Below, in pieces: positions 1 through 64,000 of a stretch of 64,000 bases of DNA. The notes beneath the pieces are model-generated. The model made no database searches, was not told the origin of the DNA, and worked only from the letters and a program-made list of their open reading frames with translations. Location: NCBI RefSeq assembly GCF_003018255.1, contig NZ_CP027440.1. One strand, given 5' to 3'. The translations under genes and the position numbers were made by a program. Positions within the stretch are counted from its first letter, which is position 1; each line of letters opens with the position of its first letter. Source of the stretch: Escherichia coli (lineage in GTDB: Bacteria; Pseudomonadota; Gammaproteobacteria; Enterobacterales; Enterobacteriaceae).

Positions 1-1068
<1,068 letters not shown>

Positions 1069-1077
1069 TAAAGACAA

Positions 1078-1110
1078 GGCGCAACCTTCACGGGTTGCGC
1101 CTGTGTTTTT
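1078..1110. terminator. Rho-independent terminator between convergent mdtK and ydhQ
   Basis: GC stem ggcgcaacc/ggttgcgcc followed by tgtgttttt directly after mdtK stop. Confidence 0.55.
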
Positions 1111-2365
1111 ACGCAGGCTGGAGCGTTGCGCCAATCCCGTCTTCGTCTGGCTGTAGTTTCAGTGCGTTACACAGAGTTTGCCGACTGGCATCTGTTATCT
1201 CAACGTGTATATCACCAGTAACTTCCCCTTTCACATTGATGAAGTCAGGTGAAATTTCTTTCGCACTGGTTTGCAGGCAAATCGCTCCCTCTCCGCGCAG
1301 GCGTTTCACTTTCAGTTGCACATGCGTTGCCGCACCAGTGATTAGCCACAGTTTTCCGCCATTTAGATTGATGCTACCAACACTGAAAGTGACACTGTCA
1401 CCTTTTACCGTACTGCCGTCGAGAATCAATACACCGCCCTGCTGTACAGTAATCGTTGATTGTTGCAGATCTGCGCCATAGCCAATAATCATTGAAGCGC
1501 CGTCCAGTAATGCAACACTACCGGTCAGTTCAACCGGTGCGCGATCTTCCTCTACGACAAAATTTTCGTCCGCGCTGGTGGGTGACAACAGGATGACTGT
1601 CCCACCTTGTATTACCGCATTTTCCAGCGTACCGGCATGCACTTCAGCCCGACCACCCACATTAACGGACAGGTTTTGCGTCTTACCGGAACTGTAGAGC
1701 TGAAGACCATCCGTCCCCAGACGATAAGTGGATCCATTCTCAACAATAGTGTCAGAGTCTTCACCACCGAGATTATTCATGGTGCCACCAGCAAGCAATG
1801 TATCACTGGCTTTCCCCGCCAGCATAAAAACGCCGCCCTGATTAATCTCACAATTGCTGGCTTCCCCACCTGGATACACCAACAATTCACCACCTTCATC
1901 TACCACGACCGCTGAGGTTGTCCCATTGACCAACAGGCCACCCTCTTGATCGAGAATAATTTTTTCCGCGCGATGGCCTTCCAGTACACGCAGGTTACCG
2001 CCATTTTCCAGCAACAAACCGCAGGCATAACCTTTATCAACGCTGAATTCACCTTCGGGATGGCGGCCATTAACCGTAGCGAGCGTAGAGAGACTAATTG
2101 CGCCTCCCTCGGACTGAACAATATCTGTGGCAATGGCACCGTCGCTGACCGATAGCGTGCCATTGTTGCCGTACTGTGTGCATTTGGCGATCCCACCGGT
2201 TGCCACTTTCAACCAGCCAGCCCCCGTGACCACGGTATTTTCGGCTCTTCCGCCAGCTTCAACAATTAACTCACCTTCAGTAAGTTGCGTCGCGCCAATG
2301 ACCTCGCCGGTCTTAACAATTTGCACGTTCCCGTCGCTCATCAAGTTTTTCGCATCAGATCCCAT
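1109..2365 (-). CDS. ydhQ: Autotransporter-adhesin-related beta-helix repeat protein, 418 aa
   Basis: ORF 1109..2365 minus; ATG at 2365 with AGGA-type RBS upstream; Gly/Thr/Val-rich degenerate repeats; position next to mdtK and valV. Confidence 0.85.
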   Translation of the reverse strand: MGSDAKNLMSDGNVQIVKTGEVIGATQLTEGELIVEAGGRAENTVVTGAGWLKVATGGIAKCTQYGNNGTLSVSDGAIATDIVQSEGGAISLSTLATVNGRHPEGEFSVDKGYACGLLLENGGNLRVLEGHRAEKIILDQEGGLLVNGTTSAVVVDEGGELLVYPGGEASNCEINQGGVFMLAGKASDTLLAGGTMNNLGGEDSDTIVENGSTYRLGTDGLQLYSSGKTQNLSVNVGGRAEVHAGTLENAVIQGGTVILLSPTSADENFVVEEDRAPVELTGSVALLDGASMIIGYGADLQQSTITVQQGGVLILDGSTVKGDSVTFSVGSINLNGGKLWLITGAATHVQLKVKRLRGEGAICLQTSAKEISPDFINVKGEVTGDIHVEITDASRQTLCNALKLQPDEDGIGATLQPA

Positions 2366-2618
2366 GATTTATTCCTTTGCTGCATCTGTGTGCCTTTATT
2401 GCTACCTAAGTGTAAAGGCTACGGAGGATTTATCCACGACAGATTTTGAGATGGTGGCAAACAACTCTGTTTAAACTCTGATACACGGATTATTGGGTTG
2501 TATCTGATGTAAATGCGATCCTGAATAAAAATCGCCCTTGCAAATCAACAAAATATAGCCAATTTGCTTAAAAGCTCTGCAAACGGTCGAAATAGCGCAG
2601 AAAATTACGTTTTGCCTC

Positions 2619-2647
2619 TTGCCACCTTCCCACTCTGCCGCTAATAT
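2619..2647 (+). promoter_or_regulatory. Sigma70 promoter of the valV-valW tRNA operon
   Basis: TTGCCA, 17-nt spacer, TAATAT, then GC-rich discriminator tcgtcccc about 25 nt before the tRNA 5' end. Confidence 0.5.
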
Positions 2648-2673
2648 TCGTCCCCGTTGTCACCTACAACGTT

Positions 2674-2750
2674 GCGTTCATAGCTCAGTTGGTTAGAGCA
2701 CCACCTTGACATGGTGGGGGTCGTTGGTTCGAGTCCAATTGAACGCACCA
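2674..2750 (+). tRNA. valV: tRNA-Val (anticodon GAC), 77 nt, encoded CCA
   Basis: Sequence GCGTTCATAGCTCAGTTGGTTAGAGCACCACCTTGACATGGTGG...CGCACCA recognised as tRNA-Val; anticodon loop cttGACat. Confidence 0.95.
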
Positions 2751-2754
2751 TCCT

Positions 2755-2831
2755 GCGTCCGTAGCTCAGTTGGTTAGAGCACCACCTTGACATGGTGGGG
2801 GTCGGTGGTTCGAGTCCACTCGGACGCACCA
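2755..2831 (+). tRNA. valW: tRNA-Val (anticodon GAC), 77 nt, encoded CCA; tandem copy 4 nt after valV
   Basis: Near-identical cloverleaf to valV with acceptor-stem and T-arm substitutions (GCGTCCG...CGGACGCACCA). Confidence 0.95.
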
Positions 2832-2938
2832 GATTTTCTTAATCTGGTCTTCTCCTTTTTCCCTCTGTTTCTTCTCTATATCCAATACGTTAAAAGATTT
2901 ACACTGTCTTCGTATGCGTTATCAGAAGGAGAATCGCT

Positions 2939-3244
2939 ATGGCAACTTTGTTACAACTTCATTTTTCTTTCAATGGCCCATTTGGCGACGCAATGGCTGA
3001 GCAGCTTAAACCGCTTGCTGAGTCGATTAATCAGGAACCTGGTTTTCTGTGGAAGGTATGGACAGAAAGTGAAAAGAACCACGAAGCCGGTGGGATCTAC
3101 CTTTTTACTAATGAAAAAAGCGCCCTTGCCTATCTGGAAAAACATACTGCCCGACTGAAAAATCTCGGCGTTGAGGAAGTTGTCGCCAAAGTTTTCGATG
3201 TCAATGAGCCACTTAGTCAAATCAATCAGGCAAAACTCGCCTGA
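2939..3244 (+). CDS. ydhR: Putative monooxygenase-like small protein, 101 aa
   Basis: ORF with AAGGAGAA RBS 6 nt upstream; sequence and position match YdhR. Confidence 0.85.
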
Positions 3245-3369
3245 CAGAATTTAATCAAGGGCGGTTAGCGCCCTTTTCATCCCTGTCTGAAATTTCTCAA
3301 ATTCTAAAAATCTCAACCAAACTTATCTGATAACACTAAATTCGAAAGAATGCGTACAGGTAAGTAACA

Positions 3370-4980
3370 ATGAAAAAAATTGCTATTGTGGGTGCCGGGC
3401 CTACGGGGATCTACACCTTATTCTCGCTTCTACAGCAACAAACTCCACTTTCTATTTCTATCTTCGAGCAGGCTGATGAAGCCGGTGTCGGGATGCCATA
3501 CAGTGATGAGGAAAACTCAAAAATGATGCTGGCAAATATTGCCAGTATTGAAATACCGCCGATTTATTGTACGTATCTCGAATGGCTACAAAAGCAAGAA
3601 GCCAGCCATCTCCAGCGTTATGGCGTTAAAAAAGAAACCTTGCACGATCGTCAGTTTTTACCGCGAATTCTGCTGGGCGAATATTTCCGCGATCAATTTT
3701 TACGATTAGTAGACCAGGCACGACAGCAAAAATTTGCAGTGGCTGTTTATGAATCATGCCAGGTTACCGATCTGCAAATTACAAATGCTGGCGTCATGCT
3801 CGCTACAAATCAGGATTTACCCAGCGAGACGTTTGATTTAGCGGTGATCGCCACGGGTCACGTCTGGCCTGATGAAGAAGAAGCAACCCGAACGTATTTT
3901 CCCAGCCCGTGGTCAGGCCTGATGGAAGCAAAGGTCGATGCGTGTAACGTGGGTATTATGGGAACATCCTTGAGCGGACTGGATGCGGCAATGGCAGTGG
4001 CTATTCAGCATGGTTCGTTCATTGAAGATGATAAACAACACGTCGTTTTTCACCGCGATAACGCAAGTGAAAAGCTAAATATTACGTTGATGTCGCGTAC
4101 GGGTATTTTACCCGAAGCCGATTTCTATTGCCCTATTCCCTACGAGCCCTTACACATCGTCACCGATCAAGCATTAAATGCTGAGATTCAAAAAGGCGAA
4201 GTGGGCCTTTTGGATCGGGTATTTAGATTGATAGTAGAGGAAATCAAATTTGCTGATCCAGACTGGAGCCAACGCATAGCCTTAGAAAGCCTGAATGTCG
4301 ATTCCTTTGCTCAAGCCTGGTTTGCCGAGCGCAAACAACGCGACCCATTCGACTGGGCAGAAAAAAATCTCCAGGAAGTCGAACGCAATAAACGAGAAAA
4401 ACATACTGTTCCCTGGCGTTATGTCATTCTGCGCCTGCATGAAGCCGTACAGGAAATTGTTCCTCATCTGAATGAACACGACCATAAACGGTTCAGTAAA
4501 GGCCTTGCCCGGGTTTTCATCGATAATTATGCGGCAATCCCTTCAGAGTCTATTCGTCGACTACTGGCCTTACGTGAAGCGGGAATCATTCATATTCTCG
4601 CCCTCGGTGAAGACTACGAAATGGAAATTAATGAGTCGCGCACCGTCCTGAAAACGGAAGACAATAGCTACTCGTTTGACGTTTTTATTGATGCCCGTGG
4701 GCAGCGTCCGCTTAAAGTGAAAGATATTCCTTTCCCTGGACTACGCGAACAATTACAGAAAACAGGGGATGAAATCCCTGATGTTGGCGAAGATTATACG
4801 CTACAGCAACCCGAAGAAATTCGTGGGCGCGTAGCGTTCGGCGCGTTGCCCTGGTTGATGCACGACCAGCCATTCGTACAGGGACTTACGGCATGTGCAG
4901 AAATTGGTGAGGCGATAGCTCAGGCGGTCGTAAAGCCTGCATCCCGTGCTCGTCGGCGTCTTTCGTTTAATCAAATGTAA
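3370..4980 (+). CDS. ydhS: FAD/NAD(P)-binding domain protein, 536 aa
   Basis: N-terminal GxGxxG dinucleotide-binding motif (IVGAGPTG); synteny. Confidence 0.85.
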   Translation: MKKIAIVGAGPTGIYTLFSLLQQQTPLSISIFEQADEAGVGMPYSDEENSKMMLANIASIEIPPIYCTYLEWLQKQEASHLQRYGVKKETLHDRQFLPRILLGEYFRDQFLRLVDQARQQKFAVAVYESCQVTDLQITNAGVMLATNQDLPSETFDLAVIATGHVWPDEEEATRTYFPSPWSGLMEAKVDACNVGIMGTSLSGLDAAMAVAIQHGSFIEDDKQHVVFHRDNASEKLNITLMSRTGILPEADFYCPIPYEPLHIVTDQALNAEIQKGEVGLLDRVFRLIVEEIKFADPDWSQRIALESLNVDSFAQAWFAERKQRDPFDWAEKNLQEVERNKREKHTVPWRYVILRLHEAVQEIVPHLNEHDHKRFSKGLARVFIDNYAAIPSESIRRLLALREAGIIHILALGEDYEMEINESRTVLKTEDNSYSFDVFIDARGQRPLKVKDIPFPGLREQLQKTGDEIPDVGEDYTLQQPEEIRGRVAFGALPWLMHDQPFVQGLTACAEIGEAIAQAVVKPASRARRRLSFNQM

Positions 4981-4985
4981 AGCTA

Positions 4986-5798
4986 TCAGCACTCAACAAA
5001 CTGATGCTGTTCATTAAGGCGATAGCGGACTCCGGCTCGAATATTGTTTTCACCTTCAATGGCGACGGCGAAGCGAACTCTTTCGCCGTCATGATATGCC
5101 AGTGCGGCGCTTCCCCCTGGCCCGAGAATAATTGAGTCGACCACGCCCGTGCTCACTATTGTTGAATCTTCACCGCTGGCAATGATGTGTACATTGTCGC
5201 CGCTGTTGGCAATTCTGGCGTTTGCGCCAAAGCTGGCGATTTGCACCAGGTCACCATTACTGGCGACATGACATCGTTCACCCAATGTACAAACGCGTAC
5301 TCGCATTCCGGTATTCGCAATCCGACTGCTATCTCCAGCGCTGCTTATCCGCGAAGAATTACCGGTTACAGCAACCCGTGCGCGTTCACCGGAGCTGCCA
5401 ATGTGACTGTTAAAGCCGACACTTCCAATCCGCACGCTATAACCCATACTGGCAATTTGCGCGGCATACCCAGCGGTTGCGATTCTGGCATTATCCTCAC
5501 AACAGCCGATGCGAGCATGATCGTCGCTGCGGGCAAACTGACTGCAAAATGCTCTCTCTCCGGGATCTGTGGCCAGTTTTTGCATAGAAGAAACTTCCTG
5601 ATGCGCGAAGTTTTCATCCGCCAGCCATTTTTTCCACGCATACTCAACCAGACTCTCCGCCCAGTCCGTATATCCTTCCTCAATCAGTGCATGATGAATA
5701 TCGGCATAACTACCGCCGCGTGGGAAATGGCGCAGAAACCAGCGATACATCACCGCTCCGATACGCCATTCTCGCAGGTCTGCTCGTGTAATGATCAT
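4986..5798 (-). CDS. ydhT: Uncharacterised protein, last gene of ydhYVWXUT operon, 270 aa
   Basis: ORF 4986..5798 minus, starts 4 nt after ydhU stop; degenerate Gly/Ser-rich repeats in central region. Confidence 0.8.
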   Translation of the reverse strand: MIITRADLREWRIGAVMYRWFLRHFPRGGSYADIHHALIEEGYTDWAESLVEYAWKKWLADENFAHQEVSSMQKLATDPGERAFCSQFARSDDHARIGCCEDNARIATAGYAAQIASMGYSVRIGSVGFNSHIGSSGERARVAVTGNSSRISSAGDSSRIANTGMRVRVCTLGERCHVASNGDLVQIASFGANARIANSGDNVHIIASGEDSTIVSTGVVDSIILGPGGSAALAYHDGERVRFAVAIEGENNIRAGVRYRLNEQHQFVEC

Positions 5799-5801
5799 TC
5801 G

Positions 5802-6587
5802 TTAGTGCCGGTGATAGCCATCGACCATGCTTTTAAAGGTTTCGTGTGGCGTACGCCCCGTGGTGCAAAGATAAAGATGACCGAAGATAAAAAAGAGGCT
5901 TATAAATGCCAGAGCAAAATGCGCCTGCAATAACCAGTATCTTACGCCAGGAAACATATCTCCCACGGCTTGCGGATAGAGACACAGCAGCCCCGTCAAT
6001 AGTAACAATGGCAGCAATCCATACATGACACCAACATAGGCGACCTGCTGTAAGGGATTAAATTTAGACTGGGTTGTTGCCGGGAAAGGATGTTCTTCCC
6101 CCTGCATAATGCCAAACAAATAGAATCGCGTTTGTTTTGCCGCTCGCTCCAGCCCCCCCTGACGACGAATGCGATAGTGGTGACCATTACCCCCAACGGC
6201 ATTGATCAGAACAAAGCCGAGCCAGCATGCCAGTAACAAAAATCCGCAAACTTCATGCACCGCAACCAGACTTTTAACCGTAGTTGCGCCCACCAGCGCA
6301 AAGTGATTTATCAGCCCACTTGCCAGCAACAATACAAAGAGTAACGCATTCGACCAGTGCCATAATCTGACCGCTTTGCTGTAAAGATAAACCTTCTCAC
6401 CATGGTCGTTGGCTGATTTCTTCACGCCACGAGCACGAAGCAAGGCATGCAGCCCCAGCACCAACCACATCCCTACCAGCAATAGTCCGGCAATGATCAA
6501 CCACACCGGCCAAAATTGGGGAGTGAACAGTGGCACATAGTTCGCCAACTGGCTCTGAAACTGTTCAGCATGTTGCGACGGGTTCAT
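5802..6587 (-). CDS. ydhU: Integral membrane cytochrome b-type subunit (PhsC/NrfD-like), 261 aa
   Basis: Hydrophobic multi-TM ORF; ATG overlaps ydhX stop (ATGA). Confidence 0.8.
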   Translation of the reverse strand: MNPSQHAEQFQSQLANYVPLFTPQFWPVWLIIAGLLLVGMWLVLGLHALLRARGVKKSANDHGEKVYLYSKAVRLWHWSNALLFVLLLASGLINHFALVGATTVKSLVAVHEVCGFLLLACWLGFVLINAVGGNGHHYRIRRQGGLERAAKQTRFYLFGIMQGEEHPFPATTQSKFNPLQQVAYVGVMYGLLPLLLLTGLLCLYPQAVGDMFPGVRYWLLQAHFALAFISLFFIFGHLYLCTTGRTPHETFKSMVDGYHRH

Positions 6588-7252
6588 ACATTTTCCTTTT
6601 TAATCAAATGTTGACCGAACCGGCGATACAGGTGCGGTTTCCCGGCACCAGGTAGCTGATATTGATAGTATTTATTTTCCTGCAACCACGCCTGAATTTC
6701 TGGGCTATCTTCGCGACCAAAGATCAATGCGTGTTCCGGACAGGCGCTGACGCAAATGGGCGGAAAGCCTTTTGCCAGTCGGGACTCAGCGCAGAAATCA
6801 CATTTATCTGCCACTTTAGTGACAGGGTTAAGGTAGCGAACCTGGTAAGGACAAGCGCCAATGCAATAACTGCAGCCGATGCACTGCGATTTTTCTACCC
6901 GCACGATCCCCTGCTCATCACGCCACGACGCCCCTGTCGGGCAAACGTCGATGCAAGGAGCATCTTCACAGTGCTGGCATGACTGGCGAAAAAAGTGATA
7001 CTGCGTTTCGTTGTCGTTATCGGTGACTGGAATGTGTGCTATCGATAAACGGCTTCCCTGAGCGGGGACGTGGTTAGTTTTACGGCATGCGCGGGCGCAA
7101 ATATTACAGCCATTGCACCGTGACTCGTCATGAATCATGGCATACCGAACTTTCTTTTCTTGCATCGTGTTCGCTAACAGAGAAGACGCAGAACCAGTAA
7201 AAAAGATTACTGTTCCCATCCCCAGAACAAATTTGCGTCGAGTGAAGGACAT
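6584..7252 (-). CDS. ydhX: Tat-exported 4Fe-4S ferredoxin-like protein, 222 aa (in-frame alternative start at 7303)
   Basis: Twin-arginine motif FTRRKFVLG near N-terminus; multiple CxxCxxCxxxCP clusters. Confidence 0.8.
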   Translation of the reverse strand: MSFTRRKFVLGMGTVIFFTGSASSLLANTMQEKKVRYAMIHDESRCNGCNICARACRKTNHVPAQGSRLSIAHIPVTDNDNETQYHFFRQSCQHCEDAPCIDVCPTGASWRDEQGIVRVEKSQCIGCSYCIGACPYQVRYLNPVTKVADKCDFCAESRLAKGFPPICVSACPEHALIFGREDSPEIQAWLQENKYYQYQLPGAGKPHLYRRFGQHLIKKENV

Positions 7253-7315
7253 CTGATTATCCCCTAATGCAGTGGCTGCTACTGTCCACCCTATCCATGA
7301 CATCTCCCTGAAATT

Positions 7316-7963
7316 TCAGGGGTTCTGAAACTGCTCTACCTCGAACCATTCGCATAAGCCATACGCCTTGCCATAGGTCATAAATCGCTCGCTAAACAAG
7401 TACAACACCGCCGTCGATGACTCCACCTGCCGTATATCAGCATATTCAGGTGCAATATCCATCGCGGCGATCGCGGCTTCGATCTGCGCTTCCTGGAAGT
7501 AATATGGCGCTTGCATCAGCATGGCGACTTTGTAAGGACGAGGATACGTCTGGCACTCAAAACGAACGGCGTGTGCAATGGCGCGACAAATGTCCTGCTC
7601 CACAACTTGCAAAGACATCGCCGCGTAGTTTTCACTCATGGCCTGCGTTGAGTAATAGTAATCATCCTGGCTTCCCGTCATACACGCGATATCCGCGTGG
7701 TCTCCGTTCTGCTTAATGTTTTCCAGCAAAACTGACAGTTCCTCTTCTGCAACCGAATAGGGCGGCGAGAGAAACACGGCGCGCGCCACCAGCTGCCCAG
7801 CCGCAGAATGCTGACGAATGAACTCTGCCAGGATTTCAGCAGGTTCTGGTTCGGTTACCGTATCAACGGGGTGACGCATCCCCTGCAACCATTGCCGCTT
7901 CGCCTCATCAACTTCGCTGACTTTCGCTAACGGCAATTCATCCTGATGGTTCATCTCACCCAT
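7316..7963 (-). CDS. ydhW: Uncharacterised operon protein, 215 aa
   Basis: ORF 7316..7963 minus, start 4 nt after ydhV stop; synteny. Confidence 0.75.
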   Translation of the reverse strand: MGEMNHQDELPLAKVSEVDEAKRQWLQGMRHPVDTVTEPEPAEILAEFIRQHSAAGQLVARAVFLSPPYSVAEEELSVLLENIKQNGDHADIACMTGSQDDYYYSTQAMSENYAAMSLQVVEQDICRAIAHAVRFECQTYPRPYKVAMLMQAPYYFQEAQIEAAIAAMDIAPEYADIRQVESSTAVLYLFSERFMTYGKAYGLCEWFEVEQFQNP

Positions 7964-7966
7964 TCC

Positions 7967-10716
<2,750 letters not shown>

Positions 10717-10917
10717 TTATTTCGCATCCTCTTCGCAAACACAGTGCTGACAATTCAGCAGCCTGATATTAGGCACTCAACTAATACGCTGCTGACTCTG
10801 TCCTCAACACCAGATATTTTCCCTAACCCAATAGTGTATGAGAAAAGATTTAACGCTGATAAACTAATCCTTTATGGTTAGGAGAAAAAATAATGTGATT
10901 ATTCTGGGCTCTTAACA

Positions 10918-10931
10918 TTGATCGTTATCAA
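10918..10931. promoter_or_regulatory. FNR/CRP-type palindrome TTGAT-CGTT-ATCAA upstream of ydhY
   Basis: Perfect inverted repeat in the AT-rich ydhY-ydhZ intergenic region; the ydhY operon is known to be FNR-activated. Confidence 0.4.
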
Positions 10932-11171
10932 TTAAAATCACAAAGCAAGAAATTATAAGTGAACTGATATTTATTATCATTTGAAATAAATTTAACTTAA
11001 CCGACAATTATTTGTGAAGTTCATCGCAGAAAATAAAAATAACTTTATCGCTATAAATTAAAATACACACCGAAATTCGTATAATTTCAGCAGTTGTTAT
11101 TTAGAATGATTAACTGGACCGCAACTGAAGCAAGAATATCAGGATGAAGCTTACCGCCTCATCCTGAATGG

Positions 11172-11381
11172 TCATTTTACCAGTGCGTTAATGACGGTTT
11201 CCATCGCCTGCTTTTCCAGCTCACTGCGCTGAATGCGTTTATTGGCTAATGCTGTACGTAATACGCCTGCGATAACAATATGCTTTGGTTCCTGCCCCAG
11301 ATCGCGCATTTCCAGCACAACTTTACCGACAACTCTGCACATTTCTCGGTACAGTTCATCCTCTTTTGTCCGATTTCCCAT
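11172..11381 (-). CDS. fumD: Small protein, 69 aa (fumarase D / YdhZ)
   Basis: ORF 11172..11381 minus; sequence and position match YdhZ; hairpin caggatga...tcatcctg just downstream at about 11139-11165. Confidence 0.8.
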   Translation of the reverse strand: MGNRTKEDELYREMCRVVGKVVLEMRDLGQEPKHIVIAGVLRTALANKRIQRSELEKQAMETVINALVK

Positions 11382-11695
11382 TCTTTATACCTATTTATCA
11401 TGCCAACTATCAGCATATATCAATCTAACCAATTAAACAAAAATCAAACAAAATCAGACAAATAACGCGATAAATTATTTTAACTGTAGCAATTGAGCGA
11501 TGATGTATTTATACACCGGATGAACTTTCACTTATCTTCACAGTGACAACCCCGGCACCAGACGTTGCGCAAACAGCGAAGTTTTTGCGTAACCTTTTCC
11601 CTGGAACGTTAAATCTTTGATAACAATTTATTGTCTAACAAGTTGTATATTTTTTGAAACGCTGTTTTTGTTTTCCTTTTGGATTAATTTCAGCG

Positions 11696-11701
11696 TATAA
11701 T
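11696..11701 (+). promoter_or_regulatory. Candidate -10 hexamer (TATAAT) of a pykF promoter
   Basis: Consensus TATAAT about 240 nt upstream of the pykF ATG; no strong -35 seen. Confidence 0.35.
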
Positions 11702-11716
11702 GCGCGCCAATTGACT

Positions 11717-11732
11717 CTTGAATGGTTTCAGC
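11717..11732. promoter_or_regulatory. Cra (FruR)-like operator TGAATGGTTTCA downstream of the candidate pykF -10
   Basis: Match to Cra half-site pattern TGAA-N4-TTCA; pykF is a known Cra-repressed gene. Confidence 0.45.
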
Positions 11733-11937
11733 ACTTTGGACTGTAGAACTCAACGACTCAAAAACAGGCACTCACGTTGGGCTGAGACACAAGCACACAT
11801 TCCTCTGCACGCTTTTTCGATGTCACCTATCCTTAGAGCGAGGCACCACCACTTTCGTAATACCGGATTCGCTTTCCGGCAGTGCGCCCAGAAAGCAAGT
11901 TTCTCCCATCCTTCTCAACTTAAAGACTAAGACTGTC

Positions 11938-13350
11938 ATGAAAAAGACCAAAATTGTTTGCACCATCGGACCGAAAACCGAATCTGAAGAGATGTTAGCT
12001 AAAATGCTGGACGCTGGCATGAACGTTATGCGTCTGAACTTCTCTCATGGTGACTATGCAGAACACGGTCAGCGCATTCAGAATCTGCGCAACGTGATGA
12101 GCAAAACTGGTAAAACCGCCGCTATCCTGCTTGATACCAAAGGTCCGGAAATCCGCACCATGAAACTGGAAGGCGGTAACGACGTTTCTCTGAAAGCGGG
12201 TCAGACCTTTACTTTCACCACTGATAAATCTGTTATCGGCAACAGCGAAATGGTTGCGGTAACGTATGAAGGTTTCACTACTGACCTGTCTGTTGGCAAC
12301 ACCGTACTGGTTGACGATGGTCTCATCGGTATGGAAGTTACCGCCATTGAAGGTAACAAAGTTATCTGTAAAGTGCTGAACAACGGCGACCTGGGTGAAA
12401 ACAAAGGTGTGAACCTGCCTGGCGTTTCCATTGCCCTGCCAGCACTGGCTGAAAAAGACAAACAGGACCTGATCTTTGGTTGCGAACAAGGCGTAGACTT
12501 TGTTGCTGCTTCCTTTATTCGTAAGCGTTCTGACGTTATCGAAATCCGTGAGCACCTGAAAGCGCACGGCGGCGAAAACATCCACATCATCTCCAAAATC
12601 GAAAACCAGGAAGGCCTCAACAACTTCGACGAAATCCTCGAAGCCTCTGACGGCATCATGGTTGCGCGTGGCGACCTGGGTGTAGAAATCCCGGTAGAAG
12701 AAGTTATCTTCGCCCAGAAGATGATGATCGAAAAATGTATCCGTGCACGTAAAGTCGTTATCACTGCGACCCAGATGCTGGATTCCATGATTAAAAACCC
12801 ACGCCCGACTCGCGCAGAAGCCGGTGACGTTGCAAACGCCATCCTCGACGGTACTGACGCAGTGATGCTGTCTGGTGAATCCGCAAAAGGTAAATACCCG
12901 CTGGAAGCGGTTTCTATCATGGCGACCATCTGCGAACGTACCGACCGCGTGATGAACAGCCGTCTCGAGTTCAACAATGACAACCGTAAACTGCGCATTA
13001 CCGAAGCGGTATGCCGTGGTGCCGTTGAAACTGCTGAAAAACTGGATGCCCCGCTGATCGTGGTTGCTACCCAGGGCGGTAAATCTGCTCGCGCAGTACG
13101 TAAATACTTCCCGGATGCCACCATCCTGGCACTGACCACCAACGAAAAAACGGCTCATCAGTTGGTACTGAGCAAAGGCGTTGTGCCGCAGCTGGTTAAA
13201 GAGATCACTTCTACTGATGATTTCTACCGTCTGGGTAAAGAACTGGCTCTGCAGAGCGGTCTGGCACACAAAGGTGACGTCGTAGTTATGGTTTCTGGTG
13301 CACTGGTACCGAGCGGCACTACTAACACCGCATCTGTTCACGTCCTGTAA
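11938..13350 (+). CDS. pykF: Pyruvate kinase I, 470 aa
   Basis: Track ORF starts at 11722, but the ATG at 11938 gives the pyruvate kinase N-terminus [19 protein letters not shown]. Confidence 0.95.
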
Positions 13351-13379
13351 TATTGCTTTTGTGAATTAATTTGTATATC

Positions 13380-13409
13380 GAAGCGCCCTGATGGGCGCTT
13401 TTTTTATTT
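13380..13409 (+). terminator. Rho-independent terminator of pykF
   Basis: Stem gaagcgccc/gggcgcttt followed by a T-run, 30 nt after the pykF stop. Confidence 0.7.
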
Positions 13410-13586
13410 AATCGATAACCAGAAGCAATAAAAAATCAAATCGGATTTCACTATATAATCTCACTTTATCTAAGATGAATCCGATGGAAGCATCCTGTTT
13501 TCTCTCAATTTTTTTATCTAAAACCCAGCGTTCGATGCTTCTTTGAGCGAACGATCAAAAATAAGTGCCTTCCCATCAAAAAAATA

Positions 13587-13615
13587 TTCTCAACATAAAA
13601 AACTTTGTGTAATAC
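13587..13615 (+). promoter_or_regulatory. lpp sigma70 promoter (-35 TTCTCA, 17-nt spacer, -10 TAATAC)
   Basis: Hexamers with an A-rich upstream tract, about 45 nt before the lpp ATG. Confidence 0.65.
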
Positions 13616-13648
13616 TTGTAACGCTACATGGAGATTAACTCAATCTAG

Positions 13649-13897
<249 letters not shown>

Positions 13898-13913
13898 TAG
13901 TACCTGTGAAGTG

Positions 13914-13945
13914 AAAAATGGCGCACATTGTGCGCCATTTTTTTT
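13914..13945. terminator. Bidirectional Rho-independent terminator between lpp and ldtE
   Basis: Stem atggcgcac/gtgcgccat flanked by an A-run on the 5' side and a T-run on the 3' side. Confidence 0.8.
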
Positions 13946-13960
13946 GCCTGCCATTTACCG

Positions 13961-14965
13961 CTACTGCGTCGCGCGTAACATATTCCCTTGCTCTGGTTCA
14001 CCATTCTGCGCTGACTCTACTGAAGGCGCATTGCTGGCTGCGGGAGTTGCTCCACTGCTCACCGCAACCGGATACCCTGCCCGACGATACAACGCTTTAT
14101 CGACTAATTTCTGATCTACACCCTTATTGTCTTTAAATTGCGTAAAGCCTGCTGGCAGTGTGTATGGCATTGTCTGAACGTTCTGCTGTTCTTCTGCCGA
14201 TAGTGGTCGATGTACTTCAACATAACGCATCCCGTTAGGCTCCACGGAATATTTCACCGGTTCGTTGATCACTTTCACCGGCGTTCCCGTCCGCACGCTG
14301 GAGAATAAGGCTTTAATATCCGGTGCATTCATGCGAATACACCCTGAACTGACGCGCAAACCGACGCTGTCCGGCGCACTGGTGCCGTGAATGAGGTATT
14401 CGCCATTACCATGCGCGAGGCGCAGTGCGTAACGTCCTAGTGGGTTATTGGGCCCGGCAGGAACGACTGGTGGTAATTTAATGCCACGTTCCAGCGAACG
14501 TTGACGAATGCCCGCCGTAGGCGTCCAGGTTGGGTTAGGGATTTTCTGCCCCACACGCGTTTCCATCACCGGCGTTTCCAGCCCCTGCAAACCAATACCT
14601 ATCGGATAAACCTGCACGATATTTTCTCCCGGCGGATAATTATAAAGGCGCAGCTCTGCAAGGTTTACAATAATCCCCTGACGCGGCGCATCAGGTAATA
14701 ATAGTTGTGAAGGAATAGTTATCGTCGTACCGGGTTTTGGCACCGGGGCGATAGTGTTATTGGCTTCAAGGATCAACATTGCCGCAGTATCAAAACGTCG
14801 GGCGATGGCCTGAAGGTTTTTATCCCCTTCTTGCACCGTATACGTTTGATTTTGCCCAACCAGTCGACTGCCGGTTGGTGGTAGCGGATAATCAACCGCC
14901 CAGGCAGCCTGGATGGCGCTAAAAGCGCCGATAAGCGTGAGTGTAAGCAAAGACGCGCATTTCAT
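13961..14965 (-). CDS. ldtE: L,D-transpeptidase with N-terminal LysM domain, 334 aa
   Basis: Signal peptide; YkuD-type catalytic region with HGT...SSGCIRM motif. Confidence 0.9.
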
Positions 14966-15113
14966 TGTAAACCTCCTGTATTTGCCGGAGACTCACGCTG
15001 AAACGTCGGATGGCGCTTATGTTCACCTGAAACCAAAACACTCCTGTGCAGGCCAGTGTAAACATTGACCACCCGGCAATGTGAGCCAACCGGATGAAAG
15101 CTGTCCCTTTAGT

Positions 15114-15530
15114 TTAGCTAAGTGCAGCGGCTTTGGCGCGAATTGCGCGAATCATCGCTTCCAGACCTTGTGAGCGTGATGGGGTGAGATGTTGGGTGAG
15201 CGCCATTTTTTCAAACCACGGGCGCACATCGAAATTGACAATATCCTGCGGCGTCATTTGATCGTAAAGAATAAAGACGACCGCAATAAGCCCTTTTACA
15301 ATGGCCGCATCGCTGTCGCCCTGTAATTCAATAATTCCCTGCGCATTTTGACGCATCACAATCCACACCTGACTCTGGCAGCCCTGGATGCTATTTTGCG
15401 GGCTTTTGTCTTCGTCACGTAATTCTGGCAGACGCTGACCCAACTCAATAATGTAGAGATATTTCTCTTCCCAGTTGGCGCAGCGTAAAAAATTACGCAG
15501 CAATTTTTCTTTATCCGGCAATAAAGCCAT
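15114..15530 (-). CDS. sufE: Cysteine desulfuration sulfur-acceptor protein, 138 aa
   Basis: Sequence and position at the distal end of the suf operon. Confidence 0.95.
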
Positions 15531-15542
15531 AGTGCCTCCCTG

Positions 15543-16763
15543 TTATCCCAGCAGACGGTGAATACGTTGCAGGCCGGTCACCAGACGATCCACTTCTTCA
15601 TGGGTGTTATACATGGCCAGCGATGCCCGACACATCGCAGGGACGTTGTAATAGGCCATTAATGGCATTGCGCAGTGATGTCCGGTACGCACAGCAATGC
15701 CGTAATTATCGAGAAAACTGCCAACATCATAGGCGTGGTGTTTACCGAGATTAAAAGCAATAACGCCAAGCCTGTTTTGTGGGCCATAGAGAGTGAGATC
15801 CGGTACAGATTCCAACTGTGATAACGCGTAATGCATCAGATTCTGTTCATACTCGGCTATGTTATTAAGCCCCAGCGCCGAAACATACTCCAGCGCCGCG
15901 CCAAGACCAATGATGCCTCCGGTATTGGGTGTACCGGCTTCAAACCGCCATGGTGCTTTGGTCCAGGTAGTGCCTTCACTCAGGCTGACGGTGGCGATCA
16001 TAGAACCGCCCCCTTCCCACGGCGGCATCTCCTGCAACAAGGCTTCTTTGACATAAAGAATGCCAATTCCGGTAGGGCCATACAGTTTATGCCCGGAGAA
16101 CACGTAAAAATCGCAATCCAGCGCCTGAACATCCACCGGATGATGCATCACCGCCTGAGCGCCATCCACCAGCACTTTTGCGCCATGTTGATGCGCAAGT
16201 GTGATCATCTCCGCCAGCGGATTTTCTGTCCCAAGCACGTTGGAGACATGAGTAATTGCCAGCAGACGAGTTTTCTCATCAAACAGCGTAGGCAGCGTCT
16301 CCAGTTGCAGAGTACCGTCGGGGTTGAGCGGGATCACACGCAGCTCTGCGCCAACGCGTGCACAAAGCATCTGCCAGGGGACAATGTTAGCGTGGTGCTC
16401 CATCTGACTGATGATGATGTTATCGCCCGCTCGCACATTGCTGTTGCCCCAGCTATTGGCGACCAGATTGATCCCTTCCGTCGTGCCGCGGACGAACACC
16501 AGCTCTTCCGCCGAACGGGCATTAATAAACAGCGATGCCCGCTTGCGCACGTTCTCCATTTTCTCGGTCGCCTGGGCGCTTAAGGTATGAATACCGCGAT
16601 GCACCGCCGCGTAGCCATGACGATAAAACTCAGCCTCGGCATCAATCACCTGGCTCGGTTTCTGCGCACTGGCGGCGCTGTCGAGATAAGCCAGCGGCAA
16701 ACCGTTTACCTCACGAGAAAGCACCGGAAAGTCGGCCCGCACTTTGTCGACGGAAAAAGTCAT
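15543..16763 (-). CDS. sufS: Cysteine desulfurase (PLP-dependent), 406 aa
   Basis: Class V aminotransferase sequence; start overlaps sufD stop (ATGA). Confidence 0.95.
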
Positions 16764-18031
16764 CTTGCACCTCCTGGCAGTCGTTGACCGATTCGGGCCA
16801 GCACCTGCTGTTTAAGCCCCTCATCACGCAGTGCTTCCGTCAGTTCGGCAGCAAAGGCGTAAATGATCATCTGCTGGGCATCTTGCTGATTGATCCCGCG
16901 CGAGCGCAGATAAAACATCTGTTCGTCATCAATACGCCCCACCGTCGCGCCGTGGCTGCATTTCACATCATCTGCATAGATTTCCAGCTGCGGTTTCGTA
17001 TCCACTTCCGCCAGTTTGCCCATCAGCAGATTATTGTTGGTCATCTGACCATCCGTTTTGATGGCGTGCTGCGCGACGTTGATCAAACCGTTAAATACCG
17101 CGCGGCCTTTGTCGCTGACGATAGTTTTGTGCAACTGTCGGCTGTTACAAAAACCTTTATTGTGTTCCAACCAGGTACGAGTATCACACACCTCGTTTTT
17201 CACCGGCATCGCCAGGCTATTGATCCGCAGCGTGCTGTTTTCGCCATTGAGTTGCGTACTGGTGTTGTGTCGTAATACTGCGCCACCCAGCAGGAAACTG
17301 TGGCTAAATGCGGTGGCATCGTCAGCCAGCAACAAATCGTTATGAGCAAAGTGGTGACTGAGCGGGTTTTCAAACGCCAGCTTGATATGCTGCAAATGGG
17401 CGTTCGCTGCGACGTTGATAGTGAACCGTGCGCCGGTGAAGTGACGAGCATCATTAAGGCTGACAAAATGTTCGATCACCGTTGCTTCGGCACCTTCCGC
17501 CAGATCCAGATGATGCCGGTAATGGGCAGTATTCACCTCTTCACCTGCCACGCCCTGGGTGATATGCATTAACAGCAATGGCTTTGCCGGCCGTTGACCG
17601 CGCTTCACGGCGATATGCGTCACGCTTTGTGCCAGGCTTTCCGTCAAATGCAGAAACACTTCCGCCTGAATAGCATCGGGTAACCCCTGACGGTCGTCGT
17701 TAATGCTCACTTCATATCCGCTGCCTTCAGTTGCATCGCTCAGTGCGGGCACGTAACGTCCATCGACAAACACCAGCCGCACGGCGTCTAATGTTAACGC
17801 TAAGGCATCACGCTGCTGTGGGGATATCTCCCCCGCAATGCTGACAAACTGGCTATTGGTCAGCCCGTCCAGCGGCGTATATTTCCAGTTTTCATGTTTA
17901 CGTGTCGGCAGTCCGGTACGCAGCAATTGTTGTAAATGCTGCTGTGCTTGCGGGGAGCGTTTCGCCCCTTCAGCTTCAAACAAATGATGCCACTGTTGCA
18001 GTGCGTTACTGCTGTTCGGTAAGCCAGCCAT
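16760..18031 (-). CDS. sufD: Fe-S cluster assembly protein SufD, 423 aa
   Basis: Start overlaps the 3' end of sufC by 26 nt. Confidence 0.9.
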
Positions 18032-18752
18032 AACCCTGCTCCTCCAGTTGTTTGACCAACGTGAAATCGCCGGATTTCACAATTCGTCCCTGATACAGCA
18101 CATGGACGTAATCAGGCTTGATGTAGTCGAGAATGCGTTGGTAGTGCGTAACAATGATGAATGAACGCTTGCCGTCACGCAGCGAGTTCACGCCATCGGC
18201 AACCACTTTTAATGCGTCAATATCCAGCCCGGAGTCTGACTCATCAAGAATGCATAACTCCGGTTCCAGCACCGCCATTTGCAAAATATCGTTGCGCTTT
18301 TTCTCACCGCCGGAAAAACCAACGTTTACCGAACGGGTTAATAAATCTTCCGGCATCTTCAGGAGAGCGATTTTCTCTTCCATCAAATCCTGAAAATCAA
18401 AGCGGTCGAGCGTTTCCTGGCCGCGATAGCTGCGCACCGCATTAAGTGCCGTTTGCAGGAAAAACTGGTTACTGACGCCGGGAATTTCCACCGGATACTG
18501 GAAGGCCATAAAGATGCCTTCACCTGCACGATCTTCCGGTGACAGCGCAAGCAAATCTTTGCCTTTGAACTCAACCGTGCCGCCCGTCACCTCATAATCT
18601 TCTCGCCCGGCAAGCGTTGCCGATAAGGTACTTTTGCCAGAACCGTTTGGCCCCATAATGGCGTGAACTTCGCCGGGACGAACGTCGAGGCTTAATCCAC
18701 GCAGGATAGCTTTATCTTCCACGCTGACGTGTAAATCTTTAATACTTAACAT
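18006..18752 (-). CDS. sufC: Fe-S cluster assembly ATPase, 248 aa
   Basis: Walker A GPNGSGKST and ABC signature LSGGEKKR. Confidence 0.95.
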   Translation of the reverse strand: MLSIKDLHVSVEDKAILRGLSLDVRPGEVHAIMGPNGSGKSTLSATLAGREDYEVTGGTVEFKGKDLLALSPEDRAGEGIFMAFQYPVEIPGVSNQFFLQTALNAVRSYRGQETLDRFDFQDLMEEKIALLKMPEDLLTRSVNVGFSGGEKKRNDILQMAVLEPELCILDESDSGLDIDALKVVADGVNSLRDGKRSFIIVTHYQRILDYIKPDYVHVLYQGRIVKSGDFTLVKQLEEQGYGWLTEQQ

Positions 18753-18761
18753 GTTTATTCC

Positions 18762-20249
18762 TTATCCGACGCTGTGTTCAAGACTGATGGCGAGGAGTTT
18801 TTGTGCTTCAACGGCAAATTCCAGCGGCAGTTCCGAGAACACGTCTTTGCAAAAACCGTTAACAATCATCGAGATGGCATCTTCTTCGCTGATCCCGCGT
18901 TGCAGGCAGTAAAACAGTTGATCTTCACCAATACGTGATGTCGTTGCCTCGTGCTCCAGCTGAGCGCTGTTATTGCGACATTCGACATACGGGAAGGTAT
19001 GCGCCCCACAATTAGCGCCAATCAGCATTGAATCGCACTGAGTGAAATTGCGCGCATTGGTTGCCGTCGGCATGATTTTCACTAAGCCGCGATAACTGTT
19101 CTGACTATGTCCGGCAGAGATCCCTTTCGAGATAATGGTCGATTTGGTGTTTTTACCGATGTGGATCATCTTGGTGCCGGTATCCGCTTGCTGATGACCG
19201 CTGGTCAGCGCCACTGAGTAAAACTCACCAATGGAGTTATCGCCGCGCAAAATGCAGCTGGGATATTTCCACGTAATCGCTGACCCGGTTTCTGATTGCG
19301 TCCATGACATTTTGCTGTTTTCGCCTTCGCACAACGCACGCTTGGTGACGAAGTTGAGAATACCGCCGGTGTTGTTATCGCCAGGGAACCAGTTTTGTAC
19401 CGTGGAATATTTCACCTCGGCGTTTTTATGGATGATGACTTCCACCACCGCCGCGTGTAACTGATAGCTGTCACGCACCGGAGCGGAACAGCCTTCAATG
19501 TAGCTAACGTAGCTGTCTTCGTCGGCCACCAGAATGGTGCGCTCAAACTGCCCGGTTTTTTCCGCGTTAATGCGAAAATAGGTGGAAAGTTCCATCGGGC
19601 AACGCACGCCTTTAGGCACATAAATAAACGTACCGTCAGAGGCTACCGCCGCATTAAGTGCGGCAAAGAAGTTGTCATTCCCCGGCACCACGGTGCCGAG
19701 ATATTTACGCACCAGTTCCGGGTGATCGTGGATCGCCTCGCCAAAGGAACAAAAAATAATTCCCTGCTCCGCCAGTTTTTCGCGATAAGTAGTGGCAACC
19801 GAAACAGAGTCGAAAATGGCATCCACTGCCACCTCTTTGCCTTCCCGCACGGGAACGCCCAACTGCTCAAACGCCGCCTCCACCTCTTTACTTAAAAAGG
19901 CGTTCGCGCCAGTTTGCTGCACCGCGCCGGGTTCAGACGCACAAGTGTCGTCACAATTACCGCACGATGGTGCCGAATAGTAGCTGTAATCCTGATAATT
20001 CAGCTTGTCGTAGTGCGCTTTCAACCAGTGCGGTTCTTCCATCTCCAGCCATGCGCGATAGGCATTTAGACGAAACTCCAGCATCCACTCCGGCTCATTA
20101 CGCTTCGCCGAAATTGCGCGCACCACCTCTTCGTTTATCCCCTTTGCCAGCTCATCGGTGGCTAACTGGGTGAAGAATCCTTCTTTATAATTCAGCGGGC
20201 CGCCGGTCCAGGTTTTGACATCGTCAGTTGCTTCAGTATTACGAGACAT
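18762..20249 (-). CDS. sufB: Fe-S cluster scaffold protein SufB, 495 aa
   Basis: Track ORF extends to 20288, but the ATG at 20249 gives N-terminus [10 protein letters not shown]. Confidence 0.9.
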
Positions 20250-20257
20250 AGTACCGC

Positions 20258-20626
20258 CTATACCCCAAAGCTTTCGCCACAGCCACATTCATTCTGGGCT
20301 TTAGGGTTGTGAAATTTGAATATCTGATTAAGTCCTTCACGAACGAAATCGACTTCCGTGCCATCAATAAACGGCATCGCTTGCAGCGGGACAAACAGCT
20401 TCGCGCCATCGTGTTCAAACAGCAGATCGTCTTTGTCCGGCTCGCTAACACTGTCGAGCACATAGCCAAAGCCCGCGCAGCCCGTTTGCTTCACGCCTAA
20501 GCGCACGCCGACCATACCCGGCTGCTTTGCCACCAGCTCGCGGATGTGGACAGCGGCTGCGGGTGTCAGCGTTAAGCCCTGCCAGGCGAAATCCTGTGGA
20601 TTAAAGGTTCCTGAATGCATGTCCAT
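20258..20626 (-). CDS. sufA: Fe-S cluster A-type carrier, 122 aa
   Basis: C-terminal CGCGESF motif; first gene of sufABCDSE. Confidence 0.95.
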
Positions 20627-20672
20627 CGATTTACCTCACTTCATCGCTTTCAGCGTATAACAGCATGTTAGT

Positions 20673-20685
20673 GATAATGATTATC
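20673..20685. promoter_or_regulatory. Fur box GATAATGATTATC within the sufA promoter
   Basis: Sits in the spacer of a minus-strand TTGAAC-16 nt-TAACAT promoter about 50 nt upstream of sufA. Confidence 0.6.
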
Positions 20686-20804
20686 AGTTCAACCCAGCAA
20701 ACGCAGGGACTTTAGCGTAAAACATGCTTTTTACCTGCTTTTAATAAGCATAGACCCTGATGTGTGGGTTAACAGGCACGCTAAGAATTAGGTATCTCAT
20801 TGTT

Positions 20805-20821
20805 AGATAATGATTATTATC
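20805..20821. promoter_or_regulatory. Second Fur-box-like palindrome TAGATAATGATTATTATCTA
   Basis: Near-perfect inverted repeat about 180 nt upstream of sufA; function not assignable from sequence. Confidence 0.3.
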
Positions 20822-20909
20822 TAAGGAGCATTAAGGCTGTGATGAAAAAGAAAAAGTTGTATTGAAAATGACTATTTAAGGGATAGGTAAAAAAGTGCAG
20901 CGTTCAGAA

Positions 20910-20985
20910 ATAAGAAAACCCTTAAGTCTGTGCGACACAGGCTTAAGGGTTTCTACCCCATCCGGCGCTTATCTCCGGCACTCAC
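20910..20985 (-). ncRNA. rydB: Candidate small RNA RydB (boundaries approximate)
   Basis: Minus-strand intrinsic terminator (stem aaacccttaag/cttaagggttt then TTTTCTTATTTC on minus) in the sufA-ydiH spacer where RydB is known to map. Confidence 0.4.
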
Positions 20986-21174
20986 AGTGGCTTAGCTCTT
21001 GAAGGGGCGATAAGAATAATCTCATAAAGCTAACCCGCCGTTTTAACACAAACTGCGATTAGTATTATTTTTGAACAATATCAGGCGGATAGATAAGCAG
21101 TATTAAGAAGGTCATCGAACCTGGACGGAGGTTAATCCAGGTCGATTTGGCAAAATTGCGGCATTAAGTCAGGA

Positions 21175-21363
21175 TCAATGCACGCCCAGACGCCAGGCAA
21201 AGTAGATTTCTTCTTTTAATTCAGCAGAAGAGAGAGTAAGCAGGTCAGCAAATTCAAGTTCTAGTTGTTTCAGACGTTTGAGATATTGGGCAGGTGAAAG
21301 ATTGCTCTGGTCACGGCGTAAAAATTCAATGGCCAGCTGGGTGGGATCAAGTTGAGTAGACAT
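21175..21363 (-). CDS. ydiH: Small uncharacterised protein, 62 aa
   Basis: Track ORF extends to 21444; the internal ATG at 21363 gives a 62-aa product matching YdiH. Confidence 0.65.
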   Translation of the reverse strand: MSTQLDPTQLAIEFLRRDQSNLSPAQYLKRLKQLELEFADLLTLSSAELKEEIYFAWRLGVH

Positions 21364-21462
21364 AGCATCCTCGCTTTTAGACAAGACCTGCACAGTATAC
21401 CACCGTTTACTGTGCAGATAATGACCAAAAGCAATATGCGTCACACTTTTCTGGTGACAACG

Positions 21463-21873
21463 TCACAAAATGGCGGTCGTTAATCGTGACGAACAGCACA
21501 AACGCCCTTTCTCATCGAAGATTTCAATCTGCCAGACCTGGTGACGCGAACCGAGATGCAACGGTTTGCATACGCCGCGCACCCGCCCTTCTCGTGCCGA
21601 GCGGACGTGGTTAGCATTGATTTCCAGACCAACCACCTTTTGCTCACCTTCGGTACATAAATAACCGGCAACGGAACCGATACTTTCGGCCAGTACCACG
21701 GATGCCCCTCCATGCAGCAACCCGAAAGGCTGCTTTGTCCGCGAGTCTACTGGCATTGTCGCTTCAAGGGTGTCATCACCAATATGTTCAAAGCGAATAT
21801 CCAGCAACCCCACCATGTTTCCTTCACCCATGGCATTCAGTGCTTCCAGGGTGATTTTTCGTTTCCATATCAT
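21463..21873 (-). CDS. menI: Hotdog-fold thioesterase (1,4-dihydroxy-2-naphthoyl-CoA hydrolase), 136 aa
   Basis: PaaI/YdiI-family sequence; start overlaps ydiJ stop. Confidence 0.9.
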   Translation of the reverse strand: MIWKRKITLEALNAMGEGNMVGLLDIRFEHIGDDTLEATMPVDSRTKQPFGLLHGGASVVLAESIGSVAGYLCTEGEQKVVGLEINANHVRSAREGRVRGVCKPLHLGSRHQVWQIEIFDEKGRLCCSSRLTTAIL

Positions 21874-24800
21874 TTAATAATCTCCAGTAAAGCCTGCACA
21901 GGATGGCGTACCCCCGTGCCTTCGACCCGTTTTACCTGGCTACGGCAGGAATATCCGGTCGCCAGACAGCGATTACGCGGCAGTCGCTGCATCGCCTGAT
22001 GCCAGGATAACTCATAGATCCCGAGCGAATTTTTATGGTTTTTCGCTTCATGTCCGTAAGTCCCTGCCATGCCGCAGCACCCCACGCTGACATTTTCCAG
22101 TTTCGCGCCAAAACGGGCAAATATCGCAACCCATTGTGCTGGCGCGCCCGGCAAAGCGGTAACTTCGGTACAGTGACCAAAGAAATACCATGATTCACCG
22201 CTGACTGTAGCCACTGGCTGTGAGTCAAGTGCGCTTGCCAGCCATTCATTCGCCAGTAAGACGTTAAACTCGCCACGTTCCTCGCCCAGCGCCAGTTTAT
22301 ATTCATCGCGATAACAAAGTACCAGCGCCGGATCGACGCCCACCATTGGCATCCCCAGCTTCGCCATACGGTTGAGGAAATCCGCCGTCTTTTTCGCCGT
22401 CTTCGCAAAACGATTAAGAAAGCCTTTGATATGCTGGGCTTTGCCATTTGGCGAAAATGGCAGTAACACAGGCTGGAAACCTAATTTTTCAACCAGACGG
22501 ACAAAATCCGCCACCACTTGCGCATCGTAATAGCTGGTAAAGGGGTCCTGCACCACCAACACCGTGCGCGCTTTCTGCTCTGCATTGAGAGCTTCAAGCT
22601 GTTCCAGCGTCATATTCGCCGAGCGATGCCCCACCATTTGTTGTTGTAGCGAGGGGACTGACAGCAGTGGCAAATCAACCATGCCGATATGTTTTTCCGA
22701 GAGCTTGCGCACCAGCGGCTGGTTAATGAAGAAGTTAAAGGTTTTCGGCGCGCGTGCCATCAGCGGTGCGTAGCTCTCGACCGTAGCAACGAGGTGGTCA
22801 CGAAGCGGGCGTAAATAACGGGTGTGATAGAGCTGCAGAAAACGAGAGCGAAACTCCGGCACATCAATTTTGATGGGGCACTGGGTCGAACACGCTTTAC
22901 AGGCAAGACAGCCCGACATCGCCTCTTTGACTTCGTGTGAGAAGTCGTATTCGCCTTTATTCGCATGCCAGCTATTGCGCGTGCGGGCAATTAACGTCCG
23001 CAAACTGACGCCGGATTCAGGCAGTTCTTGTTCCAGTTTGAGTGGGTCAACGCCGCGATCCGCCAACAAGCGCAGCCATTCACGCACCAGCGTTGCGCGC
23101 CCTTTCGGTGAATGAATCCGGTTCTGGGTGATCTTCATCGACGGACACATCGAACTACGGGCATCAAAGTTGAAGCATAAACCGTTGCCGTTACACTCCA
23201 TCGCACCGCGCCACTGCTGGCGTACCGCAATGGGGATCTGCCGATCGAATGTACCGCGCTTCACCGCGTCCACTTTCATCATCGGCGCATCGAGACCTTC
23301 TGGCGGGCAAATCTTCCCTGGGTTGAGTCGGTTATGCGGGTCAAATGCCGCTTTCACTTTGCGCAGTTCTGCAAAAAGTTCCTCACCGAAAAACGCAGGG
23401 CTGTATTCGGCACGAAAACCTTTGCCGTGTTCGCCCCACAACAAACCACCGTATTTCGCGGTAAGCGCCACTACGTCATCAGAGATTTGCTTCATCAAAA
23501 TCTCTTGTTGCGGATCGCACATATCCAGCGCAGGACGGACGTGCAAGACACCTGCGTCGACGTGACCGAACATACCGTAGCTTAAGCCGTGGCTGTCGAG
23601 CAGCGCGCGAAATTCAGCAATATAATCGGCCAGATGTTCCGGCGGTACGCAGGTATCCTCAGCAAACGGAATTGGCTTAGCGGCACCTTTGGCATTGCCA
23701 AGCAGACCAACGGCTTTTTTGCGCATCGCATAGATACGTTCAACACCCGCCAGCTCGCGGCACACCTGCCAGCCAATCACACCTGCCTGTTGGCTGGCAA
23801 TCAGTTCATCCAACCGCGCACAGAGTGCATTTACCCGCTCATCAATCAGCGTCTCATCATCACCAGCAAATTCCACAATGTTCAGCCCGAGCATTTCTTT
23901 GTCAGGCACATCGGTAATCAACTCGCTGACGGAATGCCAGACAATATCTTCCCGCGCCAGATTCAGCACTTTTGAGTCCACCGTCTCTACCGAAAGCGCC
24001 CGCGCCTCAACCATAAACGGCGCGTTACGCAGCGCGGAGTCAAAAGAGTCATATTTGACGTTCACCAGACGGCGCACTTTAGGCAAGGGCGTAATATCCA
24101 GCCGCGCTTCGGTAATAAAGGCCAGCGTCCCTTCTGAACCCGTCAGAATGCGCGTCAGGTCGAACTCGGTCATCTCATCGTTAAAGACATGACGCAGATC
24201 GTAACCGGTAAGAAAGCGGTTAAGTTTGGGGAAGTTGTCGATGATTAACTGGCGTTGCTGACGGCAACATTGATAAACCGTGTTATAAATTCGCCCGATT
24301 GCGGTATTGGTTTTACCCAGCGTTTCTGCCAGTTCGACGGGTAAAGGTTGCGTATCGAGAATATCGCCCCCCAACAACACCGCGCGTACGCCAAGTACGT
24401 GATCTGACGTTTTGCCATAGACCAGCGATCCCTGACCGGATGCATCGGTATTGATCATCCCACCGAGCGTTGCCCGGTTGCTGGTCGAAAGTTCCGGCGC
24501 AAAAAAGTAGCCGAACGGTTTCAGGTACTGATTGAGTTGATCTTTTATCACCCCGGCCTCAACGCGCACCCAGCCCTCTTCAGGGTTAATTTCGATGATG
24601 CGGTTCATATGGCGGGACATATCAACAATAATCCCCTGGTTGAGCGCCTGACCGTTAGTGCCGGTGCCGCCGCCGCGGGGGGTAAAGATCAGCGATGAAT
24701 AGCGTTCCTGCGCGGCAAGACGGGCTATAAGCGCCACATCTGCGGTTGAACGCGGAAATACCACCGCATCGGGGAGAAGTTGGTAAATACTGTTGTCGGT

Positions 24801-24926
24801 CGACATTGTCAGACGATCGGCATAACTTGTCGCCGTATCGCCGGTAAAACCTTGTTGCTCCAGCTCTTGCAAAAAATTAAGCACCAGTTGAACGACGCCG
24901 GGTGCCTGGGAAATCTGTGGAATCAT
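21870..24926 (-). CDS. ydiJ: FAD-linked oxidase fused to Fe-S/CCG domains (D-2-hydroxyglutarate dehydrogenase family), 1018 aa
   Basis: Track ORF extends to 24998, but the ATG at 24926 gives MIPQISQAPG; cysteine cluster CLACKACSTQCP. Confidence 0.9.
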   Translation of the reverse strand: MIPQISQAPGVVQLVLNFLQELEQQGFTGDTATSYADRLTMSTDNSIYQLLPDAVVFPRSTADVALIARLAAQERYSSLIFTPRGGGTGTNGQALNQGIIVDMSRHMNRIIEINPEEGWVRVEAGVIKDQLNQYLKPFGYFFAPELSTSNRATLGGMINTDASGQGSLVYGKTSDHVLGVRAVLLGGDILDTQPLPVELAETLGKTNTAIGRIYNTVYQCCRQQRQLIIDNFPKLNRFLTGYDLRHVFNDEMTEFDLTRILTGSEGTLAFITEARLDITPLPKVRRLVNVKYDSFDSALRNAPFMVEARALSVETVDSKVLNLAREDIVWHSVSELITDVPDKEMLGLNIVEFAGDDETLIDERVNALCARLDELIASQQAGVIGWQVCRELAGVERIYAMRKKAVGLLGNAKGAAKPIPFAEDTCVPPEHLADYIAEFRALLDSHGLSYGMFGHVDAGVLHVRPALDMCDPQQEILMKQISDDVVALTAKYGGLLWGEHGKGFRAEYSPAFFGEELFAELRKVKAAFDPHNRLNPGKICPPEGLDAPMMKVDAVKRGTFDRQIPIAVRQQWRGAMECNGNGLCFNFDARSSMCPSMKITQNRIHSPKGRATLVREWLRLLADRGVDPLKLEQELPESGVSLRTLIARTRNSWHANKGEYDFSHEVKEAMSGCLACKACSTQCPIKIDVPEFRSRFLQLYHTRYLRPLRDHLVATVESYAPLMARAPKTFNFFINQPLVRKLSEKHIGMVDLPLLSVPSLQQQMVGHRSANMTLEQLEALNAEQKARTVLVVQDPFTSYYDAQVVADFVRLVEKLGFQPVLLPFSPNGKAQHIKGFLNRFAKTAKKTADFLNRMAKLGMPMVGVDPALVLCYRDEYKLALGEERGEFNVLLANEWLASALDSQPVATVSGESWYFFGHCTEVTALPGAPAQWVAIFARFGAKLENVSVGCCGMAGTYGHEAKNHKNSLGIYELSWHQAMQRLPRNRCLATGYSCRSQVKRVEGTGVRHPVQALLEIIK

Positions 24927-25314
24927 TATATTGACCCTTTCCTGCGGTCTGTGATGTAGGTCGATACACTGTTCTTTCAGGCGGCTGCAATAGCGCACTG
25001 AAAGGTGATGTTTGTTTACTCTATGGATTTCGTGTTGCAGGAAGGCGGCAAGCGAGTGAACTCCAGGAGCTTACAACAGTAAGTAACTGGGGTGAACGAA
25101 CGTAGCCGCAGCATATGCAACTTGAAATACGACGAGTAAATCGTTTGCGTGTTGCCTGAGTTGTTGTACCACATTTTTTTCTAACACGCCCATCAGAATT
25201 AAGGGCAGAATCGGCCTGTTAAAAACCGCTGAAATTGCTCATCATTATGCAGGTGAGTTTCGCGTGTTCACGTCGCGTCGACGATTTGACGCACAAAAAA
25301 GGTGAAAAGTAGTT

Positions 25315-26427
25315 ATGGTAAATGTTCGTCAGCCCAGGGATGTCGCACAAATTCTGCTTTCGGTGCTGTTTTTAGCCATCATGATTGTGGCATGTCTGTG
25401 GATTGTTCAACCCTTTATTCTCGGCTTTGCATGGGCCGGTACAGTGGTTATCGCCACCTGGCCGGTATTGTTACGTTTGCAAAAGATCATGTTTGGCCGC
25501 CGCTCTCTCGCCGTTCTGGTGATGACGCTGTTATTAGTGATGGTGTTTATCATCCCTATTGCCTTGTTGGTTAACAGTATTGTCGATGGCAGCGGTCCGC
25601 TAATTAAAGCCATTTCCAGCGGTGACATGACGTTACCCGATCTGGCGTGGCTTAATACCATTCCGGTGATTGGCGCGAAGCTATATGCAGGCTGGCACAA
25701 CTTGCTGGATATGGGGGGTACGGCGATCATGGCGAAAGTCCGTCCTTATATTGGCACCACCACCACCTGGTTCGTTGGGCAGGCGGCGCATATCGGGCGC
25801 TTTATGGTGCATTGTGCGCTGATGCTTCTCTTCAGTGCCCTGCTGTACTGGCGCGGTGAACAGGTGGCACAAGGCATTCGCCATTTTGCAACCCGTCTGG
25901 CAGGCGTTCGCGGTGATGCTGCTGTGCTACTGGCGGCACAGGCTATCCGCGCGGTGGCGCTGGGTGTGGTGGTGACGGCGTTAGTACAGGCAGTGCTTGG
26001 CGGTATCGGCCTCGCCGTATCCGGCGTACCTTATGCAACTTTGCTCACGGTGTTAATGATCCTCTCCTGCCTTGTCCAGCTTGGACCGTTGCCGGTACTG
26101 ATTCCGGCGATTATCTGGCTCTACTGGACCGGTGATACCACCTGGGGAACGGTATTGTTAGTGTGGAGCGGTGTGGTTGGCACGCTGGATAACGTCATCC
26201 GCCCAATGTTAATTCGCATGGGTGCCGATTTACCGCTGATCCTGATCCTCTCTGGTGTTATTGGTGGTTTGATTGCTTTCGGGATGATCGGCCTGTTTAT
26301 TGGTCCGGTTCTGTTAGCCGTTTCCTGGCGTCTTTTTGCCGCGTGGGTGGAAGAAGTCCCACCGCCGACGGACCAACCGGAAGAAATTCTCGAAGAACTT
26401 GGCGAAATCGAGAAATCGAATAAGTAA
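25315..26427 (+). CDS. ydiK: AI-2E (PerM) family membrane transporter, 370 aa
   Basis: Multi-TM hydrophobic ORF; synteny. Confidence 0.9.
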   Translation: MVNVRQPRDVAQILLSVLFLAIMIVACLWIVQPFILGFAWAGTVVIATWPVLLRLQKIMFGRRSLAVLVMTLLLVMVFIIPIALLVNSIVDGSGPLIKAISSGDMTLPDLAWLNTIPVIGAKLYAGWHNLLDMGGTAIMAKVRPYIGTTTTWFVGQAAHIGRFMVHCALMLLFSALLYWRGEQVAQGIRHFATRLAGVRGDAAVLLAAQAIRAVALGVVVTALVQAVLGGIGLAVSGVPYATLLTVLMILSCLVQLGPLPVLIPAIIWLYWTGDTTWGTVLLVWSGVVGTLDNVIRPMLIRMGADLPLILILSGVIGGLIAFGMIGLFIGPVLLAVSWRLFAAWVEEVPPPTDQPEEILEELGEIEKSNK

Positions 26428-26433
26428 TTTCTC

Positions 26434-26458
26434 ATCAGGCGGCTCTGCCGCCTGATTG
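26434..26458 (+). terminator. Weak terminator hairpin after ydiK
   Basis: Stem atcaggcggc/gccgcctgat with only a short T tract. Confidence 0.35.
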
Positions 26459-26612
26459 TTAACCCCTGCTAATTGATATTTGCTTGCTCTTCCCCATATT
26501 TTCCTGCTTACCGCCATTCAGCTGGTAGTACCTGTCGCAAATTCTTTACAGTTTTTAAACTAATGAGACGAATCTGATCGACGCAAAAAGTCCGTATGCC
26601 TACTATTAGCTC

Positions 26613-26717
26613 ACGGTTATAAATCAACATATTGATTTATAAGCATGGAAATCCCCTGAGTGAAACAACGAATTGCTGTGTGTAGTCTTTGCCCATCTCC
26701 CACGATGGGCTTTTTTT
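26613..26717 (+). ncRNA. rprA: RprA small regulatory RNA (RpoS translational activator), about 105 nt
   Basis: Sequence ACGGTTATAAATCAACATATTGATTTATAAGCATGGAAATCCCCTGAGTGAAACAACGAATTGCTGTGTGTAGTCTTTGCCCATCTCCCACGATGGGCTTTTTTTT recognised as RprA, with terminal hairpin and T-run. Confidence 0.9.
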
Positions 26718-26855
26718 TAACATTTTTCCGCTTTGCTATCTCGCCCCTCACGCTTTCCAATAATGTTGCACAAGATACTGTGACTCTCTTCAAGCCGTCA
26801 GCAGGCTGATAATGTTATTTATATTTTATTGTTTATTTCATGCAGCCATTACACG

Positions 26856-27212
26856 ATGAACGCTTATGAACTCCAGGCACTTCGCCATATTTTTGCCATG
26901 ACTATTGATGAATGCGCGACCTGGATTGCCCAGACCGATGACAGTGAAAGCTGGCGTCAGTGGGAAAATGGCAAATGCGCCATTCCTGATCGTGTAGTCG
27001 AGCAACTGTTGGCTATGCGTCAGCAACGAAAAAAACATCTTCATGCCATCATAGAGAAAATAAATAACCGCATCGGCAACAACACCATGCGTTTTTTCCC
27101 CGACTTAACCGTGTTTCAACAAGTCTACCCTGATGGCAATTTTATTGACTGGAAGATCTATCAATCGGTAGCCGCTGAATTATATGCACACGATCTGGAG
27201 CGGCTTTGTTAA
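26856..27212 (+). CDS. ydiL: Uncharacterised protein, 118 aa
   Basis: Track ORF begins at a TTG at 26829; the ATG at 26856 gives MNAYELQALRH. Confidence 0.8.
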   Translation: MNAYELQALRHIFAMTIDECATWIAQTDDSESWRQWENGKCAIPDRVVEQLLAMRQQRKKHLHAIIEKINNRIGNNTMRFFPDLTVFQQVYPDGNFIDWKIYQSVAAELYAHDLERLC

Positions 27213-27311
27213 TTTCTCCACACAAAGGAATTGTCTTTGTTACAACAATAATGAACGGATACTGACACAACATCTCTACACTTTTTAAAGCACCTTTGCT
27301 AAGTAGAACCT

Positions 27312-28526
27312 ATGAAAAATCCCTATTACCCTACCGCACTTGGGTTGTATTTTAATTACCTGGTGCATGGTATGGGCGTCATTTTGATGAGCCTGAATAT
27401 GGCCTCGCTGGAGACGCTTTGGCAGACTAATGCCGCGGGCGTCTCGATAGTTATCTCATCACTGGGCATTGGTCGATTAAGTGTCTTGCTTTTTGCAGGA
27501 TTATTATCCGATCGCTTTGGTCGCCGCCCTTTTATCATGCTCGGGATGTGCTGCTATATGGCCTTCTTTTTTGGCATCCTGCACACCAATAACATCATTA
27601 TCGCTTATGTTTTTGGCTTTCTGGCGGGAATGGCAAACAGTTTTCTCGATGCAGGCACCTATCCCAGTTTGATGGAAGCTTTTCCACGCTCACCGGGTAC
27701 AGCCAATATTTTAATTAAAGCATTTGTTTCCAGCGGACAATTTTTATTACCGCTAATTATCAGCCTGTTAGTGTGGGCTGAACTGTGGTTCGGTTGGTCC
27801 TTTATGATTGCCGCAGGCATTATGTTTATTAACGCTCTGCTTTTATACCGTTGTACGTTCCCACCCCATCCGGGTCGTCACTTACCTGTCATAAAGAAAA
27901 CCACCAGCTCTACGGAACATCGCTGTTCAATTATCGATTTAGCCAGTTATTCCCTATATGGCTATATCTCAATGGCAACGTTTTATCTGGTTAGCCAGTG
28001 GCTGGCACAATACGGACAATTTGTCGCCGGCATGTCATACACCATGTCGATCAAATTACTCAGTATCTACACCGTGGGTTCGCTGCTTTGTGTATTTATT
28101 ACCGCTCCACTCATTCGTAATACCGTTCGCCCAACAACATTACTGATGCTGTACACCTTTATCTCATTTATCGCCCTGCTCACCGTCTGCCTGCATCCCA
28201 CATTTTATGTGGTGATAATATTTGCTTTCGTCATCGGTTTTACCTCCGCAGGCGGTGTTGTACAAATTGGCCTGACGTTAATGGCGGAACGTTTTCCCTA
28301 CGCTAAAGGAAAAGCAACGGGGATCTATTACAGTGCGGGCAGCATTGCAACCTTTACTATTCCGTTGATTACGGCTCATCTTTCGCAAAGAAGTATTGCC
28401 GATATTATGTGGTTCGATACCGCCATCGCTGCCATCGGCTTTATACTGGCACTGTTTATTGGCTTACGCAGTCGCAAAGAAACGCGGCATCACTCGCTAA
28501 AGGAAAATGTCGCTCCGGGTGGGTAA
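27312..28526 (+). CDS. ydiM: MFS transporter, 404 aa
   Basis: 12-TM MFS-like hydrophobic profile with D-R/K motif (SDRFGRRP). Confidence 0.85.
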   Translation: MKNPYYPTALGLYFNYLVHGMGVILMSLNMASLETLWQTNAAGVSIVISSLGIGRLSVLLFAGLLSDRFGRRPFIMLGMCCYMAFFFGILHTNNIIIAYVFGFLAGMANSFLDAGTYPSLMEAFPRSPGTANILIKAFVSSGQFLLPLIISLLVWAELWFGWSFMIAAGIMFINALLLYRCTFPPHPGRHLPVIKKTTSSTEHRCSIIDLASYSLYGYISMATFYLVSQWLAQYGQFVAGMSYTMSIKLLSIYTVGSLLCVFITAPLIRNTVRPTTLLMLYTFISFIALLTVCLHPTFYVVIIFAFVIGFTSAGGVVQIGLTLMAERFPYAKGKATGIYYSAGSIATFTIPLITAHLSQRSIADIMWFDTAIAAIGFILALFIGLRSRKETRHHSLKENVAPGG

Positions 28527-28752
28527 TGCAATATTCTTTTCAGGTCATGCAAGATCTTACGGATAAATAACTCTTTCTGCGCTAACTAAGGAAAATCGCG
28601 ATCAAAAACAAACTATGACATGCAATATTCCTGGAAACATAAACTTTATGCCATGTACCCAGGGAAAATTATCTTCAGTATAGTAATTATGTAAACCGTC
28701 GGAGAACAATACGTACGGTAACGAAATTATCTTTCAGCAAGGAGCTGTGAAA

Positions 28753-30018
28753 ATGTCTCAAAATAAGGCTTTCAGCACGCCATTTATCCTGGCTGTTCTT
28801 TGTATTTACTTCAGCTATTTCCTGCACGGCATTAGTGTTATTACGCTTGCCCAAAACATGACATCTTTGGCAGAAAAGTTTTCCACTGACAACGCGGGCA
28901 TTGCCTATTTAATTTCCGGTATCGGATTGGGGCGATTGATCAGTATTTTATTCTTCGGAGTGATCTCCGATAAGTTTGGTCGTCGGGCGGTGATATTAAT
29001 GGCAGTAATAATGTATCTGCTATTCTTCTTTGGTATTCCTGCTTGCCCGAATTTAACTCTCGCCTACTGTCTGGCAGTGTGCGTAGGTATCGCTAACTCA
29101 GCGCTGGATACGGGTGGCTACCCCGCGCTTATGGAATGCTTTCCGAAAGCCTCTGGTTCGGCGGTCATACTGGTTAAAGCGATGGTGTCATTCGGGCAAA
29201 TGTTCTACCCAATGCTGGTGAGCTATATGTTGCTCAATAACATCTGGTACGGCTATGGGCTGATTATTCCGGGTATTCTGTTTGTACTGATCACGCTGAT
29301 GCTGTTGAAAAGCAAATTCCCCAGCCAGTTGGTGGACGCCAGCGTAGCTAATGAATTACCGCAAATGAACAGCAAACCGTTAGTCTGGCTGGAAGGTGTT
29401 TCATCAGTACTGTTCGGTGTAGCCGCATTCTCGACCTTTTATGTGATTGTGGTGTGGATGCCCAAATATGCGATGGCTTTTGCTGGTATGTCAGAAGCTG
29501 AGGCATTAAAAACCATCTCTTATTACAGTATGGGTTCGCTGGTCTGTGTCTTTATTTTTGCCGCCCTGCTGAAAAAAATGGTCCGGCCCATCTGGGCTAA
29601 TGTATTTAACTCTGCACTGGCAACAATAACAGCTGCCATTATCTACCTGTACCCTTCTCCATTGGTGTGTAATGCCGGAGCCTTTGTTATCGGTTTCTCA
29701 GCAGCTGGCGGCATTTTACAGCTCGGCGTTTCGGTCATGTCAGAGTTTTTCCCAAAAAGCAAAGCCAAAGTCACCAGTATATATATGATGATGGGTGGAC
29801 TGGCTAACTTTGTTATTCCGCTGATTACCGGTTATCTGTCGAACATCGGCCTGCAATATATCATTGTTCTCGATTTTACTTTCGCGCTGCTGGCCCTGAT
29901 TACCGCAATTATTGTTTTTATCCGCTATTACCGCGTTTTCATTATTCCTGAAAATGATGTGCGGTTTGGCGAGCATAAATTTAGCACCCGGTTAAACACG
30001 ATTAAGCATAGAGGTTAA
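28753..30018 (+). CDS. ydiN: MFS transporter paralogous to YdiM, 421 aa
   Basis: Track ORF begins at a GTG at 28747; ATG at 28753 follows an AAGGAG RBS; SDKFGRR motif. Confidence 0.85.
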
Positions 30019-30029
30019 AGGAGTTAATT

Positions 30030-30896
30030 ATGGATGTTACCGCAAAATACGAATTGATTGGGTTGATGGCCTATCCCATCCGCCACAGTTTATCGCCCGA
30101 AATGCAGAATAAAGCCTTAGAAAAAGCGGGATTGCCATTTACCTATATGGCCTTTGAAGTGGATAACGATAGTTTTCCCGGAGCAATTGAAGGATTAAAA
30201 GCCCTCAAAATGCGCGGAACTGGTGTATCAATGCCGAACAAACAACTGGCGTGTGAATATGTTGATGAATTAACGCCAGCGGCCAAACTGGTGGGAGCCA
30301 TCAACACCATCGTTAATGATGATGGCTATCTGCGTGGCTATAACACCGACGGCACGGGTCATATTCGCGCCATTAAAGAGAGCGGTTTTGATATCAAAGG
30401 CAAAACGATGGTGCTATTAGGGGCCGGTGGTGCCTCAACGGCAATTGGCGCGCAGGGGGCAATTGAAGGTTTAAAAGAAATTAAACTCTTTAACCGTCGG
30501 GATGAGTTCTTCGATAAAGCTCTCGCCTTCGCGCAGCGGGTTAACGAAAACACCGATTGCGTCGTGACAGTCACCGATCTCGCCGATCAGCAAGCCTTTG
30601 CAGAAGCCCTGGCTTCCGCCGACATTTTAACCAATGGCACCAAAGTGGGTATGAAACCCCTTGAGAATGAATCATTGGTTAATGATATCAGTCTGTTACA
30701 TCCGGGACTTCTGGTCACTGAATGCGTGTATAACCCTCATATGACGAAGTTATTGCAGCAGGCGCAACAAGCGGGTTGCAAAACGATTGATGGATACGGC
30801 ATGTTGTTGTGGCAAGGGGCTGAACAGTTCACGTTATGGACTGGCAAAGATTTCCCTCTGGAATATGTTAAACAGGTCATGGGGTTCGGTGCCTGA
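30030..30896 (+). CDS. ydiB: Quinate/shikimate 5-dehydrogenase (NAD(P)), 288 aa
   Basis: AroE-paralog sequence with GAGGA nucleotide-binding motif. Confidence 0.9.
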
Positions 30897-30926
30897 CAGG
30901 CTGACCGCGTGCAGAAAGGGTAAAAA

Positions 30927-31685
30927 ATGAAAACCGTAACTGTAAAAGATCTCGTCATTGGTACGGGCGCACCTAAAATCATCGTCTCGCTGATGGCGAA
31001 AGATATCGCCAGCGTGAAATCCGAAGCTCTCGCCTATCGTGAAGCGGACTTTGATATTCTGGAATGGCGTGTGGACCACTATGCCGATCTCTCCAATGTG
31101 GAGTCTGTCATAGCGGCAGCAAAAATTCTCCGTGAAACCATGCCAGAAAAACCGCTGCTGTTTACCTTCCGCAGTGCCAAAGAAGGCGGCGAGCAGGCGA
31201 TTTCCACCGAGGCTTATATTGCACTCAATCGTGCAGCCATCGACAGCGGCCTGGTTGATATAATCGATCTGGAGTTATTTACCGGCGATGATCAGGTTAA
31301 AGAAACCGTCGCCTACGCCCACGCGCATGATGTGAAAGTTGTCATGTCCAACCATGACTTCCATAAAACGCCGGAAGCCGAAGAAATCATTGCCCGTCTG
31401 CGCAAAATGCAGTCCTTCGATGCCGATATTCCTAAGATTGCGCTGATGCCGCAAAGTACCAGCGATGTGCTGACGTTGCTTGCTGCGACCCTGGAGATGC
31501 AGGAGCAGTATGCCGATCGTCCAATCATCACGATGTCGATGGCAAAAACTGGCGTAATTTCTCGTCTGGCTGGTGAAGTATTTGGCTCGGCGGCAACTTT
31601 TGGTGCGGTAAAAAAAGCCTCTGCGCCAGGGCAAATCTCGGTAAATGATTTGCGTACGGTATTAACTATTTTACATCAGGCATAA
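30927..31685 (+). CDS. aroD: 3-dehydroquinate dehydratase type I, 252 aa
   Basis: Sequence recognised as AroD; hairpin cggcggg...cccgccg follows the stop. Confidence 0.95.
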
Positions 31686-31830
31686 GCAATAATATTTCGG
31701 CGGGAATACTCTCCCCCGCCGAACTAAAAAAAGTATTTTTAACCGTATTTAATAAAAATATTTCGTGAGTCTCTGTGCGCTAATTCTCCATCTGGCGTAG
31801 GGAAAATCACACCTGAATCAGGAATTAACA

Positions 31831-33426
31831 ATGAAACCTGTAAAACCACCTCGCATTAATGGACGAGTGCCGGTCCTGTCGGCACAGGAAGCGGTGAATT
31901 ATATTCCCGACGAAGCAACACTTTGTGTGTTAGGCGCTGGCGGCGGTATTCTGGAAGCCACCACGTTAATTACTGCTCTTGCTGATAAATATAAACAGAC
32001 TCAAACACCACGTAATTTATCGATTATTAGTCCAACAGGGCTTGGCGATCGCGCCGACCGTGGTATTAGTCCGCTGGCGCAAGAAGGCCTGGTGAAATGG
32101 GCATTATGCGGTCACTGGGGACAATCGCCGCGTATTTCTGATCTCGCAGAACAAAATAAAATTATTGCTTATAACTATCCACAAGGTGTACTTACACAAA
32201 CCTTACGCGCCGCCGCAGCCCACCAGCCTGGTATTATTAGTGATATTGGCATCGGAACATTTGTCGATCCACGCCAGCAAGGCGGCAAACTGAATGAAGT
32301 CACTAAAGAAGACCTGATTAAACTGGTCGAGTTTGATAACAAAGAATATCTCTATTACAAAGCGATAGCGCCAGATATCGCCTTCATTCGCGCTACCACC
32401 TGCGACAGCGAAGGCTACGCCACTTTTGAAGATGAGGTGATGTATCTCGACGCATTGGTTATTGCTCAGGCGGTGCACAATAACGGCGGTATTGTGATGA
32501 TGCAGGTGCAGAAAATGGTTAAGAAAGCCACGCTGCATCCTAAATCTGTCCGTATTCCGGGTTATCTGGTGGATATTGTGGTGGTCGATCCGGATCAAAC
32601 CCAACTGTATGGCGGAGCGCCGGTTAACCGCTTTATTTCTGGTGACTTCACCCTTGATGACAGCACCAAACTTAGCCTGCCCCTAAACCAACGTAAATTA
32701 GTTGCACGGCGTGCATTATTCGAAATGCGCAAAGGCGCAGTGGGGAATGTCGGCGTCGGTATTGCTGACGGCATTGGCCTGGTCGCCCGGGAAGAAGGTT
32801 GTGCTGATGACTTTATTCTGACGGTAGAAACAGGTCCGATTGGCGGTATTACTTCACAGGGGATCGCCTTTGGCGCGAACGTGAATACCCGCGCCATTCT
32901 GGATATGACGTCCCAGTTTGATTTTTATCACGGTGGTGGTCTGGATGTTTGTTATTTGAGTTTTGCTGAAGTCGACCAGCACGGTAACGTCGGCGTGCAT
33001 AAATTCAATGGTAAAATCATGGGCACCGGTGGATTTATTGATATCAGTGCCACTTCGAAGAAAATCGTTTTCTGCGGCACATTAACTGCGGGCAGTTTAA
33101 AAACAGAAATTACCGACGGCAAATTAAATATCGTCCAGGAAGGACGGGTGAAGAAATTTATTCGGGAACTACCAGAAATTACTTTTAGCGGAAAAATCGC
33201 GCTCGAGCGAGGGCTGGATGTTCGTTATATCACTGAGCGCGCCGTATTCACGCTGAAAGAAGACGGCCTGCATTTAATCGAAATCGCTCCTGGCGTCGAT
33301 TTACAAAAAGATATTCTCGACAAAATGGATTTCACCCCAGTGATTTCGCCAGAACTCAAACTGATGGACGAAAGATTATTTATCGATGCGGCGATGGGTT
33401 TTGTCCTGCCTGAAGCGGCTCATTAA
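31831..33426 (+). CDS. ydiF: Acyl-CoA:acetate CoA-transferase with fused alpha/beta subunits, 531 aa
   Basis: Family I CoA-transferase sequence; synteny. Confidence 0.9.
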   Translation: MKPVKPPRINGRVPVLSAQEAVNYIPDEATLCVLGAGGGILEATTLITALADKYKQTQTPRNLSIISPTGLGDRADRGISPLAQEGLVKWALCGHWGQSPRISDLAEQNKIIAYNYPQGVLTQTLRAAAAHQPGIISDIGIGTFVDPRQQGGKLNEVTKEDLIKLVEFDNKEYLYYKAIAPDIAFIRATTCDSEGYATFEDEVMYLDALVIAQAVHNNGGIVMMQVQKMVKKATLHPKSVRIPGYLVDIVVVDPDQTQLYGGAPVNRFISGDFTLDDSTKLSLPLNQRKLVARRALFEMRKGAVGNVGVGIADGIGLVAREEGCADDFILTVETGPIGGITSQGIAFGANVNTRAILDMTSQFDFYHGGGLDVCYLSFAEVDQHGNVGVHKFNGKIMGTGGFIDISATSKKIVFCGTLTAGSLKTEITDGKLNIVQEGRVKKFIRELPEITFSGKIALERGLDVRYITERAVFTLKEDGLHLIEIAPGVDLQKDILDKMDFTPVISPELKLMDERLFIDAAMGFVLPEAAH

Positions 33427-33439
33427 CAGGAGTATAATG

Positions 33440-34591
33440 ATGGATTTTTCTTTAACTGAAGAACAAGAACTGCTGCTGGCCAGTATTCGCGAACTGATTA
33501 CGACTAACTTTCCGGAAGAGTATTTCCGCACCTGCGATCAAAACGGGACATACCCGCGTGAATTTATGCGGGCACTGGCGGATAACGGTATTTCCATGCT
33601 TGGCGTGCCGGAAGAATTTGGTGGTATCCCTGCGGATTACGTCACCCAAATGCTGGCGCTGATGGAAGTGTCAAAATGCGGTGCCCCGGCATTTTTGATC
33701 ACCAACGGTCAATGTATTCACAGTATGCGCCGTTTCGGTTCTGCAGAGCAGCTACGTAAAACGGCGGAAAGCACCCTGGAAACGGGTGATCCCGCCTATG
33801 CCCTGGCATTGACGGAACCAGGCGCAGGCTCAGATAACAACAGCGCCACCACCACTTACACGCGTAAAAACGGCAAGGTTTACATCAACGGCCAGAAAAC
33901 CTTTATTACCGGTGCGAAAGAGTACCCGTATATGCTGGTGCTGGCGCGCGATCCAGAACCGAAAGATCCGAAAAAGGCCTTCACCCTGTGGTGGGTCGAC
34001 TCCAGTAAGCCCGGCATTAAGATTAACCCGCTGCATAAAATCGGCTGGCATATGCTCAGCACCTGCAAAGTCTATCTCGACAACGTAGAGGTTGAAGAGA
34101 GCGACATGGTGGGCGAAGAAGGAATGGGTTTCCTCAATGTGATGTATAACTTTGAGATGGAGCGCCTGATCAACGCCGCGCGCAGCACCGGCTTTGCCGA
34201 GTGTGCCTTTGAAGATGCCGCCCGCTATGCCAACCAACGTATCGCTTTTGGTAAGCCCATTGGTCATAACCAGATGATCCAGGAAAAACTGGCGCTGATG
34301 GCGATTAAGATCGACAACATGCGCAACATGGTGTTGAAAGTGGCATGGCAAGCCGATCAGCATCAGTCACTGCGCACCAGCGCGGCGCTGGCAAAACTGT
34401 ACTGCGCACGTACCGCAATGGAAGTTATTGATGATGCGATTCAAATCATGGGCGGTCTGGGCTATACCGATGAGGCGCGCGTCTCTCGCTTCTGGCGTGA
34501 TGTCCGTTGTGAACGTATCGGCGGCGGTACAGACGAAATTATGATTTACGTAGCGGGTCGGCAGATCCTGAAAGATTATCAGAACAAATAA
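33440..34591 (+). CDS. ydiO: Acyl-CoA dehydrogenase family protein, 383 aa
   Basis: Track ORF begins at 33386; AGGAG RBS precedes the ATGATG pair at 33437/33440, giving MDFSLTEEQELL. Confidence 0.85.
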   Translation: MDFSLTEEQELLLASIRELITTNFPEEYFRTCDQNGTYPREFMRALADNGISMLGVPEEFGGIPADYVTQMLALMEVSKCGAPAFLITNGQCIHSMRRFGSAEQLRKTAESTLETGDPAYALALTEPGAGSDNNSATTTYTRKNGKVYINGQKTFITGAKEYPYMLVLARDPEPKDPKKAFTLWWVDSSKPGIKINPLHKIGWHMLSTCKVYLDNVEVEESDMVGEEGMGFLNVMYNFEMERLINAARSTGFAECAFEDAARYANQRIAFGKPIGHNQMIQEKLALMAIKIDNMRNMVLKVAWQADQHQSLRTSAALAKLYCARTAMEVIDDAIQIMGGLGYTDEARVSRFWRDVRCERIGGGTDEIMIYVAGRQILKDYQNK

Positions 34592-34596
34592 TCTGC

Positions 34597-34632
34597 AGGC
34601 GGCGCAGCTTCTTAACAAACTGCGCCGCCAGA
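34597..34632. terminator. Hairpin between convergent ydiO and ydiP
   Basis: Stem ggcggcgcag/ctgcgccgcc with a 12-nt loop; flanking T/A tracts are weak. Confidence 0.4.
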
Positions 34633-34633
34633 T

Positions 34634-35545
34634 TTATCCGGCAAGACTTATCGGTTGAGGAAATTCAGATAAGATTTCTTGTTCCGCAAAACAGTTTTTA
34701 AATTGCCTGCGGTAATCGCTGGGCGAACAGCCGACATGGCGCAAAAACAGTTTGGCAAAGTGATCGACATTTTCATAACCCACACGCCAGGAGATCTCTG
34801 CCTGTGATAATTCAGTATTAGTGAGTGACCATTTCGCTTCCGTCATACGCCGTTGAATAACATAGTTAATAGGGGAAATGCGATACTCTTTGGTAAATTC
34901 ATGGCAAATATAACTGACGCTGGCACGAAACTTTTTCGATAACTGCTCTAAAGTGATTTTTTCGCGATAATTATTATTCAGATAGAAAAGAATATCTTTT
35001 ATCAGAACATCTTTTTTAATATACCCCTGCTCCGAACGATAAGCATTTTTAAAGTTTTCATAGTAAAGAATTGCTAACGTATAGGCAAATGCGTCCCATA
35101 ACGAAGATGTTTGGCTATTTTTACTTTGCGGCAAAATCACACTTAGCTCATTAAATAAGGTTTTAATGACTTCTTTTCCCTGCCCTGCGGCAATTACCGG
35201 GCAAGAATGCGGTTGCAGTAGCTGATTTTCCTCAGCCCCCTGAAACTGAAAGCCGTACAGCGCACAGGTACACGTCGTTGCTGGATCGTTAACGTCAGAG
35301 GCCACCGCATGCAACCTGCCACGTTCTATCACCACAATGTCATCGGCATGCGCGACATATAACGAAGAATCGATGGTAAACCTTGCTACCCCTTTCTTGA
35401 CGTAAATCAACTCGGTTTCATTGTCATGAACGTGATGTCCGGACTCCCATTTTGGATCATCGCTAAATGCAAAACGTGAAAGCCGTGGCGTTTTACCGGC
35501 GACAAACAGCGTTTCGCTGGCGTTATCAAAACAGCGTTGATACAT
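34634..35545 (-). CDS. ydiP: AraC/XylS-family transcriptional regulator, 303 aa
   Basis: C-terminal AraC-type helix-turn-helix region; N-terminal cupin-like domain. Confidence 0.85.
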   Translation of the reverse strand: MYQRCFDNASETLFVAGKTPRLSRFAFSDDPKWESGHHVHDNETELIYVKKGVARFTIDSSLYVAHADDIVVIERGRLHAVASDVNDPATTCTCALYGFQFQGAEENQLLQPHSCPVIAAGQGKEVIKTLFNELSVILPQSKNSQTSSLWDAFAYTLAILYYENFKNAYRSEQGYIKKDVLIKDILFYLNNNYREKITLEQLSKKFRASVSYICHEFTKEYRISPINYVIQRRMTEAKWSLTNTELSQAEISWRVGYENVDHFAKLFLRHVGCSPSDYRRQFKNCFAEQEILSEFPQPISLAG

Positions 35546-35860
35546 GACAACCTCCCTATTCCATGAGCAAGCAAAAACAATATATGCCGGATAAAATACG
35601 GCGTGTATTGCGGTTATACAACCGTGTTTAGCGAGAGCTAAACAAGATTATTTACACTGAATGCAAGATTGTACGGTCATGGAATAACAACATTGCCGCA
35701 AATTGCACTTTTGTTTTAGCGATCGCATTTTTTTTGCAAGATTGTTGGCAAGGAAAACAGCTTGCTCCGTCGAAAACCCCGCACCGCTACCGCACACTAT
35801 TTTCAGGCCATTTTTACCTTCCATCGGAGATGGTTCCGTATGCGACTCACAGGAGAAATC

Positions 35861-36625
35861 ATGAAAATAATAACCTGCTTTAAGCTGGTGCCTGAAGAAC
35901 AGGACATTGTTGTCACTCCAGAATATACCCTGAATTTCGACAATGCCGACGCCAAAATCAGCCAGTTCGATCTCAATGCCATTGAAGCTGCAAGCCAGCT
36001 TGCAACAGATGACGATGAGATAGCCGCGCTGACCGTCGGCGGCTCTTTGTTGCAGAACTCGAAAGTGCGCAAAGACGTGCTATCCCGCGGGCCGCACAGC
36101 CTGTATATGGTGCAGGATGCACAACTTGAGCATGCACTGCCTCTCGATACCGCAAAGGCGCTGGCGACAGCAGTTGAAAAGATCGGCTTCGATTTACTGA
36201 TCTTTGGTGAAGGTTCCGGCGACCTTTATGCCCAGCAGGTTGGCTTGCTGGTCGGAGAAATTCTGCAACTTCCGGTGATTAATGCAGTGAGTGCCATTCA
36301 GCGTCAGGGCAATACACTGGTGATTGAACGCACGCTTGAAGATGATGTTGAAGTTATTGAACTCTCTGTTCCAGCCGTGCTCTGCGTCACCTCCGATATT
36401 AACGTACCACGTATTCCTTCGATGAAAGCCATCCTCGGCGCGGGTAAAAAACCGGTAAATCAGTGGCAGGCAAGTGATATTGGCTGGAGCCAGAGCGCAC
36501 CACTTGCTGAACTGACCGGCATTCGCGTACCGCCGCAAACAGAACGTAAGCACATCATTCTCGATAACGATTCGCCGGAGGCCATTGCCGAGCTGGCAGA
36601 ACATCTGAAGAAAGCCCTGAACTGA
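35861..36625 (+). CDS. ydiQ: Electron transfer flavoprotein beta-subunit-like protein, 254 aa
   Basis: Track ORF begins at 35762; the ATG at 35861 follows an AGGAG RBS and gives MKIITCFKLV. Confidence 0.85.
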   Translation: MKIITCFKLVPEEQDIVVTPEYTLNFDNADAKISQFDLNAIEAASQLATDDDEIAALTVGGSLLQNSKVRKDVLSRGPHSLYMVQDAQLEHALPLDTAKALATAVEKIGFDLLIFGEGSGDLYAQQVGLLVGEILQLPVINAVSAIQRQGNTLVIERTLEDDVEVIELSVPAVLCVTSDINVPRIPSMKAILGAGKKPVNQWQASDIGWSQSAPLAELTGIRVPPQTERKHIILDNDSPEAIAELAEHLKKALN

Positions 36626-36644
36626 AGCCTACGGAGAAGAAACG

Positions 36645-37583
36645 ATGAGTCAATTAAACAGCGTCTGGGTCTTTAGCGATAATCCTGAACGTTATGCTGA
36701 ACTGTTTGGCGGCGCTCAGCAATGGGGCCAACAGGTGTATGCCATTGTACAAAATACCGACCAGGCGCAGACAGTTATGCCTTATGGGCCAAAATGCATT
36801 TATGTTCTTGCGCAAAACGACGCGCTGCAACGTACTGAAAATTACGCCGAAAGCATTGCTGCCCTGCTGAAAGATAAACACCCTTCTATGTTGCTGCTGG
36901 CCGCGACGAAACGCGGTAAAGCTCTGGCTGCACGGTTAAGTGTGCAACTGAATGCGGCGCTGGTGAACGATGCCACTGCGGTGGATATTGTCGATGGTCA
37001 CATTTGCGCCGAACACCGGATGTATGGCGGGTTAGCGTTCGCACAGGAAAAGATCAATAGCCCGCTGGCGATCATTACCCTTGCGCCCGGTGTTCAGGAA
37101 CCGTGCACCAGTGATACCTCTAATCAGTGTCCGACAGAAACGGTACCTTATGTTGCCCCGCGTCATGAAATTCTCTGTCGCGAACGCCGTGCGAAAGCGG
37201 CAAGCAGCGTGGACCTGAGCAAAGCAAAACGTGTGGTTGGCGTCGGTCGTGGTCTGGCAGCGCAGGATGACCTGAAAATGGTCCACGAACTGGCGGCGGT
37301 GCTGAATGCTGAAGTCGGCTGTTCACGTCCAATTGCCGAAGGCGAGAACTGGATGGAGCGTGAACGTTATATCGGTGTCTCCGGCGTGTTGCTGAAATCC
37401 GATCTCTACCTGACGCTGGGGATCTCCGGGCAGATCCAGCATATGGTTGGCGGCAACGGCGCAAAAGTGATTGTCGCCATTAATAAAGATAAAAATGCGC
37501 CAATCTTCAACTATGCCGACTACGGTCTGGTGGGCGATATCTACAAAGTCGTCCCTGCCCTGATTAGCCAGTTGAGTCGCTGA
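36645..37583 (+). CDS. ydiR: Electron transfer flavoprotein alpha-subunit-like protein, 312 aa
   Basis: ETF-alpha-like sequence; synteny. Confidence 0.9.
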   Translation: MSQLNSVWVFSDNPERYAELFGGAQQWGQQVYAIVQNTDQAQTVMPYGPKCIYVLAQNDALQRTENYAESIAALLKDKHPSMLLLAATKRGKALAARLSVQLNAALVNDATAVDIVDGHICAEHRMYGGLAFAQEKINSPLAIITLAPGVQEPCTSDTSNQCPTETVPYVAPRHEILCRERRAKAASSVDLSKAKRVVGVGRGLAAQDDLKMVHELAAVLNAEVGCSRPIAEGENWMERERYIGVSGVLLKSDLYLTLGISGQIQHMVGGNGAKVIVAINKDKNAPIFNYADYGLVGDIYKVVPALISQLSR

Positions 37584-37637
37584 TTCCCTTTCAACCACAT
37601 CTCCCGCTGTAAACGCAGCGGGAAGGGAGCATAACGC

Positions 37638-38927
37638 ATGTCGGATGACAAATTTGATGCCATTGTGGTCGGTGCGGGCGTTGCCGGTAGCGTTGCCGCA
37701 CTGGTCATGGCGCGAGCCGGGCTGGATGTCCTGGTGATAGAACGCGGCGACAGTGCCGGATGTAAAAACATGACCGGCGGGCGTCTTTATGCCCACACAC
37801 TTGACGCAATTATTCCAGGCTTTGCAGCATCAGCGCCGGTAGAACGCAAGGTCACACGCGAGAAAATCTCCTTCTTAACCGAAGAAAGCGCCGTTACCCT
37901 CGATTTTCACCGCGAGCAACCAGATGTTCCGCAACACGCGTCTTATACCGTATTGCGTAATCGTCTGGACCCGTGGTTGATGGAACAAGCCGAGCAGGCG
38001 GGCGCGCAGTTTATCCCGGGCGTACGCGTCGATGCACTGGTTCGTGAAGGAAACAAGGTCACTGGCGTCCAGGCCGGGGATGATATTCTCGAAGCGAATG
38101 TGGTGATTCTGGCTGATGGCGTTAACTCGATGCTTGGCCGCTCGCTGGGAATGGTTTCCGCTTCCGATCCGCATCATTACGCTGTTGGTGTTAAAGAGGT
38201 TATAGGCCTGACACCAGAACAGATCAACGATCGCTTTAATGTTACGGGCGAGGAAGGTGCCGCCTGGCTGTTTGCCGGTTCCCCTTCTGACGGCCTGATG
38301 GGCGGCGGATTCCTCTATACCAACAAAGATTCCGTATCGTTGGGGCTGGTTTGTGGATTGGGTGATATCGCCCATGCGCAAAAAAGTGTGCCGCAAATGC
38401 TGGAAGATTTTAAACAACACCCCGCCATTCGCCCGCTGATTAGCGGCGGCAAACTGCTTGAATACTCCGCGCATATGGTGCCGGAGGGCGGTCTGGCAAT
38501 GGTGCCGCAGCTGGTTAACGATGGCGTGATGATCGTTGGTGACGCCGCAGGCTTCTGCCTGAATTTGGGTTTTACGGTCCGCGGCATGGATTTAGCCATT
38601 GCATCGGCTCAGGCTGCCGCCACAACAGTGATCGCCGCCAAAGAACGCGCGGATTTCTCCGCCAGCAGTCTTGCGCAATACAAACGTGAGCTGGAACAAA
38701 GCTGCGTCATGCGTGATATGCAGCATTTTCGCAAGATCCCGGCGCTGATGGAAAACCCGCGCCTGTTTAGCCAATACCCACGAATGGTCGCCGACATCAT
38801 GAACGAGATGTTCACCATCGACGGCAAACCTAACCAACCGGTACGCAAAATGATCATGGGACACGCGAAGAAAATTGGACTGATCAACTTGCTGAAAGAT
38901 GGCATTAAGGGAGCAACCGCGCTATGA
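37638..38927 (+). CDS. ydiS: FAD-dependent oxidoreductase (FixC / ETF-quinone oxidoreductase-like), 429 aa
   Basis: N-terminal FAD motif DAIVVGAGVAGS. Confidence 0.9.
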   Translation: MSDDKFDAIVVGAGVAGSVAALVMARAGLDVLVIERGDSAGCKNMTGGRLYAHTLDAIIPGFAASAPVERKVTREKISFLTEESAVTLDFHREQPDVPQHASYTVLRNRLDPWLMEQAEQAGAQFIPGVRVDALVREGNKVTGVQAGDDILEANVVILADGVNSMLGRSLGMVSASDPHHYAVGVKEVIGLTPEQINDRFNVTGEEGAAWLFAGSPSDGLMGGGFLYTNKDSVSLGLVCGLGDIAHAQKSVPQMLEDFKQHPAIRPLISGGKLLEYSAHMVPEGGLAMVPQLVNDGVMIVGDAAGFCLNLGFTVRGMDLAIASAQAAATTVIAAKERADFSASSLAQYKRELEQSCVMRDMQHFRKIPALMENPRLFSQYPRMVADIMNEMFTIDGKPNQPVRKMIMGHAKKIGLINLLKDGIKGATAL

Positions 38928-39217
38928 GCCAGAACGCTACGGTTAACGTCGACATCAAATTAGGCGTAAATAAATTCCATGTTGATGAGGGCCACCCGCA
39001 TATCATTCTGGCGGCAAATCCCGATATCAATGAATTCCGTAAATTAATGAAAGCCTGCCCTGCCGGACTTTATAAGCAGGATGACGCAGGAAACATTCAT
39101 TTCGATTCCGCCGGTTGTCTGGAGTGCGGCACCTGTCGGGTGCTGTGCGGCAACACTATTCTCGAACAGTGGCAATATCCCGCAGGCACCTTCGGTATTG
39201 AATTTCGCTACGGCTAA
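38924..39217 (+). CDS. ydiT: FixX-type ferredoxin-like protein, 97 aa
   Basis: CxxCxxC cysteine motif; start overlaps ydiS stop (ATGA). Confidence 0.85.
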   Translation: MSQNATVNVDIKLGVNKFHVDEGHPHIILAANPDINEFRKLMKACPAGLYKQDDAGNIHFDSAGCLECGTCRVLCGNTILEQWQYPAGTFGIEFRYG

Positions 39218-39219
39218 TC

Positions 39220-40920
39220 ATGCATCCCACAGGCCCGCATCTCGGGCCTGATGTTCTGTTTCGAGAGTCCAAAATGAAAGTGACATTAACGTTCAACGAA
39301 CAACGTCGTGCGGCGTATCGTCAGCAAGGGTTATGGGGCGATGCTTCACTGGCCGATTACTGGCAGCAGACCGCTCGTGCGATGCCAGACAAAATTGCCG
39401 TGGTCGACAATCATGGTGCAACGTACACTTATAGCGCGCTCGATCACGCCGCGAGCTGTCTGGCAAACTGGATGTTAGCGAAGGGTATTGAATCAGGCGA
39501 TCGCATCGCATTTCAACTGCCAGGCTGGTGTGAATTTACCGTTATCTATCTTGCCTGCCTGAAAACCGGTGCGGTTTCCGTGCCGCTGTTGCCTTCCTGG
39601 CGAGAAGCAGAACTGGTGTGGGTGCTCAATAAGTGTCAGGCAAAAATGTTCTTTGCACCGACGTTGTTTAAACAAACGCGTCCGGTAGATTTAATCCTGC
39701 CGCTGCAAAATCAGCTTCCACAACTACAACAAATTGTCGGCGTGGACAAACTGGCTCCCGCCACCTCTGCTCTCTCATTAAGTCAGATTATCGCCGACAA
39801 TACTCCTCTGACCACGGCGATAACGGTCCACGGCGATGAATTAGCCGCGGTGCTGTTTACCTCCGGAACCGAGGGTCTGCCAAAGGGCGTGATGCTAACG
39901 CATAACAATATTCTCGCCAGTGAGCGGGCTTATTGCGCGCGGCTAAATCTGACCTGGCAGGATGTCTTTATGATGCCTGCGCCACTTGGTCACGCAACGG
40001 GCTTTCTGCATGGCGTAACAGCACCTTTTTTGATTGGTGCTCGCAGCGTGTTGTTAGATATTTTCACTCCTGCTGCGTGTCTCGCGCTGCTTGAGCAGCA
40101 GCGTTGCACCTGTATGCTCGGCGCAACGCCGTTTGTCTATGATCTTTTGAATTTACTGGAGAAACAGCCCGCAGACCTTTCAGCGCTGCGTTTCTTTCTT
40201 TGCGGCGGTACCACAATCCCCAAAAAAGTGGCGCGTGAATGCCAGCAGCGCGGCATTAAATTATTAAGTGTTTATGGTTCCACAGAAAGTTCGCCGCATG
40301 CGGTGGTGAATCTCGATGATCCTTTGTCGCGCTTTATACACACCGATGGTTACGCTGCCGCAGGTGTAGAGATTAAAGTGGTCGATGACGCACGCAAGAC
40401 TTTACCGCCAGGTTGCGAAGGTGAAGAAGCCTCGCGTGGCCCCAATGTGTTTATGGGGTATTTTGATGAACCTGAATTAACCGCCCGTGCGCTGGATGAA
40501 GAAGGCTGGTATTACAGCGGCGATCTCTGCCGCATGGATGAGGCTGGCTATATAAAAATAACCGGGCGCAAGAAAGATATTATTGTCCGCGGCGGCGAAA
40601 ATATTAGCAGCCGTGAAGTAGAAGATATTTTATTGCAGCATCCTAAAATTCACGATGCTTGTGTGGTTGCAATGCCCGATGAACGCTTAGGTGAACGTTC
40701 ATGCGCTTATGTCGTGCTGAAAGCACCGCATCATTCATTATCGCTGGAAGATGTAGTGGCATTTTTTAGCCGTAAACGGGTCGCGAAATATAAATATCCT
40801 GAACATATCGTGGTAATCGAAAAACTACCGCGCACAGCCTCAGGTAAAATACAAAAGTTTTTGTTAAGGAAAGATATTATGCGGCGATTAACTCAGGATG
40901 TCTGTGAAGAGATTGAATAA
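39220..40920 (+). CDS. fadK: Short/medium-chain acyl-CoA synthetase, 566 aa (alternative start at 39274 would give 548 aa)
   Basis: AMP-binding motif FTSGTEGLPKG; ATG at 39220 lies 2 nt after the ydiT stop. Confidence 0.85.
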   Translation: MHPTGPHLGPDVLFRESKMKVTLTFNEQRRAAYRQQGLWGDASLADYWQQTARAMPDKIAVVDNHGATYTYSALDHAASCLANWMLAKGIESGDRIAFQLPGWCEFTVIYLACLKTGAVSVPLLPSWREAELVWVLNKCQAKMFFAPTLFKQTRPVDLILPLQNQLPQLQQIVGVDKLAPATSALSLSQIIADNTPLTTAITVHGDELAAVLFTSGTEGLPKGVMLTHNNILASERAYCARLNLTWQDVFMMPAPLGHATGFLHGVTAPFLIGARSVLLDIFTPAACLALLEQQRCTCMLGATPFVYDLLNLLEKQPADLSALRFFLCGGTTIPKKVARECQQRGIKLLSVYGSTESSPHAVVNLDDPLSRFIHTDGYAAAGVEIKVVDDARKTLPPGCEGEEASRGPNVFMGYFDEPELTARALDEEGWYYSGDLCRMDEAGYIKITGRKKDIIVRGGENISSREVEDILLQHPKIHDACVVAMPDERLGERSCAYVVLKAPHHSLSLEDVVAFFSRKRVAKYKYPEHIVVIEKLPRTASGKIQKFLLRKDIMRRLTQDVCEEIE

Positions 40921-40943
40921 GTTTCATCTTCGGGGATCACATA

Positions 40944-40980
40944 AACCCGGCGACAAAACGCCGCCGGGGATTTATTTTAT
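40944..40980. terminator. Terminator between convergent fadK and ppsA
   Basis: Stem cccggcg/cgccggg followed by gatttattttatttc; the T tract overlaps the ppsA stop. Confidence 0.55.
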
Positions 40981-43355
40981 TTCTTCAGTTCAGCCAGGCT
41001 TAACCAGGTTTGCACCACGGTATCCGGGTTCAGAGACAGGCTATCGATCCCCTCTTCCATCAACCATGCGGCAAAGTCTTCGTGGTCGGACGGACCCTGA
41101 CCGCAAATCCCGACATATTTGCCCTGTTTCTTCGCGGCACGAATCGCCATCGACAGCAGTGCTTTCACCGCATCGTTGCGCTCATCGAACAGTTCAGACA
41201 CCACTCCGGAGTCACGGTCCAGACCGAGCGCCAGCTGTGTCATGTCGTTTGAGCCAATTGAGAAGCCGTCGAAATATTCGAGGAACTGCTCTGCCAGCAA
41301 GGCGTTGGACGGAATTTCACACATCATGATGATTTTCAGCCCGTTCTCACCACGTTTCAGCCCCTGACGCGCCAGTTCCTCAACCACCGCTTTCGCCTGA
41401 TCTACGGTACGCACGAACGGGATCATGATCTCAACGTTGGTCAGCCCCATGTCGTTGCGCACACGTTTCACTGCTTCACACTCCAGCGCGAAGCAGTCGC
41501 GGAAGCTGTCGGAAACATAGCGGCCCGCGCCACGGAAGCCGAGCATCGGGTTCTCTTCATCTGGCTCGTAACGCTCACCACCGACCAGGTTGGCATATTC
41601 GTTCGATTTAAAATCAGAGAGACGGACAATGACGCGCTTCGGATAAAACGCGGCACCCAGCGTCGCGATCCCTTCAGTCAGACGCCCAACGTAAAATTCA
41701 CGCGGAGAATCAAAACCTTTCATCATCTCGCGGATTTCGTTTTGCAACTGCGGTTCCTGATCGTCAAACTCAAGCAGTGCGCGTGGGTGGACGCCAATCA
41801 TACGGTTGATGATAAATTCCAGACGCGCAAGGCCGACGCCTTCGTTCGGCAGGCAGGCGAAGTCGAAAGCACGGTCCGGGTTACCGACGTTCATCATCAC
41901 CTTCAACGGCAGATCAGGCATCGTTTCTACGCTGGAGCTTTTCACGCTAAATTCCAGCAACTCCGCATAGACGTAACCGGTATCACCTTCGGCACAAGAA
42001 ACAGTGACGTTCTCACCGTCTTTCATCCGTTCTGTTGCATCACCACAGCCCACTACCGCCGGAATGCCGAGTTCACGAGCGATGATCGCCGCGTGACAGG
42101 TACGACCGCCACGGTTGGTGACGATGGCAGATGCTTTCTTCATGATCGGTTCCCAGTCCGGGTCGGTCATGTCAGTGACCAGCACGTCTCCAGGTTCGAT
42201 GCGGTTCATTTCGCTGATGTCATGGATGACTTTCACCGGACCCGCACCGATGCGATGACCGATAGCACGGCCTTCGGCGATAATCTTACCCTGTGAATGC
42301 AGCGTATAACGCTCCATGACCTGACCGCGTGAGCGCACGGTTTCCGGACGCGCCTGCACAATGAACAGTTTACCGGTGTGGCCATCTTTCGCCCACTCAA
42401 TATCCATTGGGCGACCGTAGTGTTTCTCAATTTGTACGGCCTGTTTTGCCAGTTCCTGCACTTCTTCGTTGGTCAGCGAGAAGATGTCACGCTGTTCTTG
42501 CGGTACGTCCTCGATTTTAACCTGCTTGCCGTGCTCCTGGGTCGGCGCGTAAACCATGCGGATTTTTTTCGACCCCATGGTGCGGCGCACGATAGCCGGG
42601 CGATTCGCCGCCAGTGTCGGTTTGTGCACGTAAAACTCATCCGGGTTAACCGCACCCTGCACGACCATTTCACCAAGGCCCCATGCGGAAGTGATAAACA
42701 CCACCTGGTCAAAGCCGGATTCGGTATCAATGGAGAACATCACGCCAGAAGATGCGAGGTCGGAGCGCACCATCCGCTGAACACCGGCGGACAGCGCCAC
42801 GCCACGGTGATCGTAACCCTGGTGCACACGATAAGAGATGGCGCGATCGTTAAACAGAGAAGCAAATACATGTTTCACAGCCACGAGAACGGCGTCAAAA
42901 CCCTGAACGTTGAGGAAAGTTTCCTGCTGACCGGCAAAAGAAGCGTCCGGCATATCTTCTGCAGTAGCGGAGGAACGCACCGCAAACGAGGCGTTTTCGT
43001 CATCGGCGGAAAGCTGTGCATAGGCTTCGCGGATGGCGTTTTCCAGCTCAGGCTGGAAGGGAGTGTCGATAATCCACTGGCGGATTTGCGCGCCCGCTTT
43101 CGCAAGCTGGGTAACATCGTCAATATCCGTTTTATCCAGCAGTTCATAAATGCGCTGGTTTACGCCGCTTTGGTCCAGAAACTGGTTAAACGCGTCGGCG
43201 GTTGTGGCGAAACCATTCGGAACGGAAACACCCATTCCGGAAAGGTTAGTAATCATTTCACCCAGGGAGGCATTTTTGCCCCCAACCCTGTCTACATCAT
43301 TCATGCCGAGTTGGTTATACCAAAGCACCAGCGGTGACGAGCCATTGTTGGACAT
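40977..43355 (-). CDS. ppsA: Phosphoenolpyruvate synthase, 792 aa
   Basis: Pyruvate,water dikinase sequence recognised; full-length ORF. Confidence 0.95.
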
Positions 43356-43442
43356 CGAACAATCCTTTTGTGATAAATGAACGGTTTGAGAAACACATTT
43401 CTGCGCATTTATCTTTGCATATTTAACCGGATGAAAAAAACG

Positions 43443-43457
43443 GTGAATCGTTCAAGC
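43443..43457. promoter_or_regulatory. Cra (FruR)-like box GTGAATCGTTCAAGC upstream of ppsA
   Basis: Match to the TGAA-N4-TTCA pattern about 90 nt upstream of the ppsA ATG; ppsA is known to be Cra-activated. Confidence 0.45.
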
Positions 43458-43687
43458 AAATATATTTTTTTACTTTTTAAGACTGATCCCAGCGTTGCGC
43501 AAATCTGCTCTCTTCGACAATTTCCACATAAACCATCGGTATAAACGAAACCGTAAAAATGAAATGCTGTTTTCATAAAAAATAAAATTGAAGGTTCATT
43601 TTATAAACCAGACATAACGTTCTACGCTTCTGTGCGTTTTTAATTTATGCTTTCATAGAATTATGTCTGCATCACGGGAAGAACAAA

Positions 43688-44521
43688 ATGGATAATGCTG
43701 TTGATCGCCACGTTTTTTATATTTCTGATGGTACGGCAATAACTGCGGAGGTATTAGGACACGCAGTAATGTCACAATTTCCCGTCACTATCAGCAGCAT
43801 TACGCTGCCGTTTGTCGAAAATGAGAGCCGTGCACGGGCAGTGAAGGATCAGATTGACGCAATTTATCACCAGACAGGTGTGCGCCCGCTGGTCTTCTAC
43901 TCCATCGTGTTGCCGGAGATTCGCGCCATCATCTTGCAAAGTGAGGGCTTTTGCCAGGATATCGTTCAGGCGCTGGTTGCCCCGCTACAACAAGAGATGA
44001 AACTGGATCCAACGCCGATTGCTCATCGTACCCATGGCCTTAACCCTAATAATCTCAATAAATATGATGCGCGCATTGCTGCGATTGATTACACCCTCGC
44101 CCACGATGATGGCATTTCGTTACGCAATCTGGACCAGGCTCAGGTGATCCTGCTCGGCGTTTCTCGCTGTGGTAAAACCCCCACCAGTCTGTATCTGGCA
44201 ATGCAGTTTGGTATCCGCGCGGCAAACTACCCCTTTATTGCCGACGATATGGATAATCTTGTGCTACCCGCGTCGCTCAAACCGCTTCAGCATAAATTGT
44301 TCGGCCTGACTATCGACCCGGAACGTCTGGCGGCGATTCGCGAGGAACGTCGGGAGAACAGTCGCTATGCCTCGCTTCGTCAGTGCAGGATGGAAGTCGC
44401 GGAAGTGGAAGCGTTGTACCGTAAAAATCAGATCCCGTGGATTAACAGTACCAATTATTCGGTAGAAGAGATTGCCACCAAGATCCTCGATATCATGGGC
44501 CTTAGCCGTCGAATGTACTAG
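43688..44521 (+). CDS. ppsR: PEP synthase regulatory protein (bifunctional kinase / pyrophosphorylase), 277 aa
   Basis: P-loop GVSRCGKT; divergent from ppsA. Confidence 0.9.
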
Positions 44522-44534
44522 AGAACTAGTGCAT
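44515..44534. promoter_or_regulatory. TrpR operator of aroH (GTACTAGAGAACTAGTGCAT)
   Basis: Near-palindromic match to the trp operator consensus; overlaps the ppsR stop. Confidence 0.7.
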
Positions 44535-44677
44535 TAGCTTGTTTTTTTGTTATCATGCTAACCACCCGGCGAGGTGTGACACACCTCGCACTTGAAATCA
44601 GCTGCGATTGGTTTATCGTGATGCGCATCACTTCCCGGTAGTCCTGCCGTAGAAGCAACAAATTTCTGAGACTTGTA

Positions 44678-45724
44678 ATGAACAGAACTGACGAACTCCG
44701 TACTGCGCGTATTGAGAGCCTGGTAACGCCCGCCGAACTCGCGCTACGGTATCCCGTAACGCCTGGCGTCGCCACCCATGTCACCGACTCCCGCCGCAGA
44801 ATTGAAAAAATACTGAATGGTGAAGATAAGCGACTGTTGGTCATTATTGGCCCCTGCTCGATCCACGATCTCACCGCTGCAATGGAGTACGCCACCCGTC
44901 TGCAGTCGCTGCGCAACCAGTACCAGTCACGGCTGGAAATCGTAATGCGCACCTATTTTGAAAAACCACGAACTGTTGTCGGCTGGAAAGGGCTAATCTC
45001 CGATCCAGATTTAAACGGCAGCTATCGGGTAAATCACGGTCTGGAGCTGGCGCGCAAATTACTTTTACAGGTAAATGAGCTGGGCGTCCCTACCGCGACT
45101 GAGTTCCTCGATATGGTGACCGGTCAGTTTATTGCTGATTTAATCAGTTGGGGCGCGATTGGCGCACGTACTACCGAAAGTCAGATCCACCGTGAAATGG
45201 CTTCGGCACTCTCCTGTCCGGTAGGTTTTAAAAATGGTACCGATGGCAACACGCGGATTGCCGTGGATGCTATCCGCGCAGCCCGCGCCAGCCATATGTT
45301 CCTCTCGCCAGACAAAAATGGTCAGATGACCATCTATCAGACCAGCGGCAACCCGTATGGCCACATTATTATGCGTGGCGGCAAAAAACCGAATTATCAT
45401 GCCGATGATATCGCCGCAGCCTGCGATACGCTGCACGAGTTTGATTTACCTGAACATCTGGTGGTGGATTTCAGCCACGGTAACTGCCAGAAGCAGCACC
45501 GACGCCAGTTAGAAGTTTGTGAGGATATTTGTCAGCAAATCCGCAATGGATCTACGGCGATTGCTGGAATTATGGCGGAAAGTTTCCTGCGCGAAGGAAC
45601 GCAAAAAATCGTCGGCGGTCAGCCGCTCACTTACGGTCAATCCATTACCGACCCGTGTCTGGGCTGGGAAGATACCGAACGCCTGGTCGAAAAACTCGCC
45701 TCTGCGGTAGATACTCGCTTCTGA
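44678..45724 (+). CDS. aroH: DAHP synthase, Trp-sensitive isozyme, 348 aa
   Basis: Class I DAHP synthase sequence; TrpR operator upstream. Confidence 0.95.
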   Translation: MNRTDELRTARIESLVTPAELALRYPVTPGVATHVTDSRRRIEKILNGEDKRLLVIIGPCSIHDLTAAMEYATRLQSLRNQYQSRLEIVMRTYFEKPRTVVGWKGLISDPDLNGSYRVNHGLELARKLLLQVNELGVPTATEFLDMVTGQFIADLISWGAIGARTTESQIHREMASALSCPVGFKNGTDGNTRIAVDAIRAARASHMFLSPDKNGQMTIYQTSGNPYGHIIMRGGKKPNYHADDIAAACDTLHEFDLPEHLVVDFSHGNCQKQHRRQLEVCEDICQQIRNGSTAIAGIMAESFLREGTQKIVGGQPLTYGQSITDPCLGWEDTERLVEKLASAVDTRF

Positions 45725-45730
45725 ATGCGT

Positions 45731-45758
45731 GCCCATTCCTGACGGGATGGGCATTTCT
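45731..45758 (+). terminator. Terminator hairpin after aroH
   Basis: Stem gcccattcc/ggatgggc followed by atttctg. Confidence 0.5.
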
Positions 45759-45855
45759 GCGCAACTTGTTGTCTTCTCAACAAATTACTGCTTGCTCTGG
45801 CCCGCCATAATATTGATAATAAGAATCATTGTTATATAAATTATTATTAATTTTT

Positions 45856-46047
45856 ATGCGTTATACGGATAGCAGAAAACTCACGCCTGAAACGGATGCC
45901 AATCACAAGACCGCTTCCCCGCAGCCCATCCGGCGAATTACCAGCCAGACACTGTTAGGTCCGGATGGCAAACTGATTATCGATCATGACGGGCAAGAAT
46001 ATCTGCTCCGTAAAACTCAGGCTGGCAAGCTGCTGTTGACCAAGTAA
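45856..46047 (+). CDS. ydiE: HemP/HmuP-like small protein, 63 aa
   Basis: Track ORF begins at a TTG at 45829; the ATG at 45856 gives MRYTDSRKL. Confidence 0.75.
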
Positions 46048-46050
46048 CCT

Positions 46051-47526
<1,476 letters not shown>

Positions 47527-47549
47527 TTAAACACCAGCAAACAGGAGGG

Positions 47550-48263
47550 TTATCGCTGAACCAACGTCGTTATCTGATTTACAGGAACGGCAGGCCACAG
47601 GCATCCCTGGAGAGCATGGAAATCAAAGGGGGTAATCTGTGCCATTATTTCTGGCGTATCAATGCCCCCCGCGATGATGCAATTGCAACATGGGGAAATT
47701 TGAGCCTGGATCGCACGAATAAACGGTTCGAAGGAGCGATGCGTGATTTGTTGCTGAATAAAACTTTTATCCAGCATGACGCGGGTGAAAAGACCATCAA
47801 AAACCGCTTTCATTGTGCTATTGCCTGCGCCCAAATTACCTAACACAAGGGGATACATTTGCGATAAGGACAAAAGATCGCGATTATCTTTTCCTTCATC
47901 GAGATGCGGGTAATTCTCATTAATCAACAGTTCAATAAACGGATATTTTAATAGTTCGCCTGCGTAATTATCCCTGTCTAATAATAATGTAGCCACTTGT
48001 GGCGTTAAATTAAGCCAGGCAAAGAGTTTATGTTGAATAAAAAAGTGTTGGCATGATTTTAGTAATTCCAACTGCTCTGAAAATAATTGCCAATGTTGCT
48101 CCTCGGTAAGTTGCGCTATAACCCGACTCGTCGGGATACGAACCGTACCATCTTCACTGGAGAAATGGGTAATTAACTCAACGCCGACAAGGTCTTGCTG
48201 GTTATCTCTTATCGGCAGGAAATAGCAATCAGAATGATAAAGATTCTCCAAAAAAATCTTCAT
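47550..48263 (-). CDS. ydiV: Degenerate EAL-domain protein, anti-FlhD4C2 factor, 237 aa
   Basis: EAL-like fold recognisable; AT-rich codon usage; synteny. Confidence 0.9.
   Translation of the reverse strand: MKIFLENLYHSDCYFLPIRDNQQDLVGVELITHFSSEDGTVRIPTSRVIAQLTEEQHWQLFSEQLELLKSCQHFFIQHKLFAWLNLTPQVATLLLDRDNYAGELLKYPFIELLINENYPHLDEGKDNRDLLSLSQMYPLVLGNLGAGNSTMKAVFDGLFTRVMLDKSFIQQQITHRSFEPFIRAIQAQISPCCNCIIAGGIDTPEIMAQITPFDFHALQGCLWPAVPVNQITTLVQR

Positions 48264-64000: not shown

Follow-up and report, generated by a model that had tools for sequence, protein, structure and literature searches.

The window, a 64,000-nucleotide stretch of Escherichia coli DNA (GCF_003018255.1, NZ_CP027440.1), carries five consecutive genes on the + strand: ydiL (26856-27212, 118 aa), ydiM (27312-28526, 404 aa), ydiN (28753-30018, 421 aa, with GTG at 28747 as an alternative start), ydiB (30030-30896, 288 aa, 11 bp 3' of ydiN), and aroD (30927-31685, 252 aa, 30 bp 3' of ydiB). 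All five open reading frames lie at the coordinates given in an earlier sequence-only reading, and the gene set and names agree with the RefSeq annotation of the E. coli JNE23-011 chromosome, to which the window DNA is 99.9% identical. The segment was found in 5,315 of 5,426 complete genomes. Among 41 species representatives, ydiM lies 3' of ydiL in 39, ydiN-ydiB-aroD is present in 36, and the entire five-gene block is kept in 36 while its upstream flank varies, with ydiJ-ydiK lying 5' of ydiL in only 20; across the 41 species, ydiL marks the block's conserved left boundary. This persistence despite differing flanks upholds the earlier grouping of the transporters with the two enzymes, as do the genes for shikimate dehydrogenase, type I dehydroquinase, and shikimate kinase that again adjoin distant YdiM/N homologues, and the literature concurs (PMC10588857; PMC2672614; Johansson & Liden, 2006, as summarised in PMC4585142). 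These are well-known E. coli core genes whose grouping was already published in 2006, 2009, and 2023: a 2009 study predicted a YdiL/YdiM/YdiN–Aro module (PMC2672614), and phylogenomics tied ydiM/ydiN-type transporters to shikimate genes in 2023 (PMC10588857). What is added here is ydiL as the left edge with a putative CRP/FNR-like promoter, the kinase and LysR genes in other genera, and a recurring reductase.

YdiL, described in the sequence-only reading as a small unknown protein, proved to have the Aca2 fold, matching PF08965 Aca2_YdiL with 201.7 bits (cut-off 23.8), PDB 1S4K with E = 7.6e-47, and the Aca2 structures with E of about 1e-14. Aca2 is an anti-CRISPR-associated HTH autorepressor of phage ZF40, whereas ydiL is a core gene of the chromosome and is not paired with an acr gene. 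Though sharing the fold of this repressor, YdiL is without its DNA-reading residues: the base contacts R30/Y34/R39 of Aca2 correspond to E31/Q35/K40 in YdiL, at positions that differ between orthologues. No TTCG-N6-CGAA operator of the Aca2 type was found anywhere near the cluster. The conserved face of YdiL is C-terminal and includes an invariant INNRIGNNTMR stretch.

Upstream of ydiL, a CRP/FNR-family-like site, TGTGACTCTCTTCAAG (26779..26794, + strand), presumably bound by a factor of that family, precedes a putative promoter with an extended -10 element, TGtTATTTA (26813..26821, + strand), recognised by phylogenetic footprinting. If TATTTA is the -10 hexamer, the site is centred at -41.5, and transcription is predicted to start near 26828. 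The composite pattern TGTGA-N6-TCA-N20-TGnTATTTA has a single occurrence in the window and none in 100 shuffles, and it is found once, always just 5' of ydiL, in 36 of 42 ydiL loci from more than 10 genera. A conserved, putative class II promoter of the CRP/FNR-like kind would precede ydiL and may also serve ydiM, with which ydiL is likely co-transcribed; in the 99-bp spacer between them (27213..27311, + strand) no terminator was called, and its RNA fold z-score is +0.49. In Kosakonia and the Citrobacter youngae group, this spacer measures only about 50-60 bp. The ydiL promoter is reported to be inactive in cultured cells and to become active in the mouse gut (PMC6561318), and the ydiL-ydiM unit would follow the same pattern.

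A second set of conserved elements lies in the 226-bp ydiM-ydiN spacer. The direct-repeat pair TGCAATAT-N13-TGCAAGAT (28527..28555, + strand), with a 21-nt register, abuts the ydiM stop codon and is the only such pair in the window (0/100 shuffles). An equally spaced pair is present in Escherichia, Citrobacter, Intestinirhabdus, Serratia, Yersinia, Dickeya, Prodigiosinella, and Brenneria, and the repeats are 22 nt apart in Kosakonia. Alignment of 12 genera delimits a conserved candidate regulatory block 5' of ydiN (28618..28687, + strand), which contains a third TGCAATAT copy at 28621 and a conserved GTATAnTAAT element at 28678-28687 and is kept in lineages both with and without a QuiR-like LysR gene. 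The five genes probably constitute at least two transcription units, the first read from the promoter 5' of ydiL and the second, ydiN-ydiB-aroD, from this conserved spacer region. As aroD encodes the housekeeping biosynthetic dehydroquinase, separate and constitutive expression of this gene would also be needed for biosynthesis. A G+C-rich hairpin (31696..31723, + strand; folding energy -17.6 kcal/mol, z-score -3.08), situated 10 nt 3' of the aroD stop codon and lacking a canonical U-tract, is probably where the ydiN-ydiB-aroD transcript ends and may act as its terminator.

YdiB has the Pfam domains Shikimate_dh_N and SDH_C and belongs to the NCBIfam equivalog NF009390, quinate/shikimate dehydrogenase (669.9 bits; cut-off 349), and AroD matches TIGR01093 (290.8 bits; cut-off 139.3) and DHquinase_I, PF01487. 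YdiB is an NAD(P)-dependent enzyme that oxidises quinate to 3-dehydroquinate and interconverts shikimate and 3-dehydroshikimate, and AroD, a type I 3-dehydroquinate dehydratase, turns dehydroquinate into dehydroshikimate. Across the region homologous to the whole 64-kb window, the annotation includes neither a dehydroshikimate dehydratase nor a gene for ring cleavage, and hydroaromatics would not be degraded because this dehydratase is absent. Of the two roles offered earlier for the locus, import and salvage is hence the more plausible, while import and catabolism is unsupported; salvage or another non-degradative use fits better.

YdiM and YdiN match MFS_1 with 113 and 115 bits, respectively, and are 37% identical over 385 aa (E = 7e-87), in agreement with their earlier description as a paralogous MFS pair. 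The SD[RK]FGRR motif that had been pointed out is indeed shared (LSDRFGRRPF in YdiM, DNA 27510-27527; encoded at 28969-28986 in YdiN), but it corresponds to 'motif A', which MFS proteins in general carry in loop 2-3 and which occurs as the variant SDHFGRKK in an unrelated MFS protein at locus L038; being generic, the motif is uninformative on substrate or paralogy. Against the curated NCBIfam transporter subfamilies, neither protein reached a cut-off, the aromatic acid:H+ symporter model giving about 41 bits (cut-off 418). The YdiN subfamily is narrow, with 679 representative clusters at E <= 1e-3 among 1.84 billion. Shikimate uptake in E. coli is already served by ShiA. Carbon limitation is reported to co-induce ydiN, ydiB, and aroD (Johansson & Liden, 2006, as summarised in PMC4585142), and a shikimate-related auxotrophy has been described for the ydiN deletion mutant, the ydiB mutant likewise having a phenotype on shikimate (PMC2672614). 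Deletion of ydiN raised the shikimate titre 1.3-fold (PMC8788726), which is consistent with re-uptake of shikimate by YdiN.

The relatives of the cluster carry further genes. An AroL-type kinase gene (NF002988, 224 bits; cut-off 161) lies about 10-16 bp 3' of ydiL at seven loci, and a LysR gene lies within the cluster at 13 loci, its place in the relatives being between ydiM and ydiN. The best PDB match of this regulator is Listeria QuiR (5TED; E = 3e-64), compared with 6.5e-26 for the next LysR-type regulator; 5TED was crystallised with shikimate, and the function of QuiR has been described (10.1101/2025.04.08.647683). No DNA-level homologue of the cluster kinase or the QuiR-like activator was found in 5,426 genomes, and both genes have been lost in the Escherichia, Citrobacter, and Kosakonia lineages; E. 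coli has kept the conserved repeats upstream of ydiN. Distant YdiM/N homologues lie beside shikimate dehydrogenase, dehydroquinase, or kinase genes at L046, L047, L048, L049, L052, and L056, and a transporter-chorismate mutase fusion is located within a biosynthetic aro operon at L057, the shikimate context being seen in Firmicutes and Proteobacteria. A C=C reductase occurs repeatedly in the distant clusters, which suggests that the adjacent ydiF–fadK genes of E. coli may share the same system.

With moderate confidence, we read the locus as a reduced form of the QuiR-type 'hydroaromatic acid' cluster, a widespread arrangement for uptake and interconversion. The cluster would import quinate, shikimate, or dehydroshikimate and then interconvert these acids, with YdiM and YdiN acting as paralogous proton-coupled MFS carriers, a substrate class suggested by gene context, and YdiB and AroD feeding external hydroaromatics into the common aromatic pathway, that is, salvage. 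The C=C reductase partner of many relatives points away from simple salvage.

It is conceivable, if rather unlikely, that ydiL through fadK (about 14 kb) forms a single gut-induced anaerobic pathway with a hydroaromatic acid as electron sink. The annotated genes beyond aroD, whose translations were checked, are ydiF (31831-33426), ydiO (33440-34591), ydiP (34634-35545, - strand), ydiQ (35861-36625), ydiR (36645-37583), ydiS (37638-38927), ydiT (38924-39217), and fadK (39274-40920). YdiF or FadK would link imported quinate or shikimate, equilibrated by YdiB and AroD, to CoA, and YdiO would reduce the ring C=C bond of this ester with electrons from YdiQRST, by analogy with crotonobetaine (Cai/Fix) or caffeate reduction; the hydroaromatic acid would not be an aromatic amino acid source. 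The gene ydiF is immediately 3' of aroD in all 36 loci with ydiN-ydiB-aroD, although the hairpin and a 146-bp gap part the two genes, and adjacency kept in Gammaproteobacteria may be mere inheritance. At L038, the end-points of an inversion lie between ydiL and ydiM and after fadK, and ydiM to fadK therefore moves as a single block. The more distant L046 and L047 interleave ydiB, aroD, and a ydiN-like gene with genes for acyl-CoA dehydrogenase, ETF, ETF-QO, ligase, and CoA-transferase in shuffled order (identities: YdiB 74-77%, YdiF 82%, YdiO 67%). Two further, unrelated C=C reductase classes fill the same position elsewhere, namely, FadH/OYE enoate reductases in Mangrovibacter, Neobacillus, and L056 (59% identity between the Mangrovibacter and Neobacillus proteins) and an ApbE-dependent flavin reductase in the Levilactobacillus cluster; however, several reductase-bearing clusters also carry a shikimate kinase, which argues for salvage. 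Beyond its own family, the best named-function NCBIfam match of YdiO is crotonobetainyl-CoA dehydrogenase (CaiA-type), at 450 bits and below the cut-off of 540. Quinate and shikimate reportedly serve lactobacilli as hydrogen acceptors, a finding ascribed to Whiting and Coggins in the 1970s. Gut bacteria use the shikimate enoate as a respiratory acceptor, shikimate is present in faeces (10.1101/2022.12.26.521950), and the gut activates the ydiL promoter. Nevertheless, ydiFO, ydiQRST, and fadK have been assigned to anaerobic fatty-acid beta-oxidation (PMC3967523), the RefSeq name of FadK gives medium-chain fatty acids as its substrate, and our literature search found neither a report of E. coli reducing shikimate or quinate nor a paper joining the ydiL–aroD and ydiF–fadK halves.

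The phenotype of the ydiM deletion is left unexplained by the shikimate reading, against which it also counts that ydiM is said to be listed among isoprenol-tolerance genes. The mutant grows poorly if respiration relies on bo3 oxidase and has low oxidase activity and slowed 64Cu uptake; the transmembrane segments of YdiM contain Met-rich motifs (PMC10588857). YdiM, perhaps also YdiN, might be a carrier of copper or a copper-binding aromatic ligand for active bo3 quinol oxidase, the shikimate-gene neighbourhood being indirect or historical. We consider this improbable, as the same study puts about 75-86% of YdiM/N homologues beside shikimate genes and deems the copper link unclear (PMC10588857), independent look-ups here reproduce this context in Firmicutes and Proteobacteria, ydiM comes after the shikimate kinase gene in seven Enterobacterales loci, and the deletion phenotype could be secondary.

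Very unlikely, in our view, is a role of YdiN and YdiM in exporting, not importing, surplus hydroaromatic intermediates or solvents (quinate, dehydroshikimate, gallate, isoprenol). TCDB lists ydiM as a putative isoprenol exporter, and Johansson and Liden, as summarised in PMC4585142, offered export of aromatic by-products as one option for YdiN; yet deletion of ydiN raises extracellular shikimate, as does deletion of the importer gene shiA (PMC8788726), and partners such as a kinase, enzymes that consume the substrate, and a QuiR-like activator that senses shikimate are typical of uptake systems.

That no functional module exists, ydiL being a domesticated phage-type regulator acting elsewhere, the MFS genes encoding unrelated pumps for drugs or solutes, and aroD and ydiB chance neighbours, is highly improbable. 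In its favour, the authors of the Aca2 structure paper took ydiL to be 'stand-alone', with possible action at distant sites (PMC8434428), YdiL is not present in the distant clusters L046, L047, L049, and L052, and aroD has a housekeeping role, but the comparative data already largely refute this explanation, with the block kept in more than 10 genera although its left flank changes, the AroL-like kinase gene close behind ydiL at seven loci, and MFS, dehydrogenase, and dehydroquinase genes together again in Firmicutes, and co-expression and mutant phenotypes have been published.

Read as a reduced QuiR-type cluster, the E. coli locus can be set beside several known systems. The Acinetobacter qui-pca, Corynebacterium qsu, and fungal qut clusters similarly co-encode a permease, a quinate/shikimate dehydrogenase, and a dehydroquinase for external hydroaromatics, but they include a dehydroshikimate dehydratase leading to the protocatechuate/beta-ketoadipate pathway, and the proteobacterial and fungal catabolic clusters use another dehydrogenase type and a type II dehydroquinase; none of these distinguishing genes is annotated in the region homologous to the 64-kb window. 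The Listeria monocytogenes QuiR / qui1-qui2 system comprises a shikimate-activated LysR regulator, a YdiB-type quinate dehydrogenase, an AroD-type dehydroquinase, a shikimate dehydrogenase, and a dehydroshikimate dehydratase. It has in common with the E. coli locus a YdiB-type dehydrogenase and a type I AroD-type dehydroquinase acting on external quinate/shikimate, and the LysR protein in the Yersinia, Serratia, Dickeya, and Brenneria versions of the cluster is by far nearest to Listeria QuiR. In contrast to Listeria, E. coli has lost its QuiR-like gene and cannot make protocatechuate because it is without the dehydratase; on the E. coli side, the only one counted for these genes, there are two YdiM/N-type MFS genes and ydiL.

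ShiA, the characterised shikimate/dehydroshikimate:H+ symporter of E. coli, is an MFS importer of the compound class proposed for YdiM and YdiN, but it belongs to another MFS family and is encoded elsewhere, unlinked to ydiB or aroD, and transport by YdiM and YdiN is putative. The shiA and ydiN deletions have a similar effect on shikimate titre (PMC8788726). Shikimate enoate reduction in gut bacteria is exemplified by the flavin reductases of Eggerthella lenta and Sutterella wadsworthensis, and, like these enoate reducers, relatives of the cluster have a C=C reductase, of the flavin, OYE, or acyl-CoA type, here beside YdiB/AroD/YdiMN-type genes. In E. coli, YdiO-YdiQRST-YdiF-FadK next door match the parts list of CaiABCD-FixABCX, which, like caffeate respiration, is a CoA-dependent system of enoate reduction, although these neighbour genes are currently assigned to anaerobic fatty-acid oxidation.

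The window is of E. coli chromosomal origin; over the interval 26400–31900 it shares 99.9% identity with strain JNE23-011, and at least 80% of this interval is found in 5,315 of 5,426 complete E. coli genomes. In the record of the matching chromosome (L045, 7984–9014, corresponding to approximately 59338–60368 of the window), the thrS–yniD interval carries an annotated frameshifted pseudogene of the ShET2/EspL2 family of type III effectors. The five ORFs called in the locus are ydiL (26856–27212), ydiM (27312–28526), ydiN (28753–30018), ydiB (30030–30896), and aroD (30927–31685), with the rprA sRNA gene (26613–26720) immediately upstream of ydiL. Their names agree with RefSeq and with profile searches, and both names and coordinates coincide exactly with those of an earlier sequence-only reading, which had proposed an import-and-catabolism or salvage unit for shikimate and quinate. 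This idea is a published hypothesis on well-annotated E. coli K-12 genes at an already known locus, and its restatement therefore adds little by itself. In 2009, Hu et al. grouped YdiN, YdiL, and YdiM with Aro genes in a predicted module and described shikimate-related phenotypes for ydiN and ydiB deletions (PMC2672614). As summarized in PMC4585142, Johansson and Liden (2006) found that carbon limitation induced ydiB, aroD, and ydiN together in a shikimate-producing strain and proposed YdiN as a transporter for shikimate or a by-product. Deletion of ydiN was reported to raise the shikimate titer 1.3-fold, similar to deletion of shiA (PMC8788726).

Both YdiM and YdiN belong to the major facilitator superfamily (MFS_1 profile, 113.2 and 114.9 bits against a Pfam gathering cut-off of 33.4). 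They share 37% identity over 385 residues (E = 7e-87) and are therefore genuine paralogues. The SD[RK]FGRR motif to which the sequence-only reading drew attention is present in both proteins, as SDRFGRR and SDKFGRR, but this is motif A, common to MFS proteins in general (G-x-x-x-D-R/K-x-G-R-R/K, in the TM2–TM3 loop). Within the window, the D[RK]xGR[RK] pattern is confined to YdiM and YdiN; a variant, SDHFGRKK, occurs in an unrelated MFS protein of an Enterobacterales metagenome-assembled genome (L038), and the motif was rejected as evidence of specificity. Both transporters fall below the cut-off of the aromatic acid:H+ symporter model TIGR00895 (40.6 and 42.3 bits against 418.55), and TCDB nonetheless files them under 2.A.1.15, as 2.A.1.15.12 and 2.A.1.15.13 (PMC10588857). 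YdiB matches the quinate/shikimate dehydrogenase equivalog NF009390 over residues 1–288 of 288 (669.9 bits, cut-off 349), and AroD matches the type I 3-dehydroquinate dehydratase equivalog TIGR01093 (290.8 bits, cut-off 139.3). The G+C content is 0.40–0.47 over 26250–30250, spanning rprA-ydiL-ydiM-ydiN, against 0.52–0.58 in the flanking ydiJ and ydiK. The low value over ydiL-ydiN is compatible with a foreign origin from a low-G+C donor, for which it is weak evidence.

An alignment scan for YdiL, taking one genome per species, yielded 41 loci, and in 36 of these ydiL is followed by ydiM, ydiN, ydiB, and aroD, and then by ydiF. The ydiJ-ydiK pair stands upstream of ydiL in only 20 of the 41, so that the conserved block begins, on its left, with ydiL. 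In Serratia, Symbiopectobacterium, Prodigiosinella, Brenneria, Mangrovibacter, and a record labeled Martelella, a gene for an AroL-type shikimate kinase (NF002988, 224 bits against a cut-off of 161) begins approximately 10–16 bp after ydiL. In Serratia, Yersinia, Dickeya, Brenneria, and others, the ydiM–ydiN interval (as in loci L017, L022, L035, L039, and L041) holds a LysR gene in divergent orientation; the Mangrovibacter locus (L036) has its LysR gene at 16357–17259. Compared with the effector domain of Listeria QuiR, crystallized with shikimate (PDB 5TED), the LysR protein of the cluster scores E = 3e-64, whereas its match to the next LysR-type regulator is at 6.5e-26. In Listeria, QuiR acts as activator of the qui operons, whose products include enzymes of the YdiB and AroD types. 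QuiR-like LysR genes were found within the cluster at 13 related loci, and the genera that have one include Serratia, Yersinia, Dickeya, Prodigiosinella, Brenneria, and Mangrovibacter.

The clusters of Escherichia, Citrobacter, and Kosakonia carry neither the AroL-type kinase nor the QuiR-like LysR gene. Remnants of the two genes were not detected by tblastn and blastn in the E. coli, Yersinia, and Dickeya spacers (LysR in the window at E <= 1e-3), and a blastn search of 5,426 E. coli genomes, sensitive at the DNA level only, returned no match to a QuiR-like gene elsewhere. The E. coli cluster is thus a stripped-down QuiR-type hydroaromatic cluster, differing from the regulated form in having no QuiR-like LysR gene in or beside it in the window. 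The YdiM/N subfamily itself is small, with 679 representative clusters at E <= 1e-3 among 1.84 billion.

Upstream of ydiL, a pattern search located a composite element, TGTGA-N6-TCA-N20-TGnTATTTA (26779–26821), which has a single occurrence in the window and none in 100 shuffles, and which 36 of 42 ydiL loci share as a single copy in the same position. It contains a candidate CRP/FNR-like site matching 8 of 10 consensus positions, at a fixed 29-nt spacing to a conserved extended -10 (36 of 42 loci). If the -10 hexamer is TATTTA, the TGTGA site is centered at -41.5, as in class II promoters activated by CRP or FNR, and we infer that a factor of the CRP/FNR family may act at the putative ydiL promoter. 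In one report, PydiL was among the pair of E. coli promoters that most consistently stayed off in culture but came on in the mouse gut (PMC6561318). Since the ydiL promoter is silent in vitro, aroD must also be constitutively expressed for biosynthesis. By genomic SELEX, an RpoD promoter classed as "constitutive" (CTGATA-15-TATTGT) was listed between rprA and ydiL (window 26806–26832; PMC3946193), which fits awkwardly with the silence of the ydiL promoter in culture. A scan with promoter consensus sequences gave fewer sites than expected by chance and none convincing for ydiM, ydiN, or aroD.

Intrinsic terminators in the ydiL-ydiM and ydiM-ydiN spacers were ruled out by folding (z-scores +0.49 and +0.34), and the ydiL-ydiM spacer shrinks to approximately 50–60 bp in some genera, which suggests a ydiL-ydiM transcript. 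The ydiM-ydiN spacer holds two TGCAAnAT direct repeats in a 21-nt register (28527–28555), unique in the window, and a third copy (28621–28628) lies within a conserved block (approximately 28618–28687) upstream of ydiN. These repeats and the block are conserved from Escherichia to Brenneria, whether the LysR gene is present or not; the repeats may have been kept after the loss of a QuiR-like LysR protein, their presumed regulator. Visual comparison of the block with sigma-54 promoters, TyrR boxes, CRP sites, and T-N11-A LysR boxes revealed a mismatch in spacing or in conservation. Downstream, the gaps are 11 bp between ydiN and ydiB and 30 bp between ydiB and aroD, and a G+C-rich hairpin (31696–31723; folding energy -17.6 kcal/mol, z-score -3.1) lies 10 nt past the aroD stop. 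Followed by an A-run rather than a U-tract, the hairpin may mark a transcript end or act as a stabilizer. The spacers, gaps, and hairpin therefore point to ydiL-ydiM and ydiN-ydiB-aroD as two regulated units.

YdiL clearly belongs to the locus. Its description as a small unknown protein was mistaken, as it matches PF08965 (Aca2/YdiL-like) over positions 1–118 of 118 (201.7 bits) and PDB 1S4K at E = 7.6e-47, and has the two-domain Aca2/YdiL fold. Aca2, an HTH autorepressor of phage ZF40, loses DNA binding when R30, Y34, or R39 is replaced by alanine (PMC8633003). These base-contacting residues, Arg30, Tyr34, and Arg39, correspond to E31, Q35, and K40 of YdiL and are not kept. Among 18 YdiL orthologues, the three positions are variable and often acidic (E11/A2/K2/Q1/S1/D1; Q8/R3/M3/E1/A1/S1; E14/K2/R1/D1). 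The recognition helix averages 1.49 bits of entropy, residues 63–82 average 0.43 bits, and residues 99–118 average 0.34 bits; the C-terminal INNRIGNNTMR, within residues 63–82, is invariant in all 18. The conserved surface of YdiL is therefore not the recognition helix. The Aca2-type sequence TTCG-N6-CGAA (N6 spacing, at most one mismatch) has no match in 26421–37170, and its total in the window is below chance; inverted repeats considered as a YdiL operator upstream of ydiL, ydiM, and ydiN came down to one weak intragenic palindrome. Whereas anti-CRISPR-associated (aca) genes lie on mobile elements directly downstream of acr genes, ydiL is chromosomal core (5,315 of 5,426 genomes), with rprA upstream and ydiM downstream. 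At the level of residues, an Aca2-like autorepressor role for YdiL is not supported.

The best-supported reading of the locus is salvage, in which hydroaromatic acids are taken up and converted into one another to enter the common aromatic pathway, and we hold it with moderate confidence. YdiM and YdiN would serve as importers of shikimate or quinate type, as proposed from gene context and indirect phenotypes. Salvage fits the kinase and the shikimate-sensing regulator of the relatives, a transporter–chorismate mutase fusion within a biosynthetic aro operon in one distant context (L057), the titer effect of the ydiN deletion, and the 2009 mutant phenotypes.

A different and rather unlikely reading joins ydiL-ydiM-ydiN-ydiB-aroD with the adjoining ydiF-ydiO-ydiP-ydiQRST-fadK genes in one gut-induced, anaerobic, reductive hydroaromatic system. 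Plant- or microbiota-derived quinate and shikimate would be imported and equilibrated by YdiB and AroD, and the ring double bond would be reduced as a CoA ester, formed by YdiF or FadK, through YdiO fed by YdiQRST, so that the imported hydroaromatic acid would serve as an electron sink. Among distant YdiM/N members, with contigs L048, L053, L054, and L055 too short to be informative, seven contexts could be read, and in five of them a C=C reductase neighbors genes for shikimate dehydrogenase, dehydroquinase, kinase, or LysR proteins, in favor of this reading. Two of these (L046 and L047) carry acyl-CoA dehydrogenase, ETF, ETF-QO, acyl-CoA ligase, and CoA-transferase genes, with identities to E. 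coli of 82% for YdiF, 67% for YdiO, and 74–77% for YdiB, in a shuffled order in which the shikimate-type and acyl-CoA-type halves interleave. The Levilactobacillus acidifarinae context has an ApbE-dependent FMN_bind/FAD_binding_2 reductase, and those of Neobacillus cucumis and L056 have FadH/OYE-type enoate reductases. In Mangrovibacter, a FadH/OYE enzyme lies inside a ydiL-kinase-reductase-ydiB-ydiM-aroD array; it shares 59% identity with the Neobacillus enzyme encoded ahead of a shikimate dehydrogenase gene, suggesting a dedicated, horizontally transferred family. FadH/OYE/BaiCD-like Fe-S flavoenzymes of the enoate reductase type (L036, 11313–13340; the Neobacillus locus L052, 14860–16911 and 4482–6431; L056, 8939–10930) were observed inside clusters of shikimate dehydrogenase, kinase, and MFS genes. 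Also consistent with a single system, an inverted segment in the Enterobacterales metagenome-assembled genome (L038, 10432–20098) ends at the ydiL/ydiM junction and past fadK, the edges of the ydiM-to-fadK block. After ydiL, this genome shows inverted fadK, an extra MFS gene, ydiT/S/R/Q, ydiP, and ydiO.

In lactobacilli, quinate and shikimate serve as hydrogen acceptors and are reduced. Gut bacteria have been reported to use shikimate as a respiratory acceptor, reducing its enoate (10.1101/2022.12.26.521950). Together with the reductase contexts, such known reduction makes it conceivable that E. coli ydiL-to-fadK is one reductive system. Against this, ydiFO, ydiQRST, and fadK are currently assigned to anaerobic fatty-acid oxidation, no report of quinate or shikimate reduction by E. 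coli was found, and the adjacency, conserved within Gammaproteobacteria, may be simply inherited.

A metal-related role and export also remain as rivals to salvage. Khalfaoui-Hassani et al. (2023), in whose survey about 75% of YdiM/N homologues adjoin a shikimate-pathway gene, most commonly ydiB, followed by aroD and aroK, found slow 64Cu uptake and poor bo3 oxidase activity in a ydiM deletion mutant (PMC10588857), and the metal-related role rests on this copper phenotype; exporter proposals for YdiM and YdiN likewise stand. The catabolic part of the sequence-only reading is unsupported, since the annotation of the region homologous to the whole 64-kb window contains neither a dehydroshikimate dehydratase nor a protocatechuate gene and all cluster neighbors have other identified functions, unlike in the classical qui/qut/qsu clusters with their dehydroshikimate dehydratase and protocatechuate route; its import-and-salvage part is supported by the relatives' gene context and by mutant phenotypes.

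The locus bears on the substrates of YdiM and YdiN, on the physiological role of YdiB in a species unable to degrade quinate, on the role of an Aca2-fold protein at a core metabolic site, and on the true function of ydiF-fadK. A stripped-down QuiR-type cluster, a gut-activated promoter, and recurring C=C reductases in relatives make these questions experimentally tractable, and the testable reductase link, the odd YdiL residues, and the repeats outlasting a presumed regulator slightly raise the interest of the locus. If the reductive reading were true, genes filed under anaerobic fatty-acid oxidation would be reassigned, the retention of a quinate dehydrogenase by E. coli would be explained, and dietary hydroaromatic acids would join the gut electron sinks of Enterobacteriaceae. 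Such a system would parallel, in a CoA-dependent form, the "shikimate respiration" that Eggerthella and Sutterella carry out with flavin reductases, and may also be likened to the reduction of quinate and shikimate by lactobacilli.

Follow-up and report, generated by a model that had tools for sequence, protein, structure and literature searches.

A conserved ETF-linked acyl-CoA redox module of Escherichia coli that extends to ydiN-ydiB-aroD, with a possible role in shikimate/quinate reduction

Introduction

The closest characterised counterpart of the ydi gene set of Escherichia coli is the anaerobic carnitine system CaiA/FixABCX/CaiC, in which CaiA/FixABCX works reductively. The ydi genes themselves have been connected with fatty acids and other short acyl compounds: fadK is said to have been tied to anaerobic fatty-acid activation by Campbell et al. 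in 2003 and Morgan-Kiss & Cronan in 2004, Salmonella ydiD was reportedly the subject of work by Bronner et al. in 2018, the Salmonella ydiQRSTD operon has been tied to butyrate utilisation (PMC6249985), and lysine-lactylation papers reportedly name acetoacetyl-CoA/acetate, short acyl-CoAs and lactate as substrates of YdiF. Sutterella wadsworthensis is reported to respire shikimate, its growth depending on conversion of the enoate to 'hydroshikimate' by an enzyme not named for this species (bioRxiv 10.1101/2022.12.26.521950).

The ydiF-ydiO-ydiP-ydiQRST-fadK cluster is well known and near-universal in E. coli, and has been annotated and partly studied before; what is new here is the boundaries of the unit. 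Among 5426 complete E. coli genomes, all but one (5425) matched positions 31000-41500 of the window (the whole 64-kb stretch of DNA that was analysed), with identities of 95-99.9%, and the cluster is genuine core-genome sequence rather than a chance pattern.

Results

All eight genes (ydiF, ydiO, ydiP, ydiQ, ydiR, ydiS, ydiT and fadK) are intact in positions 31831-40920, with ydiP on the opposite strand (Table 1). Gene coordinates are RefSeq coordinates transferred to the window, and every family assignment exceeded its curated cut-off, the FixX equivalog for YdiT excepted. The RefSeq transfer and the family models confirmed all gene identities, orientations and coordinates, as well as the gene order, of the preliminary description, and its ydiP-ydiQ spacer (35546-35860, 315 bp) was exact. 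Its picture of acyl-CoA redox chemistry linked to an ETF, in a system that has a CoA-transferase, a CoA-ligase and a divergent AraC regulator to itself, likewise holds.

Table 1. Coordinates of genes and candidate sites of the extended ydi locus
Feature	Position	Strand	Description and support
ATGCAAGATCTTACGG	28547-28562	+	upstream of ydiN; near-copy of repeat in ydiP-ydiQ spacer
ydiN	28753-30018	+	MFS transporter, proposed substrate/product carrier; RefSeq annotation
ydiB	30030-30896	+	quinate/shikimate dehydrogenase; NF009390, 669.9 bits (cut-off 349)
aroD	30927-31685	+	type I 3-dehydroquinate dehydratase, proposed enoate-forming step; TIGR01093, 290.8 bits
GC-rich hairpin	31696-31723		directly 3' of aroD, without adjacent T-run; candidate partial terminator or processing site before ydiF
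ydiF	31831-33426	+	family I CoA-transferase, alpha and beta halves fused; PF01144 (CoA_trans)
ydiO	33440-34591	+	CaiA-like acyl-CoA dehydrogenase/enoyl-CoA reductase; NF008997, 783.8 bits
ydiP	34634-35545	-	AraC-family regulator, N-terminal cupin ligand domain; HTH_18, AraC_binding, Cupin_2
FNR-type site TTGACGTAAATCAA	35397-35410	+	from ChIP-chip, sequence from PMC1802558; within ydiP coding sequence
three direct CAAGATT repeats	35642-35651, 35663-35672, 35736-35745	+	21 bp and 73 bp spacing
ydiQ	35861-36625	+	ETF small subunit (beta, FixA-like), predicted non-bifurcating type; NF008998, 497.9 bits; ETF
ydiR	36645-37583	+	ETF large subunit (alpha, FixB-like), electron-transfer FAD; NF008884, 684.9 bits; ETF_alpha
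ydiS	37638-38927	+	FixC-like flavoprotein, FAD and quinone half of putative split ETF:quinone oxidoreductase; NF007450, 973 bits; DAO
ydiT	38924-39217	+	FixX-like ferredoxin, single predicted [4Fe-4S] cluster; FixX-like
GC-rich hairpin	39230-39250	+	ydiT-fadK spacer
fadK	39274-40920	+	AMP-forming acyl-CoA ligase; NF004758, medium-chain fatty-acid--CoA ligase

YdiF matched PDB 2AHU/2AHV/2AHW over its full length (1189 bits for 2AHU), and its TVExG motif with Glu333 was invariant across 15 homologues. YdiO has three Acyl-CoA_dh domains and is 91-97% identical between Enterobacterales genera; the longest ORF of its gene begins at 33386, whereas both RefSeq and the NCBIfam model place the start at 33440, which leaves a 13-bp gap after ydiF (12-18 bp in other genera). 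FadK scored 1086 bits against the cut-off of 736 for the medium-chain fatty-acid--CoA ligase equivalog, and its second-best family, cyclohexanecarboxylate-CoA ligase, reached 420 bits, under that family's cut-off. Although 39220 is a possible start of the fadK ORF, the family model sets in only at residue 19 of the resulting protein. A ligase resembling FadK comes after FixX in Sutterella-type contigs, in loci L056 and L059, and in Desulfovibrio.

YdiQ and YdiR look like a dedicated non-bifurcating ETF, and YdiS and YdiT like a split ETF:quinone oxidoreductase. The longest ydiQ ORF has a TTG start at 35762 (the RefSeq start is 35861), and YdiR retains the CSRP and GISGQIQH motifs. YdiS carries an ETFQO_UQ-bd domain (PF21162, 38.5 bits against a cut-off of 27.7), and its best solved relatives are the FixC protein 7KOE_C (242.6 bits) and the ETF-QO 2GMH; YdiT, whose gene overlaps ydiS by 4 bp in 11 genera, matches 7KOE_D and has a FixX-like score of 145.8 bits, slightly below the FixX equivalog cut-off of 166. 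The ETF-QO ubiquinone-binding domain of YdiS and its match to FixC of the quinone-reducing EtfABCX narrow the electron acceptor, which had earlier been called unresolved, to the quinone pool. As read from the sequence, the module is predicted to be self-contained and to shuttle electrons between the quinone pool of the membrane and an acyl-CoA at its alpha,beta bond, with YdiF and the ATP-dependent ligase FadK forming and recycling the CoA thioester.

The suggestion that the system may be electron-bifurcating was not supported, as YdiQ/YdiR are without both signatures of the bifurcating FAD site and the cysteines of YdiT suffice for one [4Fe-4S] cluster. Where bifurcating ETFs have DGDTAQ, the Thr of which is 100% conserved among 216 such proteins (PMC8958531), YdiQ has DLYAQQ, as do all nine aligned clade members except YgcR, and 'GADTWATS' is 'ALPLDTA' in YdiQ ('DTWAT' being replaced by 'LPLDT'). 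The large-subunit Arg of the bifurcating/AMP site, otherwise near-universal, is His in YdiR; over the clade, it is His in 7 of 8 members. YdiT and its FixX relatives conserve four cysteines only (CP...CxxCxxC), in contrast to the nine in the two-cluster EtfX of Thermotoga.

In line with the preliminary description, the literature searched gave no effector of YdiP; one study assigned YdiP to cold-shock gene regulation (PMC9283627). Over 273 residues that take in the cupin domain, YdiP shares 37% identity with an AraC regulator from a low-G+C gut-metagenome hydroaromatic cluster, where the regulator gene is divergent from that of a YdiF homologue. An FNR ChIP(-chip) peak was found at ydiP/ydiQ (PMC1802558), and the anaerobic role proposed earlier is plausible in view of this peak and of the paralogy to the anaerobic Cai/Fix system. 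In the window RCAAGATTRT has four exact matches, three of which cluster in the ydiP-ydiQ spacer as CAAGATT repeats. These are kept in 11 Enterobacterales genera; the third repeat lies after a T8 tract and before the conserved block GTTGGnAAnnAAAACAnnTT. This region is a candidate for both an operator to which YdiP would bind and an activator-dependent promoter of ydiQRST-fadK. The window contains ATGCAAGATNNTACGG at two places and no others, 28547-28562 and 35661-35676, and the pattern was found in E. whittamii too. Because the pattern was derived after both sites had been seen, the signal is no more than suggestive of a candidate operator common to ydiN and the ydiP-ydiQ spacer.

The conserved module is larger than the nine-kb unit first described, whose genes were correct but whose limits were too narrow: it takes in ydiN-ydiB-aroD and reaches upstream to 28753. 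The ydi gene set together with these three genes recurs in four different gene orders, regarded as independent. The first is that of eleven Enterobacterales genera. In the second (Sutterella seckii, S. wadsworthensis and gut-metagenome relatives), fadK-ydiTSRQ is divergent from ydiN-ydiB-aroD-ydiF-ydiO; the flanks vary by species and YdiR identity falls to 43-54%, which points to long retention of these genes. The third, L056, is a one-strand operon, MFS-ydiF-ydiO-ETFbeta-ETFalpha-aroD-FixC-FixX-ligase, headed by the MFS gene and with the aroD homologue between ETF-alpha and FixC, and the fourth, L059, reads SDH-DHQase-ACAD-MFS-ACAD-ETF-FixCX-ligase-...-ydiF-ydiO. ydiN, which has been linked to shikimate genes (PMC10588857), accompanies ydiB-aroD-ydiF-ydiO in every Enterobacterales locus as well as in Sutterella, and catalytic His143 and Lys170 are kept in the dehydroquinase copies linked to ydiF/ydiO elsewhere.

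YdiF homologues with 59-65% identity from low-G+C (Firmicute-type) sequences lie beside dehydroquinases or shikimate dehydrogenases in 5/5 metagenome loci whose flanks span 6 kb or more, whereas those with 44-49% identity had such neighbours in none of 31 loci (391 kb of flank). The low-G+C operons contain a type II and/or type I dehydroquinase, a shikimate dehydrogenase, transporters and a YdiP-like regulator, and the catalytic residues of the linked dehydroquinases are retained. In the metagenome contig L065, ydiF-ydiO is present and no aro genes were found. Desulfovibrio, L055 and E. albertii have sister modules in which ACAD is again combined with ETF, in most cases alongside FixCX, a CoA-transferase, a ligase and a transporter.

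Discussion

We favour, with slightly less conviction than doubt, a reading in which the functional unit is the 12-kb ydiN-ydiB-aroD-ydiF-ydiO / ydiP / ydiQRST-fadK locus and would carry out CoA-dependent, quinol-driven reduction of shikimate/quinate, built like carnitine respiration. YdiN would import the acid, and YdiB, proposed to interconvert quinate, dehydroquinate, dehydroshikimate and shikimate, would act with AroD along the path quinate-dehydroquinate-dehydroshikimate-shikimate, AroD creating the C1=C2 enoate. FadK would prime a CoA loop, and YdiF would then cycle CoA onto shikimate (or dehydroshikimate); electrons from menaquinol would reach YdiO through YdiS, YdiT and YdiQR and there serve to reduce the enoyl-CoA, and YdiF would release dihydroshikimate. 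If this is true, plant-derived shikimate is an anaerobic electron sink, and the activities with short-chain fatty acids, acetoacetate and lactate are side or secondary activities of the same enzymes.

Several points weigh against the shikimate/quinate reading. Among them are the published links of fadK and Salmonella ydiQRSTD to fatty acids, the reported substrates of YdiF, and contig L065 with its ydiF-ydiO and no aro genes. Synteny within the Enterobacterales is largely vertical, and the Sutterella loci could stem from one transfer of an unbroken segment. Between aroD and ydiF lie 145 bp (76-386 bp in other genera) and a hairpin. To our knowledge aroD encodes the sole biosynthetic dehydroquinase of E. 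coli, and biosynthesis could thus account for where it lies. In the low-G+C clusters YdiF goes with hydratases and reductases rather than ACAD/ETF; these clusters support the substrate class but not the reductive step. Lastly, Eggerthella lenta reduces shikimate with a flavin reductase of an unrelated kind (bioRxiv 10.1101/2022.12.26.521950), and Sutterella has many such reductases.

The main rival is the view of the literature, anaerobic beta-oxidation of short/medium-chain fatty acids, in which the adjacency of ydiN-ydiB-aroD is functionally meaningless; we consider it unlikely, though a serious competitor. FadK would activate butyrate to decanoate, YdiO would turn acyl-CoA into enoyl-CoA, and YdiQR and then YdiST would hand the electrons on to (demethyl)menaquinone or ubiquinone, from which they would reach nitrate or tetrathionate reductases; FadJ/FadI would finish the cycle, and YdiF would swap CoA with acetate or acetoacetate. 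The FadK equivalog assignment, the FNR peak and the work reported on fadK and Salmonella ydiD are consistent with this scheme, and an ETF with an ETF:quinone oxidoreductase is the classical oxidative route of acyl-CoA dehydrogenases. However, the cluster is without hydratase, dehydrogenase or thiolase, the nearest characterised relative of YdiO is a reductase, and acyl-CoA oxidation by menaquinone would be uphill (the potentials are about -10 mV for acyl-CoA oxidation and -74 mV for menaquinone). Beta-oxidation also leaves unexplained why a dehydroquinase, a shikimate dehydrogenase and an MFS transporter travel with ydiF/ydiO/ETF/FixCX in rearranged orders, why aroD lies inside an ETF operon in one of them, and why the closest non-proteobacterial relatives of YdiF adjoin dehydroquinases of both unrelated types. 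Loss of ydiQRSTD in S. Typhi is described as blocking butyrate utilisation (PMC6249985), but deletion or overexpression of YdiO hardly altered butyrate production (2026 review, PMC13126070).

The same substrate class could be handled in the opposite direction, with saturated alicyclic acids from other gut anaerobes (dihydroshikimate, hydroxycyclohexanecarboxylates) oxidised to shikimate, electrons passing to the quinone pool and shikimate entering aromatic biosynthesis or further degradation. The comparative evidence for a hydroaromatic substrate applies equally here, electron flow from ETF to ETF:quinone oxidoreductase is normally oxidative, and the gene mix of L082 (YdiF homologue, ACAD, enoyl-CoA hydratase, SDR and shikimate dehydrogenase) looks degradative. 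Oxidation is nevertheless improbable: the closest characterised paralogue works reductively, shikimate is consumed by reduction and not produced in the island-bearing S. wadsworthensis, and shikimate as an end product would leave YdiB and AroD no obvious role.

It is very improbable that ydiF-ydiO, ydiP, ydiQRST-fadK and ydiN-ydiB-aroD are independent units and mere neighbours in enterobacterial chromosomes. Separate transcription is likely, given the spacer and hairpin before ydiF, the convergent ydiO/ydiP and the 315-bp divergent spacer, and the cold-shock assignment of YdiP and the lone ydiF-ydiO of L065 would fit independence; but the gene content survives rearrangement in Sutterella, L056 and L059, the sister modules again join ACAD to ETF, and a YdiP-like regulator stands beside YdiF homologues in low-G+C loci. 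Flavin-based bifurcation of the kind known from nitrogen-fixer FixABCX or Thermotoga EtfABCX, in which NADH would give up its electrons at a second FAD in YdiQ, one going to quinone or enoyl-CoA and the other to low-potential ferredoxin or flavodoxin, is scarcely credible: the four-gene FixABCX architecture exists here and the best solved relatives of YdiQ, YdiS and YdiT are the bifurcating-complex subunits 6FAH_B, 7KOE_C and 7KOE_D, but the substituted residues and the four cysteines described above argue otherwise.

Judging from protein identities, the ydi set is a paralogue of the carnitine system. YdiO is 47.6% identical to CaiA, its closest characterised relative, and the values for YdiQ-FixA, YdiR-FixB, YdiS-FixC and YdiT-FixX are 55%, 43%, 61% and 64%, respectively; FadK and CaiC share 29%. 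Under the shikimate/quinate reading, AroD, in making the C1=C2 enoate, would take the part that CaiD has in the carnitine pathway, and FadK, as primer of the CoA loop, would correspond to CaiC/CarB.

Gene content and conservation of the ydi cluster

Gene coordinates were those of the RefSeq annotation of the best-matching genome, transferred to the window, and are collected in the table. By this transfer the gene boundaries and the ydiP-ydiQ spacer coordinates of the preliminary description are correct, and each gene family that it named was upheld by Pfam and NCBIfam. The longest open reading frames of ydiO, ydiQ and fadK begin before the annotated starts, which are the ones backed by the models. 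The cluster is flanked upstream by ydiM, ydiN, ydiB and aroD and downstream by ppsA, which lies on the minus strand. Of 5426 complete E. coli genomes, 5425 contain a match to the interval 31000-41500 (95-99.9% identity); in 5347 of these the match spans at least 80% of the interval, and in the other 78 less than 80%. In E. coli E69 (CP089930.1) a segment running from most of ydiO to most of fadK is absent, which recalls the loss of ydiQRSTD in S. Typhi. Because this core E. coli locus, its annotation and its likeness to the cai/fix genes were already known, the preliminary description as written is ordinary; ydiO has itself been cited as an instance of a poorly characterized 'y-gene' (PMC6412132).

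Coordinates of features in the window and of a conserved small protein in three low-G+C YdiF clusters
Feature	Coordinates	Strand	Source or remark
ydiF	31831-33426	+	RefSeq
ydiO	33440-34591	+	RefSeq
ydiP	34634-35545	-	RefSeq
ydiQ	35861-36625	+	RefSeq
ydiR	36645-37583	+	RefSeq
ydiS	37638-38927	+	RefSeq
ydiT	38924-39217	+	RefSeq
fadK	39274-40920	+	RefSeq
Segment absent from E. coli E69	33612-40497
Near-copy ATGCAAGATnnTACGG	28547-28562		upstream of ydiN
Hairpin	31696-31723		just after aroD
Hairpin	39230-39250		ydiT-fadK
Reported FNR site TTGACGTAAATCAA	35397-35410		within ydiP
FlhDC genomic-SELEX sequence	~35500-35545		5' end of ydiP
HPnc0260 antisense RNA	2793-2955	-	Rfam; adjoins two tRNA-Val genes
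rydB	20948-21008	-	Rfam
RprA	26613-26720	+	Rfam
STnc540	51397-51555	-	Rfam
Phe leader	55396-55520	-	Rfam
ShET2/EspL2-family gene	~59337-60368		between thrS and yniD
126-133-residue protein, L087	11101-11481
126-133-residue protein, L063	12117-12512
126-133-residue protein, L062	11729-12130

Outside the cluster, the ShET2/EspL2-family type III effector/toxin gene is intact; the corresponding position in K-12 is presumably occupied by the arpB pseudogene. Of the Rfam matches, taken at the gathering score, only HPnc0260 is not expected in this region of E. coli; it overlaps both the second tRNA-Val gene (2755-2828) and the beginning of ydhR (2941).

Family assignment of the Ydi proteins

YdiF carries a CoA_trans domain (PF01144, 168 bits), which places it among the family I CoA-transferases; it matches PDB 2AHU over its full length (1189 bits), and its catalytic Glu333, within TVExG, is invariant in the alignment. 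YdiF has been characterized as a transferase of the acetoacetyl-CoA type. FadK, which bears this name in RefSeq, scored 1086 bits against NF004758 (cut-off 736) and is the orthologue of the E. coli FadK characterized as an anaerobically expressed short/medium-chain acyl-CoA synthetase. YdiP has the layout of AraC/XylS regulators, with a C-terminal double helix-turn-helix (HTH_18, 74 bits) and an N-terminal ligand-binding cupin (Cupin_2, 42.7 bits; AraC_binding, 41.5 bits). YdiR belongs to the alpha family of electron-transfer flavoproteins (ETFs; ETF_alpha, 97.5 bits) and keeps the CSRP and GISGQIQHxxG motifs, so the electron-transfer FAD site is present. YdiS contains a ubiquinone-binding domain (PF21162, 38.5 bits against a cut-off of 27.7) and has Thermotoga FixC (7KOE_C, 242.6 bits) and pig ETF-QO (2GMH) as its best solved relatives, and YdiT matches the EtfX ferredoxin (7KOE_D, 57 bits).

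In YdiO, CaiA and all members of their clade, Gly (IGGGT, within the C-terminal ERIGGGTDE of YdiO) occupies the site at which most acyl-CoA dehydrogenases (ACADs) have the catalytic Glu (IYEGT), and the conserved Glu of the clade lies in FEMERL. The latter position is the one used by isovaleryl-CoA and long-chain dehydrogenases, which act on bulky or branched substrates. Conservation of YdiO is unusually high, at 91-97% across the genera of Enterobacterales and 80-84% in Sutterella; the values for YdiR at the same loci are 67-76% and 43-54%. NCBIfam hits of YdiO and FadK to cyclohexanecarboxyl-CoA dehydrogenase and ligase models were given no weight: all fell far under the cut-offs, and those of YdiO were no better than its hits to generic families.

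Sequence features bearing on electron bifurcation

The preliminary description had suggested an anaerobic or electron-bifurcating acyl-CoA redox system. In 216 bifurcating ETFs the Thr of the small-subunit motif DGDTAQ is 100% conserved, and canonical ETFs (n = 449) have the AMP-site motif DDDSNQ in the small subunit; two small-subunit Thr residues (T94 and T97 of the R. palustris ETF) are needed for the second, bifurcating FAD, and a large-subunit Arg (R165 of the same ETF) is kept in 447 of the 449 canonical ETFs as well as in the bifurcating ones (PMC8958531). We aligned YdiQ and YdiR with three solved bifurcating ETFs and with relatives from their clade. DGDTAQ is present in CarD, LctB and C. 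difficile EtfB; in its place YdiQ has DLYAQQ, a sequence invariant in eight other aligned clade members except YgcR. Where the bifurcating proteins read GADTWATS, YdiQ reads ALPLDTA, the first Thr being replaced by Pro and the second alone kept. DDDSNQ is likewise missing from YdiQ; at its second nucleotide site, then, the clade fits neither the canonical nor the bifurcating type. At the position of the large-subunit Arg, Sutterella has Phe, and YdiR, E. coli FixB and five relatives have His, with the proviso that the loop alignment may be off by one in YdiR, whose next residue is Arg (Met in FixB). These non-bifurcating features are common to E. coli FixA/FixB and to homologues from Desulfovibrio, Sutterella and metagenomes. 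YdiT, FixX and their relatives have only four conserved cysteines (CP...CxxCxxC) where T. maritima EtfX has nine, from which YdiT is predicted to hold one [4Fe-4S] cluster and not two.

With the bifurcating-FAD motifs and the conserved Arg absent and YdiT of the one-cluster type, bifurcation by YdiQR/YdiST appears unlikely, and that part of the preliminary description was discarded on motif evidence. The quinone-reducing part would instead consist of two polypeptides, the ubiquinone-domain flavoprotein YdiS and the single-cluster YdiT. The predicted electron path, which could run in either direction, leads from quinone through YdiS FAD, YdiT [4Fe-4S], YdiR FAD and YdiO FAD to acyl/enoyl-CoA. 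Garcia Costas et al. (2017) reportedly assigned the proteins of enterobacteria to an ETF group of their own, and we caution that electron bifurcation should not be assumed for enterobacterial FixAB/YdiQR.

Relationship to the carnitine system

The Ydi proteins were compared by BLASTP with those encoded at the cai/fix and ygc loci of E. coli K-12. YdiO and CaiA agree at 47.6% of positions over 382 residues, and identities are 55% for YdiQ-FixA, 43% for YdiR-FixB, 61% for YdiS-FixC and 64% for YdiT-FixX, with the FixA and FixC subfamily cut-offs passed by the ydi counterparts. FadK and CaiC share 29% identity over 534 residues and an identical Pfam architecture. The Ygc proteins YgcQ, YgcN and YgcO are further removed (30-42%). 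From these identities and the relatives of YdiS and YdiT we conclude that the ydi cluster is a paralogue of the carnitine system. YdiO scored 450 bits on the CaiA equivalog model (cut-off 540), which argues that it is a CaiA paralogue with another substrate and not an orthologue. Judged by family membership, the set has an ACAD or enoyl-CoA reductase served by a dedicated ETF, together with a split ETF:quinone oxidoreductase and one enzyme each of the CoA-ligase and CoA-transferase type. The crotonase-type CaiD, CaiE and the BCCT antiporter CaiT have no counterpart gene in the cluster; we propose that AroD and YdiN might be functional stand-ins for CaiD and CaiT.

The extended block and its rearrangements

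A scan with YdiO, restricted to one genome per species, yielded 45 loci, onto which the proteins of the window were mapped. The block ydiN-ydiB-aroD-ydiF-ydiO / ydiP / ydiQRST-fadK is present in Escherichia, Citrobacter, Kosakonia, Intestinirhabdus and Yersinia, and the same full ydiN-to-fadK block in Serratia, Dickeya, Brenneria, Prodigiosinella and Symbiopectobacterium. Klebsiella and Enterobacter reportedly lack ydiN. Taken alone, the block in Enterobacterales could reflect vertical synteny. Three rearranged gene orders argue for function. In the Betaproteobacteria Sutterella seckii and S. wadsworthensis and in gut-metagenome relatives, fadK-ydiTSRQ is divergent from ydiN-ydiB-aroD-ydiF-ydiO and ydiP is missing; the flanks of these loci vary by species, and identities range from 84% (YdiO) to 43-54% (YdiR). 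An uncultured organism of 43% G+C (L056) has the one-strand operon MFS-ydiF-ydiO-ETFbeta-ETFalpha-aroD-FixC-FixX-ligase, so that a type I dehydroquinase (DHQase) lies inside an electron-transfer operon. A third locus, L059, brings together shikimate dehydrogenase (SDH), DHQase, two ACADs, ETF, FixCX, a ligase and ydiF-ydiO. The catalytic His143 and Lys170 are kept in the DHQases linked to ydi genes, and the linkage of DHQase, SDH and transporter genes to the module is conserved. The genes and order of the nine-kb unit previously delimited are sound; its extent is too narrow, since ydiN-ydiB-aroD co-occur with it in rearranged loci.

Sister clades of YdiO (63-68% identity) share this modular plan; their CoA-transferase belongs to family III, and aro genes are absent. 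Such modules, found in E. albertii (L054), Desulfovibrio desulfuricans (L052 and L053), L055 and metagenomes, contain CoA_transf_3, an MFS transporter, an ACAD and ETF beta/alpha, to which some add FixCX, a metallo-beta-lactamase-fold protein and an AMP ligase. The modular design is general, and the substrate varies by clade. E. albertii thus has an additional paralogous system with its own AraC regulator. A complete enterobacterial-type cluster (YdiO 91%, YdiF 87%) lies on a 21.8-kb contig of Martelella alba BGMRC 2031 (L032), which is labelled an alphaproteobacterium, and represents either assembly contamination or horizontal transfer. One further YdiO homologue (P0027, 74%) was set aside because its context, a lone ACAD beside an aldo-keto reductase, is uninformative.

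Loci identified through YdiF

A metagenome scan with the YdiF alignment gave 80 loci, onto which reference proteins were mapped. With at least 6 kb of flank, DHQase or SDH genes accompany YdiF homologues of 59-62% identity at five of five loci and those of 44-49% identity at none of 31 (391 kb in total); with at least 3.8 kb of upstream sequence, ydiN-ydiB-aroD is present at 10 of 11 loci with YdiF of at least 79% identity. In the exception, metagenome contig L065 (OJSN01002986.1), a ydiF-ydiO segment at 4054-6798 shows 98.4% identity to window 31717-34461; it is bordered on one flank by integrase, miaA-like and GNAT genes and on the opposite flank by a gene for nicotinate phosphoribosyltransferase. 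These flanks are unrelated housekeeping-type genes, aro genes and a plasmid match were not found at this locus, and L065 may either be chimeric through misassembly or reflect recent transfer of ydiF-ydiO.

In Sedimentibacter and one other genome, the operons that hold YdiF homologues of 63-65% identity also encode a MaoC dehydratase, an ApbA-type reductase and a type II DHQase, an enzyme unrelated to AroD. A human gut locus, L087, has the order SDH-MFS-DHQase I-TRAP transporter-<AraC-YdiF-MaoC-ApbA-hypothetical-DHQase II-MFS, and the AraC protein encoded there shares 37% identity with YdiP across 273 residues, cupin domain included. At L082, a locus from a bioreactor, a YdiF homologue is encoded together with a FadK-like ligase, an ACAD, an enoyl-CoA hydratase, an SDR and SDH. 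The Cloacibacillus homologue (L064), which was counted negative, has no DHQase or SDH nearby and NMO, MaoC, TRAP and SDR as neighbours. The positive loci, with their aro-type genes and YdiP-like AraC protein, link the YdiF subfamily and a YdiP-like regulator to the metabolism of hydroaromatic acids in two phyla. Between the ApbA-type reductase and the type II DHQase, the low-G+C YdiF clusters encode a conserved protein (126-133 residues) for which no Pfam or NCBIfam match was found.

The ydiP-ydiQ spacer and transcriptional coupling

The 315-bp spacer contains three direct CAAGATT repeats, at 35642, 35663 and 35736 (spacing 21 and 73 bp), the third preceded by a T8 tract, with a conserved block downstream. 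All three are kept in 11 genera, and the distance to the third varies by genus. A 21-bp spacing of tandem half-sites is typical of operators of the AraC family, and the repeats are a candidate YdiP operator. The 16-nt near-copy upstream of ydiN occurs in Escherichia only. GCAAGAT motifs in the Sutterella spacer were not accepted, as extended similarity is absent and they may be due to chance, and a sigma-54 promoter in the conserved block TGGCAAGGAAAACAGCTTGCT was rejected because the GG/GC spacing requires a GG not kept in Citrobacter.

Neither a consensus sigma-70 promoter nor an FNR site was found in the spacer, and promoter and terminator scans gave results at or below shuffle expectation. 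FNR was found at ydiP/ydiQ by ChIP-chip (PMC1802558). The reported site is the sole FNR-like site of the region and lies about 460 bp upstream of the ydiQ start, outside the spacer. A published FlhDC genomic-SELEX sequence assigned to ydiO/ydiP/ydiQ also maps to ydiP; the anti-FlhDC gene ydiV is likewise in the window. YdiP was assigned to control of cold-shock genes in one genetic-interaction study (PMC9283627), and few ChIP-exo sites were obtained for it in a separate study. Coupling of ydiF-ydiO (13 bp apart) and of ydiS-ydiT (4-bp overlap) is tight in all genera. The two hairpins are GC-rich and followed by no proper T-run; they may serve in partial termination or in processing, by which ydiF-ydiO would be uncoupled from aroD, and fadK from ydiT.

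Proposed function and alternatives

In the literature searched, no paper linking ydiF, ydiO or ydiQRST with quinate or shikimate was found; ydiM, ydiN, ydiB and aroD have been linked to one another by context and expression (PMC10588857, PMC8788726). Little et al. described growth of S. wadsworthensis and Eggerthella lenta by reduction of the shikimate enoate to 'hydroshikimate'; in E. lenta a flavin reductase is responsible, and for Sutterella no enzyme was named (bioRxiv 10.1101/2022.12.26.521950).

Our preferred reading, in which we place slightly less than even confidence, is that the extended block carries out a CoA-dependent, menaquinol-driven reduction of shikimate or quinate. Quinate or shikimate would enter the cell, perhaps via YdiN. 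YdiB, characterized as an NAD(P)-dependent quinate/shikimate dehydrogenase, and AroD would convert quinate through dehydroquinate and dehydroshikimate to shikimate, AroD forming the C1=C2 double bond and thereby playing the role that CaiD has for carnitine. FadK would make the first CoA ester, after which YdiF would move CoA from product to substrate. YdiO would reduce shikimoyl-CoA (or dehydroshikimoyl-CoA) with menaquinol electrons delivered via YdiS, YdiT and YdiQR, and dihydroshikimate would leave the cell. Reduction of quinate and shikimate to dihydroshikimate by lactobacilli was reported in the 1970s. No net redox change accompanies the conversion of quinate to shikimate, and the dual specificity of YdiB would be accounted for in this way; to our knowledge, the role of this NAD-using enzyme has been unexplained ever since its characterization. 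Because C1 of quinate bears no hydrogen, quinate cannot be an ACAD substrate, and this would explain why no other gene accompanies the module as constantly as that for DHQase. In its wider form, the proposal says that hydroaromatic or alicyclic acids are the native substrates, which we regard as somewhat more probable than not. More tentatively, the 12-kb block may constitute a single pathway in which quinate and shikimate from the diet serve, via CoA thioesters, as anaerobic electron acceptors for E. coli, Salmonella, Sutterella and many Enterobacterales associated with plants and the gut.

The chief alternative is the literature view, anaerobic beta-oxidation of short and medium-chain fatty acids. 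Genetic support for it exists; PMC6249985 states that loss of ydiQRSTD in S. Typhi blocks butyrate utilization. YdiO and YdiQRST have been used in models of reversed beta-oxidation, and a 2026 review describes the effect of YdiO on butyrate formation as minimal (PMC13126070). However, fatty-acid oxidation leaves the conserved ydiN-ydiB-aroD linkage unexplained and is energetically awkward with menaquinone, and we consider it unlikely, if still a serious contender. It would be compatible with shikimate reduction if the enzymes are promiscuous. An oxidative variant, in which saturated alicyclic acids would be the substrates, is improbable; that the units have no common function is very improbable, and electron bifurcation, whose motifs are absent, is scarcely conceivable.

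If shikimate/quinate reduction is correct, YdiB, YdiN, YdiF, YdiO, YdiQRST and YdiP would acquire a physiological role at once, and the shikimate-respiring enzyme system of Sutterella would be identified. These would also be the first genes for the long-known gut-bacterial route from quinate and shikimate through hydroxycyclohexanecarboxylates to cyclohexanecarboxylate, benzoate and hippurate. The reading would bear on the gut ecology of Enterobacteriaceae and Sutterella under plant-rich diets, on the interpretation of the Salmonella ydiQRSTD virulence phenotype, and on shikimate-production strains, in which ydiB and ydiN deletions are already made empirically. The analysis adds a negative result on bifurcation and a specific, cheaply testable hypothesis for E. 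coli genes that lack an established role.

Comparison with known systems

The closest parallel is caiTABCDE with fixABCX. Both systems combine a CaiA-type ACAD (there an enoyl-CoA reductase) with a dedicated FixABCX set, an AMP-forming ligase, a CoA-recycling transferase and an adjacent transporter in two divergent or adjacent operons, and the sequence features of YdiQ, YdiR and YdiT that speak against bifurcation recur in FixA, FixB and FixX. The systems differ in that YdiF is a family I transferase (PF01144) without similarity to CaiB, which belongs to family III, in that the regulator is of the AraC type as opposed to CaiF, and in that the neighbours are quinate/shikimate enzymes. Caffeate respiration in A. 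woodii (CarA, CarB, CarCDE; PDB 6FAH) likewise has a CoA loop that feeds an ACAD-type reductase equipped with an ETF of its own; among solved structures YdiQ matches CarD best (84 bits), and YdiO has a match in CarC. There a ligase primes the loop, a transferase cycles the CoA, and a plant-derived enoate serves as electron acceptor. The Car system is soluble and electron-bifurcating (DGDTAQ present) and lacks FixCX, whereas the Ydi system has no bifurcation signature and would be wired to quinone via YdiS/YdiT. The four-subunit architecture is that of the bifurcating FixABCX/EtfABCX complexes of Azotobacter vinelandii and Thermotoga maritima (7KOE), but the second-FAD motifs and the Arg are absent from the Ydi proteins, and YdiT has four cysteines to the nine of EtfX. 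The predicted chain, with a large-subunit FAD, one [4Fe-4S], FAD and a quinone site, is like that of canonical ETF and ETF-QO (1EFV, 2GMH), except that ETF-QO is a single polypeptide and the Ydi version is divided into YdiS and YdiT.

With respect to Salmonella ydiQRSTD and E. coli fadK-fadI-fadJ, fadK is the same gene and ydiQRST are orthologues (Salmonella YdiO and YdiF are 95% and 92% identical, respectively); fadI and fadJ are located elsewhere in the genome, outside the cluster. Finally, the Eggerthella lenta shikimate reductase catalyzes the same net respiratory reaction that we propose here, from the shikimate enoate to hydroshikimate; unlike the Ydi system, it is an unrelated, fumarate-reductase-like flavin reductase that acts on the free acid and involves no CoA thioester, ETF or FixCX.

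Follow-up and report, generated by a model that had tools for sequence, protein, structure and literature searches.

Among the systems described so far, the closest one is the Cra (FruR) operator of the E. coli ppsA promoter itself (Ramseier et al. 1993/1995; Negre et al. 1998, J Mol Biol 276:355). The locus analyzed here is that same locus, its box is identical to that of MG1655 and nothing in it differs. Other Cra promoters, either repressed (pykF, pfkA, fruBKA) or activated (fbp, pck, aceBAK, icd), share with it the LacI/GalR-type operator, the central CG and the TGAAWC half-site. Compared with them, the ppsA box has a degenerate right half-site (GTTCAAGC, or GTGTAAGC in 26 of 79 genomes) and adjoins a promoter whose -35 is weak and whose -10 is extended. 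Cra sites located upstream of a promoter activate, whereas overlapping or downstream sites repress, and ppsA is among the Cra-activated gluconeogenic genes found by ChIP-exo/RNA-seq (PMC5888115) as well as in transcriptome studies. In addition, a ppsA promoter-GFP fusion showed a 16-fold induction on acetate relative to glucose, in a work that compared it with a Cra-independent control, whose Cra site was scrambled, and with a delta-cra strain (PMC5555440). CsrA, CsrC and ArcZ have also been implicated in ppsA expression, and binding of ArcZ in the region between ppsR and ppsA was detected by RIL-seq. As a textbook point of control, the Cra-ppsA switch helps to decide which way carbon flows at the PEP-pyruvate node, and it has been used as a biosensor of glycolytic flux.

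The ppsA-ppsR spacer and its Cra operator

The window, that is, the whole stretch of 64,000 nucleotides that was analyzed, belongs to the E. coli chromosome: of 5426 complete E. coli genomes, 5136 carry a 732-nt stretch around the locus with an identity of 99% or more and the annotation ppsA / ppsR, and the ppsA annotation is present in more than 5420 E. coli genomes. The ppsA CDS (40977-43355, minus strand, 792 aa) is an open reading frame for phosphoenolpyruvate synthase (NCBIfam NF005057 and TIGR01418, E=0), and the ppsR (ydiA) CDS (43688-44521, plus strand, 277 aa) is one for the PEP synthetase regulatory kinase/phosphorylase (NF049928, E = 2e-129). The pair is preceded by fadK and followed by aroH. 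A previous reading of this DNA made from the letters alone (hereafter, the sequence-only reading) had described ppsA and ppsR as divergent genes separated by a 332-bp spacer (43356-43687); the ORF listing and the NCBIfam matches agree exactly with these names, orientations and limits. The spacer differs from that of MG1655 by a single SNP at 43553 (G here, A in MG1655) and has no indels, hence the MG1655 coordinates transfer by a constant offset, the window position being the NC_000913.2 position minus 1741781 or the NC_000913.3 position minus 1743757. The SNP falls just upstream of the first of the two KdgR-type boxes described below, in a poorly conserved column and outside every conserved element.

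For the comparison across the family we used 80 PpsR loci from Enterobacteriaceae, with one genome per species, from which 78 ppsA-ppsR spacers were extracted and an alignment of 79 sequences was built. Spacer length is 327-341 bp in most of the 78 genomes, with a median pairwise identity to E. coli of only 62%. Enlarged spacers occur in Intestinirhabdus (575 bp), Buttiauxella sp. B2 (451 bp) and Siccibacter (392 bp), which suggests insertions. We found that no other 16-column window of the spacer is as conserved as the Cra region AAAAACGGTGAATCGT, which reaches 0.976 against a spacer mean of 0.72 and an average of about 0.55 in the columns that flank the box. Within it, GTGAATCG is nearly invariant, as are the left half-site and the central CG, and the right half-site reads TTCAAGC in about 51 of the 79 sequences and TGTAAGC in 26. 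At the species level, 5363 of the 5420 E. coli genomes that hold the box show no difference in the 35 nt around it.

The sequence-only reading had recognized in GTGAATCGTTCAAGC, which occurs only once in the 64-kb window (43443-43457), a match to a Cra half-site pattern. The Cra site stands, and it is more than a half-site. The 16-mer GGTGAATCGTTCAAGC (43442-43457, either strand), which contains GTGAATCGTTCAAGC, agrees with the asymmetric Cra consensus RSTGAAWCSNTHHW at every position, and is supported as an operator by this match, by its conservation and by its published position. In the same way, all the positions of GGTGAATCGTTCAA (43442-43455) fit RSTGAAWC.SNTHHW, which we take to be the asymmetric Cra consensus attributed to Ramseier 1995. 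The comparison with the 16-bp palindromic motif gcTGAAtCGaTTCAgc quoted in PMC5888115 gives 12 identities out of 16: no mismatch falls in the left half or the central CG, and the right half is degenerate. The box is, in this sense, a complete asymmetric operator. The sequence-only reading is correct and concerns a control region that is already known and well studied.

The ppsA promoter, the position of the Cra box and the leader

The ppsA transcription start site (TSS) was mapped on the minus strand at 1785185 of NC_000913.2, with 420 reads and a 49-nt leader (Kim et al. 2012, PLoS Genet, Table S1, PMC3415461). In the window this start is the minus-strand G at 43404, a column that is invariant in the 79 spacers, and the upstream sequence printed for it is the exact reverse complement of 43404-43454. 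The centre of the Cra box (43449.5, between C43449 and G43450) lies exactly at -45.5 from this start. The passage of PMC7897506 that cites Negre et al. 1998 describes the E. coli FruR operator at ppsA as "centered at -45.5", and FruR as a class I activator that depends on the alpha C-terminal domain of RNA polymerase and on correct helical phasing. The position of the box relative to the mapped start equals that of the published operator, and two independent sources thus agree to the base on -45.5. The proposal of the sequence-only reading that the box is placed to activate ppsA is borne out, as the position found is upstream of the mapped start, coincides with the one published for activation and is compatible with it. 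Textbook class I activator sites are usually located at -61.5 or further upstream. A centre at -45.5 is unusual for such an activator, and for the contact geometry we rely on the cited passage of PMC7897506.

From the TSS and the conservation profile we infer that the ppsA -10 is the extended element TGcAAAGAT (43411-43419, minus strand), with the TG at -15/-14 and the hexamer at -12 to -7. The TG (43419-43418), A-11 (43415), T-7 (43411) and the G of the TSS are invariant in the 79 spacers. This assignment is ambiguous given an overlapping hexamer of better appearance, GATAAA/ATAAAT (TATAAA in many genera), which ends only 3 nt before the mapped TSS and is not preferred as the -10 because it sits too near to it. 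The hexamer at the -35 position is TTTTTT (43434-43439, minus strand), which matches TTGACA in 2 of 6 bases. Such a pairing of a weak -35 with an extended -10 is in keeping with the published description of a basal transcription that an adjacent activator boosts (PMC7897506). Further upstream, from -56 to -74, the conservation profile reveals a moderately conserved A/T tract (43460-43478, either strand) that, upstream of bound Cra, is possibly contacted by the alpha C-terminal domain of RNA polymerase or serves as a segment that can bend.

The 49-nt ppsA 5' leader defined by the mapped start (43356-43404, minus strand) carries the Shine-Dalgarno (SD) sequence AAGGA at 43367-43363, and its 3' part (43357-43375) is highly conserved (0.91). 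The fold of the leader shows no significant structure (z = +1.67, less stable than the shuffles), and no RNA family was matched by an Rfam scan of 43200-43800 at E <= 1; both results rule out a riboswitch-like or attenuator element. A perfect 8-bp inverted repeat, GATAAATG / CATTTATC (43372-43379 and 43406-43413), brackets the ppsA TSS, and it is not an RNA hairpin because only one of its arms is transcribed. The promoter scan also returned a TTGAGA-18-TATCTT match (43386-43415, plus strand), which was discarded for its wrong strand and its location within the ppsA leader/promoter. With respect to small ORFs, the one that starts at the only ATG of the leader (43397, minus strand) is out of frame, lacks an SD sequence and is not conserved. 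The MG1655 RefSeq annotation contains no CDS within the spacer. A small protein "pssL" is said to be expressed from the ppsA 5' UTR (PMC9426594), a statement that probably arises from a mix-up between pssA and ppsA.

The ppsR promoter and the KdgR-type boxes

How ppsR is transcribed from this region had been considered unclear in the sequence-only reading, a question that the existing TSS data and the conservation profile largely answer. Two starts were mapped for ppsR at 1785439 (8 reads) and 1785444 (7 reads) of NC_000913.2 (Kim et al. 2012, Table S1, PMC3415461). In the window they correspond to 43658 and 43663 on the plus strand, with leaders of 30 and 25 nt before the ATG; both are weak and come from one study. 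They lie behind a -10 conserved across the family: the ppsR core promoter block TTTAATTTATGCTTTCA (43639-43655, plus strand, conservation 0.94) is the second most conserved 16-column window of the spacer and contains TATGCT (43646-43651), at -12 to -7 from the start at 43658, with an invariant A at 43647 (-11). No -35 could be recognized, the region where it is due being neither conserved nor consensus-like. Thus, ppsR is served by a weak promoter of its own that carries a conserved -10 and lacks a -35.

Two further conserved elements are found upstream of this promoter. The known KdgR operators of genes for hexuronate/pectin catabolism (kduI, kdgT, kdgK, eda) consist of a 19-bp palindrome, and close matches to it are found here. 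Box 1, AATGAAATGCTGTTTTCAT (43558-43576, either strand), is a KdgR-type (IclR-family) box that matches in 17 of 19 positions AATRAAAYRNYRTTTYATT, which we take to be the 19-bp palindromic KdgR consensus. Its centre is at -91 from the ppsR TSS and at -163 from the ppsA TSS. When AATRAAAYRNYRTTTYATT was scored upstream of genes of MG1655 that are known KdgR targets according to PMC6958661, it gave 19 and 17 of 19 for kduI, 18 for kdgT and 17 for kdgK, the last being equal to box 1. In the 64 kb, box 1 is the sole match to AATRAAAYRNYRTTTYATT with two mismatches or fewer, against 0.15 expected by chance per window. Box 2, AATAAAATTGAAGGTTCATT (about 43581-43600, either strand), is centred near -67 relative to the ppsR TSS and near -187 relative to that of ppsA; it is degenerate in E. 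coli and matches 16-19 of 19 positions in most other genera, reaching a perfect 19/19 in Pluralibacter (AATAAAACGATGTTTCATT). Nearly all the orthologous spacers (about 78 genomes) hold both boxes at matching positions of the alignment, and box 1 fits best in most genera as a 20-bp version, 1 bp over the canonical length. The columns 43554-43603 follow the pattern AAAAATGAAA, 5-6 variable bases and TTTCAT for the first box, and AAAAATAAAA, variable bases and TTTCATTTT for the second one. Conservation of the left half, the centre and the right half is 0.89/0.54/0.85 in box 1 and 0.90/0.60/0.90 in box 2. This is the signature of a palindrome bound by a dimer, as the half-sites are kept (0.85-0.90) while the centres vary (0.54-0.60).

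In Erwinia chrysanthemi, ppsA and ydiA are reportedly under positive control by KdgR, and a regulation of this kind fits the present arrangement since the boxes sit upstream of the ppsR promoter. This differs from classical KdgR repression, as the boxes (-67 and -91) are not placed over the mapped promoter. Both ppsA and ydiA (now ppsR) are listed as KdgR targets by comparative genomics (Rodionov et al. 2004) and cited as KdgR-regulated in Dickeya. The literature searched contained no test of KdgR at ppsA-ppsR in E. coli. Judging from the boxes and their conservation, the tandem sites most likely bind KdgR, which would link the divergent pair to the availability of hexuronate/KDG; as regards occupancy in E. 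coli and the gene under control, we infer both. Chances seem to us evenly balanced that these candidate boxes are functional in E. coli, in which case they would be upstream activating sites for the ppsR promoter that lacks a -35, perhaps with a long-range effect on ppsA, and would wire PpsR to hexuronate/KDG through KdgR (or PlaR) in parallel to Cra.

A different interpretation is that the 43554-43603 block is not a KdgR site, and that it binds the related IclR-family regulator PlaR (YiaJ) or constitutes a second, distal ppsR promoter; we regard this as possible, albeit rather doubtful. The PlaR box ATnTGAAACnnnGTTCAnTT resembles the KdgR box and both regulators have targets in common, whereas ppsA and ppsR are not mentioned among the PlaR gSELEX targets (PMC6958661). 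As for a distal promoter, the scan gives ATGAAA-18-TAAAAT at 43559-43588 (-35 ATGAAA at 43559-64, -10 TAAAAT at 43583-88), and if it were real the two boxes would cover its -35 and its -10/+1, in the manner of a classical repressor site. However, Kim et al. 2012 report no TSS near 43595, the scan yielded 2 promoter-like sites against 1.5 expected, and conserved half-sites with variable centres are what dimer binding leaves, unlike a -35/-10 pair. The same scan missed both experimentally supported promoters, because these are non-consensus. The citation of ppsA and ydiA as KdgR-regulated also argues against this interpretation. The distal promoter ranks as a minor alternative.

Other assignments of the 43559-43576 palindrome made by eye, namely a TyrR box, a CRP site, a YpdB repeat (GGCATTTCAT), a TorR box and an IclR box, were rejected because of a misfit in the spacing or in the bases key to contact, and also because the E. 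coli-specific GCATTTCAT lacks conservation across the spacers. An 8-codon ORF beginning with ATGAAATGC at 43559 was rejected as well, as it has no SD sequence and conservation follows the arms of the palindrome, without codon periodicity.

Reach of the Cra operator and control of the divergent pair

The spacer is common to both genes, and the product of ppsR regulates PpsA, so that co-regulation would be physiologically sensible. It could then be proposed that one Cra operator serves the two divergent genes, and that ppsR as well as ppsA is activated or repressed from it. We consider this improbable. The centre of the box lies 208.5 bp upstream of the mapped ppsR start at 43658, far beyond the usual range of direct action, ppsR possesses a conserved promoter block and upstream boxes of its own, and no report of Cra control of ppsR was found in the literature searched. 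At this distance of about 208 bp from the ppsR starts, the Cra operator probably has no direct action on ppsR.

The pattern match alone is weak evidence and is not significant: the 14-mer Cra consensus has 3 matches in 64 kb against 0.63 expected, a count equalled in 5 of 100 shuffles, and its 12-mer core has 7 matches against 2.8 expected. It is conservation and position that raise the box above chance. Consequently, a chance match with no regulatory role, which the frequency of the degenerate consensus and the 4 mismatches to the perfect 16-bp palindrome GCTGAATCGATTCAGC would favour (the box is not picked up at three mismatches or fewer), can be dismissed for practical purposes, as the box is the most conserved segment of the spacer in the 79 sequences, is nearly invariant across 5420 E. 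coli genomes, sits exactly at the published -45.5 position and has published in vivo functional evidence for Cra at ppsA.

Taken as a whole, with the ppsR promoter and the KdgR-type boxes included, the region is best explained by a box that is the Cra (FruR) operator for ppsA in E. coli, which we hold to be almost certain. The identities of the genes, the place of the box, the mapped starts, the conservation and the activation by Cra are established here or in the cited papers, and the following sequence of events is proposed. The effector of Cra is a sugar phosphate, fructose 1-phosphate by published accounts. At low glycolytic flux, Cra would be free of its sugar-phosphate effector and would bind GGTGAATCGTTCAAGC at -45.5. 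There, the bound protein would adjoin the poor -35 (TTTTTT) and the extended -10 and would help RNA polymerase to start at 43404, giving a ppsA mRNA with a 49-nt leader. At high flux, Cra would leave the DNA and ppsA would drop to its basal level. In turn, ppsR is weakly transcribed from its own promoter, starting 30 and 25 nt before the ATG, with the two conserved IclR-type boxes at about -67 and -91 upstream of that promoter and KdgR as their most likely binder.

The recovery of the Cra box shows that a scan of the sequence can find real operators, and adds nothing new to what was known of it. As a by-product, a map of the divergent region at base resolution was obtained, which comprises the Cra operator, the extended -10 promoter, the ppsR core promoter and the two KdgR-type boxes, and which bears on the regulation of ppsR, the kinase/phosphorylase that switches PpsA on and off. 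The sole lead that may retain some novelty is whether the two conserved KdgR-type boxes exert control over ppsR, ppsA or both in E. coli.

Genomic SELEX has also assigned a PdhR box, AGTTGGTTATACCAAAG, to the "ppsA/ppsR" spacer (Anzai et al. 2020, PMC7660256, Table 1). Its unique exact match in the window (43309-43325, either strand; about +80 to +96 from the ppsA TSS) is, however, inside ppsA codons ~11-16 and not in the spacer, and its conservation is inseparable from coding constraint. In a pdhR mutant the ppsA mRNA was down more than 2-fold, and the gel shift appeared as a smear (PMC7660256).

Finally, two more full matches to the Cra consensus are present in the window, both on the minus strand: GCTGAAACCATTCA (11719-11732), about 210 bp upstream of pykF (about 11938-13350), and AGTGAAACCTTCAT (12266-12279), within the pykF CDS. 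As pykF is the Cra-repressed counterpart of ppsA, the window holds both arms of the PEP-pyruvate switch.
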